NCBI GenBank assembly: GCA_963834935.1
Contig: CAWIDS010000001.1
Coordinates: 65,338-129,337, forward strand
Origin: Candidatus Nomurabacteria bacterium
Lineage (GTDB): Bacteria; Patescibacteriota; Minisyncoccia; Phycocordibacterales; CALRBL01
Direction: 5' to 3'
Length of the DNA: 64,000 nucleotides
Part shown: piece by piece, positions 1-64,000 of the stretch
How positions within the stretch are numbered: position 1 is the stretch's first letter
How the letters are laid out: each line of letters starts with the position of its first letter
The notes under the pieces: model-generated
Databases searched by the model: none
Seen by the model: the letters and a program-made list of their open reading frames with translations, nothing else
Told to the model about the DNA's origin: nothing
Made by a program: the position numbers and the translations under genes

Positions 1-1
1 C

Positions 2-751
2 CAGGGTTTTGACCCACTCAGACTTTCCTTCGGTCCGCCTGAACGGCAGATTCTGGACAGCATGGATATGGACAGTGTCACGCTCAGGCGACGCAGGTTG
101 TCTCTTCGGTTCGCTGGTTTGGAGATAGGTGCGACGGAACACTATTCCGTGCTCCGTTTCTTCTATCCTGGCACGAATATCCACTTCGCCTCGCCACACA
201 AAGTGCCTCACTTCACTACTGCGCTCCAGCTGCTTTCAACCCTCGATAAGAAGGGCGAGCCGGCAGAAGTCGAAGTCGAGCCACCATGGTACACCGTAAA
301 AGGCAATTGTGGCTGGCCGTATCCGGAAAAAAGAGGGGGCGGAATTGCCTATACCTCGATCCGACCTAATTCTCGGAAAAGGATTGAGATCAACGTGACG
401 GCGAGGTTTCGGAAATTTGGCGAGAAAACCAGTCGTTTCAACTTCCCGAACCTGCAGCTCATGAGGAATATCCTAATAAGCCCCGCACCTGGAATTCCTT
501 CTTGGCTCGAAAAGCCCGCACGGAAGCTCTGGTCTCACGGGGACGATACATTCTGGCCTCAGGTATCGGACGTCGAAGTGGCGATGACTCACATTATCCA
601 TCACCGCGTTCAGGATATCTTGGGTGCGATCGCTTTGATAAAGTCGCCTGTTCCGAGAGCATTCCCGTCGCTGACGATCACTTCCGTCTGTTCGGGACAC
701 CGCGCCGACTTCAACGCCATCAGCATGGCAACCACCACACCGCTTGCATAG
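2..751 (+). CDS. Hypothetical protein, 5'-partial: the reading frame is open from the window start. It is Arg/Pro-rich with no recognisable domain.
   Basis: The ORF 62..751 continues in frame, with no stop, back to position 2. Codon third-position C preference (ttc, atc, ctc) matches the neighbouring genes. GC is somewhat higher than the flanks. Confidence 0.4.
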   Translation, partial: QGFDPLRLSFGPPERQILDSMDMDSVTLRRRRLSLRFAGLEIGATEHYSVLRFFYPGTNIHFASPHKVPHFTTALQLLSTLDKKGEPAEVEVEPPWYTVKGNCGWPYPEKRGGGIAYTSIRPNSRKRIEINVTARFRKFGEKTSRFNFPNLQLMRNILISPAPGIPSWLEKPARKLWSHGDDTFWPQVSDVEVAMTHIIHHRVQDILGAIALIKSPVPRAFPSLTITSVCSGHRADFNAISMATTTPLA

Positions 752-760
752 GGTGTTTTT

Positions 761-1537
761 TTATTTGAATATTTTGGTCCTCTTTATACTCCATGCTACA
801 CCAAACATTCCCATTTTCTCAGCAATCTTTTCCGCAAGCGTACGCATATATGTCCCGGAGGAGCAGCTTACTTTCATTTTGAATGCCTGGAATGATGCCT
901 GGTCTGCTTGCAAAAGATTTTCCTGCCAGGAATTCACGATCTCTCCCTGACGAAAGTCTCCTTTCACTTTTGATATCCTTCCGATCGCTTGTTTCAAGAT
1001 GTCCTTTCCTCTCATCTCTGAGGCATCGAGCAATCCTATCAAGTAAATTTCCGAGCTTCTTTCCGGGATTTCGATCTCATCAAGCTTTCCTTCCCTCGCC
1101 CATTGAAAAAGAGGCTTGCCGCTGACAGTCTTCGACGAATAATGCGGATAAGGCTGATCAAATTTTCCGATGAATGATTTCAAGACTTCGCTCAATTCAT
1201 CTTCAGATATTTTTTCTTGCGGCCCTTTGCTGACTTCAACCACCTTTCCCAGAATGTCACCGGTATCGGTCCTTAATCCCAAAAGCACTTCGACTTCATA
1301 TTCTTTGTCCAAGCCGAGATATTTCTCACGATTCTTGTTCTCCTCGCCGACAAGGACGAGCAAGACTCCTTCTGCTATCGGGTCGAGCCTTCCAGCATAG
1401 CTAAGTGTCGAATGGGCATACAAAGGCTCTTCCATCCGCAAGCGCGTCAGGCATTCAAGAGGCGTCTCTCCTTCATTCTTCCAGAATTCGATTGTCGGCT
1501 GCCGCTGAAATTGAGGTGTAGTTTGGTTTTTATCCAT
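761..1537 (-). CDS. tRNA pseudouridine synthase, TruB/Pus-like family
   Basis: 258 aa. The motif 'YAGRLDPIAEGVLLVLVGEENK' resembles the TruB catalytic Asp motif (GxLDPxAxGxL). Confidence 0.6.
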   Translation of the reverse strand: MDKNQTTPQFQRQPTIEFWKNEGETPLECLTRLRMEEPLYAHSTLSYAGRLDPIAEGVLLVLVGEENKNREKYLGLDKEYEVEVLLGLRTDTGDILGKVVEVSKGPQEKISEDELSEVLKSFIGKFDQPYPHYSSKTVSGKPLFQWAREGKLDEIEIPERSSEIYLIGLLDASEMRGKDILKQAIGRISKVKGDFRQGEIVNSWQENLLQADQASFQAFKMKVSCSSGTYMRTLAEKIAEKMGMFGVAWSIKRTKIFK

Positions 1538-1567
1538 ATTTAATTTACAATAGCCATACTACTTAAT

Positions 1568-2857
1568 ATGAGCGAAATGGCAAAAAAACTTTCAACCGAG
1601 GAATACAAAGGCGTTCGGGATTTCTATCCTGAAGACATGGCAGTCCAGAACTACATTTTCGGCATCTGGAGAAAGACACTCGAAAGCTTCGGCTACTCGG
1701 AATATGATGCTTCTATCCTCGAACCGACCGAGCTCTATGAAGCCAAGTCAGGCGAGGAACTCATCAATGAGCAGACTTACACATTCATCGACCGCGGCGG
1801 CCGCAGCGTCACCTTGCGGCCCGAGATGACGCCGACAGTTGCTCGCATGGTGGCCAAAAGGCGCCGCGAGCTTGCCTTCCCGCTCAGATGGTATTCCATT
1901 CCCAACCTTTTCCGATATGAGCGTCCTCAGCGCGGCCGCGTGCGCGAGCACTTCCAGCTCAATGCCGACATTTTCGGGGCTGAAAGTTCAGAAGCTGAAA
2001 TCGAACTCGTCAGCATCGCCGACACAATCATGAAGAATTTCGGGTTGAATGCGAAACAATTCGAGATCCGTCTCAGCAGCCGCAAGCTCATCAATGCCAT
2101 TTTCTCAGAATGGTACGAATTGGACGAAGAAAAAGCCAAGAAGATGCAGAAACTTATCGACAAGAAAAGCAAGATGGGCGAGGAAGAGTTCGAAAAGAAG
2201 GCTCAGGAAATAACTTCAGGCTCGTTCAGTTTTCTCAACCTCTCGAAACACAGCGAAGTCCGCGACGAAGCCCTTGCCATGCCGATGATCCGAGAAGCAT
2301 ATGACGAACTGCATGCTGTCATCGCTCGCTTGCATACCCTCGGAATCGCCAATGTCAGCTACGACCCCGAGCTTATCCGCGGCTTCGACTATTACACCGG
2401 CATCATCTTCGAAGTCTTTGACACGCATCCTGATAACAATCGTTCTCTTTTCGGCGGCGGCCGCTATGACGGGCTGATTTCGCTTTTTGGCGAAGACAAC
2501 GTGCCTGCCGCTGGCTTCGGAATGGGAGATGTCACTATCCGCGATGTCCTTGAGACCTATTCCCTTCTTCCTGAAAACCTCAGCGAATCGGAAACGAAGG
2601 TTTCCTTGCTCTGTATGAATGAGCAAGCGATCAGCCACTCAGAAAAGCTTGCTTCTGTCTTGAGAAAAAACAACATCAATTGTTCTGTGAATTTTTCGCT
2701 TAAGAAAATATCTGACCAGATCAAGCATGCAGAAAAATCTCGAATCCCTTATGTAATCGTTATCGGCGAAGATGAAATAAAGAATGAAATGTACGGCTTG
2801 AAGAATATCATCACTGGCGAAGAAAGGAAATTTGCCGCTGAAAAAATATCATTATGA
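1568..2857 (+). CDS. hisS: Histidyl-tRNA synthetase
   Basis: 429 aa. Class II aaRS motifs are present ('RYERPQRGRVREHFQLNADIFG', 'GGGRYDGL') together with a C-terminal anticodon-binding region. Confidence 0.9.
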   Translation: MSEMAKKLSTEEYKGVRDFYPEDMAVQNYIFGIWRKTLESFGYSEYDASILEPTELYEAKSGEELINEQTYTFIDRGGRSVTLRPEMTPTVARMVAKRRRELAFPLRWYSIPNLFRYERPQRGRVREHFQLNADIFGAESSEAEIELVSIADTIMKNFGLNAKQFEIRLSSRKLINAIFSEWYELDEEKAKKMQKLIDKKSKMGEEEFEKKAQEITSGSFSFLNLSKHSEVRDEALAMPMIREAYDELHAVIARLHTLGIANVSYDPELIRGFDYYTGIIFEVFDTHPDNNRSLFGGGRYDGLISLFGEDNVPAAGFGMGDVTIRDVLETYSLLPENLSESETKVSLLCMNEQAISHSEKLASVLRKNNINCSVNFSLKKISDQIKHAEKSRIPYVIVIGEDEIKNEMYGLKNIITGEERKFAAEKISL

Positions 2858-3429
2858 AGAAAATAGTTTTCGATATCGAGACGAAGAACGTCTTCCAGGA
2901 CGTCGGCCGCGCTGACCCTGTCCTTTTAGATGTATCAGTTGTTGGTATTTATGATTACGAGAGCGACCAGTATCTCGCCTTTTTGGAAGAGGATTTCTCC
3001 AAGCTCTGGCCGTATTTCGAGAAAGCAGACATGATCATCGGCTATAACAGCGATCACTTTGATATTCCTATTCTCAACAAATATTACCCCGGCGACCTGA
3101 CAAAAATAAAAAGCCTCGATCTGATGGCTGAGATACGCAAAAGCCTCGGACGTCGCATCGGCCTCGGAAACGTGGCTGAAGCAACACTCAACGTCGGCAA
3201 ATCAGCCAACGGCCTTGAAGCTGTCCAGTGGTGGAAAGAAGGAAAGATTGAAGAGATAAAAAAATATTGCCTACAGGACGTGAGGGTGACCAAAGATCTT
3301 TATGAATACATGCAAAACCGCAAGTCTGTCCGCTATAAGGACGGAAACGAGCTGAACAATCTGAACATAAATACTGACGGCTGGGATACGCCTATCGATG
3401 CAGGAATGACTTTTAGTTTAGGATTCTGA
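2854..3429 (+). CDS. Standalone DEDDy-type 3'-5' exonuclease, RNase H-like fold, resembling a PolB-type exonuclease domain
   Basis: 191 aa. Exo I 'FDIET', Exo II 'IIGYNSDHFDIPIL' and Exo III 'YCLQDVRVTKDLY' motifs are present. The ATG overlaps the hisS stop codon (ATGA). Confidence 0.6.
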   Translation: MKKIVFDIETKNVFQDVGRADPVLLDVSVVGIYDYESDQYLAFLEEDFSKLWPYFEKADMIIGYNSDHFDIPILNKYYPGDLTKIKSLDLMAEIRKSLGRRIGLGNVAEATLNVGKSANGLEAVQWWKEGKIEEIKKYCLQDVRVTKDLYEYMQNRKSVRYKDGNELNNLNINTDGWDTPIDAGMTFSLGF

Positions 3430-3478
3430 ATGAGCTTCAGTTTACTTTTTCCCCTTTTGCGTGTAATACTGTTTACTC

Positions 3479-5797
3479 ATGAAGCTACTTATCGTTGAAT
3501 CACCCGCCAAAGCAAAGACAATTTCCAAATATCTGGATGGTGCTTATACCGTGACCGCTTCGATAGGACACATCCGCGATCTGCCCAAAAGCAATAAGAA
3601 AGCGATCGATATTGAAGCGGGTTTTGTTCCGCATTACGAGATTTCAGCCGGTAAGGACAAAGTGGTCAGCGAGATCCGAGCACTGGCAAAAAAAGCCGAT
3701 GAAGTGATACTCGCGACTGACCCCGATCGCGAAGGAGAAGCGATTGCCTGGCATATCAAGGAGGCTGTCGGCCTCAAGAATCCGAAACGGGTGGTCTTCT
3801 ATGAAATCACTAAAGATGCAGTCCAAGAAGCCATCAAGCATCCTCGAGATATCGATGACAACCTCAAACAAGCCCAGGAAGCCCGTCGTGTGCTCGATAG
3901 ACTCGTCGGATACGACCTTTCCGGGCTCATCTGGAAAAAAGTGCGTTACGGCCTTTCTGCTGGACGCGTTCAGTCTCCCGCTCTCCGAATCATAATGGAA
4001 CGAGAACGCGAAATCCGTGCTTTCAAACCGGAGCAATTCTGGGTCATCACCGCTGATCTGAAAAATGCAAAAGGAGAAAACCGCACTCTCACTTATGTCT
4101 GTTCTGAAGAACCTCGTGATAAAAGCGAAATGGAGAGAATCGTCAAGCTCGGCGAAGAAGCGGGCAAGAAAAATAACAATCAAGGCGAATGGAAAATCGT
4201 GGACATTTCGGAAACCGAAGTCAAAAGATCTCCGCGCGCGCCATTCATCACTTCAACCTTGCAGCAGACAGCCAGCTCCCGCCTCGGCTTCACACCTGCA
4301 CGCACCATGTCAGTTGCCCAACGCCTCTACGAAGCGGGTTTGATCACCTATATGAGAACTGACAGCACCAACTTGAGCAAAATCGCTTTGGAACAAATTT
4401 ACAGCACTATCGAAAAAGAATACGGAAAAGAATACCTCTCGCCCCGCACTTACAGTGCTAAAAGCAAGAATGCCCAAGAAGCTCATGAAGCGATCCGACC
4501 TACAAACGCAGCGGTTAAAGACGCCGGTGCCAACGACGAACAGAAAAAACTCTACAACTTGATCTGGGCACGGACAGTCGCCTCGCAGATGTCTGACGCA
4601 AAGACTCTTCGGACGAAAATTTCAGCGAACATCGCAAAAGAAGCCGATGGCAAAAAAGCCATTCCGGATTTTACCATCAACGGCTCGCGTGTGCTGTTTC
4701 CTGGCTGGCTCATCGCCGATTCCGGAGCTCGCGGAGAAGACGTGGAATTGCCTGCATTCAAAGTCGGCGATCCGCTTGAATTGATTGAGATCAGAAGCGA
4801 AGAGAAGTTCACCGAGCCGCCTCCTCGTTACAGCGAAGCAGGACTCATCAAAGAGCTCGAGAAGCGAGGGATCGGACGCCCTTCCACCTATGCCTCAATC
4901 ATCAAGACCCTTGAAGATCGGCAATACGTTGAGAAAATAAACAAGGCGCTCAAGCCGACTGACACTGGAGATGTCGTTTCAAGCTTCCTCGAAGATAATT
5001 TCGCCTCGTACATCAGTGATTCATTCACTGCCGAAATGGAAGACAAGCTCGACGCAATGGCCGAAGGCAAAGCTGAATATGTAAAGACTCTGCGAGATTT
5101 CTATCTTCCCTTCACCAAAGAAGTGAAAGAAAAGGAAAAGACCGATAAAATTACTAACCTCGGCGACGCAGATCCTAAATACAAATGTCCGAAGTGCGGA
5201 TCGCCGATGGTCATCAAGCTTTCTCGAAACGGAAAGTTCCTAAGCTGTGCGCGATATCCGGATTGCGACGGCGGACTGACTCTCGATGGAAAAGAAATCC
5301 AAAAAGACACGCCTATCGGAATCCATCCAGAAACAGGCATGCCAATTTTCGTCAAGATCGGCCGCTTCGGACCTTACGTGCAGATGGATCCTGGAGAAGT
5401 CTCCGCGGACGAAGCGTCCGCACAAGTGTCCGCGGAAGCCGCTCCCATGTACACAAAGACAGGAAAAATTAAAAAAGCCAAGAAACCGAAGAAGCCTAAA
5501 AAGGTAAAACCCCGCATGGCCAGCATTCCTAAAAATATCGATCCAGAAAAAATAACTCTTGAAGAAGCGGTAATGTGCCTCTCGCTTCCCCGAAAGCTGG
5601 GTGAGCATCCCGAAACCGGCAAGACCATCACCGCGAGTGTCGGCCGCTTCGGCCCCTACATTGTCCATGACGCTGATTTTCGATCGCTAAAAGGAGAAGA
5701 TTCCCCTTATACTATTACCCTTACCCGCGCTCTCGAGATATTAAAAGAAGAAAAGAAGGTACGAAAAGGAGGATTTCGATTCCAAAAGAAAAAATAA
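3479..5797 (+). CDS. topA: DNA topoisomerase I
   Basis: 772 aa. It has the TOPRIM N-terminus 'LLIVESPAKAKTISKYL', an active-site region, a C-terminal Zn-ribbon 'CPKCGSPM...CARYPDCDG' and a Lys-rich tail. Confidence 0.95.
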   Translation: MKLLIVESPAKAKTISKYLDGAYTVTASIGHIRDLPKSNKKAIDIEAGFVPHYEISAGKDKVVSEIRALAKKADEVILATDPDREGEAIAWHIKEAVGLKNPKRVVFYEITKDAVQEAIKHPRDIDDNLKQAQEARRVLDRLVGYDLSGLIWKKVRYGLSAGRVQSPALRIIMEREREIRAFKPEQFWVITADLKNAKGENRTLTYVCSEEPRDKSEMERIVKLGEEAGKKNNNQGEWKIVDISETEVKRSPRAPFITSTLQQTASSRLGFTPARTMSVAQRLYEAGLITYMRTDSTNLSKIALEQIYSTIEKEYGKEYLSPRTYSAKSKNAQEAHEAIRPTNAAVKDAGANDEQKKLYNLIWARTVASQMSDAKTLRTKISANIAKEADGKKAIPDFTINGSRVLFPGWLIADSGARGEDVELPAFKVGDPLELIEIRSEEKFTEPPPRYSEAGLIKELEKRGIGRPSTYASIIKTLEDRQYVEKINKALKPTDTGDVVSSFLEDNFASYISDSFTAEMEDKLDAMAEGKAEYVKTLRDFYLPFTKEVKEKEKTDKITNLGDADPKYKCPKCGSPMVIKLSRNGKFLSCARYPDCDGGLTLDGKEIQKDTPIGIHPETGMPIFVKIGRFGPYVQMDPGEVSADEASAQVSAEAAPMYTKTGKIKKAKKPKKPKKVKPRMASIPKNIDPEKITLEEAVMCLSLPRKLGEHPETGKTITASVGRFGPYIVHDADFRSLKGEDSPYTITLTRALEILKEEKKVRKGGFRFQKKK

Positions 5798-5813
5798 AAA
5801 AATATCTTAATTT

Positions 5814-6845
5814 CTACAAGCTGAAATTCCGCACCGAATAAAGCTCTTCATCGTCATCCTTTTTCTCGGGGATGATTTCAGGGACGATAGGCTGCGGGGC
5901 GTTAGCTTGAGGCTGCTCTACCGGCAGACCGTTGGCATCAAGGATCTGCTTTTCGATGTGGGCTTCGAGCATGTCGTTACCGGTCTTCCTGGCAGCATTC
6001 GAATTCAATATCTCGAGAAGGGTTTGGAGGTCTTCATCGGAGAAAAAGTCGATATGGAGCTTGCCGCCAGTTTCCGTCTTCTCGATCGAGACACGGGTGC
6101 CGAGCGATTCGCGAAGTTGCTCTTCTATCTCGACGATCTGCGGATCAATAATGCGTTCTTTCTTACGGGCTCGCTCGACGGCGATCTTTCGGGCGATAAG
6201 TTCCGCCTCGCGGACATTAAGCTTCTTGAAGATGATCTCCTTGAAAAGGGTATCCTGCTCCTGTGGTCGGTCAGTAAGCATGAGAAGCGGGCGCGTATGG
6301 CCTTCAGTAATTCTGCTTTGGGAAAGCGCTTCGAGCATATGCGGTGGCAGAAGAAGGATACGGAGAGAATTCGAGACGTATTCGCGGCTCTTGCCTACTT
6401 TTTCAGCGATAGTGGCGTGCTTGAATCCGAATTCCTTGATGAGCTGGTCGAATGCCTTGGCTCGGTCGACAGGGTTCAGGTCTTCACGCTGGATGTTCTC
6501 AATGATCGCAAGCTCGAGCTTCATCAAGTCATTGTCCTCTCCGGCGCGGATGAGCACCGGCACTTGGCTGAGCCCCGCAATTCGCGAGGCGCGCAAGCGG
6601 CGCTCTCCGGCTATGAGCTCGTACTCGACACCAAGGCCTCCGTCTTCTGTGACGAATTCCTTGCGCGTCACCACAAGCGCCTGCAAAACGCCGTATTGGC
6701 GGATCGAATCCGCGAGGGCTTTGAGAGCCATCTCATCAAAATCCTTTCGCGGTTGGAATGGGTTAGGCTTTATCTTGTCGGTCTCTATCCAGAAAATGGC
6801 ATCATTATAGAATTGCGACGGCTGATTTTGGTTTTGCGGAGACAT
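5814..6845 (-). CDS. parB: ParB/Spo0J chromosome partitioning protein
   Basis: 343 aa. ParB box 'ELIAGERRLRASRIAGL' and an HTH region are present. No adjacent parA. Confidence 0.85.
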   Translation of the reverse strand: MSPQNQNQPSQFYNDAIFWIETDKIKPNPFQPRKDFDEMALKALADSIRQYGVLQALVVTRKEFVTEDGGLGVEYELIAGERRLRASRIAGLSQVPVLIRAGEDNDLMKLELAIIENIQREDLNPVDRAKAFDQLIKEFGFKHATIAEKVGKSREYVSNSLRILLLPPHMLEALSQSRITEGHTRPLLMLTDRPQEQDTLFKEIIFKKLNVREAELIARKIAVERARKKERIIDPQIVEIEEQLRESLGTRVSIEKTETGGKLHIDFFSDEDLQTLLEILNSNAARKTGNDMLEAHIEKQILDANGLPVEQPQANAPQPIVPEIIPEKKDDDEELYSVRNFSL

Positions 6846-6879
6846 TATCAGCTCATTTTATCATGCGTCACAGGCATTG

Positions 6880-7572
6880 TCATTCACGATTCTCTTTGCG
6901 CCATTCTTCTATCATCTTGTGATTGCCGGAGAGCAGCACTTTCGGTACTTTGTATTTCTTTCCTTTGTATTCGAGGATTTCGGGACGGGTGTAGACGTCT
7001 GATGATGCGGCGCGGCTTTCTTCAAGCGAAGCATGGTCGCCAAGCACTCCTTCGATCTGGCGCGAAACGGTATCAATCATCAGCATGGCGGGAAGTTCGC
7101 CGCCAGTGAGCACATAATCCCCTACTGAGACCTCTTCGGCTTTAAGGATCTTCTTCACTCGAGCGTCGATTCCCTCATAGCGCCCGCAGATAAAAATAAT
7201 GTCGGTGAATTTTTTGGAAACTGCCTTGATATACGGAGTGTCCAGCTTCTTTCCAGACGGCGAGAAGAAGATTATCTTGATCGCAACCTTTTTGCCCTTT
7301 GATTTTTTTTCAATGCCTTTAATCGCCTTCTCTACGGCATTAAGCACAGGCTTCGCCTGTATGACCATGCCAGGGCCGCCACCATAAGCCTTGTCATCGA
7401 CACGCAAGTAGGGCTTCTCGTTTTTCTTCTGAGCCTTTGTCGGCTTTACCATCTCTCGCGGATTATAAAAAAAGAAATCGATCAATTTCTTTTCCTTAGC
7501 ACGAAAAAGCATCGACTCGCTGAGGTACGAATCGAACATTTGGGGAAATAGAGAGATGATATGAAAACGCAT
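6880..7572 (-). CDS. trmD: tRNA (guanine37-N1)-methyltransferase
   Basis: 230 aa. Motifs 'YGGGPGMV', 'ICGRYEGIDARV' and 'SVGDYVLTGGELPAM' are present. Confidence 0.9.
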   Translation of the reverse strand: MRFHIISLFPQMFDSYLSESMLFRAKEKKLIDFFFYNPREMVKPTKAQKKNEKPYLRVDDKAYGGGPGMVIQAKPVLNAVEKAIKGIEKKSKGKKVAIKIIFFSPSGKKLDTPYIKAVSKKFTDIIFICGRYEGIDARVKKILKAEEVSVGDYVLTGGELPAMLMIDTVSRQIEGVLGDHASLEESRAASSDVYTRPEILEYKGKKYKVPKVLLSGNHKMIEEWRKENRE

Positions 7573-7881
7573 TTAGATCTTCAAGTCCTCGAGTGCTTCG
7601 TCGACGCTTTTCATCTGAGGTTCCTTCAATGGGCTGCCTTCAGGCTCGTTGATTTTCAGGTTGACCCGGGCATCATTCTTCATTCCGACAACGCGAAGGA
7701 GAGTTCGGATAGCTTTTGCAGTGTTTCCCTGCCGGCCGATGATCTTTCCCATATCTTCCGGAGCGACAAGAAGAGTCATGAGCACGCCCATCTCGTCGAC
7801 GCTTCGGGTAATTTTTACTTCTTCAGGCTTTTCTACGAGAGCTTTGACTACATATTCCAGAAATTGTGTATCTGATTCCAT
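7573..7881 (-). CDS. KH-domain RNA-binding protein (KhpA/YlqC-like)
   Basis: 102 aa. It carries the KH GxxG motif 'GKIIGRQGNTAKAIRTLL' and lies between rpsP and trmD. Confidence 0.75.
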   Translation of the reverse strand: MESDTQFLEYVVKALVEKPEEVKITRSVDEMGVLMTLLVAPEDMGKIIGRQGNTAKAIRTLLRVVGMKNDARVNLKINEPEGSPLKEPQMKSVDEALEDLKI

Positions 7882-7953
7882 ATTGTTTCGTTCGGCTAAT
7901 TGGTAATAGGAGTATTATAGTACAGAAAATCCAAAGTTGGAATCAAAACAGAA

Positions 7954-8343
7954 CTAGGCAGCTGGAGCAGTTTCTGCTGCGGCTGCGGGAGCGGCTGCCT
8001 CCGGAGCAGCAGGAACTTCTTCCTTCTTTGGAACGGTCTTTTTCGGAAGAACATTAACCTTCTTGCCGGTAATGACTTTCTTTGAGATAAGGAGATTATT
8101 GACAGTACCGGAAAGCTGGGCACCTTTGGAAACCCAGTGCTTTACGCGTTCTTCCTTGATAAGGGTGGTGCTATCGCGGCGGGGATCATACGAGCCAACA
8201 ACCTCAAGCGATTTGCCGCTCTTGGTGCTGTTTTTTGAGTCTGTAACCACGATACGAAAAGTGGTCTCGTGAGTCCGTCCTGTGCGTTGAAGTCTTATGG
8301 TAAGCATGGCTCGCAGTCTAGCAAAGTTTTCAAAGGAGGTCAA
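7954..8343 (-). CDS. rpsP: 30S ribosomal protein S16 with an Ala/Pro-rich C-terminal tail
   Basis: 129 aa. The N-terminus 'MLTIRLQRTGRTHETTFRIVV' is the typical bS16 signature. Confidence 0.9.
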   Translation of the reverse strand: MTSFENFARLRAMLTIRLQRTGRTHETTFRIVVTDSKNSTKSGKSLEVVGSYDPRRDSTTLIKEERVKHWVSKGAQLSGTVNNLLISKKVITGKKVNVLPKKTVPKKEEVPAAPEAAAPAAAAETAPAA

Positions 8344-8434
8344 ATGCCTGTCTTAGGGGATTTAAGGCTAGCGGGTACGATTCTTCTCATGTCCATAAAT
8401 TTCAAATTCGGCGATTTTCTGCTATCATCAAGCC

Positions 8435-10363
8435 ATGAATACAGGTAATCCCGTGGTGACCGGAAAAATGAGTATCACTAGCAAAGGTATAGGCTACATC
8501 AAGAATACTGAGTTTTCCGAAGATTTGGAGATACAAAATAATTTTCTCAATACAGCTCTCCATGGCGATGAGGTGGAGGCAATTCTGCATGCCAAAGTGG
8601 AAGGCATGCGCCAGAACGGCGAAGTAATCAAGATCCTCAAGCGGGCAAAGCAGAACTTCGTCGGCATCCTCGAGAAAGCCCATGGTATGCATTTCCTCGT
8701 GCCAGACGACAAAAAGATGTACATGGACCTCGTCATTCCTGAAGGAAAGACCATGAATGCAAAAGACGGCGAAAAAGTGATGGTTGAAATGACCAAGTGG
8801 ACCGATCCGAAAAAGAATCCCGAAGGGAATGTCATTAAGATCCTCGGGAAAAAAGGCGACAACAATGTCGAGATGGAATCGATCGTCCTTGAGAAAGGCT
8901 TTGACACTGACTTCCCTGCCGAGGTCACTGAAGCGGCTCATGATATCGAGCACTCCCAAAGGAAGATTACGGATGAAGAAATAGCATTGCGCCGAGACAT
9001 GCGGCGGGTATTCACTACAACCATCGACCCTGCGGATGCAAAAGATTTCGACGATGCCATTTCCGTGATAGAGCTTCCGAACGGAAACTACGAGATAGGC
9101 ATACATATTGCCGATGTCTCGCATTATGTCCGGGAAGGCAATGCCCTCGACAAAGAAGCCATCAAGCGGGGCTGTTCGGTCTATCTTGTCGACAGAACCA
9201 TCCCCATGCTTCCCCACGTACTCTCGAACGATGTCTGTTCCCTCAATCCTCACGAAGACAAGCTGACCTTCTCGGCAGTATTCGAGATAAGCCCTAAGGG
9301 AGAAGTGCTTTCGAAGTGGTTTGGAAGAACGGTCATCAATTCCGACAAGCGTTTCGTCTACGAGGATGCCCAAGATGTCCTGAATGCGGGCTCCGGCGAA
9401 TTCTTCAACGAACTATTCATTTTGAAATCGATCGCCAACATCTTGCGAAAGCAGAAGATCGCCAACGGCGCCATCGATTTCGAGACCACTGAAGTGAAGT
9501 TCCGCCTCGATGAGAACGGCAAGCCGCTTGAAGTCTACAAGAAGGAACGCCTTGATACGCACAAGCTCGTCGAGGAATTCATGCTTCTCGCTAACCGCGA
9601 AGTGGCACAGTATCTCGTCGAAGAACACCTGAAAAGGAAAGAAGATCCTATTGGCGTCTATCGCGTGCATGCATCGCCGGAAAAAGACCGCCTCAGCGAG
9701 CTGTCCATCTTTCTCAAAGCACTCGGTTATGAGCTCGATGTTAAAAAGGATGTCACGCCGAAGGATATTCAGAAAGTGCTCAAGGAAGTCGAGGGTGATC
9801 CGAACGAGAACCTCATCAAGACTGCTACCATCCGCTCGATGGCCAAAGCAATCTATAGCTCCCACAATACCGGCCACTTTGGCTTAGCCTTCAAGTATTA
9901 CACCCACTTCACTTCCCCTATCCGGCGCTACCCAGACCTGCTCGTTCATCGCCTGCTCCAAGACACCCTCGACGGCAAGAAGACCGACAGCAATCACGCC
10001 GCATTTTATGTCGGCGCCTGCCGCCAATCTTCGGAACGCGAGGTGCTGGCTTCCGAGGCTGAGCGAGCTTCTGTCAAATACAAGCAGGTCGAATACATGA
10101 TGGAGCGCGTCGGTCAATCTTTCGGAGGCGTCATCACTGGAGTGACTGAATGGGGTATTTACGTCGAAGAAGAAGAGACGAAATGCGAAGGCATGGTCAA
10201 GCTACGCGACCTTACTGACGACTTCTATACTCTGGACCAGAAAAAATACACCGTCACTGGCAGCAAGACCAAAAAAAGTTACACTCTCGGAGACAAGGTG
10301 AAAATAAAGGTGTTAGGTGCCGATATGGAGAAGAAGATCATCGACTACGCATTCGTGGTATGA
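8435..10363 (+). CDS. rnr: Ribonuclease R / RNase II family exoribonuclease
   Basis: 642 aa. It has cold-shock/OB domains at the N-terminus, RNB motifs 'DAKDFDDAISV' and 'HFGLAFKYYTHFTSPIRRYPDLLVHR', and a C-terminal S1 domain. Confidence 0.9.
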   Translation: MNTGNPVVTGKMSITSKGIGYIKNTEFSEDLEIQNNFLNTALHGDEVEAILHAKVEGMRQNGEVIKILKRAKQNFVGILEKAHGMHFLVPDDKKMYMDLVIPEGKTMNAKDGEKVMVEMTKWTDPKKNPEGNVIKILGKKGDNNVEMESIVLEKGFDTDFPAEVTEAAHDIEHSQRKITDEEIALRRDMRRVFTTTIDPADAKDFDDAISVIELPNGNYEIGIHIADVSHYVREGNALDKEAIKRGCSVYLVDRTIPMLPHVLSNDVCSLNPHEDKLTFSAVFEISPKGEVLSKWFGRTVINSDKRFVYEDAQDVLNAGSGEFFNELFILKSIANILRKQKIANGAIDFETTEVKFRLDENGKPLEVYKKERLDTHKLVEEFMLLANREVAQYLVEEHLKRKEDPIGVYRVHASPEKDRLSELSIFLKALGYELDVKKDVTPKDIQKVLKEVEGDPNENLIKTATIRSMAKAIYSSHNTGHFGLAFKYYTHFTSPIRRYPDLLVHRLLQDTLDGKKTDSNHAAFYVGACRQSSEREVLASEAERASVKYKQVEYMMERVGQSFGGVITGVTEWGIYVEEEETKCEGMVKLRDLTDDFYTLDQKKYTVTGSKTKKSYTLGDKVKIKVLGADMEKKIIDYAFVV

Positions 10364-10379
10364 TTCAGTAGGAGGTTAC

Positions 10380-10637
10380 ATGCTCTACTCAAGCCAAGAC
10401 GGCACATTTAAAATCGATATTCCTTTGAACGTGTGGGAGCTGCTTGGGCGGATAAACAGCAGCGAGCCCTTGATGCTCAATGGTCCAGAAGGACCTATCA
10501 TCTTCGAAGTGCTTAAGCTCGAATATAATCATGAGATGACTTCGCTCTATCTCTCAGTCCTTTCCAAGTACGGAGAGCTCAAAAGCTCGACTTCACACAG
10601 CTATCTCATACTTCAAGCAGAAAATCGGACAGCCTGA
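10380..10637 (+). CDS. Hypothetical small protein
   Basis: A strong SD sequence 'taggaggttacATG' sits upstream. An intrinsic terminator follows at about 10633-10660. The longer ORF from 10317 overlaps the end of rnr and is probably an artefact. Confidence 0.45.
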   Translation: MLYSSQDGTFKIDIPLNVWELLGRINSSEPLMLNGPEGPIIFEVLKLEYNHEMTSLYLSVLSKYGELKSSTSHSYLILQAENRTA

Positions 10638-10660
10638 CGTCAATTCGTCAGGTTTTTTAT
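10633..10660 (+). terminator. Rho-independent terminator-like hairpin
   Basis: Stem cctgacg/cgtcagg followed by a T run (ttttttatttgg). Confidence 0.6.
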
Positions 10661-12912
10661 TTGGCTACCGCAACAGCTTCGTCAAACTGGATCGAAAGCA
10701 GTTTCGAGAAACCTTCTGAACCCATGGTGACGCCGTAAATGATGCCCGCACGGGACATGGTTTCTCGGTTGTGGGTAATGAGGATGAGACCGGAGTGGGC
10801 AGAAAGCCGCTCGATCATGTCGCCGTATTTCCTGGAGTTCGCTTCATCGAGGGCAGCGTCAGTCTCGTCGAGGATGATGAATGGTGGCGGGTTGACCTGC
10901 GACAAGGCAAAAAGCAGAGCGATCGAAGTGAGAGCTCGCTCGCCTCCGGAAAGCATCACCAGGCCTTTGGTCTTCTTGTGAGGCAGCGCAACGTCTATCT
11001 CGATTCCCTCTTTTGCCTCTTCGTTCTCTTCTGATGGATTTTCAATCTCGGTCGGCTCCTCGTCTTCATCCAGCATTCTTCTTTTCTCTTCCTTGACCAG
11101 CTTGAGCGATGCATGGCCGCCTCCGAACATGAGCGAGAAGAAATTCTCGAACTCCTTGTTTATCTTCTCGATTCCCTCGCGGAATTCTGTGTTTATCTTG
11201 AGTTCCAACTCGGAAATAAGCGATCTGAGCGATAATGACGAAGCATGGAGATCAGACAGTTCCTTCTCAAGAAAAGCATCGCGCGCGCCTACTTCCTCGC
11301 ACTCCTTGATGATCTCCGCGCTATTGCCGATACCGGCTTCTTCAAGGCGAATCTTCTTGTGCTCGATTTCCTTCCTGCGCGCGACCTGAGCGGGCCTTTC
11401 TTCTTCGGGCAAAACGATTTCCGCTTGCTGATACTGGAGGACAGTACTTCCGAGAAGCATTCCCGCTTCGTACAGGTCTTTTTTCATCTCTTCGTCAAGA
11501 ATCTTTGTGCGCTCTTCCTCGATCCTCAGCGCGGAAAGCCTTGATTCGATTCCCTGCATCGAAGACATGAGCTCGAGCATCTTCTTTTCCGCTTCGAACG
11601 TGTCATCTTTCTTCTTTTCCATTTCGGCCTTGATGGCGTCCTGTTGGATGCGCAAGGCCTTCTCTTCTTCAGACAGGCGGCCAATTGACATCTCTATTTC
11701 TTCCTTCGCTTTCTTCTTTTCCTCAAGCTCGGCCTTGAATAAGGCTTTCCTTTCATCCGATTCTTTAGATGAAGCCGCTCGCGTATTTATGAACGTACCG
11801 CACGCATCCTTTATCTCGCGGATGATCTTGCGCAGCTCGGACGCGTCATTCTCATTTTCCGCGCGTTTCTCGTATTCCTCGATTTCTTTCTGCAATGTCT
11901 CCACTTCAGAGAGCATGATTGTTTTATGGGCGCGTTCCACGGCGCTCGCTTCTTCCTTGCGGATCGCCGAATTCAGATAGGATATTTCCGCTTCGATCTT
12001 TCCCGCTTCTCGTGACATGTTTTCTTTCCTGGCTCGCGCCTCGGCAGTCTTTTGCTCGAGCTGGATGATTTCGCTGCCTTTCTCGCTCTGCTCGTCTTTT
12101 TTATTCAGCACTTCCTTCACTTGGGCAAGCTGTTCTTTTAGATCGCTCAATTCGTTTTCAGGAACGCTTTTTGCTGCAGCGAGCCTATCCTTCTCCCTTT
12201 TTATATGATTATCCTCAGCCTTAAAATAAAAGAGGTACAGCGAAAAAAGCTCTTCCTTGAGGGCAAGAGCCTTTTCGAACTTTTCCACTTGCTTCTTGAG
12301 AAAACGCAGGTGCGGTGCGATCTCGCGGCGCAGGCTTTCCACTGATGCAATGTTCTCGTCGGTCCTCTCAAGCTTCCGCTCGCTTTCCTCCTTCTTCACC
12401 TGATAGCCTTTCAGGCCGAGTGCGTCCTCGAGCATGGAGCGGCGTTCCTTCGAGCTTGAGATGAGCATCCTGTCGGCTTCGCCTTGCGAGATGATGTGAT
12501 GGCCGGACGAGCCGATATGAGCGGAAAAAAGAAGTTCAGTGATATCCTTGAGTCTTACTTGCGAACCGTTAAGCGAGTATTCGTTCACGCCATCCCGATG
12601 GACGCTGCGCTCGATTGATATCTCGTCGAAATCCATCGGAAAAATGCGTGAGCGGTTGTCGAACACGAGCTTCACTTGAGCGCGGTTCGAGCGCGGCAGA
12701 GTTTTTCCGCCGTTGAAGATGAGGTCTTCGCCTTTTTTACCGCGAAGTGATTTGATCGATTGCTCGCCCAGAACGAAACGGAATGCCTCGGCGACATTCG
12801 ATTTTCCCGAGCCGTTCGGCCCGACGATGGCGGAAATGGATGAATTGAATTCCAGGACGGTCTTCTTGGCAAATGATTTGAATCCTGAGATTTCGAGCGA
12901 CTTCAAAAGCAT
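10657..12912 (-). CDS. SMC-like chromosome segregation ATPase, short form
   Basis: 751 aa. It has a Walker A N-terminus 'GPNGSGKSNVAEAF', a long coiled-coil, and C-terminal signature/Walker B 'LSGGERALTSIALLFAL...FIILDETDAALD'. Confidence 0.8.
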   Translation of the reverse strand: MLLKSLEISGFKSFAKKTVLEFNSSISAIVGPNGSGKSNVAEAFRFVLGEQSIKSLRGKKGEDLIFNGGKTLPRSNRAQVKLVFDNRSRIFPMDFDEISIERSVHRDGVNEYSLNGSQVRLKDITELLFSAHIGSSGHHIISQGEADRMLISSSKERRSMLEDALGLKGYQVKKEESERKLERTDENIASVESLRREIAPHLRFLKKQVEKFEKALALKEELFSLYLFYFKAEDNHIKREKDRLAAAKSVPENELSDLKEQLAQVKEVLNKKDEQSEKGSEIIQLEQKTAEARARKENMSREAGKIEAEISYLNSAIRKEEASAVERAHKTIMLSEVETLQKEIEEYEKRAENENDASELRKIIREIKDACGTFINTRAASSKESDERKALFKAELEEKKKAKEEIEMSIGRLSEEEKALRIQQDAIKAEMEKKKDDTFEAEKKMLELMSSMQGIESRLSALRIEEERTKILDEEMKKDLYEAGMLLGSTVLQYQQAEIVLPEEERPAQVARRKEIEHKKIRLEEAGIGNSAEIIKECEEVGARDAFLEKELSDLHASSLSLRSLISELELKINTEFREGIEKINKEFENFFSLMFGGGHASLKLVKEEKRRMLDEDEEPTEIENPSEENEEAKEGIEIDVALPHKKTKGLVMLSGGERALTSIALLFALSQVNPPPFIILDETDAALDEANSRKYGDMIERLSAHSGLILITHNRETMSRAGIIYGVTMGSEGFSKLLSIQFDEAVAVAK

Positions 12913-12935
12913 ATGTTGGAATTATATCACAAGCT

Positions 12936-13202
12936 ATGGTAAATTTTACGCAGATTATGTTTAATTTCATCATTCCTGGCGACATGGTCGGTTTCACCGA
13001 CGCAGCGCTCGATTCTCAAAGCCAATTCAGGCTGTTCGTGCAGAAATACGGAAACCGTTGGCGAGCCGTCACTATAGGCAACCTCCTTTCGGGAAACAAG
13101 CTCAAGGTTATCGAGGTCGAAATCCCCAATTGTTCCGATCCCGGCCGGCAATGGTTCTGCCCATCGCTTCTCGAAGTAAAGGAGCCGACGTACCTTTTTT
13201 AA
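12936..13202 (+). CDS. Hypothetical protein
   Basis: 88-aa ORF followed by a clean terminator. Confidence 0.35.
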   Translation: MVNFTQIMFNFIIPGDMVGFTDAALDSQSQFRLFVQKYGNRWRAVTIGNLLSGNKLKVIEVEIPNCSDPGRQWFCPSLLEVKEPTYLF

Positions 13203-13218
13203 GGATCATGTTCCCAGC

Positions 13219-13248
13219 TGCCCGCCCACTTGCGGGCTTTTTTATTTG
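13219..13248 (+). terminator. Rho-independent terminator
   Basis: Stem gcccgc..gcgggc followed by tttttt. Confidence 0.6.
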
Positions 13249-13252
13249 AAAT

Positions 13253-13945
13253 TTACCAAGACTTCGCTTCGAGGGCTTTTCGCGCCGCTTCCTGCTCGGC
13301 ATCCTGCTTCGATTTGCCGGTTCCTTCGGCAATCAAGTCCTCCTCAAGGTAGACACCCACGGTAAAATACTTGTCATGGTCGGGACCGAGCTGCTTGATA
13401 AGCCTGTATGACGGCGTAATGCTGATCCGTTCCTGCGCCTTTTCCTGGAACTTGCTCTTGGCATCTACCCACGAGCCGCCGCTGACTATTTTATCAGTAA
13501 GGCTCAATACGAAACGGAATATGAAATCATGCGCGCTACCATAGCCTTGATCGATGTAAATTGCGCCGATGATCGCCTCAAGGGTGTTAGCGAGAATGTA
13601 TTGACGTGCTCGGCCGGTATCCTTGGCTTCACCTTTCGAAAGGAGGAGAAAATCATTAACATTGAGAGTATTAGCCACCTCTGAAAGAGTGATAGCATTC
13701 ACCAGCGCCGAGCGCAGCGACGTGAGCTCTCCTTCCGGCTTATCGGGATAATTCTTGAAAAGGTAATCAGTCACCGAAAGCTCGAGCACGGCATCACCGA
13801 GGAATTCCAAGCGCTCATTATGCTCAAGACGCGTGCCTTTGTTCTCGTTCAGGTACGAGCGGTGCGTAAAAGCCTGCTTGAGCAGGTCTTTGTTCTTGAA
13901 TGTGATTCCTGTCTTTTCCTCGAACTGAGAGAATTCTTTCATCAT
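13253..13945 (-). CDS. rnc: Ribonuclease III
   Basis: 230 aa. RNase III signature 'ERLEFLGDAVLELSVTDYLF' plus a C-terminal dsRBD. Confidence 0.9.
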   Translation of the reverse strand: MMKEFSQFEEKTGITFKNKDLLKQAFTHRSYLNENKGTRLEHNERLEFLGDAVLELSVTDYLFKNYPDKPEGELTSLRSALVNAITLSEVANTLNVNDFLLLSKGEAKDTGRARQYILANTLEAIIGAIYIDQGYGSAHDFIFRFVLSLTDKIVSGGSWVDAKSKFQEKAQERISITPSYRLIKQLGPDHDKYFTVGVYLEEDLIAEGTGKSKQDAEQEAARKALEAKSW

Positions 13946-13963
13946 GTTTTTAGTTATTTTTTC

Positions 13964-14869
13964 CTATTTCTTGGCAAGCAATATGTTCACTGCCTTCGTC
14001 ACTATCGGCAATATGTCGTTATAAAAATTAAGGTCGACGAGATCGGCAAGCTTGAACCATTCCGCTTTGTCGAGGCCGCCGGATTCTCCGAGCTGAAGCG
14101 GCTGATATTTCGTCTTGGCAAGGAAGTAGACCACCTGCTTTCGCATCTTGCCTTCTTCGGGATGAGTAGCGATATATTCATTGCTTGCAAGCTCCTCTTC
14201 TATCTCGATATCAAGCCCGAGCTCTTCCTTTATCTTGAACACCGTTCCTTCCTTGACCTCGAGATCGGGCGGAAGGCCTCCTTTCGACAGCGTCCAGTGA
14301 CCGAAGACGTCATGCACGAAAGCAAGATAGTATTCCCCGTCATGTTTCGCATAGACCACTGCTCCTCCGAGCTTCTTGATGGGCATTTCCTCGTATGGAA
14401 TGTTCTTGAATTTATATGCTTTCGATTTCGAGACCTCATCTTTGCCCGGCTCTCCCATTTCTTTATAAACGGCACCGAGTACTCCATTAACGAATTTTCC
14501 TGAAGTCTCGCCTCCGAAGGTCTTGGCTAGCTCGATTGCTTCGTTGATGGCTACTTTTGACGGCACCTCGCCTCGATCGGCGAACAGAAGCTCGTACAGG
14601 CCGATTCGCAAGATATTCCTATCAACTATACCTATCTTGGCCAGGGGCCACTCAGGCGCCGCTTTGACGATAATATTATCGATATCCTCTCGCTTGGCAA
14701 TGACGTTCGTAATCAGCGTTTTCATGAACGGAAAATCTCCCATGCCCGGAGCGAACTCTTCGGCATTTCTGGTAAGCACTTCTTCGATGGCGTCAGACGA
14801 CAATTGTCTAAAATCCCATTCAAAGAGGGATTGCATGACTATTGATCTGGAAAGGTGCCGGTTTGCCAT
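13964..14869 (-). CDS. nusB: NusB antitermination domain fused to a C-terminal Nudix-like domain
   Basis: 301 aa. The N-terminal ~140 aa is NusB-like ('LFEWDF...VAINEAIELAKTFGGE'). The C-terminal ~150 aa carries an imperfect Nudix box 'GGLPPDLEVKEGTVFKIKEELGL'. Confidence 0.6.
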   Translation of the reverse strand: MANRHLSRSIVMQSLFEWDFRQLSSDAIEEVLTRNAEEFAPGMGDFPFMKTLITNVIAKREDIDNIIVKAAPEWPLAKIGIVDRNILRIGLYELLFADRGEVPSKVAINEAIELAKTFGGETSGKFVNGVLGAVYKEMGEPGKDEVSKSKAYKFKNIPYEEMPIKKLGGAVVYAKHDGEYYLAFVHDVFGHWTLSKGGLPPDLEVKEGTVFKIKEELGLDIEIEEELASNEYIATHPEEGKMRKQVVYFLAKTKYQPLQLGESGGLDKAEWFKLADLVDLNFYNDILPIVTKAVNILLAKK

Positions 14870-14898
14870 AAAGGCTTTGTTTTTCTATTTTGTGCTTC

Positions 14899-15123
14899 CT
14901 ACTTTACTGTCTTTTTGCTCTCTTTCTTTGCCTGTTTCTTGTCCATCTTCTTCATTACGTCGATGACCACACGTCCCTTATATTTGCCGCAATTGGCGCA
15001 TACGACGTGCTTGGCCTTTGGCTGGCCACAATCGGCGCACAAAGTGACGCTCGGAGCGGTCAAGGCGTGATGACTCCTTCTGCTTCCCGTTTGAGAACGG
15101 GTATGTCTCATGTGATTTACCAT
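14899..15123 (-). CDS. rpmF: 50S ribosomal protein L32
   Basis: 74 aa. 'RRSHHALTAP' and the Zn-ribbon CxxC..CxxC 'CADCGQPKAKHVVCANCGKYKG' are present. Confidence 0.85.
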   Translation of the reverse strand: MVNHMRHTRSQTGSRRSHHALTAPSVTLCADCGQPKAKHVVCANCGKYKGRVVIDVMKKMDKKQAKKESKKTVK

Positions 15124-15160
15124 GGGGTCAAATATAGCGGAAATGCCTTAAAAAGGCAAG

Positions 15161-15652
15161 CTATTGAGCAATATCGATGAGACCATTCGTAAGCGGCAAG
15201 CCATCTTCCTGGCTGACTACTATATTGTATGATCCTGGCGAAAGGCCTTGAGATCCACCTTTTACTGCATTAGATGGCGAGAGAGTAAAAGACCATTTGC
15301 CTTTAGTTACTGGAACTTTTTCTTTATAGAGAATTTGAGCAACATCACCTGTCGCATAAGGAAGTGTCTCAACATCTACCACAACTGATGATTCATTTAC
15401 TGCCGTGCCTGTGATTACTGGAAAGCTGGATTGTGAAACAACTGGATTCGAATAAATAGTAGCTGACGATTTCAAAACATTAGGCTTGGCTGCTGCAGGC
15501 GTTTGAGAAGATTGATTTGAATTACTTATGGTAGAAAGTTTCTGCTGACTGGCTTGGAGCTCGTACGTATATATAGCTCCTATGACGATAATCACGACTA
15601 ATAAAATGATAATTACCCAAAGAACGATAGAACCTTTTTGTTGATTTTTCAT
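15161..15652 (-). CDS. Hypothetical membrane-anchored (N-terminal TM) Ser/Thr-rich secreted protein
   Basis: 163 aa with a hydrophobic N-terminus 'IVLWVIIILLVVIIVIGAIY'. Confidence 0.45.
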   Translation of the reverse strand: MKNQQKGSIVLWVIIILLVVIIVIGAIYTYELQASQQKLSTISNSNQSSQTPAAAKPNVLKSSATIYSNPVVSQSSFPVITGTAVNESSVVVDVETLPYATGDVAQILYKEKVPVTKGKWSFTLSPSNAVKGGSQGLSPGSYNIVVSQEDGLPLTNGLIDIAQ

Positions 15653-15681
15653 ATGACATTATTATATCATAATCAATTTTT

Positions 15682-15766
15682 ATTGGTGCCCGAGGTGGGA
15701 ATCGAACCCACATCCCTTTCGAGACACGATTTTAAGTCGTGCGCGTATACCGGTTCCGCCACTCGG
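15682..15766 (-). tRNA. tRNA-Leu (anticodon TAA)
   Basis: Cloverleaf with a long variable arm. Anticodon loop CTTAAAA. The 3' CCA is encoded. Confidence 0.8.
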
Positions 15767-15829
15767 GCATAAAAGCAACTGTAGCAAAAAATTGCCCCGA
15801 CCTCAATTTTTATGCTAACCTATCGGAAG

Positions 15830-15913
15830 GCCGGAGTGGCGTAATTGGTAGCCGCGCGCGACTCAAAATCGCGAGGAGGTAACTCCGTGGAGGTTCGATT
15901 CCTCTCTCCGGCA
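15830..15913 (+). tRNA. tRNA-Leu (anticodon CAA)
   Basis: GCCGGAG acceptor stem, anticodon loop CTCAAAA and a long variable arm. It ends one nucleotide before the miaA start codon. Confidence 0.8.
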
Positions 15914-15914
15914 C

Positions 15915-16787
15915 ATGAATAACATACTGGTGATACTCGGTCCGACCGCTTCGGGCAAGAGCGACTTAGCAGTAACCCTGGCAAAAAGAATAAATGGTGA
16001 GATAATCTCGGCCGACTCGCGGCAGGTCTACAAAGGATTGGACATTGGCACCGGAAAGATAACAAAGAAAGAAATGAAAGGCATTCCCCACCATCTTTTG
16101 GACGTGGCTGATCCTACCGAGCGATTCACTGTGCAGGATTTTCAAGATCTCGCTTACCCAATCATCGATGACGTTCTCAAGCGCGGCAAGTTGCCGATCA
16201 TTTGCGGTGGTACAGGCTTTTACATCCAGGCAATTGTGGATGGCATCGTCTTGCCGGATGTACAACTTGACAAGGCACTTCGCACTAAGCTCGCAAAGCT
16301 TGATACTGTCGAGCTTTTCAAGATGCTAAAAAAACTTGATCCGAAACGAGCGAAAGATATCGATCAGCAAAACCGCGTTCGGATAATCCGAGCGATAGAG
16401 ATCGCAGAAGAAATGGGAAAAGTGCCGAAGCTCAAGGCAAAGCCGCGATACAAGGCAGAACAATTCGGCATCTATTACTCCGATGAGCTCCTGAAAGGAC
16501 GGATAAGGACGCGTCTCGAGAAAAGAATGAAAGACGGAATGATCGAGGAGGTAGAAAAGCTTCACAAAAAAGGCCTGTCATGGAAACGGATGGAAGAGCT
16601 CGGCCTCGAATACCGCTACTTGGCGCTGTATCTGCAGAAAAAAATTTCCAAAGAACAGATGATATCCGAGCTCGAGACAAAGATCTGGCAGTACGCCAAA
16701 AAACAGATGACTTGGTTTAAGAGGGATGGGAGGATACAATGGGTGCATGTCACAGGAAATGCCCAGTCTCGAGACGATAAAAGCTAA
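15915..16787 (+). CDS. miaA: tRNA dimethylallyltransferase
   Basis: 290 aa. P-loop 'ILGPTASGKSDLA' and 'ISADSRQVYKGLDIGTGK' are present. Confidence 0.9.
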   Translation: MNNILVILGPTASGKSDLAVTLAKRINGEIISADSRQVYKGLDIGTGKITKKEMKGIPHHLLDVADPTERFTVQDFQDLAYPIIDDVLKRGKLPIICGGTGFYIQAIVDGIVLPDVQLDKALRTKLAKLDTVELFKMLKKLDPKRAKDIDQQNRVRIIRAIEIAEEMGKVPKLKAKPRYKAEQFGIYYSDELLKGRIRTRLEKRMKDGMIEEVEKLHKKGLSWKRMEELGLEYRYLALYLQKKISKEQMISELETKIWQYAKKQMTWFKRDGRIQWVHVTGNAQSRDDKS

Positions 16788-16868
16788 GTATATAAAGCCT
16801 GAAGATAGCGAGCTAAGCAAGCATCTAATGCACCTTAGGGGAGAGCAATTCGATTCAGCCTACCTTCA

Positions 16869-17138
16869 TTGGGTCGAGTCATCGAACCGGAAAGGAATCC
16901 CGGAATCGAAAGACTCGAACAGCTCGCCCAAAACATAAGAGTGATGATACGCAAAGGAGTCGTCCTTTCTGAAATCGGAGGATATGCTAAAGAAGCTATT
17001 ATGGAGTTCAGGACTGCCAACGAGCTTCTCGCAGAACTTCCCGACGAAGACTACGCCGAGCTTCAGGAATTGGCAGATGACTTGTTCGAATTAGGAACCG
17101 CAGCAAAAGCTGCTTTAGATAATGAAGTTGAAGAATAA
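16869..17138 (+). CDS. Hypothetical small acidic protein
   Basis: The ORF was called from a TTG. A plausible internal ATG start at 16944 would give about 64 aa. No recognisable domain. Confidence 0.3.
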   Translation: MGRVIEPERNPGIERLEQLAQNIRVMIRKGVVLSEIGGYAKEAIMEFRTANELLAELPDEDYAELQELADDLFELGTAAKAALDNEVEE

Positions 17139-17682
17139 AATGACTAAAACCCAAAAAATCAATAATATGTATCCGCTTCACTGCCGAGCTTTCAAAAGCT
17201 TTTTAGCTGTGCCAAAAAGCGCAAGCGCGAAGCTTCCTTCTCAAGGTATGACGATTGTCGAAGGTGTCATCAGCCTCTACCCTTTCAGGACTTCGCTCGA
17301 AGCAGGAAAATGGATCACCAAGCTCAAGATGACTAAAGCGATGCATGACGCCTCAGGGGTAAAAGACGGCGAAGCCGTAGCGGTAGAGATTACGCGTGTC
17401 GCAGACGAGCCTGAAATCCGCGTGCCGGTTGATCTTTACTCTGCACTTAAAGCCGTGCCGCGCGCACTAGCGACCTGGAATGATATCACTCCGATGGCGC
17501 GACGCGATTGGATCCTCTGGATGATTACCATCAAGCAGATCGGAACGCGCAAGCTCCACATAAAGAAAGCCTGCGACATGCTCTCATCCGGCAAGCGCCG
17601 CGTATGCTGCTTTAGCGGCATAAAGTGGCTGATCAAGGATCACGATGGAGCGACATGGGTACCGTTGGCGAAGGTGAAGTAG
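17122..17682 (+). CDS. DUF1905 / YdeI-OmpD-associated family protein
   Basis: 186 aa. The C-terminus 'ARRDWILWMITIKQIGTRKLHIKKACDML' resembles the YdeI/OmdA family motif. The start codon is uncertain (possibly MYPLH...). Confidence 0.45.
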   Translation: MKLKNKMTKTQKINNMYPLHCRAFKSFLAVPKSASAKLPSQGMTIVEGVISLYPFRTSLEAGKWITKLKMTKAMHDASGVKDGEAVAVEITRVADEPEIRVPVDLYSALKAVPRALATWNDITPMARRDWILWMITIKQIGTRKLHIKKACDMLSSGKRRVCCFSGIKWLIKDHDGATWVPLAKVK

Positions 17683-17731
17683 TAACAGGAATCGTTCCTT
17701 ACAGGAACTGCACACCTACGGAGTTTTTAAT

Positions 17732-17805
17732 GCGGGAGATGGAGGAATCGAACCCCCGACAAGGCGTTTGGAGTGCCTCGTTATGCCACTTAACTAATCT
17801 CCCGT
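17732..17805 (-). tRNA. tRNA-Trp (anticodon CCA)
   Basis: Anticodon loop CTCCAAA, T-arm GGTTCGATTCC and a CGGGAGA acceptor stem. Confidence 0.75.
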
Positions 17806-17821
17806 GAGCCACACAATAACA

Positions 17822-17852
17822 GAAAAAAACGCTTTTTCGAAAGCGTTTTTTC
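17822..17852. terminator. Bidirectional intrinsic terminator (perfect palindrome) between tRNA-Trp and rpmG
   Basis: Sequence aaaaaacgctttttcgaaagcgtttttt: a stem flanked by an A run and a T run. Confidence 0.6.
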
Positions 17853-17858
17853 TTTGTC

Positions 17859-18014
17859 TTATTTCTTCACTTCCTTGAAAACCACTCTCTTTCGGAGCTT
17901 CTTGCTGTATTTCTTGAGCTCGATCTTTCGCTCCACCTTCTTCTTGTTCTTTCGGGTGTGATAGACCTCGCCAGTTTCCTTGTTCTTGATGATGATAAGT
18001 TTATCTTGTGACAT
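17859..18014 (-). CDS. rpmG: 50S ribosomal protein L33
   Basis: 51 aa, below the ORF-track cutoff. Manual translation gives MSQDKLIIIKNKETGEVYHTRKNKKKVERKIELKKYSKKLRKRVVFKEVKK, which has the bL33 pattern (KNK..(P/V)EKLELKKY...V.FKE). Confidence 0.75.
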   Translation of the reverse strand: MSQDKLIIIKNKETGEVYHTRKNKKKVERKIELKKYSKKLRKRVVFKEVKK

Positions 18015-18071
18015 AGGTGTCCACTATATCCTAAGGCCTCCGAAAAATCAACCTGCCGACAACATTATCGC

Positions 18072-18707
18072 CTAGAGCTCGGTTTCCTTGCCGATTTCGA
18101 GAGAAACCATTTGGATGCCAGCTTTGCCGAAGAACATCTCCGGCAGACGTGTGGTCAAGCCATGCCGGATAACATTGCCATCATGAACCGGGAAAGCCAA
18201 TCGGGGTTTGATTTCCAAGACATATTCCACTGATTCGGAAATCTTTGACCATGGAGCGGTGATAGGGAAAGCAAGAATGTCGAGGGGGATTTGAGGATTA
18301 TAGAAAGCATCACCAGGGTAAAAAAGCTTTCCATCAAAAAGATATCCAGTATTTTCAACTTGCTCATAATCCTTAAAGATCATTGCATGCGTGGTGCCAT
18401 AACCGGCAATCTCGATTCCCTTCGCATCAGTCTTCTCTCTGTCCGAGACTTTTTCATATGGGATATTTTCCTTGTCGAGGATTTTTCCGACTGACGCGTT
18501 GGTAATTATTTTCGCTTGCGGATTATTTTGCATCACGATCTTGAGTGAATCAACATGAAGATGATCAGTGTGTTCATGGGTAATAACAACAAAATCAATT
18601 CCCCTCACTTCATTCTGAGCTGTCGTGTAATTTCCCGGATCAGTCAGGAATTTCACGCCGTTTATGTCTAACAAGAGGCAGCAATGGCCTAGTTTGGTTA
18701 TTTTCAT
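18072..18707 (-). CDS. MBL-fold metallo-hydrolase
   Basis: 211 aa carrying the 'HEHTDH' metal-binding motif. Confidence 0.75.
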   Translation of the reverse strand: MKITKLGHCCLLLDINGVKFLTDPGNYTTAQNEVRGIDFVVITHEHTDHLHVDSLKIVMQNNPQAKIITNASVGKILDKENIPYEKVSDREKTDAKGIEIAGYGTTHAMIFKDYEQVENTGYLFDGKLFYPGDAFYNPQIPLDILAFPITAPWSKISESVEYVLEIKPRLAFPVHDGNVIRHGLTTRLPEMFFGKAGIQMVSLEIGKETEL

Positions 18708-18737
18708 ATTTTTAGGGAATTAGCTGAAGCTGATAAT

Positions 18738-18823
18738 TGGTGCGTCGGGAAGGATTCGAACCTTCGTAGGCCGAAGCCGACAGATTTACAGTCTGTTGTA
18801 ATTGACCACTCTACCACCGACGC
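18738..18823 (-). tRNA. tRNA-Tyr (anticodon GTA)
   Basis: Anticodon loop TGTAAAT, a long variable arm, and the CCA encoded. Confidence 0.8.
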
Positions 18824-18851
18824 ATGCATGCTAGATTAGCACACGCCGGAC

Positions 18852-21541
18852 TTATCTCGCAACTTCTTTCGGAGAGCTTCGCATGATGCTTCCCTTCTTT
18901 CCTTTTTTCACTTCGAAGTTGAAATCCTTCACTCCCTTCGAGACTTCCTTCATGGTGACGCAGACGCTTCCGCCTTTCATCAAGCCGTCGCGGACGATGA
19001 GCGACGCGAGCGGAGTGAGGATCTTGTTCTGGATGAGCCGCTTCAAAGGGCGCGCTCCGTATTGAGGGTTGTATCCTTCTTTCGAGAGGAAGGATAGCAC
19101 TTCGGCTAAACATCAAGCTTGATCTCCTTTTGCATCAGTCGCTTCTTGACCTTGTCGACTTCGATAGCCACAATCTTCTCGATCGCTTCGGGAGACAGCA
19201 CGTCGAAAACGATGATCTCATCGAGGCGGTTGATGAATTCGGGTCGGAAATTATCCTTCAAGGAATCCATGACCTTGGTCTTCATTTCTTCATAGCGTTC
19301 CTTTTCACCTTCGCTTGTAGTGAAGCCGATCTTTTCCATGCGGTCGATGTACTGCGCGCCGATGTTCGAAGTGAGAATGATGATGGTGTTTTTGAAATTG
19401 ACTACTTTTCCTTTGGCATCAGTAAGACGGCCATTATCGAGAACCTGCAGCAGTATATTGAATACTTCAGGATGCGCCTTCTCGATCTCATCGAAAAGGA
19501 TGACGCTGTAAGGGCGGTGGCGGACAAGCTCAGTAAGATTGCCTCCTTCGTCGTGGCCGACGTAGCCCGGAGGTGCGCCGATGATCTTCGATACCGCATG
19601 CTTTTCCATATATTCAGACATATCCACGCGAATGAGAGCTTTGTCGTCATCGAACATGAATTCTGCGAGGGCTTTAGTGAGCTCCGTCTTTCCTACACCT
19701 GTCGGGCCGAGGAAAATGAATGAGCCTATAGGGCGGTTTGGATCGGCGATACCCGCGCGCGAGCGCTTGACGGTATCAGACACTTTCTTTACAGCTTCAT
19801 CCTGGCCGACAATCTTAGCAGTAAGCGATTCTACCATGCGGTTGAGCTTCTCGCGCTCTTCTTCAAGCATTCGAGAGACAGGAATTCCCGTCCAGCGCGA
19901 AACCACATCAGCAATCTCGCTTTCGGTAATCTCTTCTTTTATGATCCTTCGCGTGCTCTGAAGCTTCTTCAGGCGCTTGGTCTTAATGTCGAGTATCTTT
20001 TCCTGGTCGGGAATCTTGACGTAGCGGATCTCAGCAGCTTTCGAGAGATCTGCGCGAGCTTCGGCTGATTCAGCATCGAGACGCAAGCCTTCAAGATTTC
20101 TCTTTATGGTCTTGATGTCGGCGAACGTCTCTTTCTCATTCTTCCATCGCATCTCGATTTCCGAAGTCTTCTCCTTGAGATCGGCAATGTCTTTCTCTAT
20201 TTCCTTGATCCGGGCTTTGGCATTTTTGTTGCTGTCCATCTCATTCTTGAGCGCCTCTTTCTCTATCTCATAGCGCATTATTTTCCTATGAGCTTCTTCA
20301 AGGATAGGCGGCTTGTTCTCAAGTGATATTTTTAGATATGAAGCAGACTCGTCGATGAGGTCGACAGCCTTGTCTGGCAGGAACCGGTCAGTAATGTAGC
20401 GGCTCGAAAGCTCGACTGCCGATACGATAGCGTCATCAGTAATGCGGACGCCGTGATAGAGCTCGTACTTTTCCTTGAGTCCTCGAAGAATAGCCACTGC
20501 ATCCTCAATCGAAGGCTCATTCACATACACAGGCTGGAAACGGCGCGTGAGCGCAGGATCCTTCTCGATATGCTTCTGATATTCGCGAAGCGTCGTTGCT
20601 CCGATTGCACGAAGCTCACCACGAGAAAGCGCAGGCTTAAGCATGTTAGATGCATCAAGCGATCCTTCGGCAGCGCCAGCTCCCACGATCGTGTGTATCT
20701 CGTCGATGAAAAGAATTACTTTATCGCCTGAGCGTTCGATGTCTTTCAAAATGTTTTTTAATCGTTCCTCGAACTCTCCGCGGTATTTAGTGCCGGCAAC
20801 CAGGCTGCCCATGTCGAGCGAAACGAGGTCTTTGTCTTTCAGCGATTCAGGCACATCGCCGATGGCAATACGATTGGCCAAGCCTTCGGCAATCGAAGTC
20901 TTTCCGACTCCTGCCTCGCCGATGAGAATGGGGTTGTTTTTGGTGCGACGCGAAAGGATCTGGATGACCCGTCCTATTTCAGCATCGCGTCCAATGACCG
21001 GATCCAATTTGTTTTCACGGGCCAGCGAGGTGAGATTACGAGTGTATTTAAGAAGCGCCTTGAGCTTTTTGGGGTGATTGCCGTCAGATTGCTTGGTCTG
21101 CTTGAGCTCACCAAGCGCCTTGAGAATGTCAGTGCGGCTGATCTTGAATTTGTCGAGCATCTCGCGCGCCGGACTCGGCACATCAAAAAGGGCGATGAAA
21201 AGATGTTCGACTGAGACGAATTCGTCTTTGAGCGACGCGGCTACTTTTTCGGACGTCTCGATTATGGAAGCAAGCTCTGGCGTGAGATAAAGCTGGTATG
21301 AAGGCGAAAGGACCGACGACGCTTCGGCCGGCTCGATGGCTTCAAGCAATGAGTCAGAAAGAAGGATAGTGTCGATTTCTAAACTTTCGAGGAGAGAGAT
21401 GACGATACTATCCTCCTGAAGGAGAAGAGCTGTCATCAGATGCAACGGATTGACATGATTCTGGCCGCGCTCGATGGCGAACTCATGGGCTCGCCTGATT
21501 ATTTCCTTTGCTTTTGTCGTAAATTTATTTAGTGGTGGCAT
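18852..21541 (-). CDS. clpB: ClpB/Hsp104-type AAA+ disaggregase, interrupted by a single frameshift near 19100
   Basis: The 811-aa ORF (19106..21541) carries the N-domain, NBD1, the M-domain coiled-coil and NBD2. The 82-aa ORF (18852..19100) carries the C-terminal 'GYNPQYGARPLKRLIQ' motif. The two are joined by a 1-nt indel in a T run (cttgatgTTTagcc). Confidence 0.85.
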
Positions 21542-21572
21542 TTTTATTTATGTTTTATTCTCTTGAATTATA

Positions 21573-22727
21573 CTACTTCTTCATAATAGTCAATATTTTT
21601 GCAATAAGACGGCTGACATCGCGTGATGTAGTGTATCTGCCAAGGGTGATGCGAAGGGAGCTGCGGGAACAATCGGTGTTTTTCTGTATAGCTTCCACTA
21701 CATACGATGACGAATCTTCGCTCAATGTCTTACAGCTCGTCACCGATGAGACAGCTGCGCCGAGCACATCCAAGCGAAGCACTGCATATTCGGCATCAAA
21801 GCCTGGCAGACATACATTGACATTATTCGGCAATCGCAGTTCCCTGTCGCCGTTGACGATGAGATTCGGCACTTCCCGCAGCAACGAGACGAAGATCCTT
21901 TCCCTTTCCTTTTTCAATCGCGCAGATTCCTTTTCATTTTTCGCTGCCGCGATTTTCAGTGCTTCCGCAAAGCCGACTATGCCTGCAATGTTTTCAGTTC
22001 CTGGTCTGACGCTTTCTTCCTGCCCGCCGCCGAACATGATCGGAGAAATTTGCACTCCATGCTTCTTGAAGAGCATGCCGACGCCTTTCGGACCGTAAAA
22101 CTTCGAGGAATCAAGAGTGAGAAAATCCGCACCCAAATCATTCACCCGCAGCGAAAGATACAAGGCTGCTTGACAGGCATCGACATGAAAAAGGACTTCG
22201 CGCGCTTTCAGTGTCTTTCCTATCTCGCGAATCGGCTGAATCGTGCCAATCTCATTGTTCGCATACATCACCGACACGAGCACCGTCTCTTTTTTCAATG
22301 CTTCTTCTATTTTTTTAGCTTTGACGATTCCGTTTTCTTCCGGAACGACATATGTTACTTCGGCGCCAAGAGCTTCCAAATGCCTAAAAACCTCGAGAAC
22401 AGAGGAATGTTCGATCGAAGTGGTGACAAAATGGATCCTCTCACTCTTTAATACGTTTTTATGATGGAAATAGGTGCCAAGAATAGCAATATTGTTCGAT
22501 TCCGTCCCGCCGCTCGTAAAGAAAACCTCGCCCTTCTGACATTGCAGGATCGAAGCCGTCGTTTTCCGCGAATCCTCGAGCGCTTTCTTGGTCTCCACCC
22601 CCTCACGGTACAACGACGATGAGTTGGCAAATTTACCACCCAAATACGGCTTCATTGCCCGAAAAACCCTTTTATCCAAAGGAGTTGCCGAAGCGTAGTC
22701 AAAATAGGCTCTTTTCTTAAATAACAT
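21573..22727 (-). CDS. Cysteine desulfurase (class V aminotransferase, NifS/IscS family)
   Basis: 384 aa. 'YFDYASATPLD', the PLP-Lys region 'LDSSKFYGPKGVG' and the active-site Cys region 'SSVTSCKTL' are present. Confidence 0.85.
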   Translation of the reverse strand: MLFKKRAYFDYASATPLDKRVFRAMKPYLGGKFANSSSLYREGVETKKALEDSRKTTASILQCQKGEVFFTSGGTESNNIAILGTYFHHKNVLKSERIHFVTTSIEHSSVLEVFRHLEALGAEVTYVVPEENGIVKAKKIEEALKKETVLVSVMYANNEIGTIQPIREIGKTLKAREVLFHVDACQAALYLSLRVNDLGADFLTLDSSKFYGPKGVGMLFKKHGVQISPIMFGGGQEESVRPGTENIAGIVGFAEALKIAAAKNEKESARLKKERERIFVSLLREVPNLIVNGDRELRLPNNVNVCLPGFDAEYAVLRLDVLGAAVSSVTSCKTLSEDSSSYVVEAIQKNTDCSRSSLRITLGRYTTSRDVSRLIAKILTIMKK

Positions 22728-22913
22728 GCCCAGATACTAGCATAAAGTAGCAAATATCATGTATTCTGCGGCATGAATTTTTCCTTCACTAAAGCAGCAG
22801 GATAGCCTAACCCGTTCGGTCAAAATATGCCGCAGACTACATGAGATATGTCATTTTATGCTTTATTTTACTTGTTTTTTAAGAAAAACTGTGGTATTTT
22901 GCAATAATCACTT

Positions 22914-24380
22914 ATGAAAAATCGTCCGCCAATCGTAGCCATTCTCGGGCATATCGACCATGGAAAGTCGACGCTTTTGGACTATATTCGCAAATCGAAC
23001 ATTACTGAGAAGGAGACGGGTGGAATCACCCAGAACATGTCGGCTTATGAAGTGGAAAAAGATGGAAAGAAAATCACTTTCCTCGATACACCAGGACATG
23101 AAGCCTTTCAGAAGCTTCGCGGACAAGGAGCGAAAGTAGCGGACATCGGCATCTTGGTGGTTTCAGCGGAAGACGGAGTGAAGACCCAAACCATTGAAGC
23201 GCTCAAAGCCATCCTTGAAGCCAAGCTTCCTTACATCGTCGCCATCAACAAGATCGACAAGGAAGGCGCTGACCTCGAATGCACCAAGCAAAGCCTTTTG
23301 GAAAATGAGATTTACGTCGAAGGATACGGCGGAAGCATTCCTTATGTTCCCGTTTCAGCAAAGACAGGCAAAGGAGTTCCCGAGCTACTCGACATGATCA
23401 GCCTGCTTTCGGAAATGGAAGAAATTACCGCCGATCCGAGCATTCCCGCAAAAGGAATCGTTCTCGAGACCAATCACGACAAGGCACGCGGAGTTTCAGC
23501 GGTACTCATCATAAAAGACGGAACTTTGAAAAGCGGAATGTTCGTGGCATCAGAAGAAGCTTTCGCGCCGGTCCGCATCTTCGAGAATAGCTCAGGCTCC
23601 CCTATCAAGGAAGCAACATTCTCTGCTCCAGTCCGAGTTGTCGGCTGGAACGGCACGCCGCGCGTCGGTGCCACATTCGCATCATTCGCTTCGAAGAAAG
23701 AAGCTGAGGAAGCTGTCGAAAGCTACAAGAAAAATAATTCTCAAACGAAAGTTCAGAACAAGAAACCTCTTCCCGCTGTCTTTGTTCCTGTTGTCATAAA
23801 AGCGAATACCTCAGGCGTCCTTGAAGCGATCGAGCACGAGATACGGAAATACGAGACCGAGAATATCGGCGTCAACATCGTCGCAGCCGGCGTCGGAGAC
23901 ATCTCAGAGAATGACATCAAGCTCGCATCCGCCAATGAAAAGACCTTGGTCATCGGCTTCAATACCAAGATCTACCCTTCCGCCTTTTCTCACGCCGATA
24001 AAACAGGAATTGAGGTAAAAGTGTTCGACATCATCTACAAGCTCGGAGATTGGGTGAAGGAAGTGATAGCCGAGCGCACTCCACGTGTCGAAGTCGAAGA
24101 AGAGCGAGGAAAAATAAAAGTATTGAAGATTTTCAGCAAGACCAAAGACAAGCAGATCGTCGGAGGCCGCGTCGAGCAAGGTTCGATCGCCTTGAATGAC
24201 GAAGTGAAGATCTTCCGTCGCGAAGCGGAAATCGGCACCGGCCGCGTCCGCGAACTTCAGCAAGCTAAAGCAAAAACCAGCGAAGTGAAAGAGGGTTTGG
24301 AATTCGGTTCAATGATCGAATCAAAAATAGAAATCGCTCCTGGAGACTATCTGAAACCGATTGCTATCGTCGTAAAATAA
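22914..24380 (+). CDS. infB: Translation initiation factor IF-2, short form lacking the N-terminal domains
   Basis: 488 aa. G-domain motifs 'GHIDHGKSTLLD', 'DTPGHEAF' and 'NKID', followed by the C-terminal beta-barrel domains. Confidence 0.9.
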   Translation: MKNRPPIVAILGHIDHGKSTLLDYIRKSNITEKETGGITQNMSAYEVEKDGKKITFLDTPGHEAFQKLRGQGAKVADIGILVVSAEDGVKTQTIEALKAILEAKLPYIVAINKIDKEGADLECTKQSLLENEIYVEGYGGSIPYVPVSAKTGKGVPELLDMISLLSEMEEITADPSIPAKGIVLETNHDKARGVSAVLIIKDGTLKSGMFVASEEAFAPVRIFENSSGSPIKEATFSAPVRVVGWNGTPRVGATFASFASKKEAEEAVESYKKNNSQTKVQNKKPLPAVFVPVVIKANTSGVLEAIEHEIRKYETENIGVNIVAAGVGDISENDIKLASANEKTLVIGFNTKIYPSAFSHADKTGIEVKVFDIIYKLGDWVKEVIAERTPRVEVEEERGKIKVLKIFSKTKDKQIVGGRVEQGSIALNDEVKIFRREAEIGTGRVRELQQAKAKTSEVKEGLEFGSMIESKIEIAPGDYLKPIAIVVK

Positions 24381-25168
24381 TGACTTACCACAACGAAAAA
24401 ATGAATGAGGAGATCCGACACCTCGCAGGAGAATTCCTCTCCCGCGAGTCGAATCGCGATGCCCTGATCACTGTCACTCGCATCGCTATGAGCGAAGATA
24501 CTAAATACGCCACGATTCTTTTCACCGTCCTTCCTGAGAACAAAGAGCACGCTGTCCTCGATTTCCTCAAGCGCCAGCGCCGCGACTTCAAACACTACGT
24601 CATGACCCACTCCAAGATCGGCCGCGTCCCCTTCTTCGATTTCGAAGTCGACAACGGCCAGAAAAGCGCTGACAAGATTTACGCTATGAATAGACACTAC
24701 TCGATATCCGTAATATTTCATATCCCCCGTCACTACTTTTAAGTTGTAAGGGAAATCCTCAATACTAAAATTTTTTCTGTCATTTTCATTTTCCGCATCA
24801 ACCTCCAGAATTCTTAATTTTTCCCCTTTAAATTCATCATACTTCAAAGAGAAAGAAATATCGTTTTGAACAAAATCAAACTCATAGCGTTTTTTCTCAA
24901 GATGAACTATTGAGGATTTCAGAAGTTCTTCATATTCTTCCTTATCAAGTTTTCTTTTATTGGTCTTTCTATTACCATCAATAGTTACTTTTTCCACCAT
25001 TAAGAACTGAACTTCTCCATTTTCAAAATTTTTAAAAACAATTTTCTTTTCGCTTTCTTCTTCTTTAGTTATCCAATCCACAATTAACGTAAATGAAATT
25101 GCATTATTTTTCTTCAGGAAATCAGTATCTATATCATCTACTATAAATTTTCTTGCGTTGTCTTCCAT
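24347..25168 (-). CDS. CYTH-domain protein (CyaB/triphosphatase-like) in an AT-rich islet. The ORF has no stop until it has run about 360 nt antisense through rbfA.
   Basis: The start M was set at 25168 because the upstream M at 25198 lies inside tRNA-Leu. CYTH motifs 'ARKFIVDD', 'KRYEFDFV', 'LRILEVDAENE' and 'VVTGDMKYYGYRV' are present. The expected domain end is near 24730. The tail is probably spurious or reflects a lost stop. Confidence 0.5.
   Translation of the reverse strand: MEDNARKFIVDDIDTDFLKKNNAISFTLIVDWITKEEESEKKIVFKNFENGEVQFLMVEKVTIDGNRKTNKRKLDKEEYEELLKSSIVHLEKKRYEFDFVQNDISFSLKYDEFKGEKLRILEVDAENENDRKNFSIEDFPYNLKVVTGDMKYYGYRVVSIHSVNLVSAFLAVVDFEIEEGDAADLGVGHDVVFEVAALALEEIEDSVLFVLRKDGEKNRGVFSIFAHSDASDSDQGIAIRLAGEEFSCEVSDLLIHFFVVVSHYFTTIAIGFR
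24380..24742 (+). CDS. rbfA: Ribosome-binding factor A
   Basis: 120 aa with the RbfA KH-like fold motif 'ALITVTRIAMSEDTKYATILFT'. The start overlaps the infB stop codon. Confidence 0.8.
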   Translation: MTYHNEKMNEEIRHLAGEFLSRESNRDALITVTRIAMSEDTKYATILFTVLPENKEHAVLDFLKRQRRDFKHYVMTHSKIGRVPFFDFEVDNGQKSADKIYAMNRHYSISVIFHIPRHYF

Positions 25169-25171
25169 TTG

Positions 25172-25253
25172 TGCGCGGGAGAGGACTCGAACCTCCATGC
25201 CTTACGGCACCAGTTCCTAAGACTGGCGTGGCTACCAATTACACCACCCGCGC
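25172..25253 (-). tRNA. tRNA-Leu (anticodon TAG)
   Basis: GCGCGGG acceptor stem, anticodon loop CTTAGGA and a long variable arm. It sits 4 nt from the CYTH start codon. Confidence 0.75.
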
Positions 25254-25281
25254 ATAATTTTATACTTACCGAATTACCGAG

Positions 25282-25354
25282 TCCACCCAGCAGGGATCGA
25301 ACCTGCGACCTTATCCTTAAGAGGCATCTGCTCTACCAGCTGAGCTATGGGTGG
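25282..25354 (-). tRNA. tRNA-Lys-like (anticodon CTT) with a poorly paired anticodon stem; possibly a pseudo-tRNA
   Basis: The acceptor, D and T arms are good (TAGCTCAGCTGGTAGAGC; GCAGGTTCGATCCCTGC). The anticodon loop is CTCTTAA, but the stem GATGC/GGATA has two mismatches. Confidence 0.5.
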
Positions 25355-25435
25355 ATATCCTTCTTATATCCTCAAGAAGGTTTGTTTTTTATAGCATTTT
25401 TCGGGTAAATAGACAAACATTTACCCTTTGAAAAA

Positions 25436-25711
25436 CTACTTTACAACTGCAGGAACTGCTTTCTCTTGGCTCAATTCAATTTCCAATCCTCCGGTGTACT
25501 TCGCTGCAAGATTATAAATCGATCCCATGATGATTCCGAGGATAAAACCTAGAACTCCATAAATGATTGGTATGAGGACGAGCGCCAATATTCCTACAAC
25601 AAGACTGGCTATGGCACCTCTGCTGTGATTCACCGCTGCTGAAATGATAAATATGAGAGCGAAAATCACTCCAAATATTGCCCCTAGAAAAGCATACAAG
25701 AAACCAAACAT
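25436..25711 (-). CDS. Small hydrophobic membrane protein, hypothetical
   Basis: 91 aa with two to three predicted TM helices. Confidence 0.4.
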   Translation of the reverse strand: MFGFLYAFLGAIFGVIFALIFIISAAVNHSRGAIASLVVGILALVLIPIIYGVLGFILGIIMGSIYNLAAKYTGGLEIELSQEKAVPAVVK

Positions 25712-25758
25712 CTACCTGCTGTTAACACTCCAATTTTTTTATTTTAAACATAGTTAAA

Positions 25759-27564
25759 TTATACTATTCTGCTTACCCTTTGACCATCTTCAAAAAAAGT
25801 CTCGTGCGGAATATTCACCTTTCCCCGCGCCTGCATTTTCTTCTTTCCTTTCTTCTGCTTTTCGCGGAGCTTCATCTTTCGGGTAATGTCTCCCCCGTAC
25901 ATGTGCTGAGTCACGTCTTTCTTGAAAGCGGAAAGCGTTTCTGAAGAGAGGATGCGGCCGAGCGCTTTTCCTTGGATCTTGGTGGTGAACATCTGGCGCG
26001 GCAAGACGCTGTGCAGACGCTTCACCGCTTTCTCTGCCTCTTCCTGCACGCGACGGACGGCAACCACACGGCAAAATGCCTCGACGGGTTCTTCGGCCAC
26101 CAAAATATCCAGACGTGTCACGTCGGCATTTCGCATGTCGTCAAATTCATATGAAAGCGAACCGAAGCCCGAGGAAACGCTTTTGAGCTCGTCGAAAAAG
26201 TTCCGCATCAATTCGCGAAGCGGCATTTTCACATTCAAAGTTGTTCTTCCATCGCCGAATGTCTCCGAGTCACCGATTTCCCCTTCATGCTCATACAAAA
26301 GCTGCAAGATCGGCCCGACATACGATGCTGGCGTGATTATCTTCATTTTCACCCACGGTTCCAAGACGCTTTCGATGTCTCCATGCTCGGGGAAAAACGA
26401 AGGAGAATAGATGATTTCAGTCTTGCCGTTTTTCTTTTTAACTTGGTAAGTGATCGACGGCGTAGCAATAACGAGAGCAAGGTGGAATTCCCTCTTCAAG
26501 CGCTCGGTGATAATTTCCAAGTGGAGAAGTCCAAGAAATCCGCAACGGAAACCGCGACCAAGAGATCCGGATGATTCTTCTTCATATGAAAATGACGAGT
26601 CCGAAAGACGAAGCTTTCCAAGAGCTTGCTTCAAGACATCGAAGTCGTCCGCGTCCTCGGGATAGATCGAGGCCCACACCACCGGACTAGGCGACATGTA
26701 TCCAGGCAATACATCAGCAGGATTTTTAAGAGTAGTGATGGTATCTCCAACCGATGCGATACCCGGTTTCTTGATTCCCGTCACGATGTAGCCAATGTCT
26801 CCCGCTTTGATTTCATCGCGGGGTTCTTCATCAGGCGTGAACACGCCCACTTCAAGCGAAGTAAATTTTTCATTCGCCACTTTGAAAAGTAGCGGCATGT
26901 TTTTTGAAAGGCTTCCGCCGAACATGCGGATATAGACAATCACGCCCTTGTGGTTTGAATAATGGAAATCGAAGACGAGAGCCTTCGCCTGATCAGCATC
27001 TTCCACTTTCGGAGGAGGAACTCGTTTGATGATTTCCTGCAAAAGCGTATCAACACCCATTCCTGTTTTTCCTGACGTCTCGATGATGTCCGAATCCTCG
27101 CAATCCAAAAGGGTACACATTTCCTGCTTGATTTCCTTGATCCGCGCCAGAGGAGAATCCACTTTCGAAAGGACCGGTATAATGGTCAGTCCGCTATCGC
27201 GCGCCATTTGAAGCGTAGTCAATGTCTGTGCCTGTACGCCTTGAGTGCTGTCCACCAGAAGAATGGAGCCCTCTACCGCTTTGAGTGCACGCGATACTTC
27301 ATAGAAGAAGTCGATATGGCCCGGCGTGTCGATCAAGTTCAAGGTATACGGAGTATTTTCGTAAGAATATTCCATGCGCACCGGCCGCATCTTGATGGTG
27401 ATTCCCTTCTCGCGCTCAAGCTCCATGCTGTCGAGCACCTGATCCTGCATCTTGCGGGCAGGAATGGTATTGGTGATTTCGAGCATACGATCAGCCAATG
27501 TCGACTTTCCATGGTCGATGTGGGCGATGATGCTGAAATTTCTGACTCGTACGAGAGGGTTCAT
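25759..27564 (-). CDS. lepA: Elongation factor 4 (LepA)
   Basis: 601 aa. G-domain 'IIAHIDHGKSTLADR', 'DTPGHIDF' and the LepA-specific C-terminal domain are present. Confidence 0.95.
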   Translation of the reverse strand: MNPLVRVRNFSIIAHIDHGKSTLADRMLEITNTIPARKMQDQVLDSMELEREKGITIKMRPVRMEYSYENTPYTLNLIDTPGHIDFFYEVSRALKAVEGSILLVDSTQGVQAQTLTTLQMARDSGLTIIPVLSKVDSPLARIKEIKQEMCTLLDCEDSDIIETSGKTGMGVDTLLQEIIKRVPPPKVEDADQAKALVFDFHYSNHKGVIVYIRMFGGSLSKNMPLLFKVANEKFTSLEVGVFTPDEEPRDEIKAGDIGYIVTGIKKPGIASVGDTITTLKNPADVLPGYMSPSPVVWASIYPEDADDFDVLKQALGKLRLSDSSFSYEEESSGSLGRGFRCGFLGLLHLEIITERLKREFHLALVIATPSITYQVKKKNGKTEIIYSPSFFPEHGDIESVLEPWVKMKIITPASYVGPILQLLYEHEGEIGDSETFGDGRTTLNVKMPLRELMRNFFDELKSVSSGFGSLSYEFDDMRNADVTRLDILVAEEPVEAFCRVVAVRRVQEEAEKAVKRLHSVLPRQMFTTKIQGKALGRILSSETLSAFKKDVTQHMYGGDITRKMKLREKQKKGKKKMQARGKVNIPHETFFEDGQRVSRIV

Positions 27565-27628
27565 GACGTCATACTAACAGAAACCCTAGTAAAAACAAAA
27601 GTTTGGTTTATTGTTTTTGTTAGGGTTT

Positions 27629-29317
27629 CTACTCGATCTGTTCTGTTTCAAGCACCACATCTTTCGCACCGAAAATCTTCTTGGGAATGAGGCCGAAAAT
27701 CTCCACGAGCTCGGGGCTCTTGAGCAATGAGAGAAGGCCCACGCCAGCAAGGATGCCGATGATGCCAGCAATGAAGCCTTGGAAGAAGATTCCGACTGAA
27801 GTATTCAGATCAAGGTAGCGTGACAAGGCATTGAGAGAAAGAAAAGTAATGAAGCCCATGATGACCGCTGTCGAGAAACTCTGGTAGAACGTCTTGCGGA
27901 GGGTGAGGAACTTCATCTTGAAATCCATCTCGAAGCAGATCCAAAGCACCACCATGTTGATAAGCGTGCCAATCGAGTAGCCGAGAGGAATGGTGAGGAC
28001 AATCGAACCGGGAATGTCATTTACCTTGAACAGGTTCTCGATGAAATACTGGAAGACCGGATTGCTTTTCCAAAGAAGTATGAAAAACCACGGCAAGGTG
28101 ATAGTGAGGAAGGATGAGGTGATGTTGATATAAAGTGGCTTGCGTGTATTGCTGCCGGCATAGTAGGCGCGGATGAAGAGAAGCTCGAGACCTTGGGCGA
28201 CCAGCGATATGACGAACAATGCGAGGCTTGCTGCCGTAAGACGGGTGTCATTCCAACCGAAATGCCCTGAGCCGAGAATGGTACGCACGATCTGGGCGCG
28301 GAGCACGATGAAAAGCGATGTTACCGGCAGCGACCAGAAGATAATATGCCGCGCTGCCACTTCAAGATGTTCGCCGAACTTGGCCCTCTGCCCGCTTGAG
28401 AAGAGCTTGCTCAAGGTCGGAAATGCTGCCAGCGAATAACTCACGCCGATGATGGCGAAAGGCACTGATTGGAGATTGAGGGAAAGATTGAAGATGGAAA
28501 TGGATCCCGCCGTCATGAACGAGGCATATGAGGTGATAAAAATAAGCTCAAGGCTATTGAGCGAAAGCGTAAGCGTGCGCGGAAATGAGAGCCGTGCGAC
28601 TTTCTTGAGCTTCTCCATGTGCATTTTCCAGGTGAAGACCGGCAGCATGTCCAAGCTCTTGATGTACGGGATCTGGATGGCAAAATGCAGTATGCTTCCA
28701 AGTACCACGCCGGCCACTATTCCGTCCAATCCGAAATGAGGCGCAAGAGCCACGATACCGAAGATGATCGCACCGTTATAGAAAAGGGGGCTCAAGGCGA
28801 AGAGGAAGAATCTCTTGGTTACCTGTGTGATCGAACCAAGAAGGTTCGATATGCCGAGCGCCACCGGCTGTATGAGCAAAATCCTTGAAATGAGTATGAA
28901 TTGCGGCCGCAGGCTCTCGTTCGCAAGCGTCGGCAAGATGATATGCGAGAGATACGGCATCAGCGCATATGCGAGCGCAGATACCAGAACCATCATGATC
29001 ATGTACGAGCTAAAGACGGTATTGATAAAAGTCTTTGATTCTTCGTTCTCTTCCCCTTTCTTCAGCCTGTCGGCGAGGAAAGGAATGAGAACGGCAATGG
29101 AGACGAGTGATGCGACGGACGAAAAGATGAAATCCGGCACGCGGAATGCGGAATAATAAATATCAAGGATGCTGCTGGCGCCGAAGGTATGAGCCAGGAG
29201 CCGGTCGCGGATGAGGGCGAGAAGCTGCGAAAGGAAAGCGAATATAGCCAGGAGATAGGCGGCATTATGCACGCTGCTTATTTCCTTCTCGATCATTGAA
29301 AAAAGTTTTCTTACCAT
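27629..29317 (-). CDS. murJ: Lipid II flippase MurJ/MviN family
   Basis: 562 aa, polytopic. The MurJ N-terminus 'AAYLLAIFAFLSQLLALIRDRLLAHTFGAS' is present. Confidence 0.8.
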   Translation of the reverse strand: MVRKLFSMIEKEISSVHNAAYLLAIFAFLSQLLALIRDRLLAHTFGASSILDIYYSAFRVPDFIFSSVASLVSIAVLIPFLADRLKKGEENEESKTFINTVFSSYMIMMVLVSALAYALMPYLSHIILPTLANESLRPQFILISRILLIQPVALGISNLLGSITQVTKRFFLFALSPLFYNGAIIFGIVALAPHFGLDGIVAGVVLGSILHFAIQIPYIKSLDMLPVFTWKMHMEKLKKVARLSFPRTLTLSLNSLELIFITSYASFMTAGSISIFNLSLNLQSVPFAIIGVSYSLAAFPTLSKLFSSGQRAKFGEHLEVAARHIIFWSLPVTSLFIVLRAQIVRTILGSGHFGWNDTRLTAASLALFVISLVAQGLELLFIRAYYAGSNTRKPLYINITSSFLTITLPWFFILLWKSNPVFQYFIENLFKVNDIPGSIVLTIPLGYSIGTLINMVVLWICFEMDFKMKFLTLRKTFYQSFSTAVIMGFITFLSLNALSRYLDLNTSVGIFFQGFIAGIIGILAGVGLLSLLKSPELVEIFGLIPKKIFGAKDVVLETEQIE

Positions 29318-29928
29318 GGCAGTGGCTTCCTATTATAGCTTCTTCTGTGCATATCGCACAAACCATTCTTCCTGATGAGCTCGCGATGCCTCAGCGTGCC
29401 GTAGCCCTTGTGGAGATGAAAATCATAGAGAGGATATTTTTTCGACAGCTTCACCATCAAGCGGTCCCGGGTGACTTTTGCCACTATTGAAGCGCAGGCG
29501 ATTACTTTTTCCTTCTCGTCGCCCTTGATGATGGTTTTTTGGTTTGTGAATTCCTCCGAGGCATGAAGCGCGCCATCAAGGAGGATTTTTGAATTTGTCT
29601 CGAGATAACCAGCCGCAGCCAAGCTAACGAGACATTTATTCATCGCAGCACGAATAGCTGGAATGATTCCCATCTGATCAATCGCCTTCGCGGGAGACAT
29701 CTCGACCTCGAAAAAGACATTACCATTTTTCTTTTCTTGTACAAAAATGCCAAACCACTTCTCTCTTTCGGCATGACTCATCTTTTTTGAATCCCTACCT
29801 TTAGGAAATCCTTTCAGCCGAAAGCCGAGTTTCATCCCGAAAACTGCCACCGAAACTGGTCCCGCCAAAGGACCTCTTCCTGCCTCGTCGATTCCGAAAG
29901 TCATACCATTTTTTTTGGTTTTTTTCAT
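29311..29928 (-). CDS. rnhB: Ribonuclease HII
   Basis: 205 aa. 'GIDEAGRGPLAGPV' and downstream catalytic residues are present. Confidence 0.9.
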   Translation of the reverse strand: MKKTKKNGMTFGIDEAGRGPLAGPVSVAVFGMKLGFRLKGFPKGRDSKKMSHAEREKWFGIFVQEKKNGNVFFEVEMSPAKAIDQMGIIPAIRAAMNKCLVSLAAAGYLETNSKILLDGALHASEEFTNQKTIIKGDEKEKVIACASIVAKVTRDRLMVKLSKKYPLYDFHLHKGYGTLRHRELIRKNGLCDMHRRSYNRKPLPW

Positions 29929-29957
29929 TATCAGATATTCTAGTATATTATGTATCC

Positions 29958-32900
29958 ATGCCTTTCTCCCATCTCCATAATCACAGCCATTATAGCCTCC
30001 TCCAAGCCCTTCCCAAAATCCCCGACTTGGTCAAGAAAGCCAAAAATTCCGGAATGACAGCGCTCGGCCTGACTGACAGCGGCAATCTCTACGGGGCCAT
30101 CGAATTTTATAAGGAGTGCGAAAAGAAAGGAATCAAGCCGATCCTTGGCGTCGACTTCTACGTCGCCTACCGCACTCGCCGCGACCGAGAGCCGCGCATC
30201 GACAATCGCCGCAGCCGCCTCATCCTGATCGCCAAGAATCTCGTGGGCTACAAAAACCTCATCAAGCTCGTCACTCGCTCGCATCTCGAAGGCTTCTACT
30301 ATAAACCACGCATCGATGACGAGCTTATCCAAGCCCACCACGAGGGGCTTATCTGTATCTCGCCGTCGTTTAGCGGCACGATTGCCTTAGCCCTAAAGAA
30401 CAATGACAAGGAAAAAGCCCTCGCCGAACTGGCGAAGCTGAAAAATATCTTCAAGGATGACTTCTATCTCGAAATCACTCATCATCCGGAAATCGAATAT
30501 CATGACAAGCTGATGGATGATCTCGCGGCGCTTGCGCAAGAGACAGACACTCCGCTTGTGGCATCCCATGATACATACTACCTCGAACCTGATGACAAAC
30601 GAGCCCGCGACACCCTGGTTTCGATCCAGAACGACTATGGCGAGCGCGTCTCAAGCACGGACAAAAGCGATTGGTCTTTCATCTCGCAAGAACAAGCAGA
30701 CGAATACTTCAAAAAAACTCCTGAGGCTCTATCCAATATCGATGCTATCGTTGAAAAGTGCACGCTCGTTCTCCCTCTCGGAAAATGGCTTTTCCCTAAT
30801 TTCATCGTTGAAAGCGGACGCACTCACGACGAAGAGCTCCACTACATCGTCTTTGAGGGAATGAAGGACCGCGGCATCGAAGGAACGCCGGAAGTGCTCG
30901 AACGAATCGAATACGAATTATCAGTCATCAAGACAAAAGGCTATGCGCCCTACTTCCTGGTGGTGGGAGATTTGCTTCGCGAAGCGCATGAACGCAATAT
31001 CCTCACTACCATCCGAGGATCGGTCGCCGGCTCGATGGTCACTTACCTCGCCCACATCACCAACGTGAATCCGATCGAATATCTCCTGCCCTTCGAGCGG
31101 TTCCTCAACCCTGAACGCCCCTCCGCACCTGATATCGACATGGATTACGCCGACAACCGCCGCGACGAGATGATCGGCTACGCACGTCAGAAATACGGCA
31201 AGGATAAGGTGGCTCAGATCGGAACATTCGGTACTATGATGGCGAAAGGAGCGGTACGCGATGTTGCCCGCGCCCTCGGCTATGACTACGGCACCGGCGA
31301 CCGAATCTCCAAGCTCATTCCAATGGGCTCGCAAGGCTTTCCCATGACCATCGATCGTGCGATTGAGATCGTGCCTGAGCTGGCCAAAGCCTATGAGCAA
31401 GAAGAAGACATCAAGGAAATCATTGATATGGCGAAAAAGATCGAAGGCTGCGCGCGACACATCTCTGTGCATGCCGCTGGCGTCGTCATCTCGCCGATTC
31501 CTCTCGATGAGATTGTTCCTGTACAGTACGACCCGAAAGGCACTGACAGTGGCGAAGGCAAGATCATCACCCAGTACGATATGCATTACGTCGACGAGAA
31601 CAATGCGGGGCTGCTCAAGTTCGATTTCCTCGGTATCCGGAACCTGTCGATTCTTGCCGATGCGGTGAAGCGGGTGAAAAGGATAAAAAATATTGATGTC
31701 GATATCGAGAATGTGCCGGTAGATGACAAAAAGACATTCGAGATGCTCGCGCGCGGAGAGACAACCGGCCTTTTCCAGCTGAATGGAAGCGGAATGACAA
31801 AATTTCTCGTCGACTTGAAGCCTTCGACTATCCATGACATCAATGCCATGGTGGCGCTCTACCGTCCCGGCCCGATGGAATACATTCCCAAATACATTGA
31901 ACGAAAGCACAATCCAAAACTAGTCCGTTATCATGACCCACGCATGGAGCCGATCTTGAAGCAATCGTTCGGAGTCATCACCTATCAGGACGACGTCATG
32001 ATGATTGCCATCAAGCTTGCCGGCTATTCCTGGCTCGAGGCTGACGTCCTTCGAAAAGCCATGGGAAAAAAGATTCCTGCATTGATGGAAGCGGAAAAAA
32101 TAAAGCTCAAGGATGGCTTGGTGAATAACGGCATGAGCGAGAAAAAAGCGGACGAGCTGTGGAAACTGATCGAGCCATTCGCCGCCTACGGATTCAACAA
32201 GGCCCACGCAGCAAGTTATGGAAAAGTGGCATATCAGACTGCATATATGAAAGCGAACTTCCCAGCCATATATATGTCTGCGGTGCTTACGGCAGAATCG
32301 GGAAATATCGAAGAAATCGCCACTAACATCGCCGAATGCAAGCGCATGGGCATCGAGGTTCTTCCGCCGAACATAAATGAAAGCTATAAAGGATTCACTG
32401 TGGTGCCAGGAGACGGCAAGACTGATGACGTCATCCGCTTCGGATTGGTGACCATCAAGAACTTCGGCGAAGGAATCGCTGAAGCGATCATCAGTGAGCG
32501 CGAAGCTCATGGCAAATTCGCTTCTCTTGAAGATTTTCTGCTTCGTATCAAGGACCGCAACCTCAATAAGAAATCTCTCGAGTCTCTCATCAAGGCAGGA
32601 GCAATGGACGAATTCGGCGACCGTGGGCTCTTGCTCGGCAATCTTGAAGTCATCCTTCACTTCAACAAGGAGACCACAGCGCTGCCGAATCATGAAGATA
32701 CCCTTTTCAGCTCGCTTTCGAAGGATGAATTTTCCGCGAGGCTCGCGCTCGACGAAATGCCACTTGCAGCCATGGAAGAAAAGCTCGGTTGGGAAAAGGA
32801 CCTTCTTGGCTTGTACATCTCGGGCCATCCTCTCGACAAGCACATGGAGAAATTCGAGAAGCACGACATGTCGATCGCCAAGCTGAAGGAAATCTGCAAG

Positions 32901-33203
32901 CCCATCTTCATCGAAGTTCCTGAGAATGTCGACAAGAAAACGCTAAAGAAGCAGCGTGAGAAGGAATACGTGGTGGCGGGAATGATCACTGAAGCCAAGG
33001 AAATAATCACTAAGACCAATGCCCGAATGATGTTCATGACTCTCGCTGATCGCACCGATTCTATTGAGTGCGTCGTCTTCGCCAAGACTTACGAACTGAT
33101 GAAGGGCCTGCTTACCACCGACGCCTGCGTCGCACTCAAAGGCAAAGTATCCGAAAGGAATGGGGAGCTGAGCTTTTTAGTTGATAAGGTGAAGAAACTG
33201 TAG
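29958..33203 (+). CDS. dnaE: DNA polymerase III alpha subunit
   Basis: 1081 aa. PHP domain 'FSHLHNHSHYSLL', the polymerase core and an OB fold are present. Confidence 0.95.
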   Translation: MPFSHLHNHSHYSLLQALPKIPDLVKKAKNSGMTALGLTDSGNLYGAIEFYKECEKKGIKPILGVDFYVAYRTRRDREPRIDNRRSRLILIAKNLVGYKNLIKLVTRSHLEGFYYKPRIDDELIQAHHEGLICISPSFSGTIALALKNNDKEKALAELAKLKNIFKDDFYLEITHHPEIEYHDKLMDDLAALAQETDTPLVASHDTYYLEPDDKRARDTLVSIQNDYGERVSSTDKSDWSFISQEQADEYFKKTPEALSNIDAIVEKCTLVLPLGKWLFPNFIVESGRTHDEELHYIVFEGMKDRGIEGTPEVLERIEYELSVIKTKGYAPYFLVVGDLLREAHERNILTTIRGSVAGSMVTYLAHITNVNPIEYLLPFERFLNPERPSAPDIDMDYADNRRDEMIGYARQKYGKDKVAQIGTFGTMMAKGAVRDVARALGYDYGTGDRISKLIPMGSQGFPMTIDRAIEIVPELAKAYEQEEDIKEIIDMAKKIEGCARHISVHAAGVVISPIPLDEIVPVQYDPKGTDSGEGKIITQYDMHYVDENNAGLLKFDFLGIRNLSILADAVKRVKRIKNIDVDIENVPVDDKKTFEMLARGETTGLFQLNGSGMTKFLVDLKPSTIHDINAMVALYRPGPMEYIPKYIERKHNPKLVRYHDPRMEPILKQSFGVITYQDDVMMIAIKLAGYSWLEADVLRKAMGKKIPALMEAEKIKLKDGLVNNGMSEKKADELWKLIEPFAAYGFNKAHAASYGKVAYQTAYMKANFPAIYMSAVLTAESGNIEEIATNIAECKRMGIEVLPPNINESYKGFTVVPGDGKTDDVIRFGLVTIKNFGEGIAEAIISEREAHGKFASLEDFLLRIKDRNLNKKSLESLIKAGAMDEFGDRGLLLGNLEVILHFNKETTALPNHEDTLFSSLSKDEFSARLALDEMPLAAMEEKLGWEKDLLGLYISGHPLDKHMEKFEKHDMSIAKLKEICKPIFIEVPENVDKKTLKKQREKEYVVAGMITEAKEIITKTNARMMFMTLADRTDSIECVVFAKTYELMKGLLTTDACVALKGKVSERNGELSFLVDKVKKL

Positions 33204-33314
33204 GTAAAATATTTTATTGTACGTACAAAATAAAAAAGAAGAGCCCCCGCACCGTAAAAATCACGGAGCAAGGGCTCAAAGGGTTAAGGGTACACTTATG
33301 CGTTTCGCCAAGGA

Positions 33315-33977
33315 CTACTCGGCGTCGCAGAAGCAGAGGAGGCAGCAGCGGTCAATCCAGACGCCCCCAAAGAGGCCGAGGCGGAACTTGAAGCCACCGT
33401 CCGAGCAGCGGAACACGAGCGTCACCCTGCGGTTGCCGTCGGCGTCTTTCCAGAGCGCTTCCTTTTCATCGAAGGAGACTGAATATCGGTCAACAGGCAG
33501 TTGCTCTTTGCCCTGCTCATAAGCGAGGCTCATGCCTTGGGCACCGACGAGCACTCCTTTGTGCGAACGGATCTGGTTCAGGCAGTCGTCTGACGACACC
33601 CGACCTTTGATCTGGAAGACCTTCACCTTGAACTTGCGTCCGGCGACGAGCTTGGTCGTCGCATTGGCGTAGTTCTGGTCGGTGATGTTTTTGTTGTAAT
33701 AGGCGAACTCCTTACGGTGCTCGTTACCGAACGTATCCAGACGGGTTCCGTGATCATAACCTTCCGGCACGATGACGTTGAAGGTGTTGACCAGTTCGAA
33801 ACGGTCGTCCACCAGGGCTCCCTCGGTGAGGGCAGCATGCATCGCTTTCGCGTGCCTGTTGCCTCTCGAGTTGACGATCTGATGCACAAGATCGGCGTTG
33901 AAGCCTGCCTTGTCGAGGACCAATGCAAATTCATGCATCGCTCTACAGCTCATATCACACACGCTTTTTGCGCTCAT
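33315..33977 (-). CDS. Hypothetical protein in a locally GC-rich (~60%) segment
   Basis: 220-aa ORF with no recognisable motif and a Cys-rich C-terminus. Its composition differs from the flanking dnaE and thrS. Confidence 0.4.
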   Translation of the reverse strand: MSAKSVCDMSCRAMHEFALVLDKAGFNADLVHQIVNSRGNRHAKAMHAALTEGALVDDRFELVNTFNVIVPEGYDHGTRLDTFGNEHRKEFAYYNKNITDQNYANATTKLVAGRKFKVKVFQIKGRVSSDDCLNQIRSHKGVLVGAQGMSLAYEQGKEQLPVDRYSVSFDEKEALWKDADGNRRVTLVFRCSDGGFKFRLGLFGGVWIDRCCLLCFCDAE

Positions 33978-34089
33978 GATGTTCTTTTTTCAATTTGCTA
34001 AATGATTCAAAGTGAAGTTCCCGACAGTAATGAAGGGCACTTTGAGTTTCGGGTGTATTATATCATTTATTTATTAGACAGTCAAGTAA

Positions 34090-35868
34090 GTGAAAAAGTC
34101 TGAAACATGCTACTATTTTTCAATGAATCAAAACGAACAGCTTTCCAATAAACGGCACACCTTAGCCCATCTTTTAGCTGCGGCAGTGCTTGAACTTCAT
34201 CCTGATGCGAAAAATACCATAGGTCCGGCAATAGACAATGGCTTCTATTATGATTTCGAATTCAGCGCTCCCCTTCCGGAAGCCGAACTTAAGGACCTCG
34301 AAAAGAAAATGAAAAAGCTTTCGAACGTCTGGACTGAATTCACTCACAAAGAAGTCAGCGAAGCCGAAGCGAAGGAATTTTTCAAAGATAATCCCTACAA
34401 GATCGAACTGATCGATGAGATCGTGAAGAAGAAAGAGGAAATCACTCTCTACACTTGCGGAAATTTCACCGACCTTTGCCGAGGCGGACACGTCGAGCAT
34501 CCCTCGAAGGAAATTGACCTCGACGCATTCAAGCTGAGCCATATCGCTGGTGCCTATTGGCGCGGCGACGAGAAAAACAAGATGCTCACCCGGATTTATG
34601 GACTGGCATTCGACACCAAGGAAGAGCTTAACGCGCATATTACTCAGCAGGAAGAAGCGAAGAAAAGAGACCATCGAAAGCTTGGAAAGGAACTGAGGCT
34701 TTTCACTATTTCCGATCTGATCGGCGCAGGCCTCCCTTTGATGCAACCAAAAGGAATGGTAATAAGGAAAGCTCTTGAAGATTATCTGTGGGAACTGCAT
34801 AAAAATAAGGGATACGACAGGGTTTGGACTCCCCATATCGCCAAAGAAGCTCTGTATGTCACCTCGGGTCACGCTGCAAAATTCGGCGACGAGCTTTTCC
34901 GCGTTCAAGGAAAAGAAGACAAATTCGTCATGAAGCCGATGAACTGCCCTCATCACATGCAGATTTTTGCAGACAATCAATTCTCATACCGCGACTTGCC
35001 TGTGCGTTACTTTGAGCCTGCGACCGTATATCGTGATGAAAAATCAGGACAGCTCGGCGGACTCACGCGCGTGCGCGCCATCACTCAAGATGATGGGCAC
35101 CTTTTCTGCAGGACAAGCCAGATCATCGAAGAAGTAGAAGTGATAGTAAATATCATCAAGGAATTTTATACGACTATGGGCCTCATGAATGACTACTGGG
35201 TTCGGCTTTCTCTTCGCGGCGATGATACGAGTAAATATCTCGGTTCGGATGAAGTATGGAATACCGCTGAAAAAGCTCTCACGGACGTATGCGAGAAACT
35301 AAGTCTTCCCTACAAGCCGGCGAAGGATGAAGCTGCTTTTTACGGGCCGAAGCTTGATTTCATGTTCAAAGACGCGATCGGACGCGAATGGCAGCTTGCT
35401 ACCGTGCAGTGCGATTTCAATCTCCCCGAACGATTCCAACTTGAATTCACCAATGAGAAAGGAGACAAGGAAAGACCAGTGGTCATCCACCGTGCGATTT
35501 CAGGATCTCTTGAACGATTCATGGCAGTCATGATCGAGCACTTCGCCGGCAACTTCCCTCTCTGGCTTTCGCCGGTGCAAGTGGCAGTCATACCTGTAAG
35601 AGAAAATCACAATGATAAAGGAAAGGAAGCTTATGAAAAGCTGATGGAGAACGATATCCGTGCCGAACTGAGCGATGATGACGAGAATCTTGGTAAGAAA
35701 GTGCGCGAAGCCAAAAACCAGAAGATTCCTTACACAATCATTATCGGAGACAAGGACATCGAAGCTGGCAAAGTCACCCTCGAAAGCCGCGACGCCGGCA
35801 ACCTCGGACAGCTCACTATCGATGAAGTGATTGCGAAACTAAAGGCTGAAATCGACGAAAAGAAATAG
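34090..35868 (+). CDS. thrS: Threonyl-tRNA synthetase, short form lacking most of the N-terminal TGS region
   Basis: 592 aa. It has the second additional domain (HxxxH) 'HTLAHLLAAAV', class II motifs and an anticodon-binding domain. The start may instead be the MNQNEQ codon at about 34126. Confidence 0.9.
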   Translation: MKKSETCYYFSMNQNEQLSNKRHTLAHLLAAAVLELHPDAKNTIGPAIDNGFYYDFEFSAPLPEAELKDLEKKMKKLSNVWTEFTHKEVSEAEAKEFFKDNPYKIELIDEIVKKKEEITLYTCGNFTDLCRGGHVEHPSKEIDLDAFKLSHIAGAYWRGDEKNKMLTRIYGLAFDTKEELNAHITQQEEAKKRDHRKLGKELRLFTISDLIGAGLPLMQPKGMVIRKALEDYLWELHKNKGYDRVWTPHIAKEALYVTSGHAAKFGDELFRVQGKEDKFVMKPMNCPHHMQIFADNQFSYRDLPVRYFEPATVYRDEKSGQLGGLTRVRAITQDDGHLFCRTSQIIEEVEVIVNIIKEFYTTMGLMNDYWVRLSLRGDDTSKYLGSDEVWNTAEKALTDVCEKLSLPYKPAKDEAAFYGPKLDFMFKDAIGREWQLATVQCDFNLPERFQLEFTNEKGDKERPVVIHRAISGSLERFMAVMIEHFAGNFPLWLSPVQVAVIPVRENHNDKGKEAYEKLMENDIRAELSDDDENLGKKVREAKNQKIPYTIIIGDKDIEAGKVTLESRDAGNLGQLTIDEVIAKLKAEIDEKK

Positions 35869-35878
35869 AAGGTAGACA

Positions 35879-35920
35879 GCAAAAACAAATACCATCTTGA
35901 TGATGGTATTTGTTTTTGCT
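35879..35920. terminator. Bidirectional terminator hairpin between the convergent thrS and the adhesin gene
   Basis: Sequence aaaaacaaataccatc-ttga-tgatggtatttgttttt. Confidence 0.55.
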
Positions 35921-35931
35921 TCTGCTATCTT

Positions 35932-37605
35932 TTATTCTCCTATGCTTTCAAGTATCTCCTTTTCCTTTCGCTTCTCGTTTCGTCGCGCTACGTAAAGGTA
36001 GGCAAGGAAGGCGCTCCAGATGAAGAGTCCGCCGACGAAGAGTTCTGTCTTCACCGTAGGGCTGATGCCGGTAGCAGGGATCGAATTCAAGTACACACCA
36101 CCATTCGTTGGAGGAGTAGGTTGGGTGTATAAGTAAGCATTGTTGTTCTGGCCAACGTTCACATTACATGAAGCAGTCACTTGCTGGCCGTTCTCATAGA
36201 CAGTAACAGTGGCGTACTTGTAGCCTGAGGTCTGGTAGGACTTGTAGGCAGTAGAATTCGAGCTGTAAAGTCCGTCGGTTCCGTTCCATGAGTAGGTGTA
36301 GTAGCCATTGTAACCGTAGCTGTTGTTGTAGTTGTAACTATTGTTGTTATAGATTCCTCCTGAAGGATAAACGGTCCAAGTGACATTGTTATTTATTCCA
36401 GGATTGCTTGGTGTTCCTTCGCAATAAGCGGAGATGTTATTGTTGATATAATTATTTCCCTGGATGTTTGTCGTACAGGTCTGGGTGATGCTCTGGCCAT
36501 TTGAATAGATAGTCACTGTTCCGTATTTGGTACCAGGATTATTGTATGTCTGATAGACAGTCTGAGACGAGCCAGAAAGTCCGTCGGTTCCGTTCCATGA
36601 GTAAGAATAGTTTCCGTTTCCGCCTGAAGCATTGACGCTCCAAATCACCTGATTATTGACATTTGCGTACTCAGGCGATACCTGGCACGAGGCAGTAAGG
36701 TTATTTTGATAATTGTTGTTTACATATGCGTTACAGCTTGCTGACTGCGACTGCCCGTTCGAATTGACAGTAACTGTTGCGGTCTGATTTCCAGCGCTGT
36801 TGTAGGTTTGATAAACAGTTTGCGATGATCCTGAAAGGCTGTTCGAGCCGCTCCAGTAGTATGAATAGTTTCCGTTTCCACCTGAGACGTTCGCAGTCCA
36901 TCCAATTTGACCACCGACATTGATAGAGTTCGGATTAGCGGAACATGAGACAACAAGATTATTCTGTGTCTGGTTGACTTGGGCGTTGCATGTGGCTGAT
37001 TGTGTCTGACCGTTCGAATTGACTGTCACTGTTGCGGTCTTGCTCCCTGAGTTAGCATAGGTTTGGGAAACGCTCTGAGACGAGCCAGAAAGTCCGTCGG
37101 TTCCGTTCCATGAGTAAGAATAGTTTCCGTTTCCGCCTGAGACGTTCGCAGTCCAGGTTATCGGATTGTTCACGTTCACCGAAGAAGGATTAGCCGAACA
37201 TGAGACGACAAGATTATTCTGCTGTGGCTGATTAACGTTCACGCTACATGTCTGCTGAATGGATTGATTGTTCGAGGTGATAGTGACGGTGGCATATTTG
37301 GTGCCGGAAGTCGAATATGACTGAGATACCTGCCTGGTCAAGCCGCTGAGACCATCGGTTCCGTTCCATGAGTAAGTATAATAACCGTTTCCACCTGAAG
37401 CTGATCCGGTAAAGGTGACCGTATCGCCAATATGAGCGGTGCTTTCAGAAACGCTGCATGATCCTGTGACAGGCGGATAAGTACAGCCAGTGCTGCACGC
37501 ATATGCCTTGGCGTCGGATATCGCCAAAAGCGAAAATACAGCTAGGATAAAGGCAATGGTGAGGAAGATGTATTTTGTTTTTTTCATGTGATTATTATAT
37601 ATCAT
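35932..37605 (-). CDS. Secreted PKD-like tandem-repeat surface protein with a C-terminal sortase sorting signal (IPATG, TM segment, basic tail)
   Basis: 557 aa. N-terminal signal peptide. About 5 repeats of ~83 aa containing 'GGNGNYSYSWNGTDGLSGSSQ.V.QTY...G.K.ATVTV.SNGQ' (a PKD-like WxFGDG / HxY..G.Y core). The C-terminus is 'LNSIPATGISPTVKTELFVGGLFIWSAFLAYLYVARRNEKRKEK'. Confidence 0.75.
   Translation of the reverse strand: MIYNNHMKKTKYIFLTIAFILAVFSLLAISDAKAYACSTGCTYPPVTGSCSVSESTAHIGDTVTFTGSASGGNGYYTYSWNGTDGLSGLTRQVSQSYSTSGTKYATVTITSNNQSIQQTCSVNVNQPQQNNLVVSCSANPSSVNVNNPITWTANVSGGNGNYSYSWNGTDGLSGSSQSVSQTYANSGSKTATVTVNSNGQTQSATCNAQVNQTQNNLVVSCSANPNSINVGGQIGWTANVSGGNGNYSYYWSGSNSLSGSSQTVYQTYNSAGNQTATVTVNSNGQSQSASCNAYVNNNYQNNLTASCQVSPEYANVNNQVIWSVNASGGNGNYSYSWNGTDGLSGSSQTVYQTYNNPGTKYGTVTIYSNGQSITQTCTTNIQGNNYINNNISAYCEGTPSNPGINNNVTWTVYPSGGIYNNNSYNYNNSYGYNGYYTYSWNGTDGLYSSNSTAYKSYQTSGYKYATVTVYENGQQVTASCNVNVGQNNNAYLYTQPTPPTNGGVYLNSIPATGISPTVKTELFVGGLFIWSAFLAYLYVARRNEKRKEKEILESIGE
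36170..37470. repeat. Tandem direct repeats with a period of about 250 nt, encoding the PKD-like units
   Basis: Repeated nucleotide blocks are visible (for example ...gtccgtcggttccgttccatgagtaagaatagtttccgtttccgcctga...). Confidence 0.7.
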
Positions 37606-37608
37606 ATA

Positions 37609-38334
37609 TCATATACTGTCAATAGATACGAGATATGCTTCCGCAACGTACCTGTCGGTCTTCTGGCCGAAGCTATTGCACGTCGACAAAGTCAGCATAT
37701 TCTTTTTGTCCGAAAAATCAACCAATTCTTGAGTAGCATTGACCAGACTGACATCGCCTACCTTGTATACGTACTTTTTTTTCAAGCCGAAAAGGTCAAT
37801 TTCATCGCCGGCTTTAAGATTCTTTATGTTATTGAATACCTGGTATGCCTTGTTATTCACGATGCGATAGCCAGTGCTGTGACCGAAGATAAAGACGTTT
37901 CCTTCCCCTGCAAGGCCGGAGCCGGGATAATAGACAGGCCCATGAGTCAAGGAGTTATCGAGGACAGTGTAATCATCCGATGAAGGATGCACCACGTCAG
38001 CATCCAAGTTTATGGATGGCGCGACTATGCGGAGCGGCGTCTCGCCTTTCGGCGACGAGATGATCTGCGATGAATTCACTTCTGCGCTCGACGTGCCGGT
38101 CAATCCAAGATTCTGAAAAGTGGACTGCTCGATCTGGGTCGCGATGGTATTATCCTGCGTCTGAACTTCGAATTCATTGGGTATGAAGCCGAGAAAGTTG
38201 AGAATGATGCATGTCACGAGAAATACCCCAAGAAATATCCCGGCAAAAAAAAGAGTATTCTTTATGAAATGCTCGTGGGCGGCGTAAAAGGAGTTTTTCT
38301 TCATGGGAATTAGGGTCATTATAGCAGATGACAA
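37609..38334 (-). CDS. Sortase family transpeptidase
   Basis: 241 aa with an N-terminal TM anchor. The catalytic His is in 'IFGHSTGY', the Cys in 'LTLSTCNSFG', and an Arg follows downstream. It sits immediately upstream of the IPATG substrate, with a 3-nt gap. Confidence 0.8.
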   Translation of the reverse strand: MSSAIMTLIPMKKNSFYAAHEHFIKNTLFFAGIFLGVFLVTCIILNFLGFIPNEFEVQTQDNTIATQIEQSTFQNLGLTGTSSAEVNSSQIISSPKGETPLRIVAPSINLDADVVHPSSDDYTVLDNSLTHGPVYYPGSGLAGEGNVFIFGHSTGYRIVNNKAYQVFNNIKNLKAGDEIDLFGLKKKYVYKVGDVSLVNATQELVDFSDKKNMLTLSTCNSFGQKTDRYVAEAYLVSIDSI

Positions 38335-38375
38335 TTTATTGACAAGTATTATATTGTAAAGTATAATCCTGAATT

Positions 38376-39734
38376 ATGAATAAAGAGACCACACCTGTCC
38401 AAGTAGCAGTCAGGATCATCATACTTATCATCATCTTGACCCTTATCCTTATCATCTGCTTTGGAATGATCAAGCTCATTCCCCAAGTTTTCTCGTCATT
38501 CTCAAATCTCAACAATATTTTCTCATCCAAACAGAAGGAACAAATCACCCTTTCGCTCTATCCAACGTCGATCAATTCGAACGAGCATACGACGCTGGCT
38601 TTCAAGCAAGAAGGCGGCCAGGCTGTCGGCTCATATTCCCTTCAATATTCATGTGACGACAATACTACCCTCCTCGAAGCTGTGTATGGCCAGAATATCA
38701 GCGTCATCAATTGCAACATGCCTTACAACCTCGAAGCAGCTACATCGAGCACAGCGAGCCAGTCGCTTGACCTGATCGGCATCAATAACGCCTCTTCGAC
38801 AGAAAAAAACATTCAGATAACCATCAGTCACGTCGCCATAACCGCTAGTTCAACTTCAGTCTTCTCTTCTTCAACTGTCTCGCTATTGATAAAGAATGAT
38901 GTGGGAAGTCCTGCAAATACGCCTGCTTCAAGTACGACAGCGACCATAGCCACGCCTGCGACGGCCCCTTCCTCAAGCCAGGCTCCAGCCGCCGCGAGCC
39001 ATGTCACTTACAACAACAGCCGAAGCTATTCTTCCTCGTACAACTCGTCTCCGGCGAATCTCGTAGTCACTTTCACCAAGGGGGTCGTCGATCAGAACAA
39101 CCGGACAATGACCGTATTCCAAGTCAGGAACACCGGAGGACATGCGAGCGGACCATGGTCATTCGTTGCTAGTCTGCCTACTTCAAATTCCTCTTATTCG
39201 ACTTACGATTCCGGATACCAATCCTCTATCCCTCCGCAAGGCGTAAGCATCTTCACTCTCGCTTTCGACAATACCCTTCCCGGCACCAACAATATGACTA
39301 TAACCATCGACGGAAAGACAACTACTCTCGCCGTGATCGGCAATGGAGGAAGCTATAACGGCGGAACGTACGGAAACGGCTCCCAGGCTGACCTTTACAT
39401 CGTCTCGGCCCAGACAGGAAGTGTTGACTACAACGGCAACTTCTGCGCAAGTTACTCATGCTACGGAACAGGAACTGGCCGCCCTGCAGTGAAAATTATC
39501 GTCGGCAATGAAGGAGGAGTCGCTACCGGCCCTTGGAGCTTCCGCACCGCCTTCGGCGGATATGCAGACGGATACGACTCAGGAATCCTTCCCTCGCTTG
39601 GAGCCGGACAACAAGCTACTTATGTCGTAGGATTCGATACACTCACTAACAACAGCCTTCAGATCGTCCTTGATCCGAACAATATGGTCAATGAATCAAA
39701 CAGGTCTAACGACTATCAGACAGTCAGCTTCTAA
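38376..39734 (+). CDS. Membrane-anchored Ser/Thr-rich secreted protein with two internal ~110-aa repeats
   Basis: 452 aa. It has an N-terminal TM, an S/T/A-rich linker and repeated 'GG.A.GPWSF..' units. No sorting motif. Confidence 0.5.
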   Translation: MNKETTPVQVAVRIIILIIILTLILIICFGMIKLIPQVFSSFSNLNNIFSSKQKEQITLSLYPTSINSNEHTTLAFKQEGGQAVGSYSLQYSCDDNTTLLEAVYGQNISVINCNMPYNLEAATSSTASQSLDLIGINNASSTEKNIQITISHVAITASSTSVFSSSTVSLLIKNDVGSPANTPASSTTATIATPATAPSSSQAPAAASHVTYNNSRSYSSSYNSSPANLVVTFTKGVVDQNNRTMTVFQVRNTGGHASGPWSFVASLPTSNSSYSTYDSGYQSSIPPQGVSIFTLAFDNTLPGTNNMTITIDGKTTTLAVIGNGGSYNGGTYGNGSQADLYIVSAQTGSVDYNGNFCASYSCYGTGTGRPAVKIIVGNEGGVATGPWSFRTAFGGYADGYDSGILPSLGAGQQATYVVGFDTLTNNSLQIVLDPNNMVNESNRSNDYQTVSF

Positions 39735-39750
39735 GAAAAGAAATAAAATT

Positions 39751-41827
<2,077 letters not shown>

Positions 41828-42149
41828 AGATAAATATTGTAGCAGAGAAAGAAGCCAAAGTACCTATTGACATACTCTTTATATATGACACAATCCCAAT
41901 AGCTGCGTGCGGGGTTAGGTGCAACCCAGAGCCTAGACTGCTCTTCCTTTGAATCTTTGGCCGAGCCTTACGAACTCCGGCCAATATTCGAAGAATTGCC
42001 GTTCTTTAAAAGCGGACGAAGGAATCCTTGGCAATCCCAAAAGGAAACTTCTATCCGAAGCGGGAAACTCATTGGGATGATAACCGCAGCACCATCGCTG
42101 GGGGAGAAAGGCCTGGATCTCGGATTCCCTTTCTCCCCCTCCCTCTCTT

Positions 42150-42185
42150 TTCGACTGCATCACATGATGCGGTTTTTTATTTTAT
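42150..42185 (+). terminator. Terminator-like hairpin plus T run inside the 440-nt gyrB-secG intergenic region
   Basis: Sequence gcatcacatgatgc followed by ggttttttatttt. Confidence 0.45.
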
Positions 42186-42272
42186 GTAAATAAAAAGCGG
42201 CCCGAAATGAACCAGGTCCCTATGAATGACCCTCTTTGACAAAAGGCTTCTTTCTGGTATGCTTTTTCCTAC

Positions 42273-42500
42273 ATGACATTAATTCATTCATTCCTGCCCT
42301 ATATTCAGATCGTCCTTGCCGTGCTCATAATCCTAGGCGTGTTGCTCCAGCAGTCTGAAACTAGCCTCGGAGGGGCGTTCGGAGCCGGAGATTCTGGAAC
42401 TGCCTTCCATACTCGAAGAGGGTTTGAACGATTCCTATTCATAGGAACAATTGTCGTATGCGTCATTTTCGTCGCGACCTGCTTCATCGCGCTACTTTAG
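42273..42500 (+). CDS. secG: Preprotein translocase subunit SecG
   Basis: 75 aa with two TM helices flanking the Gly-rich loop 'LQQSETSLGGAFGAGDSGTAF'. Confidence 0.75.
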   Translation: MTLIHSFLPYIQIVLAVLIILGVLLQQSETSLGGAFGAGDSGTAFHTRRGFERFLFIGTIVVCVIFVATCFIALL

Positions 42501-42536
42501 CTCAGGCTCAATCAGCCGCCGGAAACCGGCACTTTC

Positions 42537-44225
42537 GTGAAGATCCCCTATCTATCATCTCTCAGAAAAATATATGACGAATTTTCTCTCATCGAGAAGA
42601 TCGTATTCACTGCGCTTGTAGTCGTCCTTATCGTCAGCGGCATGACTCTTCTCTATTTCTTCGGCACTTCCTACATGAAGGATGTCCCTGCCCGCGGAGG
42701 AGAGATGCATGAGGGCGTCGTCGGCTATCCGCATTTCATCAATCCATTGCTCGCCACCACAGAGAGCGAAAGGGATCTTTCTACCCTTACCTATTCGGGC
42801 CTGATGAGAGTCGATGCGACCGGAAACCTGGTTCCTGACCTTGCCGAAAGCTACACGGTCTCGAATGACGGAAAAATCTACACCTTCGTCCTCAGGAAAG
42901 GCGAAGTATTCCAAGATAATACGCCTATTACGAGCGATGACGTCATCTTTACCATACAAAAAGCCGAGGACCCGACCCTCAAGAGCCCTCAGCACGCCAA
43001 CTGGCAAGGAGTGACAGTAAATGCCATTGATGCCCGCACAGTCCAATTCGTCCTCAAGACCCCCTATTCTTCATTCCTCCAAAACACCACGCTCGGCATC
43101 CTGCCTAAGCACATCTGGAACGATGCCGACATCAACGAATTCACTTTCAGCTCATACAATTTCAATCCGGTTGGCTCCGGCCCATATCAGATAAAGGAGG
43201 TGAAGCGCGACAGCGCTGGCCTTCCTATCTACTACAGGCTCGTCGCTTTCAATAAATACCCGACAGGAGAAAAAGATATCTCTACCATATATATCCATAC
43301 TTTCATTGACCAACAGAGCATGATCAAGGCATTGGAAAAAGGAACAATCGGAAGCGCAGGAGGCATTTCTCCTTCTAATAAGCAGATTCTCGATGACACG
43401 AGATTCAACATCTACTCGCCCGCTCTACTTCGGACCATAGGAGTATTCTTCAACCAAAGCCAGAATCCGCTCTTTGCTCATGCTGAAATACGGCAAGCGC
43501 TCGGCATGGCAGTGGACAGAAACGATATAATTGGTAAAGTACTGTATGGTTACGGAAATGAGGAATTTTCACCTCTTCCACACAACCTCCTCCTTTCAAG
43601 CGGAACAAGCGCTTCATCTTCACTTGAAGCCGCAAAGAGCCTGCTCGACAAGAATGACTGGAAATCGAACAGCCAAGGAATCCGCGAGAAGAAGATAGGA
43701 AAGCAGACGGTGCAGCTTTCCTTTTCGATAACTACCTCGGACAATCCTGATCTTTTGAATACGGCTGCGCTCCTGAAAGAGGAATGGACGAAACTCGGCG
43801 CAAACGTGACTATCATCTCGCTTGATCCGTCAGATCTCAGCCAGAATGCCATCAGGCCTCGCAAGTACGACGCGCTACTTTTCGGAGAAGTCATAGGAAG
43901 GGGTGATGACCTCTATCCCTTCTGGGATTCGGCGGAAAGGAAGGATCCGGGGTTCAACATCGCCCTCTATGCGAACAGCAAGGCAGACAAATTCCTTGAA
44001 GAAGCACGAAGCGCGACCAGTTCGGATCAGAAAGCTTCAGAACTCGTATCGGCAGAAAATATCATCTCAGGCGACATGCCGGCCATATTCCTTTATTCCC
44101 CGGATTTCATTTATGTAGCCAGGAAGGATATCAAAGGGCTTTCACTTCCGCCGCTTGAAATGCCATACGAAAGATGGGCCGGCATCTTCGATTCATATAT
44201 CAATACAAGAAAAGTATTCAAATAA
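42537..44225 (+). CDS. ABC transporter substrate-binding protein, family 5 (peptide/nickel type), membrane-anchored
   Basis: 562 aa with an N-terminal TM. The SBP-5 architecture is 'YSGLMRVDATGNLVPDLAESY...'. Confidence 0.7.
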   Translation: MKIPYLSSLRKIYDEFSLIEKIVFTALVVVLIVSGMTLLYFFGTSYMKDVPARGGEMHEGVVGYPHFINPLLATTESERDLSTLTYSGLMRVDATGNLVPDLAESYTVSNDGKIYTFVLRKGEVFQDNTPITSDDVIFTIQKAEDPTLKSPQHANWQGVTVNAIDARTVQFVLKTPYSSFLQNTTLGILPKHIWNDADINEFTFSSYNFNPVGSGPYQIKEVKRDSAGLPIYYRLVAFNKYPTGEKDISTIYIHTFIDQQSMIKALEKGTIGSAGGISPSNKQILDDTRFNIYSPALLRTIGVFFNQSQNPLFAHAEIRQALGMAVDRNDIIGKVLYGYGNEEFSPLPHNLLLSSGTSASSSLEAAKSLLDKNDWKSNSQGIREKKIGKQTVQLSFSITTSDNPDLLNTAALLKEEWTKLGANVTIISLDPSDLSQNAIRPRKYDALLFGEVIGRGDDLYPFWDSAERKDPGFNIALYANSKADKFLEEARSATSSDQKASELVSAENIISGDMPAIFLYSPDFIYVARKDIKGLSLPPLEMPYERWAGIFDSYINTRKVFK

Positions 44226-44262
44226 AAAATTAATAATTAGCAGAAAAAGTAACAAAAATAAA

Positions 44263-46188
44263 ATGAACAAAGACAAAACAGAACTATCAGACAAAGAGAT
44301 GCTCGCGCCTGATGTGCCGGCATATGACGGCCTTGCCCCAGCGGCGGCATCAACCGCTCCTTCGCGCCCTGCATCTTCCCGCTCAGGCGGAAGCCGCGGA
44401 CAAAGCGGAGGCCAGTCGCGCGGACGGCGGGAACGCCCCCGAAGCAGCATGCCATCGCGCAATTCCTTCGCTGAGAAGAAGAAAAGTGACGGAGTCATCC
44501 CTCCTATCGGAGACAATATCCGCATCATCGCCCTCGGAGGCGTGGAAGAAGTCGGAAAGAACATGACACTCGTGGAGATCGGCGAAGACATCATCGTCAT
44601 CGATGCAGGTTTCGCTTTCAAGGAAGAAGATACTCCAGGTATCGACTATATCCTTCCCAATACCAAATACCTCGAAGAACGGAAGGATAAGATCCGTGCC
44701 ATCATCATCACCCACGGGCACCTCGATCACATCGGCGCCCTTCCTTTCATCATGGACCGCATCGGTAATCCGCCTCTGTATACCCGGAACCTTACTGCGC
44801 TCATGATCAAGAAGCGTCATACTGAATTTCCCCACCTCGAGCAGATCGACTACAAGGTCGTCGAGAATAACGAGAAGATCAAGATCGGAAAGCTCTCGGT
44901 CAAATTCTTCGGCGTGACCCACAGCATTCCTGATTCGATGGGAGTGATCATCGAGACTCCTTACGGCAATATCGTCACGCCTGGCGACTTCAAGCTCAAC
45001 CACCGGAATGAGAAAGTGATCGCCGAGGAAGAAAAAGAGTATGCTATTTTCGACAAAGAAAAGACTCTTCTGCTCCTCACGGACTCGACGAACATCGAGA
45101 ACCCCGGCTTCTCTACCCCCGAAGAAGTGGTTCAGGAAAACCTCGAGGAGATCATCAAGAACATAAAGGGCCGCCTTATCATGGCAATGTTCGCTTCGCA
45201 CATCTACCGCATTGCCCACATCGTCCGCACCTGCGAGAAATACGGCAAGAAGCTTGTCGTCGAAGGACGCAGCATGAAAAATAATATCGAGATCGTCATG
45301 TTCGCCGGCCTCCTCAAAGTGGACAAGAACGTCATCATCAAGCCAGAAGACATCGATCAGTATCCGCCCGACAAGGTCGTCGTGCTCGCAACTGGCGCCC
45401 AAGGCGAAGACTTCTCATTCCTCGATCGCCTCATCAATGACCAGTACAAGCATTTCAAGCTGAATGCCAAAGATACTGTCCTTCTTTCATCGTCCATCAT
45501 TCCTGGAAAGGAAAAGGCTGTGCAGCGCCTCAAGGACGGCATCGCCCGAAAAGGCGCGAGAATCATGCATTACCGCACTTCCGATGTCTACATCCACTCG
45601 ACCGGACATGGAAACCGCGGCGAAATCGAATGGCTTCACAAAAAGCTCAAGCCGAAGTTCTTCATCCCTATCCACGGAAACCACTACATGCTCAAGCTTC
45701 ATGCTGAGCTCGCCGAATCGCTCGGCATGCCGAAAGAGAACATCATCGTTCCCGACAATGGCATGATCATCGAGATCCAGGACAAAGGCGAGAAGATCGT
45801 CGCACTTAAGGAAAAAGCTCCTTCGAGCACCGTCATGGTGGACGGCTTCACCATCGGTGACATCCAGGAAGTGGTCATCCGCGACAGGCAGATCCTCGCC
45901 CAGGATGGCATCTTCGTCTTCGTAGCCATGATCGACTCGAAGACTGGCAAGCTCAAAAAATCACCGGACATCATCTCGCGAGGATCAGTTTATCTTCGCG
46001 AGTCTCAAGAGCTTCTTCGCGAGGCACGCTTCATCATCAAGCGCACCATCGAGCGGAACACCGGCAACGGCAGTGCCCCCATCAACTTCGAATACATCAA
46101 GAATCTCGTCACTGAGGAAACCTCGCGCTTCCTCTTCCAGCAGACCGCCAAGCGTCCTATCGTCATTCCCGTACTGCTTAGCGTCTAA
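44263..46188 (+). CDS. rnj: Ribonuclease J (beta-CASP MBL) with a basic low-complexity N-terminal extension
   Basis: 'ITHGHLDHIGALP' and beta-CASP motifs are present. The start was set at ATG 44263, because the ORF from 44155 overlaps the upstream gene. The N-terminal tail is 'SRSGGSRGQSGGQSRGRRERPRSS'. Confidence 0.85.
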   Translation: MNKDKTELSDKEMLAPDVPAYDGLAPAAASTAPSRPASSRSGGSRGQSGGQSRGRRERPRSSMPSRNSFAEKKKSDGVIPPIGDNIRIIALGGVEEVGKNMTLVEIGEDIIVIDAGFAFKEEDTPGIDYILPNTKYLEERKDKIRAIIITHGHLDHIGALPFIMDRIGNPPLYTRNLTALMIKKRHTEFPHLEQIDYKVVENNEKIKIGKLSVKFFGVTHSIPDSMGVIIETPYGNIVTPGDFKLNHRNEKVIAEEEKEYAIFDKEKTLLLLTDSTNIENPGFSTPEEVVQENLEEIIKNIKGRLIMAMFASHIYRIAHIVRTCEKYGKKLVVEGRSMKNNIEIVMFAGLLKVDKNVIIKPEDIDQYPPDKVVVLATGAQGEDFSFLDRLINDQYKHFKLNAKDTVLLSSSIIPGKEKAVQRLKDGIARKGARIMHYRTSDVYIHSTGHGNRGEIEWLHKKLKPKFFIPIHGNHYMLKLHAELAESLGMPKENIIVPDNGMIIEIQDKGEKIVALKEKAPSSTVMVDGFTIGDIQEVVIRDRQILAQDGIFVFVAMIDSKTGKLKKSPDIISRGSVYLRESQELLREARFIIKRTIERNTGNGSAPINFEYIKNLVTEETSRFLFQQTAKRPIVIPVLLSV

Positions 46189-46207
46189 GATATAGTACAA
46201 TTAACAG

Positions 46208-47374
46208 ATGAAAAAGATTTCGCTCGAGAAGGATTCATTCGTATTCACCTATCTCGCAACCCTTCTCGTCTCCTTTCATTATTATCTCGTTACCTACGTC
46301 AATTCGTCTTTCCTGACCCAATATGTCGGCACCAGCACGATAGGCATCCTCTATACGGCTGGAGCAATACTCAACATCATATTTTTCTTCGCCATCACTA
46401 AGTTCCTCCGCAAGTACGGAGACTACAAGGTGATGCTTTTTTGCCTTGGGTTGGAAGGCCTTTCCCTCCTATCCATGGCAACCCTCAAAAACATCTCATG
46501 GCTGGCGCCGGCATTCATACTTCATGACGCCATCAATCCCATGCTTCTCGTCTGCCTCGATATCTTTCTTGAACATTATTCAAAGAACGAGAAGACAGGG
46601 GCCATCAGGGGATTCTTCCTCACTGTCATCAGCCTGACCGCCGTCATCTCGCCGCTACTTGTCGGCACAATAATCCAAAATGGAGGCTTCTCAAGGGTTT
46701 ATTTCGCCTCAGTCGGCTTCATAGTCCTGCTTTTCCTCTTAGTCGCTCGCTACTTCAAGGATTATAAGGACCGGGAATACCATACGAGCTCGCCTTTAAA
46801 GATCCTCGACGAGCTCGTCAGAAGCAGGCCGATCAGGCAGATATTCGCCTCAAACCTGATGCTGCAGATATTCTATTCATGGATGACAGTCTATATACCC
46901 ATTTATCTGGCAAAATACATCGGCTTCGGCTGGGGCGAGATCGGCCTGATAATCAGCATATCGATACTGCCTTTCGTCTTCTTCGAATTCCCTCTTGGCG
47001 AGATCGCGGACAAGAAGCTGGGAGAGAAGGAGATATTGCTTTCTGGGTTCGCCATCATGGTATCCGGCCTACTGCTGATAGGAGAGATCAGCGCCGCAAA
47101 TACTGTCCTTTGGATACTTGCCATCGGCATCGCCCGCATAGGCGCATGTTTCGTCGAAGTTTCGACTGAGACTTATTTCTTCAAGAACATAAACTCGGAC
47201 AACAACGAGTTGATCAATTTTTGGAGAATGACCAATCCGCTCGGATACATATTAGGGACGATTCTCGGTGGTATCTGCCTCATAATAATGCCTTTCCAAT
47301 ATGCCTTCTTCGTGCTGGCCGGCGTAATCGTCTTAGGATTCATCTACGCAACAAGGCTCAAGGACACGAAGTGA
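46208..47374 (+). CDS. MFS transporter
   Basis: 388 aa with about 12 TM helices. Confidence 0.7.
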   Translation: MKKISLEKDSFVFTYLATLLVSFHYYLVTYVNSSFLTQYVGTSTIGILYTAGAILNIIFFFAITKFLRKYGDYKVMLFCLGLEGLSLLSMATLKNISWLAPAFILHDAINPMLLVCLDIFLEHYSKNEKTGAIRGFFLTVISLTAVISPLLVGTIIQNGGFSRVYFASVGFIVLLFLLVARYFKDYKDREYHTSSPLKILDELVRSRPIRQIFASNLMLQIFYSWMTVYIPIYLAKYIGFGWGEIGLIISISILPFVFFEFPLGEIADKKLGEKEILLSGFAIMVSGLLLIGEISAANTVLWILAIGIARIGACFVEVSTETYFFKNINSDNNELINFWRMTNPLGYILGTILGGICLIIMPFQYAFFVLAGVIVLGFIYATRLKDTK

Positions 47375-47375
47375 T

Positions 47376-48227
47376 TTAGACCGGTTTGTATGGATGATAG
47401 ACGAAAATAAACCAGAGGAAGACAGCGATGATGACTGCGAGGACTTTCAAAAGAGTGTCATTCGATATGAACCTGTTCAAGGTCTTTTCTTTCGGCTTTT
47501 CTACGTTCATGAATTTGTTGATTATCTTCTCCAAAGCGGCTTTATCGGGCACTGCGTGAAGAGTGCCGTTCTGGGCGATAGAAATGGTGCCGCGCTCTTC
47601 GGAGACGACTATTGCCAAGGCATCTGTCCTTTCAGTGATACCTGATGATGCGCGATGCCTCGTACCCATGGTCGAGAAGCCTTTAAACTCCTCGGCAAGC
47701 GGAAGATGAACGCCGAATTTCTTGATGCGTCCGTTCTCGATGAGCACTGCTCCGTCATGGCCAGGCGTCGAGTCATCAAAGATGCTGAGAAGGAGAGGTA
47801 TCGAAATCTCTCCATCAAGATCAAAGCCTCCTTCGATGATGTCATCGAGCGGATATTCGCCAGAAAGCACAACAATCGCACCAATGCGCTTCTTTGCCAT
47901 GTCAGCAAGGGCTGTAGCCAAGGAAGAGACGAGGCTTTCCTCGAGATTGACCATCCTTTTTTCTAGATGCCCGCGGGAAAGTATGAGCCAGCGGAAAAAA
48001 CGCCTGATTTCCTTCTGGAAGACGATGGCGAATATGACGAAGAAGAAAGTCAGCAGCGGGTTCAGGAACTTGCGCGTCAGTTCCAAATTGAAGACTATCG
48101 AGAGTACGTTCAAGGCGAAAAGACCGAAGATGAAATAGAAGATGAAATATGAGCGCGTTTGCTTTATGAAGACAAAGAGGAGGTAGACGAAACAAGAGAC
48201 GATAAAAATGTCGATAACTGCATCCAT
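47376..48227 (-). CDS. cdaA: Diadenylate cyclase (c-di-AMP synthase), membrane-bound CdaA type
   Basis: 283 aa. N-terminal TM helices precede DAC-domain motifs 'DGAVLIENGRI' and 'GTRHRASSGITE'. Confidence 0.8.
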   Translation of the reverse strand: MDAVIDIFIVSCFVYLLFVFIKQTRSYFIFYFIFGLFALNVLSIVFNLELTRKFLNPLLTFFFVIFAIVFQKEIRRFFRWLILSRGHLEKRMVNLEESLVSSLATALADMAKKRIGAIVVLSGEYPLDDIIEGGFDLDGEISIPLLLSIFDDSTPGHDGAVLIENGRIKKFGVHLPLAEEFKGFSTMGTRHRASSGITERTDALAIVVSEERGTISIAQNGTLHAVPDKAALEKIINKFMNVEKPKEKTLNRFISNDTLLKVLAVIIAVFLWFIFVYHPYKPV

Positions 48228-48236
48228 AAAGCCATT

Positions 48237-48941
48237 CTATAGAGCATTGATAATTTGCGCAACCTTTTCCTTGTACTGATGAGAGCTCTCCGAGCGCGGA
48301 TACGGCAAATCGACTTCGATCGAGTGCTTGATGATGCCCTGACTCATGACCATTATCTTCTGTCCGAGGAGGACCGCTTCTTCCATCGAGTGCGACACCA
48401 TAAGGATGGTCATATCCGGAGAAAGCTGCCAGATCTTCAGAAGCGCCTGATGCAGTGATGCGGTAGTTTCAGGGTCGAGAGCCGAGAATGGCTCGTCGAG
48501 AAGAAGCATTTCTGGCTTCGAGGCGAATGCTCGGGCGATGCCGACGCGCTGGCGCTGCCCGCCGGAAAGGTCGCGTGGATATTTCTTCTCGAAGCCTTCC
48601 ATTTCCATTACCGCCAACGCTTCCTTTATCCTTTTTTTCGATTCGGAAGCCGAAAGTCCGAGAGCCTCGATGCCGAGGCTGACATTATCATAGACATTCC
48701 TCCAAGGAAGGAGAGCTCCCTGCTGGAATACCATCGTCACCGTCTTGGGCTTGATAATAGTTCCGTTATGCGGCTTCAATATACCGCAAATCAGCCTGAG
48801 AATAGTCGACTTGCCGCAGCCGGATTTTCCCACCATGACCGTAAAGGAATGCACAGGAAGGGAGAATGAAAGGTCCTTAACGACTGGTATTTTTTCGAAG
48901 CCGAAGGTGACATTGTCGAATTGAGCGATGATCTTATTCAT
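48237..48941 (-). CDS. ABC transporter ATP-binding protein (NitT/TauT-like)
   Basis: 234 aa. Walker A 'GKSGCGKST', the signature '[14 protein letters not shown]' and Walker B 'LLLDEP' are present. Confidence 0.85.
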
Positions 48942-48945
48942 ATGA

Positions 48946-49761
48946 TTAATCGAACCTGAATTTGCCTGAATACCGCAGCAGCCGCTGCCAGACGAAAAGA
49001 TTTAAAGCGGTGATGGAAACGATGATAACCGCTACTGACGCGAGAAAAAGCCCTTGATCCCCTGACGTCGAAGAGCTTACCAGCAAGCTGCCTATGCCGA
49101 AAAGGTCGCCGATATGAGTGCTTTGAGGCACATATGAGTGCAGCACTTCAGCCACGATCAGGATATTCCATCCTTGGGCGAAAGCCAGTAGCGAGCCAGT
49201 GACGATCGAAGGGATGAGTGAAGGCAGGATTATCTTGAAAAGATTGTCCTTGCCCCTGATGTTGAAGACCTCGCCTACTTCAGTGATGTTGGTCGGAATG
49301 ACGCGGATCCCTCCCACAACGTTGAAGACGATGTTCCATACCATGCTGAGAAAAATGATAAAAATGGCAGCGACATCCAATAGATCGTAACGGACGAAGA
49401 AAATGATGATGACAGGAAAAAATACAAGGACAGGCACCGATTCGATGACGTCGTAGATAGGAAGAAAAAAACGCTCCGCAAGCGGACTCGTAAGTGCAAG
49501 CAATGCAAGGCCTACCCCGATGACAAGCGAGAATCCATAAGCGACTAGAAGCCTGCCGAAAGAGAGCAGCAATGCGACAAGAAGCGAATTGAACGATATA
49601 TCAGTGGCGACATTAACCTTGTCCAGGCTGAACATGATCAATATCGAGGCGGAAATCAGTATGAACGGTATGAAAAAAGAAAGATTAAGCCGCTCGATGA
49701 AAGTGATATGATGAGGGCGCCGCGAGCAGTGCGAATAATGGACATGGATATTTTCAGCCAT
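48946..49761 (-). CDS. ABC transporter permease (binding-protein-dependent family)
   Basis: 271-aa polytopic protein adjacent to the ATPase. Confidence 0.7.
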
Positions 49762-49776
49762 TTCCCTTTTTCAAAA

Positions 49777-50112
49777 TTACTTGAGGTGCTTCTTGATATT
49801 CTTCCAGTGACCTTTCAATTCCTTGCCCACCAGTTCAATCTCGGGGGCCGCAATATCCTTGACCTTCTCGTATTTCGAGAGGACACTCTCGACAATCTCA
49901 TTATAGTTCTCTTCATTAATCTCTCCTTTTATCTTCTCGAGCTTCTCGACGACTTCGCCTTTGGCTTTCAATGCCCATCCCCTCACTTTCTTCCTGTTCT
50001 TCTTGGCATCTTTGGTTCCGTAAAGGAAATATGCTCCTGCAGCTGCAGCAACTGCAGCCAGCGCTACCCCGACAGCCGTTCCTGATCCTTGCTTTTTATT
50101 ATTTTTTTTCAT
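49777..50112 (-). CDS. YtxH-like small membrane-anchored protein
   Basis: 111 aa. An Ala/Gly-rich N-terminal TM is followed by a charged helical region. Confidence 0.4.
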   Translation of the reverse strand: MKKNNKKQGSGTAVGVALAAVAAAAGAYFLYGTKDAKKNRKKVRGWALKAKGEVVEKLEKIKGEINEENYNEIVESVLSKYEKVKDIAAPEIELVGKELKGHWKNIKKHLK

Positions 50113-50128
50113 GTTTGGATACTTATGA

Positions 50129-50434
50129 TTAATAATCTTCTTCTCTCTCTGCCTTCTTTCGGCGCTTTCTTCTCCTATCGAAGACGTTGCCGATGAACAT
50201 AAGCAAAGCGGGAATTTTCCTAACGAATGCCTGCTCGGACTTCAGCTTTGATCTGAATTCGCGGATATCCTCCACTACTTCTTCGCTTTCATCTTTTATG
50301 ATATCGATAAGCGATTTCACGTCTTTGACGATCACATAGACATAGCCGAGCACGACAGCGGCCATAAGGCCGAGAATCACCACTGCGATTGAGGTTATGA
50401 GGAAGAATATGTCAGATTTTGCTAATTCAGTCAT
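50129..50434 (-). CDS. DUF948-like small membrane protein
   Basis: 101 aa. An N-terminal TM is followed by an acidic helix and a basic tail. Confidence 0.4.
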   Translation of the reverse strand: MTELAKSDIFFLITSIAVVILGLMAAVVLGYVYVIVKDVKSLIDIIKDESEEVVEDIREFRSKLKSEQAFVRKIPALLMFIGNVFDRRRKRRKKAEREEDY

Positions 50435-50441
50435 GAAATGA

Positions 50442-50936
50442 TTATATCACACGCGAAAGGATAACCGCTAACGCTGCCACCGCTGCCTGGGATATAATTC
50501 CTATAATCGGCTGGCCATTAAGATTCTTACCTGCGTGTATCCAAATGTGAAATCTCTGGAGCAAGACGATGGGGCCTTTTCTCAGCTTGAAATATACGAA
50601 TTGAAGGAAATCAGGAATGACCGCACCGGCGGCGCCTGAAAGGATCACTCCTGAAAAATGCTTGTCGCTTGAAAATACGATAAAGACCAGTGCAAAGCCG
50701 AGGCTGATATCAAGGCATATCTTCAAAAGGTCATAAAAGAAAAGGTGATTAAGCTTGAGGTCATTATTGAGCATATTCTTCTCATCGATGCTTGCTGAGG
50801 CGAGCTTGTAATCCCAATGCGGAATGGCATCAAGGACGAAATGGCTTGCAAAGCCCATGACAAAAGCTGTCACAGGATGATCTGGCACAAGGGCGGCAAG
50901 GCTTGCTCCTACAATGGCGTGGGTTGCGAGCGTCAT
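50442..50936 (-). CDS. Membrane-bound metal-dependent hydrolase (YdjM/DUF457-like)
   Basis: 164-aa polytopic protein with His-rich motifs 'SHFVLDAIPHWDY'. Confidence 0.5.
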   Translation of the reverse strand: MTLATHAIVGASLAALVPDHPVTAFVMGFASHFVLDAIPHWDYKLASASIDEKNMLNNDLKLNHLFFYDLLKICLDISLGFALVFIVFSSDKHFSGVILSGAAGAVIPDFLQFVYFKLRKGPIVLLQRFHIWIHAGKNLNGQPIIGIISQAAVAALAVILSRVI

Positions 50937-51072
50937 ACATTCCTGATTCTACCATAAAACACAAAGCCTCCCGAAGGAGGCTTTGTGCGATATTTACTTT
51001 GTTTTGAACTCGCATCTATTGATGTAAGCTCTCACATGCCAAAACAATAGCATATATCGCCGAAAAAAGCAA

Positions 51073-53331
51073 CTATTGAGAAGTTGTTGACGTCCCGTTG
51101 ATCTGGGCGATATAGGCATCTCCCTGCTTCTCGAAGCCCGGCTCTATGGAAATGATGTCCTTTATCTCACTTATCGCTCCTTGCTTGTCGCCATTCTGAA
51201 GCTTCTGGTTTGCGATATTGAGCTTCATCTGAAGGAGGCTGTTCAGCCTGTCTGTCTGCTTGGTGTCGTAATATGCCCTCAACATGCGTATATCTACTCC
51301 ATCGTCAGTATTCTTCAAGGGAGCAAGTATTTGGTCTGCGGTCTGATTATCTCCGGCATAGATCAAGCCGACAGCATAAACGATCCTAGCATCAGTATCG
51401 TCAGTATCGAGCTCGAATGCCTGCTTGAGAGATGGGACTGCTTCCGCGTATTGGCCATTATTGAGATATGCAGAGCCTATCTCTATAAGAATCGTCTGCT
51501 TCTCTGGGCTGAGCTCATGAGCCTTCTCAAGGTCATCTATCGCCTCCTGAAAAGGAACCGATGACGCGACCTCATGAAGCTTGCTGAGATACGAACCATA
51601 GAAAAGAAAATATCGCGGATCGAGGGGAGTTTCCTTGAGCTGCATGTCCATCTCGCTATTGGTATAGGTGACGAAGGCAGATTTAATATCGCTTGAGACA
51701 TTGAGCTCTAATATCTGTGATGTTCCCTGGAGAAGCTGTTCCCTTGCCTCGGCCGTGCCAGCTGAGCCGTAACCAATCGCGGTCTTGTAAGCGGCAAGCG
51801 CTGCAGTGAAAGCTTCAGGCGTGCCGTTCTGCAAAGCATAATTCTGATAGCTTAAAGCATCGATGAGGGTGCTTGCAGCGAGATACGGGATGGCAACGGT
51901 GTAATAAAAAGTGACCGAGAAGACCGCGATAATCGCTGCCGAACCGAGCCAGAGATATGAGCTGTCCTTGATCGGCGTTGCAAGCCATTTCATATCGAAT
52001 GTTTTCTTCTCGTGGAAGTGGACGAAAGCAAGCACAGCGAAGAACAGGATGTAGCTTGTGATGTTGTCGAAGACGAAGATGTTGTGGATGAAATAAGCGA
52101 TCAAAAGCGAAGTCAGGATGACTTTGTCCGAGAAAAGGAAATACCGATGTTCCGAATCAAGCTTCGATTTCCAGATCGAGTAGATGCATGCGGCGAAAAG
52201 AGAAAGGTATGCGAGCAGTCCGAAGACTCCGCCAGCAATCAGCCAATCGAGGAATACGTTGTGCGCCCGATCGAACCACTGTTCCTGGTCATAAATCTTC
52301 GGATCATAATATTTGGCGAAAACATAATTGAAATTATCCTGGCCCCAGCCGAGAATCGGCCTTTCTTCCACTCCTTTCAAGGCGATGCCCCAGATGCCGA
52401 AACGTCCCTTTCCTTCGGTGCTCGCGAACTGCTCGAGCCCCGACTTGTCGAAAGTGGCGAGTGCGGCGAAGCGGGAAAGCAGATCATGCTGCTTGACGAA
52501 GTTGCTCTGCTTGAACGTAGCAAGAAGCCCCGCCACCAGGACAATCGTGACAATGGCTGCCACGCTTCCATAACGGAGAACCTTGTTCTTCTTCTCGAAG
52601 AATGCGAAAGCGACCGAGGCGAAAAGCACGCCGATAATCAAGCCGATAAGGGCTCCTCGGGTTCCCGTATGATAAAAAATATACAAGTCAAAAAGTGTCA
52701 CGGCAGAATAGATTCCTATGCCGGTCCATTTTATCTCCGGATTCGTCTTGTATTTCATCGAGTGGCGAACCAATAGGAAAACGGCAAGGAAGATATGGAA
52801 GAGCATGTATATGCCAAGATAGGTGGAATTTCCTGTGCGTGCATCAATGCGCTCGATTCCCTGACCGAGCTGGTCAAGTCCGTAGAATCCCATCACCACA
52901 CTCACCGCCAGCGAGGTCTGAAAAAGCCTCTGCCAAATCTTCTCGGTCATGACATTCGAGCTTAGCACAAGGAAATAGATGAAAAGATGGACGTGAGTGA
53001 CGAATCCTTCCATCCGCTCGAAATTTGACCAGAAGCTCTTGTACGGATATATTCCGAAAATGTCGGCCACTCCAATAACGACGAGGAATGTCACCAATGA
53101 AATAGTGATGGCGGTTATTTTCGGGCGGTATTTAGGATCACGTATGGCAAGGATGAGATACAGCTCTCCCGCCAGCTCGACAAGCAGCCTGAAGAGGAGA
53201 TTCTTGCCAGTTATGTAAGGAAAAAAGAGAGAAGAAGAGACAACAAGACAGACGAATGGAATTATGAATAAAAGCGAAACGACCGAATAATGCAAGATCT
53301 TGTTAGTATTCATGTCCTGAAATATTAGCAT
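51073..53331 (-). CDS. O-antigen ligase/polymerase-like (Wzy_C) membrane protein with C-terminal TPR repeats
   Basis: 752 aa. About 12 TM helices include the 'RAHNVFLDWLIAGGVFGL' O-antigen-ligase motif. The C-terminal ~250 aa is TPR-like. Confidence 0.65.
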   Translation of the reverse strand: MLIFQDMNTNKILHYSVVSLLFIIPFVCLVVSSSLFFPYITGKNLLFRLLVELAGELYLILAIRDPKYRPKITAITISLVTFLVVIGVADIFGIYPYKSFWSNFERMEGFVTHVHLFIYFLVLSSNVMTEKIWQRLFQTSLAVSVVMGFYGLDQLGQGIERIDARTGNSTYLGIYMLFHIFLAVFLLVRHSMKYKTNPEIKWTGIGIYSAVTLFDLYIFYHTGTRGALIGLIIGVLFASVAFAFFEKKNKVLRYGSVAAIVTIVLVAGLLATFKQSNFVKQHDLLSRFAALATFDKSGLEQFASTEGKGRFGIWGIALKGVEERPILGWGQDNFNYVFAKYYDPKIYDQEQWFDRAHNVFLDWLIAGGVFGLLAYLSLFAACIYSIWKSKLDSEHRYFLFSDKVILTSLLIAYFIHNIFVFDNITSYILFFAVLAFVHFHEKKTFDMKWLATPIKDSSYLWLGSAAIIAVFSVTFYYTVAIPYLAASTLIDALSYQNYALQNGTPEAFTAALAAYKTAIGYGSAGTAEAREQLLQGTSQILELNVSSDIKSAFVTYTNSEMDMQLKETPLDPRYFLFYGSYLSKLHEVASSVPFQEAIDDLEKAHELSPEKQTILIEIGSAYLNNGQYAEAVPSLKQAFELDTDDTDARIVYAVGLIYAGDNQTADQILAPLKNTDDGVDIRMLRAYYDTKQTDRLNSLLQMKLNIANQKLQNGDKQGAISEIKDIISIEPGFEKQGDAYIAQINGTSTTSQ

Positions 53332-53363
53332 ATTTGCCGAAAAAAGTGCTAATATAGCGTCCT

Positions 53364-54194
53364 ATGCAAGCGAATAGTCCTACAACGGTCATACGGCCCA
53401 AAAAGATATTCAGCCTGAAGGATCTCAGCGAATTGTGGCAATACCGTGAACTGCTCTATTTCTTTTCGTGGCGCGACCTCAAGGTCAGATACAAGCAGAC
53501 TTCGATCGGCGTGGCTTGGGCAATTTTCCAGCCTTTCATCACCATGATCGTCTTCACAGTTTTTTTCGGCAATCTGGCTAAGATTCCTTCCGACGGCGTA
53601 CCATATGCCATCTTCGTCTACGTCGGGCTACTTTTCTGGCAATTCTTCTCAAGCGCCCTTTCCGATACGAGCGACGTGCTCATCTCGAATCAGGCGATCG
53701 TCACCAAAGTATATTTTCCGAGGCTTCTCTTGCCTATCTCAAGCGTCATCACCAAGCTTGTCGACTTCGCCATCGCTTCGGTCATCCTTGTTGGCTTGAT
53801 GGTGTATTACGGATATGCGCCGCACCTCTCCGGACTTCTGATTCTTCCGCTGCTTCTCGTCATCTCATTCATGGCATCAGTCGGCGGCGGATTAATACTT
53901 GCATCTGTGAATGTAAAATACCGAGACGTCCGCTACGCACTTCCCTTTTTCATACAGATCCTGCTTTTCGTCACGCCGGTCATCTATTCTTCAAGCATTG
54001 TCGGAAAATATTCCTGGATACTGGCCATTAACCCGATGTCGGGAGTGATACAAAGCGCCCGCGCTGCCCTTCTCGGCACCGCACCGATAAACTGGAACCT
54101 GATCGGCATATCATTCCTGGCGACGACCCTGCTCATGATCGGTGGCATCTATTTCTTCAAAAAGACTGAACAGTATTTCGCTGACATCATATAA
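53364..54194 (+). CDS. wzm: ABC-2 type polysaccharide exporter permease (Wzm/TagG/KpsM-like)
   Basis: 276 aa with the ABC-2 topology 6-TM permease signature. Confidence 0.8.
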   Translation: MQANSPTTVIRPKKIFSLKDLSELWQYRELLYFFSWRDLKVRYKQTSIGVAWAIFQPFITMIVFTVFFGNLAKIPSDGVPYAIFVYVGLLFWQFFSSALSDTSDVLISNQAIVTKVYFPRLLLPISSVITKLVDFAIASVILVGLMVYYGYAPHLSGLLILPLLLVISFMASVGGGLILASVNVKYRDVRYALPFFIQILLFVTPVIYSSSIVGKYSWILAINPMSGVIQSARAALLGTAPINWNLIGISFLATTLLMIGGIYFFKKTEQYFADII

Positions 54195-54203
54195 ATACGA
54201 GCA

Positions 54204-55460
54204 ATGGAAAAAGCAATCATCGAAGTAAAGAATATCGGAAAGAAATATAATATCTCGCATCAGCGTGGCGGCTATGTCGCCTTGCGCGATGTCATCGCTG
54301 GCGTTTTCAAGACGCCGTTCAAATTCCTCAAGCAGAAGGTCAAACAAGTGACAGGCTTCAAGACTAAAGAAGAATTCTGGGCGCTCAAAGGCGTCAACTT
54401 CGAGATCAAGAAGGGTGAAGTAGTCGGCATCATCGGCAGGAACGGCGCGGGCAAGTCGACCCTTCTGAAGATACTTTCCCAGATCACCCCTCCCACTGAA
54501 GGGGAAATAAAGATTTACGGCCGCGTCGGCTCGCTGCTCGAAGTAGGCACCGGCTTTCACCCTGAACTTACCGGCCGCGAGAATATCTTTCTCAACGGCG
54601 CCATCCTCGGCATGACGAAGAAAGAAATCGTTCGAAAATTCGACGAGATCGTCGCCTTCGCCGGTATTGATCGCTTCCTTGATACTCCCGTCAAACATTA
54701 CTCAAGCGGAATGTACGTGCGTCTCGCTTTCTCCGTCGCTGCCCACATGGAGCCGGATATTCTTATTATCGACGAAGTGCTTGCCGTCGGAGACGCCGAA
54801 TTCCAGAAGAAATGCCTCGGCAAGATGGAAGAGATCACCAAGGGCGAAGGACGTACCATCCTTTTCGTCAGCCACAACATGGGAGCGGTCCAGCAGCTTT
54901 GCAAGAAATCGATCCTGCTCAAGGAAGGCAAAGTAGATTATATCGGCCCGACCGAGACTGCCATCTCGAAATACATGGATGCCTCACTGAACAAGGACTC
55001 GGGAAAAATGGATTTGAGAAAATTCAACGGCAGCCTTTCAAGCAAGGCATCTTTCACCGACATTTATATAAATGACGGCGATGGATTCGCCAATATAAAA
55101 CCTTCTTCAGCAATCACCATCAAGGCGAAAGGTGAGATAATTGAAGAAATCGAGCTGTTCAACGTCTCTTTCTCAGTTTATGCGAAAGGAATAAGGCTTT
55201 TCACTACGGAAGATGTCGAGACTCCTTCAACAATCAAGAAAGGCTTGTTCGAATCGGAAATTGTCATTCCTGCATACATGCTCCGACCCGGAAATTATTC
55301 CATCGGCCTTGGCGGTTGGAACGAACGGGGCGATTGGCTCTACGCCGAAGATGTCGGGCATTTCAATATCCTTGAGGAATGGGACATGGCGAATAAAGAG
55401 GCCCATTTCGGCATCATCAATATTCCCGTAAAAGGAAAACGTACTATCCATGAAAAATGA
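54204..55460 (+). CDS. wzt: Polysaccharide ABC exporter ATPase (Wzt/TagH-like) with a ~170-aa C-terminal extension that may be a carbohydrate-binding module
   Basis: 418 aa. Walker A 'GRNGAGKST', signature 'YSSGMYVRLAF' and Walker B 'ILIIDEVLAVGD' are followed by an extra C-terminal domain. Confidence 0.8.
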   Translation: MEKAIIEVKNIGKKYNISHQRGGYVALRDVIAGVFKTPFKFLKQKVKQVTGFKTKEEFWALKGVNFEIKKGEVVGIIGRNGAGKSTLLKILSQITPPTEGEIKIYGRVGSLLEVGTGFHPELTGRENIFLNGAILGMTKKEIVRKFDEIVAFAGIDRFLDTPVKHYSSGMYVRLAFSVAAHMEPDILIIDEVLAVGDAEFQKKCLGKMEEITKGEGRTILFVSHNMGAVQQLCKKSILLKEGKVDYIGPTETAISKYMDASLNKDSGKMDLRKFNGSLSSKASFTDIYINDGDGFANIKPSSAITIKAKGEIIEEIELFNVSFSVYAKGIRLFTTEDVETPSTIKKGLFESEIVIPAYMLRPGNYSIGLGGWNERGDWLYAEDVGHFNILEEWDMANKEAHFGIINIPVKGKRTIHEK

Positions 55461-56916
55461 GAATTCAAAAAAAGTGGCATTGGTGACGCTTGTCACCGGC
55501 GAAGAATACAGCAAACTCTATTACGAGCACTTCTTCCCTTCGCACCAGCGATTCGCCAAGAAGCACGGACTTGACCTGATCGTGCTCAAAGACCGCATCG
55601 ACAAGAGCGAATACGGCATGGCTCGTCACCCTTCATGGCAGAAGCTGCTCATCTTCCAAGCGCCGGAGACTGCAGGCTACGAAAGGCTGTGCTGGATTGA
55701 TGCCGACATCTATATCACCTATCATGCCAAGAACCCTTTCTTTGAGGTGAAAAAAGGCTATTGGGGCGCTGTCAGGAACAATCCCTTCGGTTTCGACTAT
55801 CTCAACAAGACTGATCTCGAGCTGTACGCTTTCTGTCCGACAGAAAACAGGCCTTTATATATATTGAATGGCGGATTCTTCGTCGTTGAAAAATCGGAGC
55901 ATCAAGCCCTCTTTGAAAAGGTCTACAAAGATTACCCTGAACAGCCATGCTACGAGCAAGGTCCGCTTTCATACCACCTGATCAACGAGAAGAAAGGCGT
56001 CGAGCTTCCGCCTTCTTGGAATTGCATCCAGCCGAATTATTTTAATTTTCATCAATCCCAGAACAAGATCGTCCGGATATTCAATTTCGTCATGGAAAAT
56101 GATTTCATACATTTCTGCGGAGGAATCAATTGGAAGATATTCCGAACGGCCAGTTTTCTCGACAATACGCTGGCTGACTTCGATACCATCTCTAAAACCA
56201 GATTCATGAGAAAGGTAGGAAAGGTGTATTCGAGAATCCTGGAAAAATTAAGCAAGTTGGAGCGAAAGAACGAAGATGAAGAGAAACTCGAAACGTATCA
56301 CGCTGAAAATGCGCGGCTTGAGAATGAATTCGATTCCCTTCCGCCGCCCAAAAAGCTCCATTTCGGCTGCGGGCCGCGCGTGCTCAAAGGCTGGATCAAC
56401 ATTGATCTTTTCTTTGAGCCATACGAACAATACATGAAAAGCTATACGGCTGAATTTTACGGAGAGGAGATGCGTGGAAGCCGGAATGAGTTCTATGCGA
56501 TCGATATCATCAAGACCGGTCTGAATCTTCCGGATAATTCCGTCGATGTAATCTTCCACGAGGATTTCATCGAGCATCTGAGCGAAAAGGAGCAGGTCAT
56601 ATTCCTCGCGGAAACTTTGCGCGTTCTCAAACCCGGCGGGATCCACCGCATCAACACGCCTGAGCTTCTCATGGCTATGAAAAAATCCCGCTTTGCAGAA
56701 GGTAAAGCCGGCGTCTACGAAGCGGAATGGAATAATCACGGCCATTTCAACATCCTAACCAAACGGAACATGGAAGAACTTGCGCGCATGGTCGGATATT
56801 CGAGTATAGTATTCAATTCAAGAAATAATAGTACGTCGAAAATGATCCCTAAAGAATACAGACCAGCACCAGACAGACCAGAGGATGGAAATATTTTTGC
56901 TGATCTCATTAAATAA
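55450..56916 (+). CDS. Bifunctional GT-A-like glycosyltransferase (N-terminal) and class I SAM-dependent methyltransferase (C-terminal)
   Basis: 488 aa. The N-terminus has 'ALVTLVTGEEY...CWIDADIYI' (DxD). The C-terminus has 'LHFGCGPRVLKGWINIDL', 'EDFIEHL' and 'LRVLKPGG' methyltransferase motifs. Confidence 0.6.
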   Translation: MKNENSKKVALVTLVTGEEYSKLYYEHFFPSHQRFAKKHGLDLIVLKDRIDKSEYGMARHPSWQKLLIFQAPETAGYERLCWIDADIYITYHAKNPFFEVKKGYWGAVRNNPFGFDYLNKTDLELYAFCPTENRPLYILNGGFFVVEKSEHQALFEKVYKDYPEQPCYEQGPLSYHLINEKKGVELPPSWNCIQPNYFNFHQSQNKIVRIFNFVMENDFIHFCGGINWKIFRTASFLDNTLADFDTISKTRFMRKVGKVYSRILEKLSKLERKNEDEEKLETYHAENARLENEFDSLPPPKKLHFGCGPRVLKGWINIDLFFEPYEQYMKSYTAEFYGEEMRGSRNEFYAIDIIKTGLNLPDNSVDVIFHEDFIEHLSEKEQVIFLAETLRVLKPGGIHRINTPELLMAMKKSRFAEGKAGVYEAEWNNHGHFNILTKRNMEELARMVGYSSIVFNSRNNSTSKMIPKEYRPAPDRPEDGNIFADLIK

Positions 56917-57735
56917 ATGAATAGGATAAAGAAGATATTGCCGGCCGGAATAAAGAATTTTCTCAAAGGAGTCATTTCCTTTTTCCGCGCCTCAGTGGAC
57001 CTGATAAAAAGAAGGAAGAGGCGATTCTTGCGTACATTTTCAAAAAACAGCGAGGCCGGATACTCATTTGCCATCCTTGCCGTCAAAAAGACCGCCTACA
57101 TCGACATGGCGATAGACAACATCAATTCCCTTCACTATATCAATCCGAATCATCACGTAACCCTTTACTGCGATACTGCCTGCTTGGAATATGTCTCAGG
57201 GAAAAAAGATAAGCTTGATTACCCACAAAAGGTCGCGATCATAGACTCATACGGAAAAGAAGACAGGCCGTGGCAAGAAAGCAAGATCGATACCTTGATC
57301 GATGCCAGCCGCAAAGGAATGATACTGACTGATGCCGACGGCATATGGCATGAGGATCCAATTGTCGACCCGGAAAAAATAACCATGCTCGTCATCGTCA
57401 ACAAGATAAAGGAAAAGGTGGACGAGCTGCAGCTCGTCGAGACTCTCTTCAAGAAAGAATGGGGCGATTTCACCCATTATGTGACAGGATTCGTCTCTAT
57501 CCCATCACGACTAATGACGGAAGAAGTCGCCGCTGACATGAGATCATTCAACGCGCTCATTTTCACCGAAGGAAAGGGCTTGAAAAGGCTTTCGGAAGAG
57601 CTCTCCATAAATCTCGCTCTGCAATCTCACTATCCCGCAGAGCTTTTCTCGACGCTGAAGGACGAAGATGGTCCGGGAAGCACCTCATCTCTTCAATCGC
57701 TTTATTACGGCTGCCTCAATGAGATAACCGAATAA
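56917..57735 (+). CDS. Hypothetical protein, possible nucleotide-sugar transferase-like
   Basis: 272 aa with a 'LTDADGIW' DxD-like motif. Otherwise unrecognised. Confidence 0.35.
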   Translation: MNRIKKILPAGIKNFLKGVISFFRASVDLIKRRKRRFLRTFSKNSEAGYSFAILAVKKTAYIDMAIDNINSLHYINPNHHVTLYCDTACLEYVSGKKDKLDYPQKVAIIDSYGKEDRPWQESKIDTLIDASRKGMILTDADGIWHEDPIVDPEKITMLVIVNKIKEKVDELQLVETLFKKEWGDFTHYVTGFVSIPSRLMTEEVAADMRSFNALIFTEGKGLKRLSEELSINLALQSHYPAELFSTLKDEDGPGSTSSLQSLYYGCLNEITE

Positions 57736-57736
57736 T

Positions 57737-58621
57737 ATGGATAAGCTTCAAAAAAAGATACATAACCGCATGATCCGCATCAGGAAATTCCTTGTCGCTC
57801 ATTCGGGCAATCCGAGGCCTTCCAGCTATCCGTATGTCAGCGGCGATACTTTCCGGGCCATCGCGGATCATATTCATGATGACCTGAAGACAGTTGATAC
57901 TTCAAAAGTAAAAGAAGCTGATATTATTTTCGTCAAAATATCATATATAAAAGAATTCTTTGAAAAGATCCATCCTCACATAAAATTTCCATATAAGCTC
58001 ATCACTCACAATGGCGATATCCTGATCGACGAAAAGTTGTCGACATACGCGGACGAAAAAATCATCAAGTGGTATGGGCAGAATGTCACGATAAATCATC
58101 CTAGGATCGTTCCGCTGCCGATCGGCCTCGAGAATATCTCCTACTGCAACAGTGGCCTGCCTAAATATTTCAATCGGCTCAGGATAAAGAGCCTGCCTAA
58201 AAAAAATCGAATACTCTTCGGCTTCAATATCATGACCAACAAGGAAAAGCGTCAGCAAGCGGAAAATGTCCTACTCTTCCTTCCCGTCGCCGACAAGATA
58301 CAAGGCTGGCCCGGAGCGAAAAAATATCTCGAACTTGCGGCATCGTACGCTTTTGTCGCTTCTCCCGAAGGCAACGGTATCGACTGCCACCGCACGTGGG
58401 AAGCCCTTTATCTTGGTGCTGTCCCCATCGTCACCTCTTCGCCGGTAACTGAGCACTTCAAAAGCATTGGATTCCCTCTTTTTGTGATCAAGGATTGGAA
58501 AGAGCTGTGTGGACTTACTGAAAATGATCTGAAAAAAAAATATCACGAGCTTCAGGATTCATTTGACAAAAGCCTCCTTCGAGCCGATTATTGGTTTAAT
58601 CTCATATGCCCGAAAAAATGA
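57737..58621 (+). CDS. Exostosin-like (GT47-like) glycosyltransferase
   Basis: 294 aa. The C-terminal motif 'FVASPEGNGIDCHRTWEALYLGAVPIV' is typical of the exostosin family. Confidence 0.45.
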   Translation: MDKLQKKIHNRMIRIRKFLVAHSGNPRPSSYPYVSGDTFRAIADHIHDDLKTVDTSKVKEADIIFVKISYIKEFFEKIHPHIKFPYKLITHNGDILIDEKLSTYADEKIIKWYGQNVTINHPRIVPLPIGLENISYCNSGLPKYFNRLRIKSLPKKNRILFGFNIMTNKEKRQQAENVLLFLPVADKIQGWPGAKKYLELAASYAFVASPEGNGIDCHRTWEALYLGAVPIVTSSPVTEHFKSIGFPLFVIKDWKELCGLTENDLKKKYHELQDSFDKSLLRADYWFNLICPKK

Positions 58622-59805
58622 AGCCTCGTCTCTCCATAATAATGCCCTGCTATAATTGCGCCTCGACGCTTGAGGAATCGCTCGATTCCGCATATGCGCA
58701 GGCCCTCACCATTCCTTTCGAGATAATAATGGTGGATGACGGATCGACTGACAAGACAGCAGGATTGATAAAAAAGCTCGCTTCGAAGCATCCGGAAATA
58801 AAGACACTCGCGCATGAAATAAATCGCGGCGGGGGAGCGGCGCGAAATACCGGCATCAAGAACTCTTCCGGAGAGCTGATTTTCTGCCTCGATAGTGATA
58901 ATGTGCTCGGTCCGGGATCGCTCAATGCCCTGATCTCCTATCTCTCAGAAAAGAAGGCGGACGCTGTTGCTTTCGGCGAGCGTCGCTTCTTCATCGGCAA
59001 TAACCTCAGCAAATTCCGCGCCGAGAAATATCCCGTCACAAGCGAACCTTTCCCTTTTATCGGCCTCTTCAAGGAAAAGGCCGTTCTCCTTGATAATTTT
59101 CTTTTTACCAAGGAATCATTCCTCCGCACTGAGGGTTATCCCGAACATCACGGCTTCGATACCCAATGCTTCGAGATCCGTTATCTTTTATCGGGAGCCA
59201 AGCTGTATATTGTTCCTGATGCAATCTTCTACCATCGACAGGTTGGAGGCAAGAAATCATATTTTGAGAGAGTGTATGAATCAGGAGAATTTTCCAAGAA
59301 CTTCTATCTCATATATGAGGATTTATTTTGTCTTTTTTCTCCTGAAACGAGGAAAGCAATAATCAATTTCAACATCTTCAGGCAGAATACCTTGGACGAC
59401 CAAAGCCTTCCAAAGATGATAGAAAAGCTTTACATGAAAGATCCCGGCAGCTTTCTCGTCAAAAATTACGAAAAATTCACGGCGCCGTCTGCCTTTGAAG
59501 ATACGATCGATGGACTCTTCTGCAAGGCGATATTTCTCTACAAAGACAAAAAATTTAAGGAAGCTCTCGATTGCTACGCTACATTGGCTGAAAAAGGGCT
59601 CGATACGCCAATCCTTCACTTCAACATGTTGAGAAATACCTTGGCCCTCGCCTATCCCAATGACCTCGTCTCCATTGAAAAAAGGGTTTCAGCCGTTCTC
59701 GATTCCATGAGCGTCAAAAGAAGGAGAATCGACATGAGGAATGGTATTATAAGGAGAATAATTAATAAGATAAAAAATGAATACGACAAGACTGCAGAAA
59801 ATTAA
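58606..59805 (+). CDS. GT2 family glycosyltransferase with a C-terminal TPR-like region
   Basis: 399 aa. GT-A motifs 'SIIMPCYNCASTLEESL', 'MVDDGSTDKT' and 'DSDN' are present. Confidence 0.75.
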   Translation: MPEKMKPRLSIIMPCYNCASTLEESLDSAYAQALTIPFEIIMVDDGSTDKTAGLIKKLASKHPEIKTLAHEINRGGGAARNTGIKNSSGELIFCLDSDNVLGPGSLNALISYLSEKKADAVAFGERRFFIGNNLSKFRAEKYPVTSEPFPFIGLFKEKAVLLDNFLFTKESFLRTEGYPEHHGFDTQCFEIRYLLSGAKLYIVPDAIFYHRQVGGKKSYFERVYESGEFSKNFYLIYEDLFCLFSPETRKAIINFNIFRQNTLDDQSLPKMIEKLYMKDPGSFLVKNYEKFTAPSAFEDTIDGLFCKAIFLYKDKKFKEALDCYATLAEKGLDTPILHFNMLRNTLALAYPNDLVSIEKRVSAVLDSMSVKRRRIDMRNGIIRRIINKIKNEYDKTAEN

Positions 59806-60560
59806 AAGGAAAGTTGGAAAGATACCGTTTGCCGCGCCGCTGTATCACTCGCTCAAAGGAAGCTATTATTACGCCGATTTCATCAGGGATTTTTTCGCAT
59901 TCAAGAAGATGTCCGGCGCTAATCCCCGCTTCCCCCGTATCGTGGACCAGGCAGTACCCATGCCTTACTGACAAGACGTCCATCACCGGCTTCGAGCCGC
60001 ACTACCTCTACCATCCTGCATGGGCTGCCCGCATCATCGCTGAGGTCAAGCCGAAGCTTCATATCGACTTCTCTTCGATCCTTCATTTCAGCACCCTTGT
60101 CTCGGCATTCGTGCCGGTCCATTTTTATGATTACCGCCCGGCTGACATAAAGCTGAAAAATCTCGAATGCAAGAAAGGAGACTTGCTTGCTATGCCTTTC
60201 GCTGACAGTTCCGTCGAATCGCTTTCGTGCATGCATACCATCGAGCATGTCGGCCTCGGCCGCTACGGCGATCCGCTTGATCCCGAAGGCGACCTCAAGG
60301 CAATCAAAGAACTCATCCGAGTGCTTGCACCAGGAGGCACGCTCATCTTCGTCACCCCGATCGGTAAAGCAAAACTCGAATACAATGCGCACCGCATCTA
60401 TTCATATGCACAGATAAAAAGCTATTTCAAAGAACTTACTCTAAAAGAATTCTCTCTCATTCCCGACAATTTCCTTGAAACAGGAATAGTAAAAAATGCG
60501 ACAGAAGAATTAGCTGACAAGCAAGAGTGGGGCTGCGGCTGTTTCTGGTTCACGAAGTAA
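59777..60560 (+). CDS. DUF268-like SAM-dependent methyltransferase, apparently frameshifted near 59960
   Basis: The 64-aa ORF (59777..59971) ends '...FPRIVDQAVPMPY*'. The coding then continues in another frame, '..TDKTSITGFEPHYLYHPAWAAR...LAPGGTLIFVTPIG' (59814..60560). Confidence 0.5.
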
Positions 60561-61344
60561 AGCCGAGCAGCTTCTTGTCTTCTTCGTCAATCGGCGTCTC
60601 ATATAGATCCTTGTACTGGTGAAGGATTGAGATGTCGTGCAATTCATTCTTTCTTTTATCGAAATCCACGTACCATGTCTCACAGAGGCCCTTGAACGGG
60701 CCGATAGTTCCACCATGATAGAGCACGAGCAGGCTGATCCAAATATCGCTGACGAATTTATCCCAGTGCACATGGGGCCTTATTTTTTCGATATCGCCTT
60801 CGACATCAGTGAAATGCTCGAGAATAAATGACTTCTTGACGATACAGCCGCCGAAGCCTCCCCAATAATAATTCCTTGTCCAAAAAGGAATGCTCTTATT
60901 CCTCTTTTTCAGGAATTTCGTTTCATTGCGCCCGAGCTGCATGGCGGGATTGTTTCCGTTTATGGTGAATGGCAGCTGCTGCCGAACCACATCCATCACG
61001 AGAACATCGTCTTCAAGAAGAAGGATATAGTCCTCCTTTATATATTTCGCCGCATCGACGAGACGATGAAGCCATGAGATGAGACGGTCAGGATTCTCGA
61101 ATACGTTCGATACGCCATTCCCTGTATTGAAGCTCTCATTCTTATAGCGGACATTGAAATGCTCGGCAAGCTTCGAAAAATCATCGCCTCCGTCGCCGAC
61201 GACGTACATGTCGGAATCCGGATAATATTTCCTGAAGGAAGATATAACCGAAATGACCGCCTTCGGCCGCTTGTAGCACTGATAGAAGGCCCCTATAGAC
61301 GGATATTCACTCATGATAAGATGATAGCATGCAAAGCGATCCAT
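60550..61344 (-). CDS. Hypothetical protein, possible GT-A-like transferase
   Basis: 264 aa with the acidic motif 'YILLLEDDVLV'. Confidence 0.35.
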   Translation of the reverse strand: MDRFACYHLIMSEYPSIGAFYQCYKRPKAVISVISSFRKYYPDSDMYVVGDGGDDFSKLAEHFNVRYKNESFNTGNGVSNVFENPDRLISWLHRLVDAAKYIKEDYILLLEDDVLVMDVVRQQLPFTINGNNPAMQLGRNETKFLKKRNKSIPFWTRNYYWGGFGGCIVKKSFILEHFTDVEGDIEKIRPHVHWDKFVSDIWISLLVLYHGGTIGPFKGLCETWYVDFDKRKNELHDISILHQYKDLYETPIDEEDKKLLGFTS

Positions 61345-62210
61345 TAGCGACTCCGGCTCTTCTCATCATATTCAACCGCCCGGACGCATCAAAGCGGCTC
61401 CTTGAGCGGCTCAGGGAAATAAGACCTGTGAGGATTTTCATATCTGCCGACGGTCCGCGATCAGATAAGCACGGCGAAAAAGAGTTGTGCGAAAAGACGC
61501 GGGCAGTGTTCGATTCCATCGATTGGCCTTGCGACATCAGGAAGAATTACCATGAGCAGAATCTCGGCTGCGACCCGCACATCATTTCCGCTGTCGACTG
61601 GCTTTTTGAATATACCGAATCTGGCATCATCCTCGAAGACGATTGCCTTCCCGATCCTACCTTTTTTCCTTTTTGTGCGACGCTGCTTGAAAAATACAAG
61701 GACGACCGGCGAGTAATGCATATTAACGGGTCTAATTTCCAATTCGGCAACATCCGCGGCAACGGAAGTTATTATTTCTCGCACTATGCCCACAGCTGGG
61801 GCTGGGCAACGTGGAAAAGGGCTTGGGCTGATTTCGGCACGACAAAGGCATTCGCGCCTTTTTCTAAAGACCAGAAAGAAAACAGGTTCTGGCTTAATTT
61901 CTTCGAGAAGATATCTGCCGGCAAATATCCGTTCTGGGACGCGCGCTGGCTTTTCACTATCTGGTCGGAGGGAGGTATCGTCATCACTCCGAACAGCAAC
62001 CTCATCACCAACATCGGCTTCGGCAAGGAAGCCACGCATACCAGCATCGAGGAAAAGATCATGAACCAGCCGACAATTCCGATGAAAGAGATCATTAATC
62101 CTTCGTCCGAGGAAATAAATGCCGAAGGTGACGCTTTCACTTTTAAGGTATATTATTATCGAACACACCTTCAGAAAATCATCCATAAGCTTAATTCCCT
62201 CTTAAACTGA
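61329..62210 (+). CDS. GT-A fold glycosyltransferase with an EDD motif (GNT-I-like)
   Basis: 293 aa. 'LLIIFNRPD...RIFISADGP' and 'IILEDDCLPDPTFF' are present. Confidence 0.45.
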   Translation: MQSDPLATPALLIIFNRPDASKRLLERLREIRPVRIFISADGPRSDKHGEKELCEKTRAVFDSIDWPCDIRKNYHEQNLGCDPHIISAVDWLFEYTESGIILEDDCLPDPTFFPFCATLLEKYKDDRRVMHINGSNFQFGNIRGNGSYYFSHYAHSWGWATWKRAWADFGTTKAFAPFSKDQKENRFWLNFFEKISAGKYPFWDARWLFTIWSEGGIVITPNSNLITNIGFGKEATHTSIEEKIMNQPTIPMKEIINPSSEEINAEGDAFTFKVYYYRTHLQKIIHKLNSLLN

Positions 62211-62211
62211 C

Positions 62212-63066
62212 ATGATCATCACCAGACTCGGCGGCGGCCTCGGCAACCAGATGTTCCAATACACCATAGGCAGGGCGCTTGCCTTGAAGAATAATGACGT
62301 CCTCAAGCTCGACATCAGCACTTACACGCCCGAATACCCACGCCAGTACGGCCTTAAGCATTTCAATATCGACGAGCATTTCGCTACGCCTGAGGAATCA
62401 CGGAAACTCCGACTGCCTTACGGCTTCTTCTCGCGCGTCATCCGCTCTTTTCGCGCCCGGGTGCTCCGCCAATTTTACGTCGGTTATCATCCTGAAGTGA
62501 TGGAAAGAAAAGGCGACGTCTTCCTCGAAGGATTCTGGAAAAATGAGAAATACTTCTTGGATATAGAGCAGGTCATCAGGAAAGACTTCACTTTAAAAAA
62601 TCCCCTTTCAGCAATGTCCCGAGCATTCAAGGAAAAAATTCAAGCGGAACGGATATCAGTCTCCTTGCATGTGCGCCGAGGCGACTATGTCAATGATGAA
62701 AAGACAGGTATCTATCACGGCGTCTGCTCGCCTGAGTATTACCGCAAAGCAATAGAGAAAATAAAGGAAAAATGTCCGGCATTCATCCTTTTTGTCTTTT
62801 CAGACGACATCCTGTGGGTCAAGGAGAACATGAAGTTCGACATTCCGGCAGTATACGTCTCGCACAAGGACATTCCCGACTATGAAGAGCTTGTCCTGAT
62901 GAGCCTCTGCTCGCACAACATCATCGCCAACAGCACTTTCAGCTGGTGGGGGGCATGGCTTAATGCTAATCCTGAAAAGATAATCATCGCTCCTTACCGA
63001 TGGCTCGCTAAGACCGGTGACGACCATTACAAGGAAGTGCCTGACTCGTGGATCAAGATACGATAA
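62212..63066 (+). CDS. Alpha-1,2-fucosyltransferase (GT11)
   Basis: 284 aa. The N-terminal GT11 signature 'RLGGGLGNQMFQY' and 'HVRRGDY' are present. Confidence 0.8.
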   Translation: MIITRLGGGLGNQMFQYTIGRALALKNNDVLKLDISTYTPEYPRQYGLKHFNIDEHFATPEESRKLRLPYGFFSRVIRSFRARVLRQFYVGYHPEVMERKGDVFLEGFWKNEKYFLDIEQVIRKDFTLKNPLSAMSRAFKEKIQAERISVSLHVRRGDYVNDEKTGIYHGVCSPEYYRKAIEKIKEKCPAFILFVFSDDILWVKENMKFDIPAVYVSHKDIPDYEELVLMSLCSHNIIANSTFSWWGAWLNANPEKIIIAPYRWLAKTGDDHYKEVPDSWIKIR

Positions 63067-63067
63067 T

Positions 63068-64000
63068 ATGGAAAAAATTCCTTATGATATAGTCATTGTC
63101 GGAGCGGGAATCTCGGGTGCGACCCTTGCTGAACGTTATGCCAATATCCTCGGCAAGCATGTGCTTATCATCGAGAAGCGCGACCACATCGGTGGAAACT
63201 GCTATGACAGCAGAAATGACGCAGGTATACAAGTCTCCAAATACGGCCCTCACTATTTTCGCACCAACGACGAACGCGTGATGGAATATGTCAGCACATT
63301 TTCCGAGTGGGTGCCTTTCGAAGCAAAGTGCCTGAGCCATGTGGATGGCAAGAAGGTGCCTGTGCCGGTAAACATCGATACGGTCAATTCCCTTTTCAAT
63401 CAGAAAATCACCAATGAAGCGGAAATGAAGGAATGGCTTTCGCATGAGACAGAAGACATTCCTGAACCGCAGAACTCCGAAGAATCGGCTCTCAAGCGAG
63501 TAGGCAGAAAGCTCTATGAGAAGATGTTCAAGAATTACACAATAAAGCAGTGGGACAAGGATCCAAAGGAGCTTGAAGCAAGCGTCATGGATCGCATCCC
63601 TGTGCGCTTCAATCACGACGACCGGTACTTCACCGACAAATACCAGATGTATCCCAAAGAGGGGTATGAAAAGATATTCAGGAACATGTTGGCAAGTCCC
63701 TTGATTAAAGTACGGACAGGAAGCTCGTGGGAAGAGGTATCTAAAGAAGTTCGAGGATATGAAAAACTCTTCTTCACAGGCACCATCGATTCGTATTTCA
63801 ACGAGGAATTCGGCAAGCTCGAATACCGCTCGCTCCGTTTCGAGGAAGAGACGCTTGACCAGGAATTCTTCCAAGACGCCGTGCAGGAAAACTATCCCGA
63901 TAATGCCATTCCCTTCACCCGCATCGTCGAATACAAGCATCAGACAAAGCAGGTTTCCCCGCGAACAACGATTGTGAGAGAATATCCTACATGGGAAGGC
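63068..64000 (+). CDS. glf: UDP-galactopyranose mutase, 3'-partial (continues beyond the window)
   Basis: Manual translation starts 'MEKIPYDIVIVGAGISGATLAERY...GGNCYD...GPHYFRTND' and includes 'YTIKQWDKDP'. The frame is open to the window end. Confidence 0.85.
   Translation, partial: MEKIPYDIVIVGAGISGATLAERYANILGKHVLIIEKRDHIGGNCYDSRNDAGIQVSKYGPHYFRTNDERVMEYVSTFSEWVPFEAKCLSHVDGKKVPVPVNIDTVNSLFNQKITNEAEMKEWLSHETEDIPEPQNSEESALKRVGRKLYEKMFKNYTIKQWDKDPKELEASVMDRIPVRFNHDDRYFTDKYQMYPKEGYEKIFRNMLASPLIKVRTGSSWEEVSKEVRGYEKLFFTGTIDSYFNEEFGKLEYRSLRFEEETLDQEFFQDAVQENYPDNAIPFTRIVEYKHQTKQVSPRTTIVREYPTWEG

Follow-up and report, generated by a model that had tools for sequence, protein, structure and literature searches.

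A probable single-gene insertion of a promoterless, stop-less CYTH-like gene between rbfA and tRNA-Leu in a Candidatus Nomurabacteria genome

The window analyzed here, a stretch of 64,000 nt from a Candidatus Nomurabacteria contig, carries on its plus strand infB (22914-24380), which encodes a short IF-2 of 488 aa with Pfam GTP_EFTU, IF-2 and related domains, and rbfA (24380-24742). Beyond them, on the minus strand, lie tRNA-Leu(TAG) (25172-25253) and tRNA-Lys(CTT) (25281-25354), two genes that the earlier note on this DNA had already read and that ARAGORN and Rfam confirmed (53.6 and 57.2 bits, respectively); Rfam found nothing besides these two. Both tRNA genes are native: tRNA-Leu, in which CCA is not encoded, is ~93% identical to the tRNA at the orthologous position of a related locus, L011, and tRNA-Lys has the same order and orientation in L011 and in a second related locus, L096. 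Between rbfA and tRNA-Leu, and directly downstream of the latter on the same strand, we found a foreign AT-rich coding segment (24686-25168, minus strand; ATG at 25168-25166) of 161 codons for a protein of predicted CYTH/TTM fold, recognized from its GC content, its homologues and the fold.

This islet of 483 nt has a GC content of 29.4% (28.7% for 24743-25167), and it is the lowest and the sole 480-nt stretch under 37% GC in the 64 kb, about 5.6 standard deviations under the window mean of 48.1% (sd 3.4% among 480-nt windows). The GC3 of its ORF is 0.26 versus 0.572 ± 0.060 (minimum 0.38) in the 52 long ORFs of the window, which is 5 sd under the host mean. Sliding-window GC and GC3 thus bear out the AT-rich (~30% GC) segment that had been noted against surroundings of ~50%. 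The islet exists, but the interval first given for it, 24743-25440, wrongly covered both native tRNAs plus an intergenic stretch and left off the foreign gene's final ~57 nt, beneath the rbfA tail; its limits are 24,68x-25,169. On the left, GC falls from ~0.6 to ~0.35 across 24640-24700, and the junction zone at 24679-24692, where the tails of two convergent genes meet, is marked by this fall and by the end of RbfA similarity. On the right, the junction is a 3-nt spacer (CAA; 25169-25171, minus strand) between tRNA-Leu and the ATG, as revealed by comparison with L011: the two sequences have ...CCCGCGCACA in common, and what comes next is the rbfA stop codon in L011 and A-ATG in the window. The start codon had rightly been placed by the tRNA-Leu 3' end, at a distance of 4 nt, and it begins 3 nt past the discriminator base.

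Pfam RBFA matches residues 5-100 of the 120 in the window RbfA (E 9e-14), and the likeness to relatives stops after ...QKSADKI (residue ~100-104), while the RbfA proteins of relatives have 100-108 aa and a C-terminus of ...GEKNRQKIDELLxx. The window gene is native to ~24685, and its last ~17-20 codons and stop codon (24740-24742) are read antisense from the inserted gene. The insertion replaced the original end of rbfA, whose tail is now foreign-encoded and must be regarded as foreign in annotation.

The foreign frame has no stop codon of its own. The C-termini of the homologues all lie 4-7 residues beyond YYGYRV, which places the family stop at codon ~162, near 24684 ± 5 (24685-24683), and not near 24730 as had been expected. 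The lack of a stop and the antisense run through rbfA had been described correctly: the frame stays open for 112 further codons (24347-24685, minus strand) to a stop at 24349-24347, codon-aligned antisense to rbfA and outside the family domain. This extension is lacking in every homologue and is predicted to be disordered (pLDDT <50 for residues 164-273). TTA, CTA and TCA codons are absent from the native part of rbfA, and the chance of an open codon-aligned antisense frame through the gene is ~0.15-0.17, given host codon usage. For annotation, this means that the 283-aa database entry begins inside the tRNA and joins a real domain to 112 antisense-rbfA residues. At the junction, the minus strand has out-of-frame stops, TAG at 24686-24684 (+2 frame) and TAA at 24681-24679 (+1 frame). 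As both other frames stop at the expected end, a single-base indel accounts for the lack of a stop and is its likeliest source, either as a real mutation or as an assembly error. The neighbouring genes are read normally with table 11, and an alternative genetic code was dismissed on that ground. That the indel is a sequencing or assembly error, with the true end at codon ~162-163, is a serious possibility, though not the probable case, and it is compatible with the insertion proposed below. It fits the position of the two stops precisely at the homologue ends, with only the assembled frame open. Against it stands P0165, an identical 283-aa gene call, which comes from the same assembly and is not independent, and the rbfA tail would be foreign-encoded even so.

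The protein belongs to a family conserved in Patescibacteria, whose members are free-standing and ~160-180 aa long. We retrieved 83 homologues (45-66% identity, lowest E 2e-63), and a profile search returned 356 clusters at E<=1e-3; the family comprises >350 clusters (90% identity), mostly from Saccharimonadia, and the three taxon-labelled homologues are from Saccharimonadia (two) and Taylorbacteria (one). Gene neighbourhoods were dissimilar in 10/10 homologue loci examined. The Pfam CYTH model (PF01928), proposed earlier as a check, had no match to the window protein taken as 273, 161 or 159 aa (E<=10) or among 54 family members (E<=1). Neither the window protein nor the family had a significant match in NCBIfam, PHROGs or PADLOC or among PDB sequences (phmmer and profile searches); matches to AcrIF25 (E 0.02) and Sac3 (E 0.036) were treated as noise. 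Structure prediction was more informative. An AlphaFold (AF2) model of the family domain had a pLDDT of 93 and a pTM of 0.85, and the top 20 PDB hits in Foldseek were all CYTH/TTM proteins, the best being NE1496 (E 4e-7, TM 0.65-0.71, 20-21% identity). Model and hits together predict an eight-stranded triphosphate-tunnel beta-barrel. Aligned by hhalign to NE1496, the family profile scored E 3e-4 over 135 columns at a probability of only 39%. It also reaches P0262 (E 1.4e-8) and P0267 (E 1.1e-6), which score over the Pfam CYTH gathering cut-off of 23.2 bits, at 29.5 and 24.3 bits. Predicted membership in the CYTH/TTM superfamily comes solely by way of fold comparison and these profile links. 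The earlier assignment to CYTH holds at the level of an NE1496-like TTM barrel and of the profile links, but not for PF01928 or the ExExK motif, and a widespread family of predicted CYTH fold, invisible to Pfam and marked by a DxAxK motif, is now defined.

In CYTH/TTM proteins, the C-terminal ExE lies on strand beta-8, where the first Glu binds metal 1 and the second binds metal 2. The hallmark of the superfamily is an N-terminal ExExK motif for metal and substrate binding (PMC8233210, PMC4641920). ExExK is missing from the family, which has D3-N4-A5-R6-K7 (DxAxK) at the aligned position, with D3, A5 and K7 invariant (n=54); the N-terminus reads M-E-D-N-A-R-K, or ...KKETLEDNARK in longer members. 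At the C-terminal ExE position, we found E122-V-D124, both acidic residues being invariant; Glu is retained at the first position, and the second has Asp. Most charged residues of the tunnel are retained (K7, K42, K60, EKxRY and E122), and some members are fused to NUDIX or P-loop kinase domains. A triphosphate or a nucleotide is the probable ligand of the family, whose second-metal site would be altered or absent; this reading draws its only backing from these occasional fusions.

A -10-like hexamer was detected 6-8 nt ahead of the start codon in 10/10 homologue loci, compared to 2-3% of background positions, and this spacing marks the homologues as putative leaderless genes. The window copy has no -10 box at leaderless spacing, the position being held by tRNA-Leu. 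A consensus scan and direct reading pointed to a candidate promoter with a -10-like TATAAAAT just upstream of tRNA-Leu (25257-25264, minus strand), which would also drive the foreign ORF via read-through, and no terminator-like site was found on the minus strand from the ORF start to 24000. Leaderless-type starts seem usable in the host, where a -10 box precedes the first ATG by 5-8 nt in ~15% of long ORFs. Among the ten other family loci, three (L001, L171 and L175) have a tRNA on the same strand 180-200 nt upstream; their tRNA-gene spacers have no common conserved element except the promoter.

Orthologous loci were located with infB as an anchor. The best relatives were Paceibacterota, Nomurabacteria and Minisyncoccia MAGs with 52-58% IF-2 identity; GTDB genomes and JGI metagenomes scanned with IF-2 returned nothing above 58%, and exact look-ups of the 283-aa ORF and of the window RbfA returned no second contig. 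A comparison of orthologous loci, suggested previously, revealed that the gene is missing from all ~35 infB-rbfA loci of related Paceibacteria. L011 and L096 have an empty site, with rbfA, tRNA-Leu(TAG) and tRNA-Lys(CTT) in the order and orientation of the window and only 1-12 nt from rbfA to the tRNA. These comparisons mark the islet as a lineage-specific insertion. Its break in composition and codon usage and its absence from orthologous loci are the operational marks of a horizontally acquired islet, and the horizontal insertion beside a tRNA 3' end that the earlier note had proposed agrees with the ~35 loci that lack the gene, the two empty sites and the GC3 break. We consider this a clear yet fairly ordinary case of recent gene acquisition. 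It also offers a clean, datable example of putative between-class gene flow in Patescibacteria, with an identifiable empty site and single-gene resolution.

No integrase-like ORF was found between infB and lepA, as had been remarked, and att-like repeats are lacking too, as a search for a direct repeat of the tRNA-Leu 3' end returned only short chance-level matches. A 12-nt inverted match that pairs a stretch inside rbfA (24435-24446) with the 3' end of tRNA-Leu (25174-25185) was rejected as an att site, its orientation being wrong. Having neither an integrase nor a repeat of the tRNA 3' end, the locus does not qualify as an integrase-mediated tRNA-targeting island. An rve integrase adjoins the closest homologue (L001). 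Carriage by phage is unsupported because IMG/VR holds no relatives of the gene. AT-rich LAGLIDADG genes are present in the same tRNA cluster of relatives, and the tRNA cluster after rbfA is a recurrent landing site of AT-rich single genes in Paceibacteria.

Taken together, we consider it probable that a lower-GC CYTH-like gene was inserted without promoter or stop codon between rbfA and tRNA-Leu, and that it is a recent arrival or an incipient pseudogene. We propose that a segment of ~485 nt from a lower-GC donor entered the very short gap that separates the rbfA stop codon from the tRNA-Leu(TAG) 3' end, and that it was essentially a bare reading frame, from 1 nt before the ATG to about the stop codon. 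The insertion would have taken the native ends off both convergent genes, leaving rbfA to end in ~17-20 foreign codons and the stop-less CYTH-like frame to continue for 112 codons along the codon-aligned antisense of rbfA. Without the leaderless promoter of its family, the window copy would be transcribed only by read-through from tRNA-Lys/tRNA-Leu, and we infer that a cut behind the discriminator base of tRNA-Leu, which has no encoded CCA, would yield an mRNA with a 3-nt leader, mimicking the leaderless state. The loss of ends, promoter and stop argues that the copy is very recent or an incipient pseudogene, and it may already be decaying.

A functional, selected accessory enzyme, acting as a triphosphatase or on nucleotide signals and expressed from the tRNA unit as 273 aa, or as ~162 aa if a stop is in fact present, seems rather unlikely. 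In its favour, the first 161 codons are intact despite very AT-rich DNA and agree with the family at 47 of its 49 highly conserved positions, the family itself is both conserved and widely distributed, and leaderless-type starts seem usable in the host, as described above; the intact frame, however, fits recency or continued selection alike. The gene has neither a promoter nor a stop codon of its own and the extension is predicted to be disordered, which speaks against selected function, as do a Val at position 145 where 53/53 other members have Glu, the absence of the gene at every related locus, and an ExExK metal site that is degenerate across the family. It is doubtful, though conceivable, that the gene has a near-leaderless mRNA set free by tRNA punctuation, having been caught without a promoter at the 5' end of a leaderless transcript, and very improbable that the segment entered as the cDNA of a leaderless mRNA, its boundaries hence being transcript ends. 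With the insertion as the preferred reading, two further explanations have little left to them. An assembly chimera that placed an AT-rich block foreign to the genome would account for the abrupt composition change at both ends, but it is highly unlikely, since relatives have single loci in synteny with both flanks, rbfA to the left and tRNA-Leu(tag) and tRNA-Lys(ctt) to the right, and two precise joins within a 1-12-nt spacer would be needed. The relatives are distant (IF-2 identity <=58%), so many losses of an ancestral gene are conceivable, but this too has a very small chance of being right given a GC3 of 0.26 against 0.57 in the host, the intact empty site in L011 and L096, the lack of conserved synteny of the family in the ten homologue loci, and a family gene that elsewhere is only 3-8 GC points under its flanks, except in the islet-like L175 (~20 points).

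Among known proteins, the family most resembles NE1496 (NeuTTM; PDB 2FBL, 3TYP), an inorganic triphosphatase of Nitrosomonas europaea that is likewise a single domain of ~150 aa with an eight-stranded tunnel, and the two have the blocks RKF, EKxRY, LEV(E/D) and EVT(E/G)D in common. They differ where NE1496 has E-I-E-R-K and the family D-N-A-R-K (Ala invariant, n=54), and where the C-terminal ExE becomes ExD; the likeness is one of sequence and predicted fold. Class IV adenylyl cyclases (AC-IV, CyaB) are defined by HFxxxxExExK and by a C-terminal ExE with Ala in second position (PMC8233210). The superfamily fold is common to both, but the family has no HF, a DxAxK motif and Asp124 at that second position, and without the class IV signature the description of the gene as CyaB-like, a label taken from the family name, is not supported. 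The AtTTM1/2 cluster contains CYTH members without ExExK that have pyrophosphatase activity and kinase-TTM fusions (PMC8233210). It is a precedent for action on phosphoanhydrides by a TTM fold that lacks the hallmark motif, with kinase fusions as in some family members, and a protein of this type (PDB 7z67) was among the Foldseek matches; unlike the family, the plant proteins are multi-domain and membrane-anchored, and no close relationship in sequence is detectable.

The locus resembles tRNA-adjacent genomic islets and islands in having a gene of foreign composition at the 3' side of a tRNA that is missing from orthologous loci. It departs from them in lacking an integrase and a duplicated tRNA 3' end, and in consisting of only one ORF, cut at the start codon and near the stop. 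Mitochondrial tRNA punctuation and bacterial co-transcripts of tRNA and mRNA (the tufB operon, for example) place an mRNA immediately after a tRNA within a single transcription unit. In the window, by contrast, the co-transcript is purely a deduction from DNA, and our literature search found no bacterial precedent of tRNA punctuation. The arrangement is nonetheless alike, in that the frame follows tRNA-Leu directly and excision of the tRNA would set the mRNA 5' end beside the AUG. If the tRNA-punctuated reading is true, the locus would be a bacterial counterpart of the mitochondrial system, in which a promoterless leaderless gene was adopted by a tRNA transcription unit.

Base composition and the junctions with the flanking genes confirm a compositional islet of horizontal origin. 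Among all 480-nt windows of the 64 kb (mean GC 48.1%, sd 3.4%) the islet is the sole region below 37% GC, and the fine-scale profile falls from ~0.55-0.60 at 24600-24660 to 0.17-0.33 at 24740-25140 before reaching ~0.55 within tRNA-Leu; positions 24686-25168 have a GC of 29.4%. In 52 long window ORFs GC3 is 0.572 +/- 0.060 (minimum 0.38), and in the foreign gene it is 0.26. Two minus-strand tRNA genes were located by ARAGORN and Rfam, tRNA-Leu(TAG) (25172-25253) and tRNA-Lys(CTT) (25281-25354); the foreign ORF starts on the same strand with an ATG at 25168-25166, three bases (CAA) past the tRNA-Leu discriminator, its first in-frame stop being read at 24349-24347. The earlier note, which described an AT-rich islet with a start codon beside tRNA-Leu(TAG) and a missing stop, was therefore essentially right, but its interval of 24743-25440 needs shifting, as the foreign block covers ~24,68x-25,169 and both tRNAs are host genes.

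The host is a member of Paceibacteria; its IF-2 shares 52-58% identity with the IF-2 of MAGs from Paceibacterota, Nomurabacteria, and Minisyncoccia, none closer than 58% being found in the GTDB or JGI collections. The infB-rbfA pair is conserved in ~35 related loci, none of which encodes a CYTH-like protein, and in relatives rbfA is directly followed by a tRNA cluster (Cys(GCA), Leu(TAA), Lys(CTT), Leu(TAG)) of varying order and orientation. Two of these loci match the window in arrangement but lack the islet: a single nucleotide separates the rbfA stop of L011 from the 3' end of tRNA-Leu(tag) on the complementary strand, with tRNA-Lys(ctt) next, and in L096, arranged in the same way, the gap is 12 nt. 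When the window and L011 are aligned, ...CCCGCGCACA is common to both at the tRNA end, beyond which L011 continues into the rbfA stop codon and the window into the A-ATG of the foreign gene. At the other junction, RbfA similarity stops past ...GQKSADKI (residue ~100-104); the relatives go on with D-x-(L/I)-x-x-x-stop to a total of 100-108 aa, and the window RbfA has ~17-20 extra residues, read antisense to the foreign gene, before its TAA stop at 24740-24742. Both junctions indicate that the inserted DNA is almost exactly one ORF, which replaced the last few rbfA codons and the stop. The proposed horizontal insertion is thus borne out by the GC and GC3 break, the missing gene in relatives, and the two empty sites, and there is good support for a recent acquisition from a patescibacterial donor of low GC. 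As the earlier note had it, no integrase is present, and no att-type repeat was found at the site. An exact 12-nt inverted match between the rbfA interior (24435-24446, plus strand) and the tRNA-Leu 3' acceptor/T-arm (25174-25185), with a chance estimated at roughly 4% in a 1.2-kb region, has the wrong orientation for an att duplication. In another relative (L098:6598-6957), rbfA has no stop ahead of the adjacent tRNA-Leu(taa) (complement 6908-6990) and runs ~16 codons antisense into it, so stop-less rbfA tails entering tRNA genes recur in the lineage.

The site itself is insertion-prone, judging from the tRNA cluster downstream of rbfA in relatives, where AT-rich single-gene LAGLIDADG endonuclease ORFs occupy inter-tRNA gaps. 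Each of four such insertions (L092:3541-4134, L098:7090-7758, L021:9098-9766, and L101:2166-2867) spans the space between two tRNAs, with a gap GC of 0.30-0.36 vs a locus GC of 0.43-0.45; three are LAGLIDADG homing-endonuclease-like (Pfam LAGLIDADG_3, E 6e-8 to 2e-13), and the L101 ORF is unclassified. The window has a second low-GC3 gene (15161-15652, minus strand, GC3 0.29, GC 0.40), located 31 nt downstream of the same-strand tRNA-Leu(TAA) (15684-15768) with TATAAT 8 nt ahead of its ATG; its 163-aa product has an N-terminal membrane anchor and no Pfam match, and it may be another tRNA-adjacent acquired gene. Between tRNA-Lys and lepA lies a minus-strand gene (25436-25711, GC3 a lowish 0.39) whose 91-aa product is predicted to span the membrane several times; it had no significant family match and was not found in the related loci examined.

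The gene neighborhood of the family differs in each of ten other loci, and the GC drop against the flanks is 3-8 points in most of them compared with 19 in the window; L175 is islet-like too (GC 0.35 in a 0.55 background, 198 nt past tRNA-Arg). In three of the ten (L001:3750-4486, L171:2745-3495, and L175:615-1370), a same-strand tRNA (Gly-tcc, Ile-gat, Arg-ccg) ends 180-200 nt upstream, for which ~1% per locus is a rough, uncomputed estimate of the chance rate. The tRNA-to-gene spacers have no conserved sequence in common. L001 also has an rve integrase downstream, and in L003 (2813-4492) a SocA/Panacea gene follows a tRNA-Lys located 1.1 kb upstream of the family gene.

The ORF, whether taken whole or cut to its first 159-161 residues, had no match with the Pfam CYTH HMM (PF01928), which the earlier note had proposed as a check, nor with NCBIfam models, down to a cut-off of E<=10; among 54 family members there was no Pfam CYTH match at E<=1, and PDB sequence searches, PHROGs, and PADLOC returned nothing significant for the protein or family. 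Despite these Pfam and NCBIfam negatives, the ORF is a real gene, since it has 83 homologues (45-66% identity, E down to 2e-63) and its family profile reaches 356 clusters (90% identity) at E<=1e-3, with 97 representatives at the 50% identity level at E<=1e-10. Members are 160-180 aa long and mostly unnamed, though a few bear the JGI automatic label 'CYTH domain-containing protein'. The three labelled members come from Saccharimonadales, Saccharibacteria, and one Taylorbacteria. The AlphaFold model of residues 1-161 is confident (pLDDT 93, pTM 0.85), and all of the 20 best Foldseek matches in the PDB are CYTH/TTM proteins, led by the Nitrosomonas europaea triphosphatase NE1496 (E 4e-7, TM 0.65/0.70, identity 21%) and followed by AtTTM3, SaTTM, BH2851, GBAA_1210, YgiF, ThTPase, and Cet1. 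At the sequence level, the profile aligns with NE1496 (E 3e-4 over 135 columns; blocks RKF, EKxRY, LEV(E/D), and EVT(E/G)D) and extends to two distant proteins, P0262 and P0267, that pass the Pfam CYTH gathering score. Based on the predicted fold and these two links, we place the family as a divergent branch of the CYTH/TTM superfamily.

The CYTH label therefore holds for fold and distant homology and fails for the HMM and the defining motif: the E-x-E-x-K of canonical enzymes is D3-N-A5-R-K7 in each of the 54 aligned members, and E122-V-D124 stands in for the C-terminal ExE. As the family lacks HFxxxxExExK, the signature of class IV cyclases, 'CyaB-like' is not supported. Apparent fusions of CYTH-like domains with NUDIX (P0109, P0164) or AAA_33/AAA_28 P-loop kinase domains (P0093, P0094, P0272, P0274) hint at a nucleotide or phosphoanhydride ligand or substrate, and P0174 has another N-terminal domain. 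The family would bind a triphosphate-type ligand, with two-metal chemistry that is altered or possibly lost.

All homologues terminate 4-7 residues past YYGYRV, which puts the expected stop at codon ~162 (24685-24683), near 24684 and not near 24730 as suggested previously. The assembled frame stays open there (...YRVVSIHSVNL...), with a TAA in the +1 frame (24681-24679) and a TAG in the +2 frame (24686-24684), so the gain or loss of one base within the final few codons suffices to explain the lost stop; a 1-nt frameshift, by real mutation or assembly error, is probable. The read-through follows the codon-aligned antisense frame of rbfA, which is open because its 104 native codons contain no TTA, CTA, or TCA, an outcome with a probability of ~0.15-0.17 at host codon usage (1.7% of codons); 48 comparable open runs occur in the window. 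The extension, for which disorder is predicted (pLDDT <50), is a shadow ORF rather than a domain. The antisense run described earlier is thus present in the assembly as an artefact of the tail-to-tail junction created by the insertion, combined with the probable frameshift. A gene call of the same assembly in the public protein library, P0165 (24347-25198, minus strand, 283 aa), starts at an ATG inside tRNA-Leu and ends with 112 residues of antisense rbfA; this annotation artefact could give rise to spurious families.

Each of the 10 homologue loci has a -10-like hexamer (TATAAT, TATACT, TACAAT, or AATAAT) whose end lies 6-8 nt ahead of the start codon, against a background of 2-3% of positions or ATGs in the same loci, suggesting that the family is natively leaderless. 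In the window copy this box is missing, as the tRNA takes up the space. TATAAAAT lies directly upstream of tRNA-Leu (consensus scan and sequence reading), and the interval between this tRNA and the ATG is too short for a terminator, nor did a consensus scan find a terminator-like site further downstream on the minus strand, so transcription of the tRNA-Leu precursor would have to run on into the foreign ORF. The tRNA-Leu gene does not encode CCA, and the 3' maturation of CCA-less precursors proceeds by the RNase Z route, an endonucleolytic cut past the discriminator base. Such a cut would leave an RNA beginning CAA-AUG, closely resembling the native leaderless message. About 15% of long host ORFs have a -10 box 5-8 nt ahead of the first ATG, so the host probably translates leaderless-type messages. 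We infer a tRNA-driven, near-leaderless expression of the foreign ORF. On the plus strand, beyond both tRNAs, is a terminator-like hairpin with a trailing T-run (25359-25390); should the infB-rbfA transcript terminate there, it would include sequence antisense to the foreign gene and to the two tRNAs.

We judge the foreign copy to be a very recent arrival, and the chances that it still functions or is already non-functional are about even. Over the first 161 codons it is intact and matches the family at 47 of the 49 columns that are at least 90% conserved, two deviations being within the normal range (median 1, maximum 6); however, it has lost its promoter and its stop, and at residue 145 it has Val in place of the Glu shared by all 53 other members. 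Islets next to tRNAs and members of the CYTH superfamily are kinds already known, and what deserves recording are the variants, a DxAxK family and an ORF-precise, promoterless capture behind a tRNA.

Follow-up and report, generated by a model that had tools for sequence, protein, structure and literature searches.

Here, we show that a single, tight glycan locus extends from position 50,959 to the end of the window (i.e., the whole stretch of 64,000 nucleotides that was analysed), and that it is a gene cluster for the synthesis of a sugar chain, its export by an ABC transporter and its attachment to the cell surface. The locus is real and fairly ordinary in kind, its less usual points being two rare enzyme families, enzymes related to those of chlorovirus glycosylation, and one broken methyltransferase gene. 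We consider it probable that it encodes a cap-dependent, ABC-transporter-dependent surface glycan pathway in which the glycan is moved en bloc to its acceptor.

A first-pass annotation had described an ABC-transporter-dependent glycan locus with GT11, Glf and methyltransferases. Domain HMMs bear this out, and every gene class it named was found where it had been placed (Table 1): the O-antigen-ligase-like/TPR membrane protein (p1), Wzm, a Wzt with C-terminal extension, GT2 (p7), the GT11 family (p11, called a fucosyltransferase) and Glf. The searches that it had singled out as able to refute its Glf and GT11 calls support both. At least six glycosyltransferases had been claimed, of which five are supported, while p5 and p9 are candidates only; these two proteins, which no HMM places, agree with the remark that some members lack a recognisable family. 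Both methyltransferase domains claimed were found by HMM, although one (p8, DUF268) is frameshifted.

We observed directly which domains and folds the proteins have, how the genes are ordered and overlap, and that the modules are linked in other genomes. The genes from wzm through glf abut or overlap (≤29 nt), and the locus is therefore contiguous, as had been proposed. A strong intrinsic terminator marks its left boundary, and the genes upstream (encoding CdaA, an ABC importer and small membrane proteins) are unrelated to it. Its right end lies beyond the window, with glf running off the edge, in line with the earlier expectation that the locus would continue. Apart from p8, its genes are complete and can be aligned with their homologs over the entire length, and all nine proteins looked up were singletons at 90% identity.

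Table 1. Features of the glycan locus in window coordinates.
Feature	Coordinates	Strand	Evidence
Intrinsic terminator, closely downstream of p1 (Wzy_C/TPR gene)	50959..50988	-	13-bp G+C-rich stem, then T-run
p1, 752-aa polytopic membrane protein, Wzy_C + C-terminal TPR	51073..53331	-	Wzy_C residues 212-376, E 7.5e-21; TPR ~594-690
Wzm, ABC-2 permease of glycan exporter	53364..54194	+	PF01061 (ABC2_membrane), E 1.2e-16
Wzt, nucleotide-binding subunit with ~150-aa C-terminal extension	54204..55460	+	ABC_tran, E 1.4e-23
p4, GT-A / long helix / methyltransferase fusion	55450..56916	+	AlphaFold2 + Foldseek; Methyltransf_11 at 349-399
p5, 272-aa rare unannotated family	56917..57735	+	Invariant DxD motif; no HMM placement
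p6, GT-B glycosyltransferase, CAZy GT114 (chlorovirus A075L-like)	57737..58621	+	phmmer vs PDB 8q8i/8avq/8asa, E 3.3e-21
p7, GT2 glycosyltransferase with helical C-terminal extension	58606..59805	+	PF00535 residues 10-144, E 4.3e-33
p8, DUF268-type SAM methyltransferase, frameshifted near 59950	59777..60560	+	DUF268 E 1.3e-15 + Methyltransf_11, downstream part (59814-60560)
p9, 254-aa very rare unannotated family	60550..61314	-	DGG + EDD motifs; no HMM placement
p10, GT-A glycosyltransferase, GnT-I (GT13)-like fold, 'HlpA-like' family	61329..62210	+	AlphaFold2 + Foldseek
p11, GT11 (alpha-1,2-fucosyltransferase family)	62212..63066	+	PF01531, E 1.1e-34
glf, UDP-galactopyranose mutase, first 311 residues, cut by window end	63068..64000	+	PF03275 E 3.6e-57; NAD_binding_8 E 1e-17

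In the proposed pathway, a glycan would be assembled in the cytoplasm on a polyprenyl-phosphate carrier by single-domain glycosyltransferases, i.e., the GT2, GT114, GnT-I-like GT-A and GT11 enzymes and the GT-A domain of p4, probably together with p5 and p9, with Glf providing UDP-galactofuranose. The p4 fusion would add the last sugar and O-methylate it, thereby stopping elongation and making a cap; the C-terminal domain of Wzt would read this cap, and Wzm/Wzt would carry the lipid-linked glycan across the membrane. Outside, p1 would transfer the glycan en bloc; its probable acceptor is a surface protein (an S-layer protein or a pilin, cf. WsfB/PglL) or a membrane or wall anchor. The order of these steps is our inference, and so are the role of p4 in capping, the reading of the cap by Wzt, the sugars involved and the acceptor.

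Among the presumptive builders, p7 is 51% identical to the GT2 enzyme of a syntenic locus (L084), and the p11 translation shows the family motifs GGLGNQMFQY, HVRRGDY and STFSWWGAW. The glf product matches TIGR00031 with 295.8 bits (model positions 2-313 of 378), and a 295-aa open reading frame at 63053-63940(-) was rejected as a gene, being the antisense strand of glf. The "fucosylated, Galf-containing, methylated polymer" of the first-pass annotation is a reading from family names: membership of GT11 is not proof that the sugar is fucose, and the product need not be a long polymer. The 64 kb window was found to contain no gene for an initiating phosphoglycosyl transferase or for GDP-fucose synthesis, no galE and no other sugar-nucleotide genes (glf excepted), which we counted against the proposed mechanism.

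The label "GT47-like" was right in that p6 is related to the solved PBCV-1 A075L, but this family, previously termed exostosin/GT47, is now CAZy GT114 (PMC11571054). p6 is a clear sequence homolog (family profile E = 1e-39) that keeps the catalytic Asp and both phosphate-binding Arg (PMC11571054), its invariant D94, R172 and R219 aligning with Asp73, Arg158 and Arg208 of A075L; Pfam gives weak matches to RXYLT1_C (25.7 bits, just below the gathering score) and Exostosin. The GnT-I likeness claimed for p10 holds at the fold level only. Its AlphaFold2 model (pLDDT 94.1, pTM 0.92) retrieved GnT-I 1fo8 (E = 1.9e-11), POMGnT1 5ggi and then GnT-II with Foldseek, and HMM and sequence-level PDB searches returned no match. 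p10 carries an invariant EDD motif and has 5136 homologs, with no Pfam model recorded among the 120 listed. p9, the sole inverted gene within the operon, belongs to a family of 57 homologs among 5.8 billion sequences, none of them named; it has only E ~0.1 matches in Pfam (HPAT, GT2) and no PDB match. With D41-G-G nearly invariant, D103 of E101-D-D103 invariant, and E101 and D102 nearly so, it is a candidate GT-A glycosyltransferase. The calls for p5 and p9, which draw on motifs and context, were likewise counted against the mechanism.

The p8 gene reads in two frames, the N-terminal 64 aa in that of the ATG at 59777 and the remainder in that of 59814. Consistently, a homolog from L002 aligns with 59813-59935 in one frame (E = 5.7e-5) and with 59964-60557 in another, and intact relatives have 261-262 aa. 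The indel, which lies outside any homopolymer, was held against the mechanism. Together with approximately eight frameshifts in gyrB of the same window, and with the inverted insertion of p9 at an otherwise conserved junction (p9 is missing from the syntenic loci, where p8 directly precedes p10), it could mean partial decay or mis-assembly of the locus, with the predicted product not made as proposed. We regard this as unlikely: every other gene of the locus is complete, the sequence of p8 recurs unchanged in an independent Logan contig, and losing one decorating methyltransferase would alter the glycan, not abolish it.

The putative capping or terminating enzyme, p4, starts within the end of wzt (11-nt overlap). 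Its model (AlphaFold2 pLDDT 93.4) comprises a retaining-type, GT8/GT34-like GT-A domain (9-244) with an invariant DxD motif (D84-A-D86), followed by a helix of 46 residues (249-294) that leads into a class I SAM methyltransferase (300-488). Foldseek returned a PBCV-1 A64R domain (2p6w, E = 1e-10), glycogenin and XXT1, and SAM methyltransferases for the C-terminal domain. A full-length homolog (P0001) again lies downstream of Wzm-Wzt in L082, whose Wzt has the C-terminal domain most like that of the window (29% vs 13-19% in others) and an ATPase domain that is not the most similar; this pairing of the Wzt C-terminal domain with p4 was seen in that one locus only, which also counted against the mechanism. 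Adjacent to p4, p5 belongs to a family with only 100 representatives among 1.84 billion sequences and has no Pfam or PDB sequence match; D86 and D139-A-D141 are invariant and W119-Q120 nearly so. A p5 domain is fused at the C-terminal side of a p4N-like domain in P0004 of L084, and hhalign of p5 and p4N aligned their WQ...DAD motifs at a non-significant E of 0.09. p5 is a candidate glycosyltransferase that appears functionally tied to p4.

The cassette p4C, p4N, p5, p6, p7, p8, p10, p11 occurs in the same order in L084 and a JGI contig. There, its domains are rearranged, the methyltransferase standing alone and p5 being joined to p4N, and this speaks for a joint function of these domains. In L084 its partner is a fused ABC_membrane/ABC_tran exporter (PglK/MsbA-type), not Wzm/Wzt, so the glycosyltransferase cassette needs no cap-reading transporter; this pairing also counted against the mechanism.

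Wzm and Wzt of the window have their nearest homologs (70-78% identity) in Patescibacteria-type genomes, Wzm being 70-72% identical to its counterparts in two Patescibacteria loci, L011 and L014. Among solved proteins, the window Wzt is best matched by full-length A. aeolicus Wzt (8dku/7k2t; E = 1.2e-69, aligned 43-369), and the teichoic-acid exporters TagH and TarH score nearly as well on its ATPase domain. The extension (residues ~270-418) scores 20-23 bits against Wzt_C (best 23.3 bits, E = 6.8e-5), below the Pfam gathering score of 30.4, another point weighed against the mechanism, and gave no match when searched alone against PDB sequences. It is colinear with its homologs, 12 of 14 of which match Wzt_C (best 6.7e-15), and is predicted to be a divergent Wzt_C carbohydrate-binding domain. 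As in the window, Glf lies beside an ABC-2 exporter in the Klebsiella O1/O2 and mycobacterial galactan systems, and galactan export subunits are among the best NCBIfam matches for both proteins (for Wzm the best is the galactan export permease Wzm/RfbD), but the scores fall far under the cut-offs of these models (76 vs 380 bits; 180 vs 400). Wzt of those galactan systems is not known to have a carbohydrate-binding domain, nor are their galactans known to be capped.

The sequence of p1 points to a putative en-bloc glycan transferase (ligase or O-oligosaccharyltransferase). The protein has ~11 hydrophobic segments and a large loop (274-364), with four hydrophobic segments between loop and TPR; the Arg/His loop motif of the family is retained, R287 and WFDR355-A-H357 being invariant across four Patescibacteria homologs. 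The PglL-specific domains PglL_A and Wzy_C_2 are absent from p1 by Pfam HMM search, and p1 forms a separate, divergently transcribed unit, both of which were counted against the mechanism. Its own terminator and this divergence would also suit a p1 that lies outside the pathway, e.g., a Wzy-type polymerase or ligase of another locus, in which case an enzyme from outside the locus would release or attach the Wzm/Wzt product. Moreover, three p1 homologs (L002, L023, L042) sit beside flippases of the Wzx type, with which Wzy polymerases are usually paired, and none was found within 16 kb of the cassette in L084. This reading nevertheless seems rather improbable, given that only 32 bp separate p1 from wzm and that the divergent p1-wzm-wzt arrangement recurs in L011. 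Homologs of one family (32-37% full-length identity) head Patescibacteria glycan loci beside two different export systems, whatever the flippase, a pattern that suits a ligase acting after export more than a polymerase.

With export unchanged, p1 could instead be a TacL-like or other non-protein ligase that transfers the glycan to a membrane glycolipid or the cell wall (a lipoglycan or secondary cell-wall polymer), a possibility that we consider somewhat unlikely. Pneumococcal TacL, a Wzy_C protein from a monoderm, links chains of teichoic acid to a glycolipid (PMC5727136), and the TagH/TarH scores of Wzt and the missing PglL-specific domains are in line with it. However, TacL has 397 aa and no TPR (PMC5727136), whereas the TPR extension of p1 fits the Wzy_C-TPR architecture that the O-oligosaccharyltransferases WsfB and PglL are reported to have (PMC2943079). 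Polyol-phosphate and LCP genes are also absent from the locus.

O-antigen clusters commonly contain GT11, Glf and Wzm/Wzt, Wzy_C is an O-antigen ligase domain, the best solved Wzt relative is an O-antigen transporter, and p11 has many GT11 relatives at ~40% identity in Proteobacteria and Bacteroidota. A classical LPS locus of a diderm, in which Wzm/Wzt would export an undecaprenyl-PP-linked O-polysaccharide and p1 would be the WaaL ligase to lipid A-core, is nonetheless rather improbable. The nearest relatives of Wzm, Wzt, p1 and GT11, including all four recovered p1 homologs, are in Patescibacteria-type genomes; characterised WaaL has ~400 aa (PMC5727136) vs 752 aa plus C-terminal TPR in p1; and no LPS, Lpt or outer-membrane genes were seen in the 64 kb window, itself weak evidence. 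A curated Parcubacteria genome lacks lipid A and LPS biosynthesis genes, and its authors describe the envelope structure as unclear in every CPR member examined so far (PMC5220378). The owner of the locus is most likely an uncultured Patescibacteria (CPR) bacterium without LPS, an indirect placement that was also counted against the mechanism, and since its nearest relatives are reported to lack LPS genes, the acceptor of the proposed pathway is more likely protein or lipid than lipid A-core.

By analogy, the closest model is Gram-positive S-layer glycosylation (Wzm/Wzt, WsaE, WsfB). The slg clusters of Geobacillus stearothermophilus NRS 2004/3a and Paenibacillus alvei share with the window locus a monoderm host (presumed for the window), wzm-wzt directly upstream of tightly overlapping glycosyltransferase genes, a multidomain glycosyltransferase-methyltransferase with a terminal O-methyl cap (predicted for p4), and a Wzt predicted to bind the capped chain (PMC2943079); methyl caps made by such enzymes and read by Wzt were described for the G. 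stearothermophilus S-layer glycan (PMC2943079). Their Wzy_C transferase has a C-terminal TPR (WsfB) or a separate TPR partner (WsaA/WsaB) (PMC2943079), and the likeness of p1 is one of layout. In contrast, the methyltransferase of WsaE is N-terminal and precedes two rhamnosyltransferase domains, whereas p4 begins with one GT8/GT34-like domain and ends with its methyltransferase, the helix lying between them; the slg product is a rhamnan, whereas the window has GT11, GT114 and Glf, and it lacks rml genes, a gene for an S-layer protein and an initiating enzyme of the WsaP type.

The E. coli O8/O9a and Aquifex aeolicus systems also combine Wzm with a Wzt bearing a C-terminal carbohydrate-binding domain (predicted in the window), but that of the window is too divergent for a sequence match to any solved domain, and its host probably lacks LPS. 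In E. coli O9a, WbdD has a kinase as well as a methyltransferase, combined on a coiled coil, whereas p4 lacks a kinase domain and has just one long helix. In cap-dependent O-antigen export, a methylated non-reducing terminal sugar ends elongation and licenses export, and the A. aeolicus O antigen carries a methylated Man/Rha cap whose binding by its Wzt domain has been shown (PMC9445017). Unlike the proposed pathway, the PBCV-1 capsid glycosylation enzymes A075L and A064R work in the algal cytoplasm on an N-glycan attached to protein, with neither lipid carrier nor exporter. Domain 1 of PBCV-1 A064R is structurally nearest to the p4 GT-A domain, although at only ~15% identity; like p4, A064R joins glycosyltransferase and methyltransferase, its domain 3 2-O-methylating a terminal rhamnose (PMC9614988). 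A 638-aa chlorovirus protein, the reported length of A064R, aligned over 431 columns.

The locus is a single compact unit that extends from a strong terminator (50988-50959, minus strand) to the window end. ORF listing and HMM scans confirmed the gene content put forward in the first-pass annotation, which had described an ABC-transporter-dependent glycan locus with a GT11 enzyme, Glf and methyltransferases (see table). Only 32 bases separate p1 from the plus-strand genes, and wzt is followed by nine more genes that abut or overlap by no more than 29 nt, p9 being the one inverted. The genes upstream (CdaA, an ABC importer and small membrane proteins) are unrelated to the locus. G+C content (0.45-0.49 in the locus vs 0.42-0.52 in the rest of the window) gave no compositional sign of recent transfer.

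Genes of the glycan locus with coordinates in the window
Gene	Position	Strand	Assignment and evidence
p1	51073-53331	-	Wzy_C (E 7.5e-21) and C-terminal TPR region
wzm	53364-54194	+	ABC2_membrane (PF01061, E 1.2e-16)
wzt	54204-55460	+	ABC_tran and extension of ~150 aa
p4	55450-56916	+	Methyltransferase match in C-terminal half only by HMM; rest from model
p5	56917-57735	+	Unplaced; D139-A-D141 motif
p6	57737-58621	+	Chlorovirus A075L match; just below Pfam RXYLT1_C threshold
p9	60550-61314	-	Unplaced; E101-D-D103 motif
p10	61329-62210	+	GnT-I-like predicted fold
glf	from 63068, past window end	+	GLF (PF03275, E 3.6e-57)

The GT2 gene p7 was unambiguous by HMM (E 4e-33). The GT11 call for p11 is backed by PF01531 (120.5 bits against a cut-off of 23.9; E 1e-34), and its translation carries the GT11 motifs GGLGNQMFQY, HVRRGDY and FSWWGAW. 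Glf is likewise upheld by PF03275 and NAD_binding_8 (E 1e-17), with TIGR00031 reaching 295.8 bits against a cut-off of 303.75 over 311 residues, the last ~65 residues lying outside the window. A 295-aa ORF on the minus strand (63053-63940) was rejected as an antisense artefact, because it lies opposite glf, which begins at 63068 and continues past the window end.

Fucose and Galf as predicted sugars of the glycan are read from enzyme family names, and no GDP-fucose pathway, galE or rml genes were found in the 64-kb window. The product may be either a long polymer or a defined oligosaccharide. We found no initiating polyprenyl-phosphate glycosyl-phosphate transferase, either by Pfam in the locus or by eye among the ORFs of positions 1-51000; its gene may lie beyond the window end.

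By crude hydropathy analysis, p1 contains about 11 hydrophobic segments. A loop of 91 residues (274-364) is followed by four more such segments, so the TPR domain and the loop probably face the same side of the membrane. R287 and the WFDR355-A-H357 motif are invariant among p1 homologs. Ligases of the WaaL type have conserved Arg/His residues in a large external loop, and p1 fits this pattern, combining Wzy_C with conserved Arg/His in its large loop. With its C-terminal TPR region, p1 also has the layout of the protein O-oligosaccharyltransferases WsfB and PglL, for which Wzy_C plus C-terminal TPR has been reported (PMC2943079); PglL_A and Wzy_C_2 were absent from p1 in Pfam searches at E ≤ 0.01. 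Among the loci of the GT11 scan, full-length p1 homologs (32-37% identity) occurred in four only, three labelled as Patescibacteria-type and one as "bacterium". They adjoin Wzm/Wzt in one locus (L011) and Wzx-type flippases in the other three (L002, L023 and L042), a placement that would fit an enzyme acting after export, whichever the route. TacL, the lipoteichoic acid ligase of a monoderm, is also a Wzy_C protein (PMC5727136), and a curated Parcubacteria genome lacks lipid A and LPS genes, CPR envelopes being described there as unresolved (PMC5220378). Taken together, the layout and placement of p1, the TacL precedent and the LPS-less Parcubacteria genome lead us to prefer a protein or a lipid to lipid A-core as the acceptor, a choice that depends on an indirect taxonomic assignment. 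Elsewhere in the window (35932-39734), three adjacent genes encode proteins of 557, 241 and 452 aa that begin with a hydrophobic anchor and have repeat-like sequence rich in Ser/Thr; they are possible surface proteins and potential acceptors of the glycan.

On the export side, the top NCBIfam match of Wzm was the galactan Wzm, and the nearest solved relative of the Wzt ATPase domain was the full-length A. aeolicus Wzt (8dku, E 1.2e-69), followed by TagH, TarH and RfbE. Against Wzt_C, whose cut-off is 30.4 bits, the Wzt extension reached 23.3 bits; the C-terminal domain alone had no sequence match in the PDB. The extension is colinear with those of homologs, 12 of 14 of which match Wzt_C (best E 6.7e-15). 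Under the cap model, a terminal modification would halt elongation and would then be read by the carbohydrate-binding domain of Wzt. In A. aeolicus, the O antigen is capped by methylated Man or Rha, and the carbohydrate-binding domain was shown to bind 3-O-methyl-mannose (PMC9445017); for Geobacillus, WsaE has been proposed to make a 2-O-methyl cap that Wzt then binds (PMC2943079).

The putative terminating or capping enzyme is p4, whose start overlaps the end of wzt. Its AlphaFold2 model (pLDDT 93.4, from an alignment of 60 homologs) shows a GT-A domain at residues 9-244 that leads through a helix of 46 residues (249-294) into a class I methyltransferase (300-488). By Foldseek, the N-terminal domain resembles retaining GT-A enzymes, namely PBCV-1 A64R (2p6w, E 1e-10), glycogenin and XXT1, and the C-terminal domain groups with SAM methyltransferases. 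The D84-A-D86 DxD motif is invariant among homologs of the N-terminal domain; the window protein itself has no Pfam GT8 match, and PF01501 is carried by two homologs (P0003 and P0026). A full-length p4 homolog is located 3' of Wzm-Wzt in the comparison locus L082, whose Wzt C-terminal domain was the most similar to that of the window (29% vs 13-19% for others), while its ATPase domain was not (61% vs 74%). This pairing, a single case, is what the cap model predicts. By analogy, the locus appears to work like a cap-dependent ABC pathway. Another full-length p4 homolog, at 700-2322 of locus L083, comes after a B12-binding radical SAM protein and before an Exostosin_GT47-type glycosyltransferase, a different gene context for this type of fusion.

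We show that p6 belongs with GT114. It matched the solved chlorovirus A075L structure both as a single sequence (E 3.3e-21) and as a seven-sequence profile (E 1e-39), and D94, R172 and R219, invariant in the p6 family, align with Asp73, Arg158 and Arg208 of A075L. A075L was initially placed in exostosin/GT47 and now defines CAZy GT114, with Asp73 as catalytic and Arg158 and Arg208 as phosphate-binding residues (PMC11571054); the locus adds bacterial members to this recently defined family.

The first-pass description of p10 as GNT-I-like held at the level of fold and failed at that of sequence family. Its model (pLDDT 94.1, pTM 0.92) is nearest to GnT-I (1fo8, E 1.9e-11) and POMGnT1 (E 2.2e-11) by Foldseek and its E103-D-D105 motif, of the metal-binding EDD type, is invariant, so the label is right for the fold. 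By sequence, membership of GT13 found no Pfam match even at E 10 and none in a profile search against the PDB. The p10 family is very large (5136 matches), with no Pfam model on record among the matches listed.

Neither p5 nor p9 had a significant Pfam match in searches extended to E ≤ 10 or a PDB match in profile searches, and hhalign comparisons among the families, which also covered p10, were not significant. The D139-A-D141 motif of p5 is invariant, as is D103 in the E101-D-D103 motif of p9, where E101 and D102 are nearly so. From these DxD-type motifs and the gene context, both are candidate glycosyltransferases. With 100 relatives of p5 among 1.84 billion representatives and 57 of p9 among 5.8 billion sequences, these multi-billion-sequence searches flag two very rare candidate families. 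A correspondence of p5 to domain 2 of A064R was considered; the p5 alignment offered no stretch of sufficient conservation for a viral scan, and an HMM screen covering 80 viral loci and 83 bacterial or metagenomic ones recovered p5 in locus L084 only.

L084 is also the best syntenic relative of the window cassette. It encodes a separate methyltransferase like the C-terminal part of p4 (62%), a protein like the N-terminal part fused to a p5-like domain (54% and 51%, respectively), a p6-like protein (49%), an extra methyltransferase, a GT2 (51%), an intact DUF268 methyltransferase (75%), a p10-like protein (52%) and a GT11 (59%). Because these domains are rearranged between the window and L084, the N-terminal part of p4, p5 and the methyltransferase appear to be functionally tied. 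In the lineage of the window, p9 and glf are additions. The L084 cassette sits beside a fused ABC_membrane and ABC_tran exporter (2089-3900; 603 aa, PglK/MsbA-like) rather than Wzm/Wzt; therefore, the same glycan-building module has been joined to different export systems. A JGI contig shows similar gene order from the p4N-like gene (matching the N-terminal part of p4) onwards.

The nearest relatives of Wzm, Wzt, p1 and GT11 are in Patescibacteria. Wzm and Wzt share 70-78% identity with proteins of two bins, one Paceibacterota and one Saccharibacteria, among the loci of the GT11 scan, and no GT11 relative in species-representative genomes exceeded 47% identity, the top matches being mostly from Patescibacteria. 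The source organism has no close sequenced relative. In a look-up covering ~15 billion sequences, nine proteins of the window (LepA, HisRS, topoisomerase I, ClpB-like, RNase III, Wzt, p1, GT11 and p10) were all singletons at 90% identity.

The DUF268 methyltransferase gene p8 is open for 64 codons from the ATG at 59777 and then continues in another frame: the L002 homolog aligns with 59813-59935 in one frame and with 59964-60557 in another. The indel is near 59950, within ccaggcag, which is no homopolymer, and an independently assembled Logan contig of 5,046 bp is identical to window positions 58828-63873. The relatives of p8 are intact (261-262 aa). An assembly error is still possible, since gyrB in the same window (39751-41827, minus strand) carries about eight frameshifts, with conserved GyrB motifs switching between reading frames. 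The gyrB region represents either local assembly indel noise or a decayed copy; the gyrB fragment had no match in Logan. An alternative genetic code was dismissed as the cause, because the long genes of the window keep intact reading frames under table 11. Beside gyrB, 41828-44154 is a stretch of ~2.3 kb with neither a convincing ORF nor an Rfam match at gathering thresholds.

The closest overall model of the locus is Gram-positive S-layer glycan biosynthesis. A link to chlorovirus capsid glycosylation comes from the GT114 enzyme and the A064R-like plan of glycosyltransferase plus methyltransferase. A search of the viral structure library aligned a chlorovirus protein of 638 aa, the reported length of A064R, over 431 columns, alongside other viral glycosyltransferase-methyltransferase fusions (PMC9614988). 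The locus demonstrates bacterial counterparts of the A064R plan, with domains shuffled between genes. One joint reading, speculative and rather unlikely, is that in a Patescibacteria cell lacking LPS the locus would serve as a general protein O-glycosylation system in which a WsfB/PglL-like TPR oligosaccharyltransferase would place a methyl-capped glycan on S-layer proteins or pilins, with builder enzymes of chlorovirus capsid-glycosylation lineages (A075L/GT114 and A064R-like glycosyltransferase plus methyltransferase) and with p5 and p9 as two new glycosyltransferase families. If true, this would offer a first mechanistic handle on the CPR cell surface and indicate a bacterial source of chlorovirus enzymes. 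Patescibacteria (CPR) have a poorly defined envelope, and the cell surface is where they contact their hosts; the predicted export-and-attachment pathway provides concrete targets for heterologous expression or glycoproteomics in the Wzy_C/TPR transferase, the putative capping enzyme and the putative cap-reading Wzt. Only the probable host, the two rare families and the shuffling of domains are novel. Such variable, mosaic glycan loci are common, and current models are not overturned.

Relatives of p6 (GT114, A075L-like) were also widespread in IMG/VR, present in at least 589 stretches of viral contigs, giant-virus MAGs included, and several of these viral loci (L085-L164) also have GT11 or Glf homologs. 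One 64-kb viral contig (L146, IMGVR_UViG_3300023210_002753) holds at ~1600-17500 a gene set resembling the window locus, with GT2, GT11-like, GT114, a DUF268-like methyltransferase, another methyltransferase and a weak p9-family match (E 4.9e-5).

What the first reader, a model, noticed from the sequence alone, without database searches (positions are those of the whole stretch)
54204..56916. Extended Wzt next to a glycosyltransferase-methyltransferase fusion: candidate chain-length terminator/cap system
In the E. coli O8/O9a paradigm a terminator enzyme adds a methyl or phosphomethyl cap, and the Wzt C-terminal domain recognises that cap before export. Here a 418-aa Wzt has a ~170-aa extra C-terminal domain. 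It overlaps the start of a 488-aa protein that fuses a DxD glycosyltransferase-like domain to a class I SAM methyltransferase (GCGPRVLKG / LKPGG). This arrangement fits that logic but uses different domains (GT-MTase rather than kinase-MTase).
Basis: inference. Interest (0 to 1): 0.55.

Follow-up and report, generated by a model that had tools for sequence, protein, structure and literature searches.

The report
Capped-glycan exporter with glycosyltransferase–methyltransferase fusion
A surface-sugar gene cluster in a probable candidate-phyla-radiation bacterium pairs an export pump that carries a sugar-cap-reading domain with an enzyme that fuses a sugar-adding domain to a methyl-adding domain; this is a new domain combination of the known "finish the chain, tag its end, then export" scheme, not a new kind of system.

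Summary
Wzt (54204-55460, 418 aa) has an ABC ATPase domain plus a 163-aa C-terminal domain. That domain models confidently as a β-sandwich, and its 16 best PDB matches are all Wzt carbohydrate-binding domains. The next gene overlaps Wzt by 11 nt (55450-56916, 488 aa). It fuses a GT8/GT34-like retaining GT-A domain (invariant DxD and His) to a class I SAM methyltransferase through an amphipathic helix.

The methyltransferase family is a recurrent partner of extended Wzt: 27 of 42 independent metagenomic lineages with enough flank have such a Wzt upstream, and 17 loci abut or overlap it. The GT domain is an optional add-on (fused in 4 loci, a separate gene in one), so it does not stand in for the WbdD kinase. 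The host looks monoderm (sortase, CdaA, RNase J; nearest named relatives are Patescibacteria), so this is not an O antigen.

The closest precedent is the Geobacillus S-layer glycan cluster (TPR protein, oligosaccharyltransferase, wzm, wzt, and the methyltransferase-glycosyltransferase WsaE). These clusters carry many methyltransferases, so cap versus internal methylation is unresolved. This is a new variant of a known kind, of moderate-to-low interest.

The parts
51073..53331 (-). 752-aa polytopic Wzy_C (O-antigen-ligase-type) protein with C-terminal TPR repeats, divergently transcribed. Candidate extracytoplasmic transferase that moves the exported glycan onto its acceptor.
   Evidence: Pfam Wzy_C E 7.5e-21 (residues 212-376) and TPR_19/TPR_2 (residues 615-686). 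The same architecture (733 aa) lies in sister cluster L088. In G. stearothermophilus the equivalents are two genes, wsaA (TPR) and wsaB (oligosaccharyltransferase) (PMC2943079).
53364..54194 (+). Wzm, the ABC-2 permease of the glycan exporter (276 aa).
   Evidence: Pfam ABC2_membrane E 1.2e-16; NCBIfam galactan_ABC_perm E 2.5e-21, below cut-off. Ends 9 nt before wzt.
54204..54965 (+). Wzt nucleotide-binding domain (residues 1-254).
   Evidence: ABC_tran E 1.4e-23. PDB hits: A. aeolicus Wzt 8dku E 1.2e-69, TarH/TagH and RfbE.
54966..55460 (+). Wzt C-terminal carbohydrate-binding domain (residues 255-418), the predicted reader of the glycan terminus.
   Evidence: AF2 pLDDT 90.9, all-β. The top 16 Foldseek PDB hits are all Wzt CBDs. 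Wzt_C scores 22.9 bits, below the 30.4 cut-off; 27 of 37 aligned homologues hit Wzt_C. Subfamily-conserved residues include LRPGxYS, GG and W378. This CTD subfamily is small: 114 representatives at E<=1e-3 among 1.84 billion.
55450..56175 (+). Fusion protein, N-terminal retaining-type GT-A glycosyltransferase domain (residues 1-242), GT8/GT34-like.
   Evidence: Foldseek hits: A64R-D1 2p6w E 2.8e-10 (TMt 0.68), glycogenin and XXT1; viral GT34/GT8 proteins. D84-x-D86 and H221 (HFCGG) are invariant in 4 homologues. Homologues P0003 and P0026 carry precomputed weak PF01501 (GT8) hits.
56185..56331 (+). Long linker helix (residues 246-294). Its first half is a strongly amphipathic basic helix, possibly a membrane-interface element.
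   Evidence: AF2 gives a single helix 246-294 at pLDDT about 75. Residues 250-268 are the most amphipathic 18-mer of the protein (μH 0.83, net charge +5). Heptad a/d hydrophobic occupancy is at most 0.47, a weak coiled-coil signal. Linker length varies from about 0 to about 100 aa among homologues.
56347..56916 (+). Fusion protein, C-terminal class I SAM-dependent methyltransferase domain (residues 300-488), the candidate cap-forming (terminal O-methylating) module.
   Evidence: Methyltransf_11 scores 31.8 bits against a 21.2 cut-off. Foldseek hits SAM MTases 4iv8, 3dli and 7f1e. Invariant residues: GCG306-308, D319, D352, D366, HEDFIEH370-376, K394, G396. Family members lie downstream of extended Wzt in 27 of 42 lineages.
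56917..57735 (+). 272-aa protein of unknown family, abutting the fusion's stop codon. Conserved partner in sister cluster L088.
   Evidence: No Pfam or PDB hit. A homologue at 46% identity lies directly after Wzt in L088. Its 'TDADG' motif suggests a GT-A, from sequence reading only.
57737..58621 (+). 294-aa GT47/RXYLT1-like putative glycosyltransferase.
   Evidence: RXYLT1_C E 9e-6 and Exostosin_GT47 E 0.04, both below cut-off. Proteins of 287-290 aa that Pfam calls Exostosin_GT47 recur in L002, L087, L089 and L091. Only one locus matched this ORF by tblastn at E<=1e-6.
58606..59805 (+). 399-aa GT2 glycosyltransferase, the most frequent co-occurring GT.
   Evidence: Glycos_transf_2 E 4.3e-33. 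tblastn homologues are found in 40 of the fetched loci.
59814..60560 (+). Second methyltransferase of the cluster (DUF268 / Methyltransf_11). The annotated TTG start is uncertain.
   Evidence: DUF268 E 1.3e-15; Methyltransf_11 E 1.4e-6. Homologues occur in 13 loci, for example L021 at 57% identity.
60550..61344 (-). 264-aa protein of unknown family on the opposite strand.
   Evidence: Only noise-level Pfam hits (GT2 E 0.15) and no PDB hit. The 'LLLEDDVLV' motif hints at a GT-A, from sequence reading only.
61329..62210 (+). 293-aa protein of unknown family that recurs in related loci.
   Evidence: No Pfam or PDB hit. tblastn homologues are found in 23 fetched loci.
62212..63066 (+). GT11-family (α1,2-fucosyltransferase-type) glycosyltransferase.
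   Evidence: Glyco_transf_11 E 1.1e-34. Also present in L088 and on the P0033 contig.
63068..64000 (+). UDP-galactopyranose mutase (Glf), truncated by the window end. The cluster continues beyond the window.
   Evidence: PF03275 GLF E 3.6e-57; TIGR00031 E 4.3e-88.

Best explanation
This is the export-checkpoint core of an ABC-transporter-dependent surface-glycan pathway in a monoderm, probably Patescibacteria (CPR), bacterium.

Proposed steps:
1. A polyprenol-linked glycan is built on the cytoplasmic face by the cluster's glycosyltransferases (the GT8/34-like domain, GT2, the GT47-like protein, GT11 and others), with Galf supplied by Glf.
2. The 488-aa enzyme sits at the membrane through its amphipathic linker helix. 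Its retaining GT-A domain adds an α-linked sugar at or near the non-reducing end.
3. Its C-terminal SAM methyltransferase O-methylates the terminal residue.
4. The methylated terminus is bound by the β-sandwich carbohydrate-binding domain at the C-terminus of Wzt, which licenses export through Wzm/Wzt.
5. Outside the membrane, the divergently encoded Wzy_C-TPR protein transfers the glycan to its acceptor. That acceptor is a protein or cell-wall component, not lipid A.

Shown here: the domain identities and folds, the operon structure with start/stop overlap, and the conserved linkage between this MTase family and CBD-bearing Wzt.

Inferred: that the methyl group is terminal, that it is what the CBD reads, the donor and acceptor of the GT, the membrane role of the helix, and the final acceptor.
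For: - The CBD fold is of Wzt type, including the 3-O-methyl-mannose-binding Aquifex CBD 8dky (TMt 0.72).
- wzm, wzt, the fusion and the downstream GT genes form one tight + strand block with overlapping or abutting codons.
- Class I MTase motifs are intact and invariant. The DxD and His of the GT-A are invariant.
- Co-occurrence: the fusion's orthologues sit next to a Wzt with a homologous CTD in L001 (49% identity overall) and L003/L004 (45%, 23-nt overlap).
- Among 80 metagenomic loci found through the MTase domain, 27 of 42 lineages (clustered at 90%, with >=1.2 kb of upstream sequence) have Wzt upstream on the same strand. Seventeen loci are within ±100 nt of it. The Wzt C-terminal extension is 153-176 aa in all but two loci (L008, L052) whose Wzt ORFs look interrupted. 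Median pairwise MTase identity among the linked loci is 61%, so the linkage spans diverse lineages.
- A split version exists: L021/L091 has Wzt, then GT-A (327 aa), then MT21, then the MTase (238 aa).
- Precedents: WsaE (MTase plus GTs) overlaps wzt, and its 2-O-methyl cap is proposed to be read by Wzt (PMC2943079). The Aquifex CBD binds only the methylated sugar (PMC9445017). PBCV-1 A064R, whose domain 1 is the best structural match to this GT domain, fuses GTs to an MTase that methylates the terminal rhamnose (PMC9614988).
Against: - There are no chemical data on the glycan.
- The cluster holds a second MTase (DUF268). Sister clusters hold 3-6 MTases plus B12-radical-SAM enzymes, so methylation may be mostly internal.
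- The MTase family also pairs with Wzt proteins whose CTD is not detectably similar to this one (13 loci). One Wzt of the same CTD subfamily (L087) has no member of this MTase family nearby. The pairing is therefore not one-to-one.
- 15 of 42 lineages show no Wzt in the visible flank.
- The Pfam Wzt_C score is below its cut-off.
- The MTase is not detectably related to the WbdD MTase beyond the common fold.
- Conserved gene order among related organisms could inflate the apparent linkage.
Confidence: 0.55

Rival explanations
1. The fusion's methyltransferase is a decorating enzyme. It methylates internal residues of a heavily methylated polymer. The Wzt CBD reads something else: a cap made by the DUF268 methyltransferase, or a unique terminal sugar such as Fuc or Galf added by a dedicated GT.
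For: Related clusters contain many MTases of different families (MT21/FkbM, MT24, MT23, DUF268, B12-radical SAM), and this cluster has a second MTase at 59814-60560. The MTase-CBD pairing is not one-to-one: 13 loci have dissimilar CTDs, and L087 has the same CTD subfamily without this MTase. Known caps also include sugars such as Kdo (PMC11231755).
Against: Of all the MTase families present, this one most often takes the position abutting or overlapping wzt (17 loci), whereas DUF268 lies further downstream. Methylating every repeat would not explain such tight coupling to the CBD-bearing subunit.
Confidence: 0.3
2. The Wzt C-terminal domain is not a cap reader. It binds the polymer backbone non-specifically, or serves only in dimerisation or regulation, so no termination checkpoint exists. 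The adjacency of the fusion gene is ordinary operon packing.
For: The Wzt_C HMM score is below its cut-off. Sequence identity to characterised CBDs is 12-20%. No binding-pocket residues could be verified.
Against: All characterised Wzt proteins with this domain use it to recognise a terminal modification (PMC11231755, PMC9445017). The fold match is specific: TM is 0.58-0.73 for Wzt CBDs against 0.34-0.50 for the next best folds. The subfamily conserves surface motifs including a Trp. The linkage to one MTase family persists across diverse lineages.
Confidence: 0.1
3. The 488-aa 'fusion' is an assembly or frameshift artefact that joins two separate genes.
For: The same contig carries a gyrB broken into at least four frames (39751-41827), so indel errors or pseudogenes do occur in this assembly.
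Against: Three independent homologues from JGI, Logan and ENA assemblies have the same contiguous GT-MTase architecture. The exact 488-aa product is on record from NCBI, Logan and ENA. AF2 models a continuous helix across the junction.
Confidence: 0.02

Closest known systems
S-layer glycan (slg) cluster of Geobacillus stearothermophilus NRS 2004/3a: wsaA (TPR), wsaB (oligosaccharyltransferase), wzm, wzt, wsaE (PMC2943079)
   Same: Both hosts are monoderm and use an ABC-transporter-dependent protein-glycan pathway. In both, wzm, wzt and the next gene have overlapping stop/start codons. That next gene encodes a multidomain enzyme combining an O-methyltransferase with glycosyltransferase domain(s), and the methyl cap is proposed to terminate the chain and be read by Wzt. 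A Wzy_C-type transferase and a TPR module are encoded alongside.
   Different: - WsaE has the MTase at the N-terminus followed by two rhamnosyltransferase domains. Here there is one GT8/34-like retaining GT-A at the N-terminus and the MTase at the C-terminus.
- The TPR and transferase modules are fused into one 752-aa protein here.
- This cluster has Glf and GT11 but no rml genes within the window, so the sugar chemistry differs.
- Sequence relatedness to WsaE could not be tested because no WsaE sequence was available to the tools.
E. coli O8/O9a (K. pneumoniae O5/O3) WbdD terminator with Wzt-CBM
   Same: The logic is the same: a cytoplasmic terminator modifies the non-reducing end (methyl in O8, methyl-phosphate in O9a), and a C-terminal β-sandwich on Wzt must bind it before export. 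The CBD fold matches 2r5o (TM 0.65-0.66).
   Different: - There is no kinase domain and no long C-terminal coiled coil with a polymerase-recruiting region.
- The MTase shows no WbdD hit by sequence or profile search, and WbdD is absent from the 50 Foldseek matches listed.
- The host has no LPS.
- The GT domain is not an analogue of the kinase, because most family members lack it.
Aquifex aeolicus WzmWzt with a CBD that binds 3-O-methyl-mannose/rhamnose (PDB 7k2t, 8dku, 8dky)
   Same: It is the closest solved relative of this Wzt by sequence (E 1.2e-69, with the alignment running into the CBD). The CBD fold matches (TMt 0.72-0.73). It is an experimentally proven methyl-cap reader.
   Different: CBD sequence identity is only 15-18%. 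Equivalence of the methyl-pocket residues (Leu300, Thr346, Ala348, Trp362) was not established; W378 here is only a candidate counterpart.
K. pneumoniae O7 ORF6 and O12 WbbB (terminator and GT modules in one coiled-coil protein) (PMC11231755)
   Same: The terminator and glycosyltransferase modules sit in one polypeptide, separated by a helical spacer, and work with a CBM-bearing Wzt.
   Different: Those proteins have long coiled-coil rulers, an MTase-kinase pair or a Kdo transferase as terminator, and GT2/GT4-type polymerase modules. Here the spacer is a single 49-residue helix with weak heptad character, and the MTase acts alone.
Chlorovirus PBCV-1 A064R (GT-GT-MTase)
   Same: Its domain 1 is the best structural match to the N-terminal domain here (2p6w, E 2.8e-10, TMt 0.68). 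A064R also ends in a class I SAM MTase, which methylates the terminal sugar that the GT domains have just added. A 638-aa BFVD protein (M1IF74), not named in the search output, aligns over 420 columns.
   Different: A064R is a viral enzyme for a capsid N-glycan. It has no lipid carrier or ABC exporter, it has an extra middle GT domain, and sequence identity is only 11-14%.

Membership tests
Wzt carbohydrate-binding domain (Pfam Wzt_C PF14524; structures 2R5O, 5HNO, 6O14) | Located directly C-terminal to the NBD of a Wzm/Wzt-type ABC exporter ATPase | tested here: met
   ABC_tran covers residues 61-192, followed by a 163-aa extension. Wzm is encoded 9 nt upstream.
Wzt carbohydrate-binding domain (Pfam Wzt_C PF14524; structures 2R5O, 5HNO, 6O14) | β-sandwich/jelly-roll fold superposable on solved Wzt CBDs | tested here: met
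   The AF2 model has pLDDT 90.9. The Foldseek top 16 are all Wzt CBDs, with TM 0.58-0.73 and E from 3e-7 to 2e-5. This rests on a predicted structure, not an experimental one.
Wzt carbohydrate-binding domain (Pfam Wzt_C PF14524; structures 2R5O, 5HNO, 6O14) | Scores above the Pfam gathering threshold for PF14524 | tested here: not met
   Scores are 20.2 bits (whole protein) and 22.9 bits (domain alone) against a 30.4 cut-off, with E 6e-4 and 9e-5. Of 37 aligned homologues, 27 hit Wzt_C at E<=0.01 (best 2.8e-17). This is a divergent subfamily.
Wzt carbohydrate-binding domain (Pfam Wzt_C PF14524; structures 2R5O, 5HNO, 6O14) | Binds the modified non-reducing terminus of its cognate glycan and is required for export | not testable with these tools
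   This needs ITC or crystallography with the cap sugar, plus in vivo export assays.
WbdD-type terminator (E. coli O9a/O8) | Kinase domain paired with the methyltransferase (O9a type) | tested here: not met
   No kinase family appears in Pfam or NCBIfam, and the fold search finds only GT-A and MTase domains.
WbdD-type terminator (E. coli O9a/O8) | Extended C-terminal coiled-coil ruler with a membrane anchor and polymerase-binding region | tested here: not met
   There is one internal 49-residue helix (246-294). Heptad a/d hydrophobic occupancy is at most 0.47. Nothing follows the MTase domain.
WbdD-type terminator (E. coli O9a/O8) | MTase domain homologous to the WbdD MTase | tested here: not met
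   WbdD is absent from the phmmer and profile PDB hits at E<=1 and from the top 50 Foldseek hits. Only the generic class I fold is shared.
WsaE-like bifunctional MTase-GT chain builder/terminator (S-layer glycan) | O-methyltransferase and glycosyltransferase domain(s) in one polypeptide, encoded next to and overlapping wzt | tested here: met
   The GT-A and MT11 domains lie in one 488-aa ORF that overlaps wzt by 11 nt. The comparison is with the description in PMC2943079.
WsaE-like bifunctional MTase-GT chain builder/terminator (S-layer glycan) | Sequence homology and the same domain order as WsaE (N-terminal MTase, two rhamnosyltransferase domains) | not testable with these tools
   No WsaE sequence was available to the tools. 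The domain order is reversed and there is only one GT domain, so at best this is an analogue.
Class I SAM-dependent methyltransferase | Rossmann-like fold with a glycine-rich motif I, an acidic residue at the end of β2, and motifs II/III | tested here: met
   Methyltransf_11 scores above its gathering cut-off. GCG306-308, D319, D366 and LKPGG394-397 are present. Foldseek hits SAM-bound MTases.
GT8/GT34-like retaining GT-A glycosyltransferase | GT-A fold with a DxD motif plus a downstream His (HxxG) for Mn2+/nucleotide-sugar binding | tested here: met
   Fold matches to A64R-D1, glycogenin, XXT1 and BoGT6a. D84, D86 and H221 are invariant. The window protein has no Pfam GT8 hit, while two homologues carry weak PF01501 hits. 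CAZy family assignment and stereochemical outcome were not determined.

The most novel reading that the evidence does not exclude
The GT8/34-like domain and the methyltransferase together form a dedicated two-step cap synthase. The GT adds a unique non-repeat α-sugar to stop polymerisation, the MTase then methylates it, and the Wzt CBD subfamily reads that methylated sugar. The amphipathic, length-variable helix between the two domains positions them at the membrane and influences chain length. This would be a previously uncharacterised terminator family that governs surface-glycoprotein glycans across Patescibacteria.
Probability: 0.15. Interest if true: 0.55.

Novelty: new variant of a known kind. 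Interest (0 to 1): 0.35.

Why it matters
Cell-surface glycan assembly in CPR/Patescibacteria is almost unstudied. These ultra-small, mostly episymbiotic bacteria depend on surface contacts with hosts.

This locus and its roughly 30 relatives indicate that they use the terminate-tag-export checkpoint known from LPS O antigens and Gram-positive S-layer glycans. They do so with an uncharacterised methyltransferase family as the likely terminator, and sometimes with a GT fused to it.

If confirmed, this would add a new terminator family and a new CBD specificity to the toolbox for glycoengineering with ABC-transporter pathways. It would also give a handle, a methylated terminal epitope, on CPR surface glycans.

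It does not overturn any current concept.

Tried and rejected
- Searching the big protein index with the CBD alone found nothing, because too few words were shared. The exhaustive phmmer run and the full-length Wzt search replaced it.
The taxonomy therefore rests on the nearest named homologues and on gene content.
- The GTDB representative-genome scan found only two N-domain-only relatives, in Sandaracinaceae. The window's genome is not among the representatives.
- The afdb50 fold library was unavailable.
- A coiled-coil 'molecular ruler' reading of the linker was considered. It is not supported by heptad analysis. The amphipathic-helix reading fits better.
- A relationship to WbdD was looked for by sequence, profile and fold search and was not found.
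- The 272-, 264- and 293-aa neighbours gave no Pfam or PDB hits.
- The 63053-63940 (-) ORF was rejected as spurious, because the + strand there encodes Glf.
- The idea that the fusion is an assembly artefact was rejected.
- The Mann, Kimber and Whitfield 2019 Glycobiology survey of terminators and CBMs could not be read, so its overlap with this MTase family is unknown.

Full report
**Observation.** The second starts 11 nt before the first ends. They lie in a tightly packed + strand block:
- wzm, 53364-54194
- wzt
- the fusion gene
- a 272-aa ORF that starts on the base after the fusion's stop codon
- a GT47/RXYLT1-like gene
- a GT2 gene
- a DUF268 methyltransferase gene

Further on are two unknown genes, a GT11 gene and a truncated UDP-galactopyranose mutase gene at the window edge. 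Divergently upstream lies a 752-aa Wzy_C (O-antigen-ligase-type) protein with TPR repeats.

**The Wzt C-terminal domain.** The N-terminal 255 residues are a standard Wzt/TagH-type NBD. The best solved relative is full-length Aquifex aeolicus Wzt (E 1.2e-69), and the alignment runs into the C-terminal domain.

Pfam Wzt_C hits the extension only below threshold: 20.2 bits in the whole protein and 22.9 bits for the domain alone, against a cut-off of 30.4.

I built an alignment from full-length homologues and modelled residues 255-418. The model has pLDDT 90.9 and is an all-β domain of nine strands. In a Foldseek search of the PDB, the top 16 matches are all Wzt carbohydrate-binding domains:
- the Kdo-cap reader of serotype O12 (5hno)
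- the E. coli O9a domain (2r5o)
- the Aquifex domain, including the 3-O-methyl-mannose complex (8dky)

Their TM-scores are 0.58-0.73. The next folds (NPC2, GM2 activator, Der p 2, RhoGDI) score 0.34-0.50.

The domain belongs to a small, divergent subfamily: 114 representatives at E<=1e-3 among 1.84 billion proteins. The subfamily has conserved motifs (LRPGxYS, GG, W378, GxIN). W378 may correspond to the methyl-stacking Trp362 of Aquifex, but I could not verify this.

**The fusion protein.** Methyltransf_11 matches residues 349-399 above its gathering score (31.8 vs 21.2 bits). The N-terminal half has no Pfam hit at all.

The AF2 model from a 46-sequence alignment has pLDDT 91.9. It shows three parts:
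- an α/β domain, residues 1-242
- one long helix, residues 246-294
- a Rossmann domain, residues 300-488

By Foldseek, the N-domain matches retaining GT-A enzymes. Domain 1 of chlorovirus A64R is best (E 2.8e-10, TMt 0.68), followed by glycogenin (GT8), xyloglucan xylosyltransferase (GT34) and BoGT6a. The C-domain matches SAM-bound class I methyltransferases. Viral GT34/GT8 proteins and viral GT-MTase fusions also match.

In the four full-length homologues, the following residues are invariant:
- in the GT: D84-x-D86, and H221 in an HFCGG motif that resembles the GT8 'HxxG' metal-binding motif (that resemblance is from my own knowledge)
- in the MTase: GCG306-308, D319, D352, D366, HEDFIEH370-376, K394 and G396

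The linker varies from almost nothing (P0003) to about 100 residues (P0002). In the window protein, the first half of the linker is the most amphipathic 18-mer in the protein (μH 0.83, net charge +5), and its heptad character is weak. I read it as a membrane-interface helix inherited from the C-terminal tail of the stand-alone GT, rather than as a coiled-coil ruler. This is inference.

**Is the fusion real?** gyrB on the same contig is split over at least four frames, so the assembly or genome does contain indels. However, three independent assemblies carry the same contiguous architecture, and the exact protein is recorded from three sources. The fusion is real but rare: only 3 of 139 homologues are full length.

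**Co-occurrence.** The fusion's orthologues sit beside a Wzt with a homologous C-terminal domain in L001 (49% identity, one gene apart) and in L003/L004 (45%, with a 23-nt overlap). L002 is too short to tell.

A metagenome scan retrieved 80 loci through the MTase domain. After clustering the MTase sequences at 90% identity, 42 lineages have at least 1.2 kb of upstream sequence. Of these, 27 have a Wzt upstream on the same strand. In the per-locus count, 17 loci are within ±100 nt, many with 1-19-nt overlaps.

In all but two of these loci the Wzt carries a 153-176-aa C-terminal extension; in L008 and L052 the Wzt ORF appears interrupted. Median pairwise MTase identity among the linked loci is 61%, so the linkage is not a single clone. 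MTase relatives at 41-43% identity are not Wzt-linked.

Most linked MTases are stand-alone proteins of about 190-250 aa. The GT-A module is fused in only four loci. In L021/L091 it is a separate gene placed between wzt and the MTase. Stand-alone GT-A homologues also lie in Wzm/Wzt-CBD clusters. The conserved partner of the CBD-bearing Wzt is therefore the methyltransferase, and the GT is an optional companion.

**Context and host.** The window is ordinary chromosome, with TopA, ParB, DnaE, aminoacyl-tRNA synthetases and tRNAs. It carries monoderm markers: sortase, MurJ, CdaA, RNase J, and PKD/CARDB surface proteins. The nearest named Wzt and GT homologues come from Paceibacterota, Patescibacteria and Minisyncoccota. 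I infer a CPR bacterium without LPS. The exported glycan is therefore probably destined for a protein or the cell wall, transferred by the Wzy_C-TPR protein.

**Mechanism.** The best-supported reading (confidence about 0.55 for the specific cap claim, about 0.9 for the pathway type) runs as follows:
1. Cytoplasmic GTs build a lipid-linked glycan.
2. The bifunctional enzyme adds a sugar and O-methylates the terminus.
3. The Wzt CBD recognises the methylated end and licenses export.
4. The ligase-like protein completes the transfer.

The main rival (about 0.3) is that this MTase decorates internal residues. The basis is that this cluster has a second MTase, and sister clusters carry up to six, plus B12-radical-SAM enzymes. 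The MTase-CBD pairing is also not one-to-one.

**Comparison with known systems.** The closest described system is the S-layer glycan cluster of Geobacillus stearothermophilus NRS 2004/3a. It has a TPR protein (WsaA), an oligosaccharyltransferase (WsaB), wzm, wzt and wsaE with overlapping codons. WsaE combines a 2-O-methyltransferase with two rhamnosyltransferase domains, and its methyl cap is proposed to be read by Wzt (PMC2943079).

Compared with the E. coli O8/O9a paradigm, the CBD logic is shared. However, there is no kinase, no coiled-coil ruler and no detectable WbdD-type MTase. Multi-module terminator-GT proteins are also known in Klebsiella O7 and O12 (PMC11231755). A GT-GT-MTase that builds and methylates a glycan terminus is known in chlorovirus A064R (PMC9614988).

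**Verdict.** This is a new variant (new domain families, new order, new phylum) of a known kind of system. It would not surprise a specialist much. Its main value is as a pointer to an uncharacterised, Wzt-linked methyltransferase family and to CPR surface-glycan biology. Interest is 0.35.

Noticed in passing
window 39751-41827 (- strand): gyrB is split into at least four ORFs in different frames: HATPase_c at 41399-41827, an unassigned piece at 41071-41412, DNA_gyraseB at 40543-40983 and DNA_gyraseB_C at 39751-40479. This means either a pseudogene or indel errors in the assembly. It is a caution for ORF boundaries elsewhere on this contig.
   Followed up: partly
window 63068-64000 (+): A UDP-galactopyranose mutase (Glf) gene runs off the window end, so the glycan cluster continues beyond the window and probably uses galactofuranose. 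The 295-aa ORF listed at 63053-63940 (-) is spurious.
   Followed up: yes
window 35932-39734: A sortase (37609-38334, -) is flanked by a PKD-repeat protein (35932-37605, -) and a CARDB-like protein (38376-39734, +). This looks like a Gram-positive-style surface-protein anchoring module, and these proteins are candidate acceptors for the glycan.
   Followed up: no
window 13964-14869 (-): A single 301-aa ORF combines a NusB domain (residues 7-136) with a NUDIX hydrolase domain (residues 189-283), an unusual pairing.
   Followed up: no
L087-L091 and the P0033 contig: Sister Wzm/Wzt-CBD clusters are packed with methyltransferases of several families (FkbM/MT21, MT24, MT11, MT23, DUF268). Some are fused to GT2 domains (670- and 492-500-aa MT24-GT2(-MT21) proteins), and B12-binding radical-SAM enzymes are present too. 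This suggests heavily and perhaps C-methylated glycans in these bacteria.
   Followed up: partly
L060:5094-11204: An ORF of about 2036 aa contains the same MTase module (56% identity), a second weaker MTase-like segment, and flanking GT2 domains. This is a giant multi-module glycan-assembly protein with no Wzt in the visible flank. The ORF call comes from my own script.
   Followed up: no
L016:1058-2671 (P0007, 537 aa): Another fusion variant sits directly after a CBD-bearing Wzt (6-nt gap). It has an N-terminal FkbM/Methyltransf_21 region joined to the same MTase module, giving a double-methyltransferase protein.
   Followed up: no
L005, L006 (Sandaracinaceae MAGs): The only relatives of the GT-A domain found among GTDB representative genomes are N-domain-only proteins (31% identity) in two myxobacterial Sandaracinaceae genomes, far from the CPR context.
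   Followed up: no
window 59814-60560 (+): The DUF268-type methyltransferase ORF is called from a TTG, and its first roughly 40 residues have no counterpart in the L021 homologue (alignment starts at residue 42). The true start is probably further downstream.
   Followed up: no
window 15684-15914 and 25171-25354: Two small tRNA groups are present: divergent tRNA-Leu(taa)/tRNA-Leu(caa), and adjacent tRNA-Leu(tag)/tRNA-Lys(ctt). No other Rfam family reaches threshold anywhere in the window.
   Followed up: no
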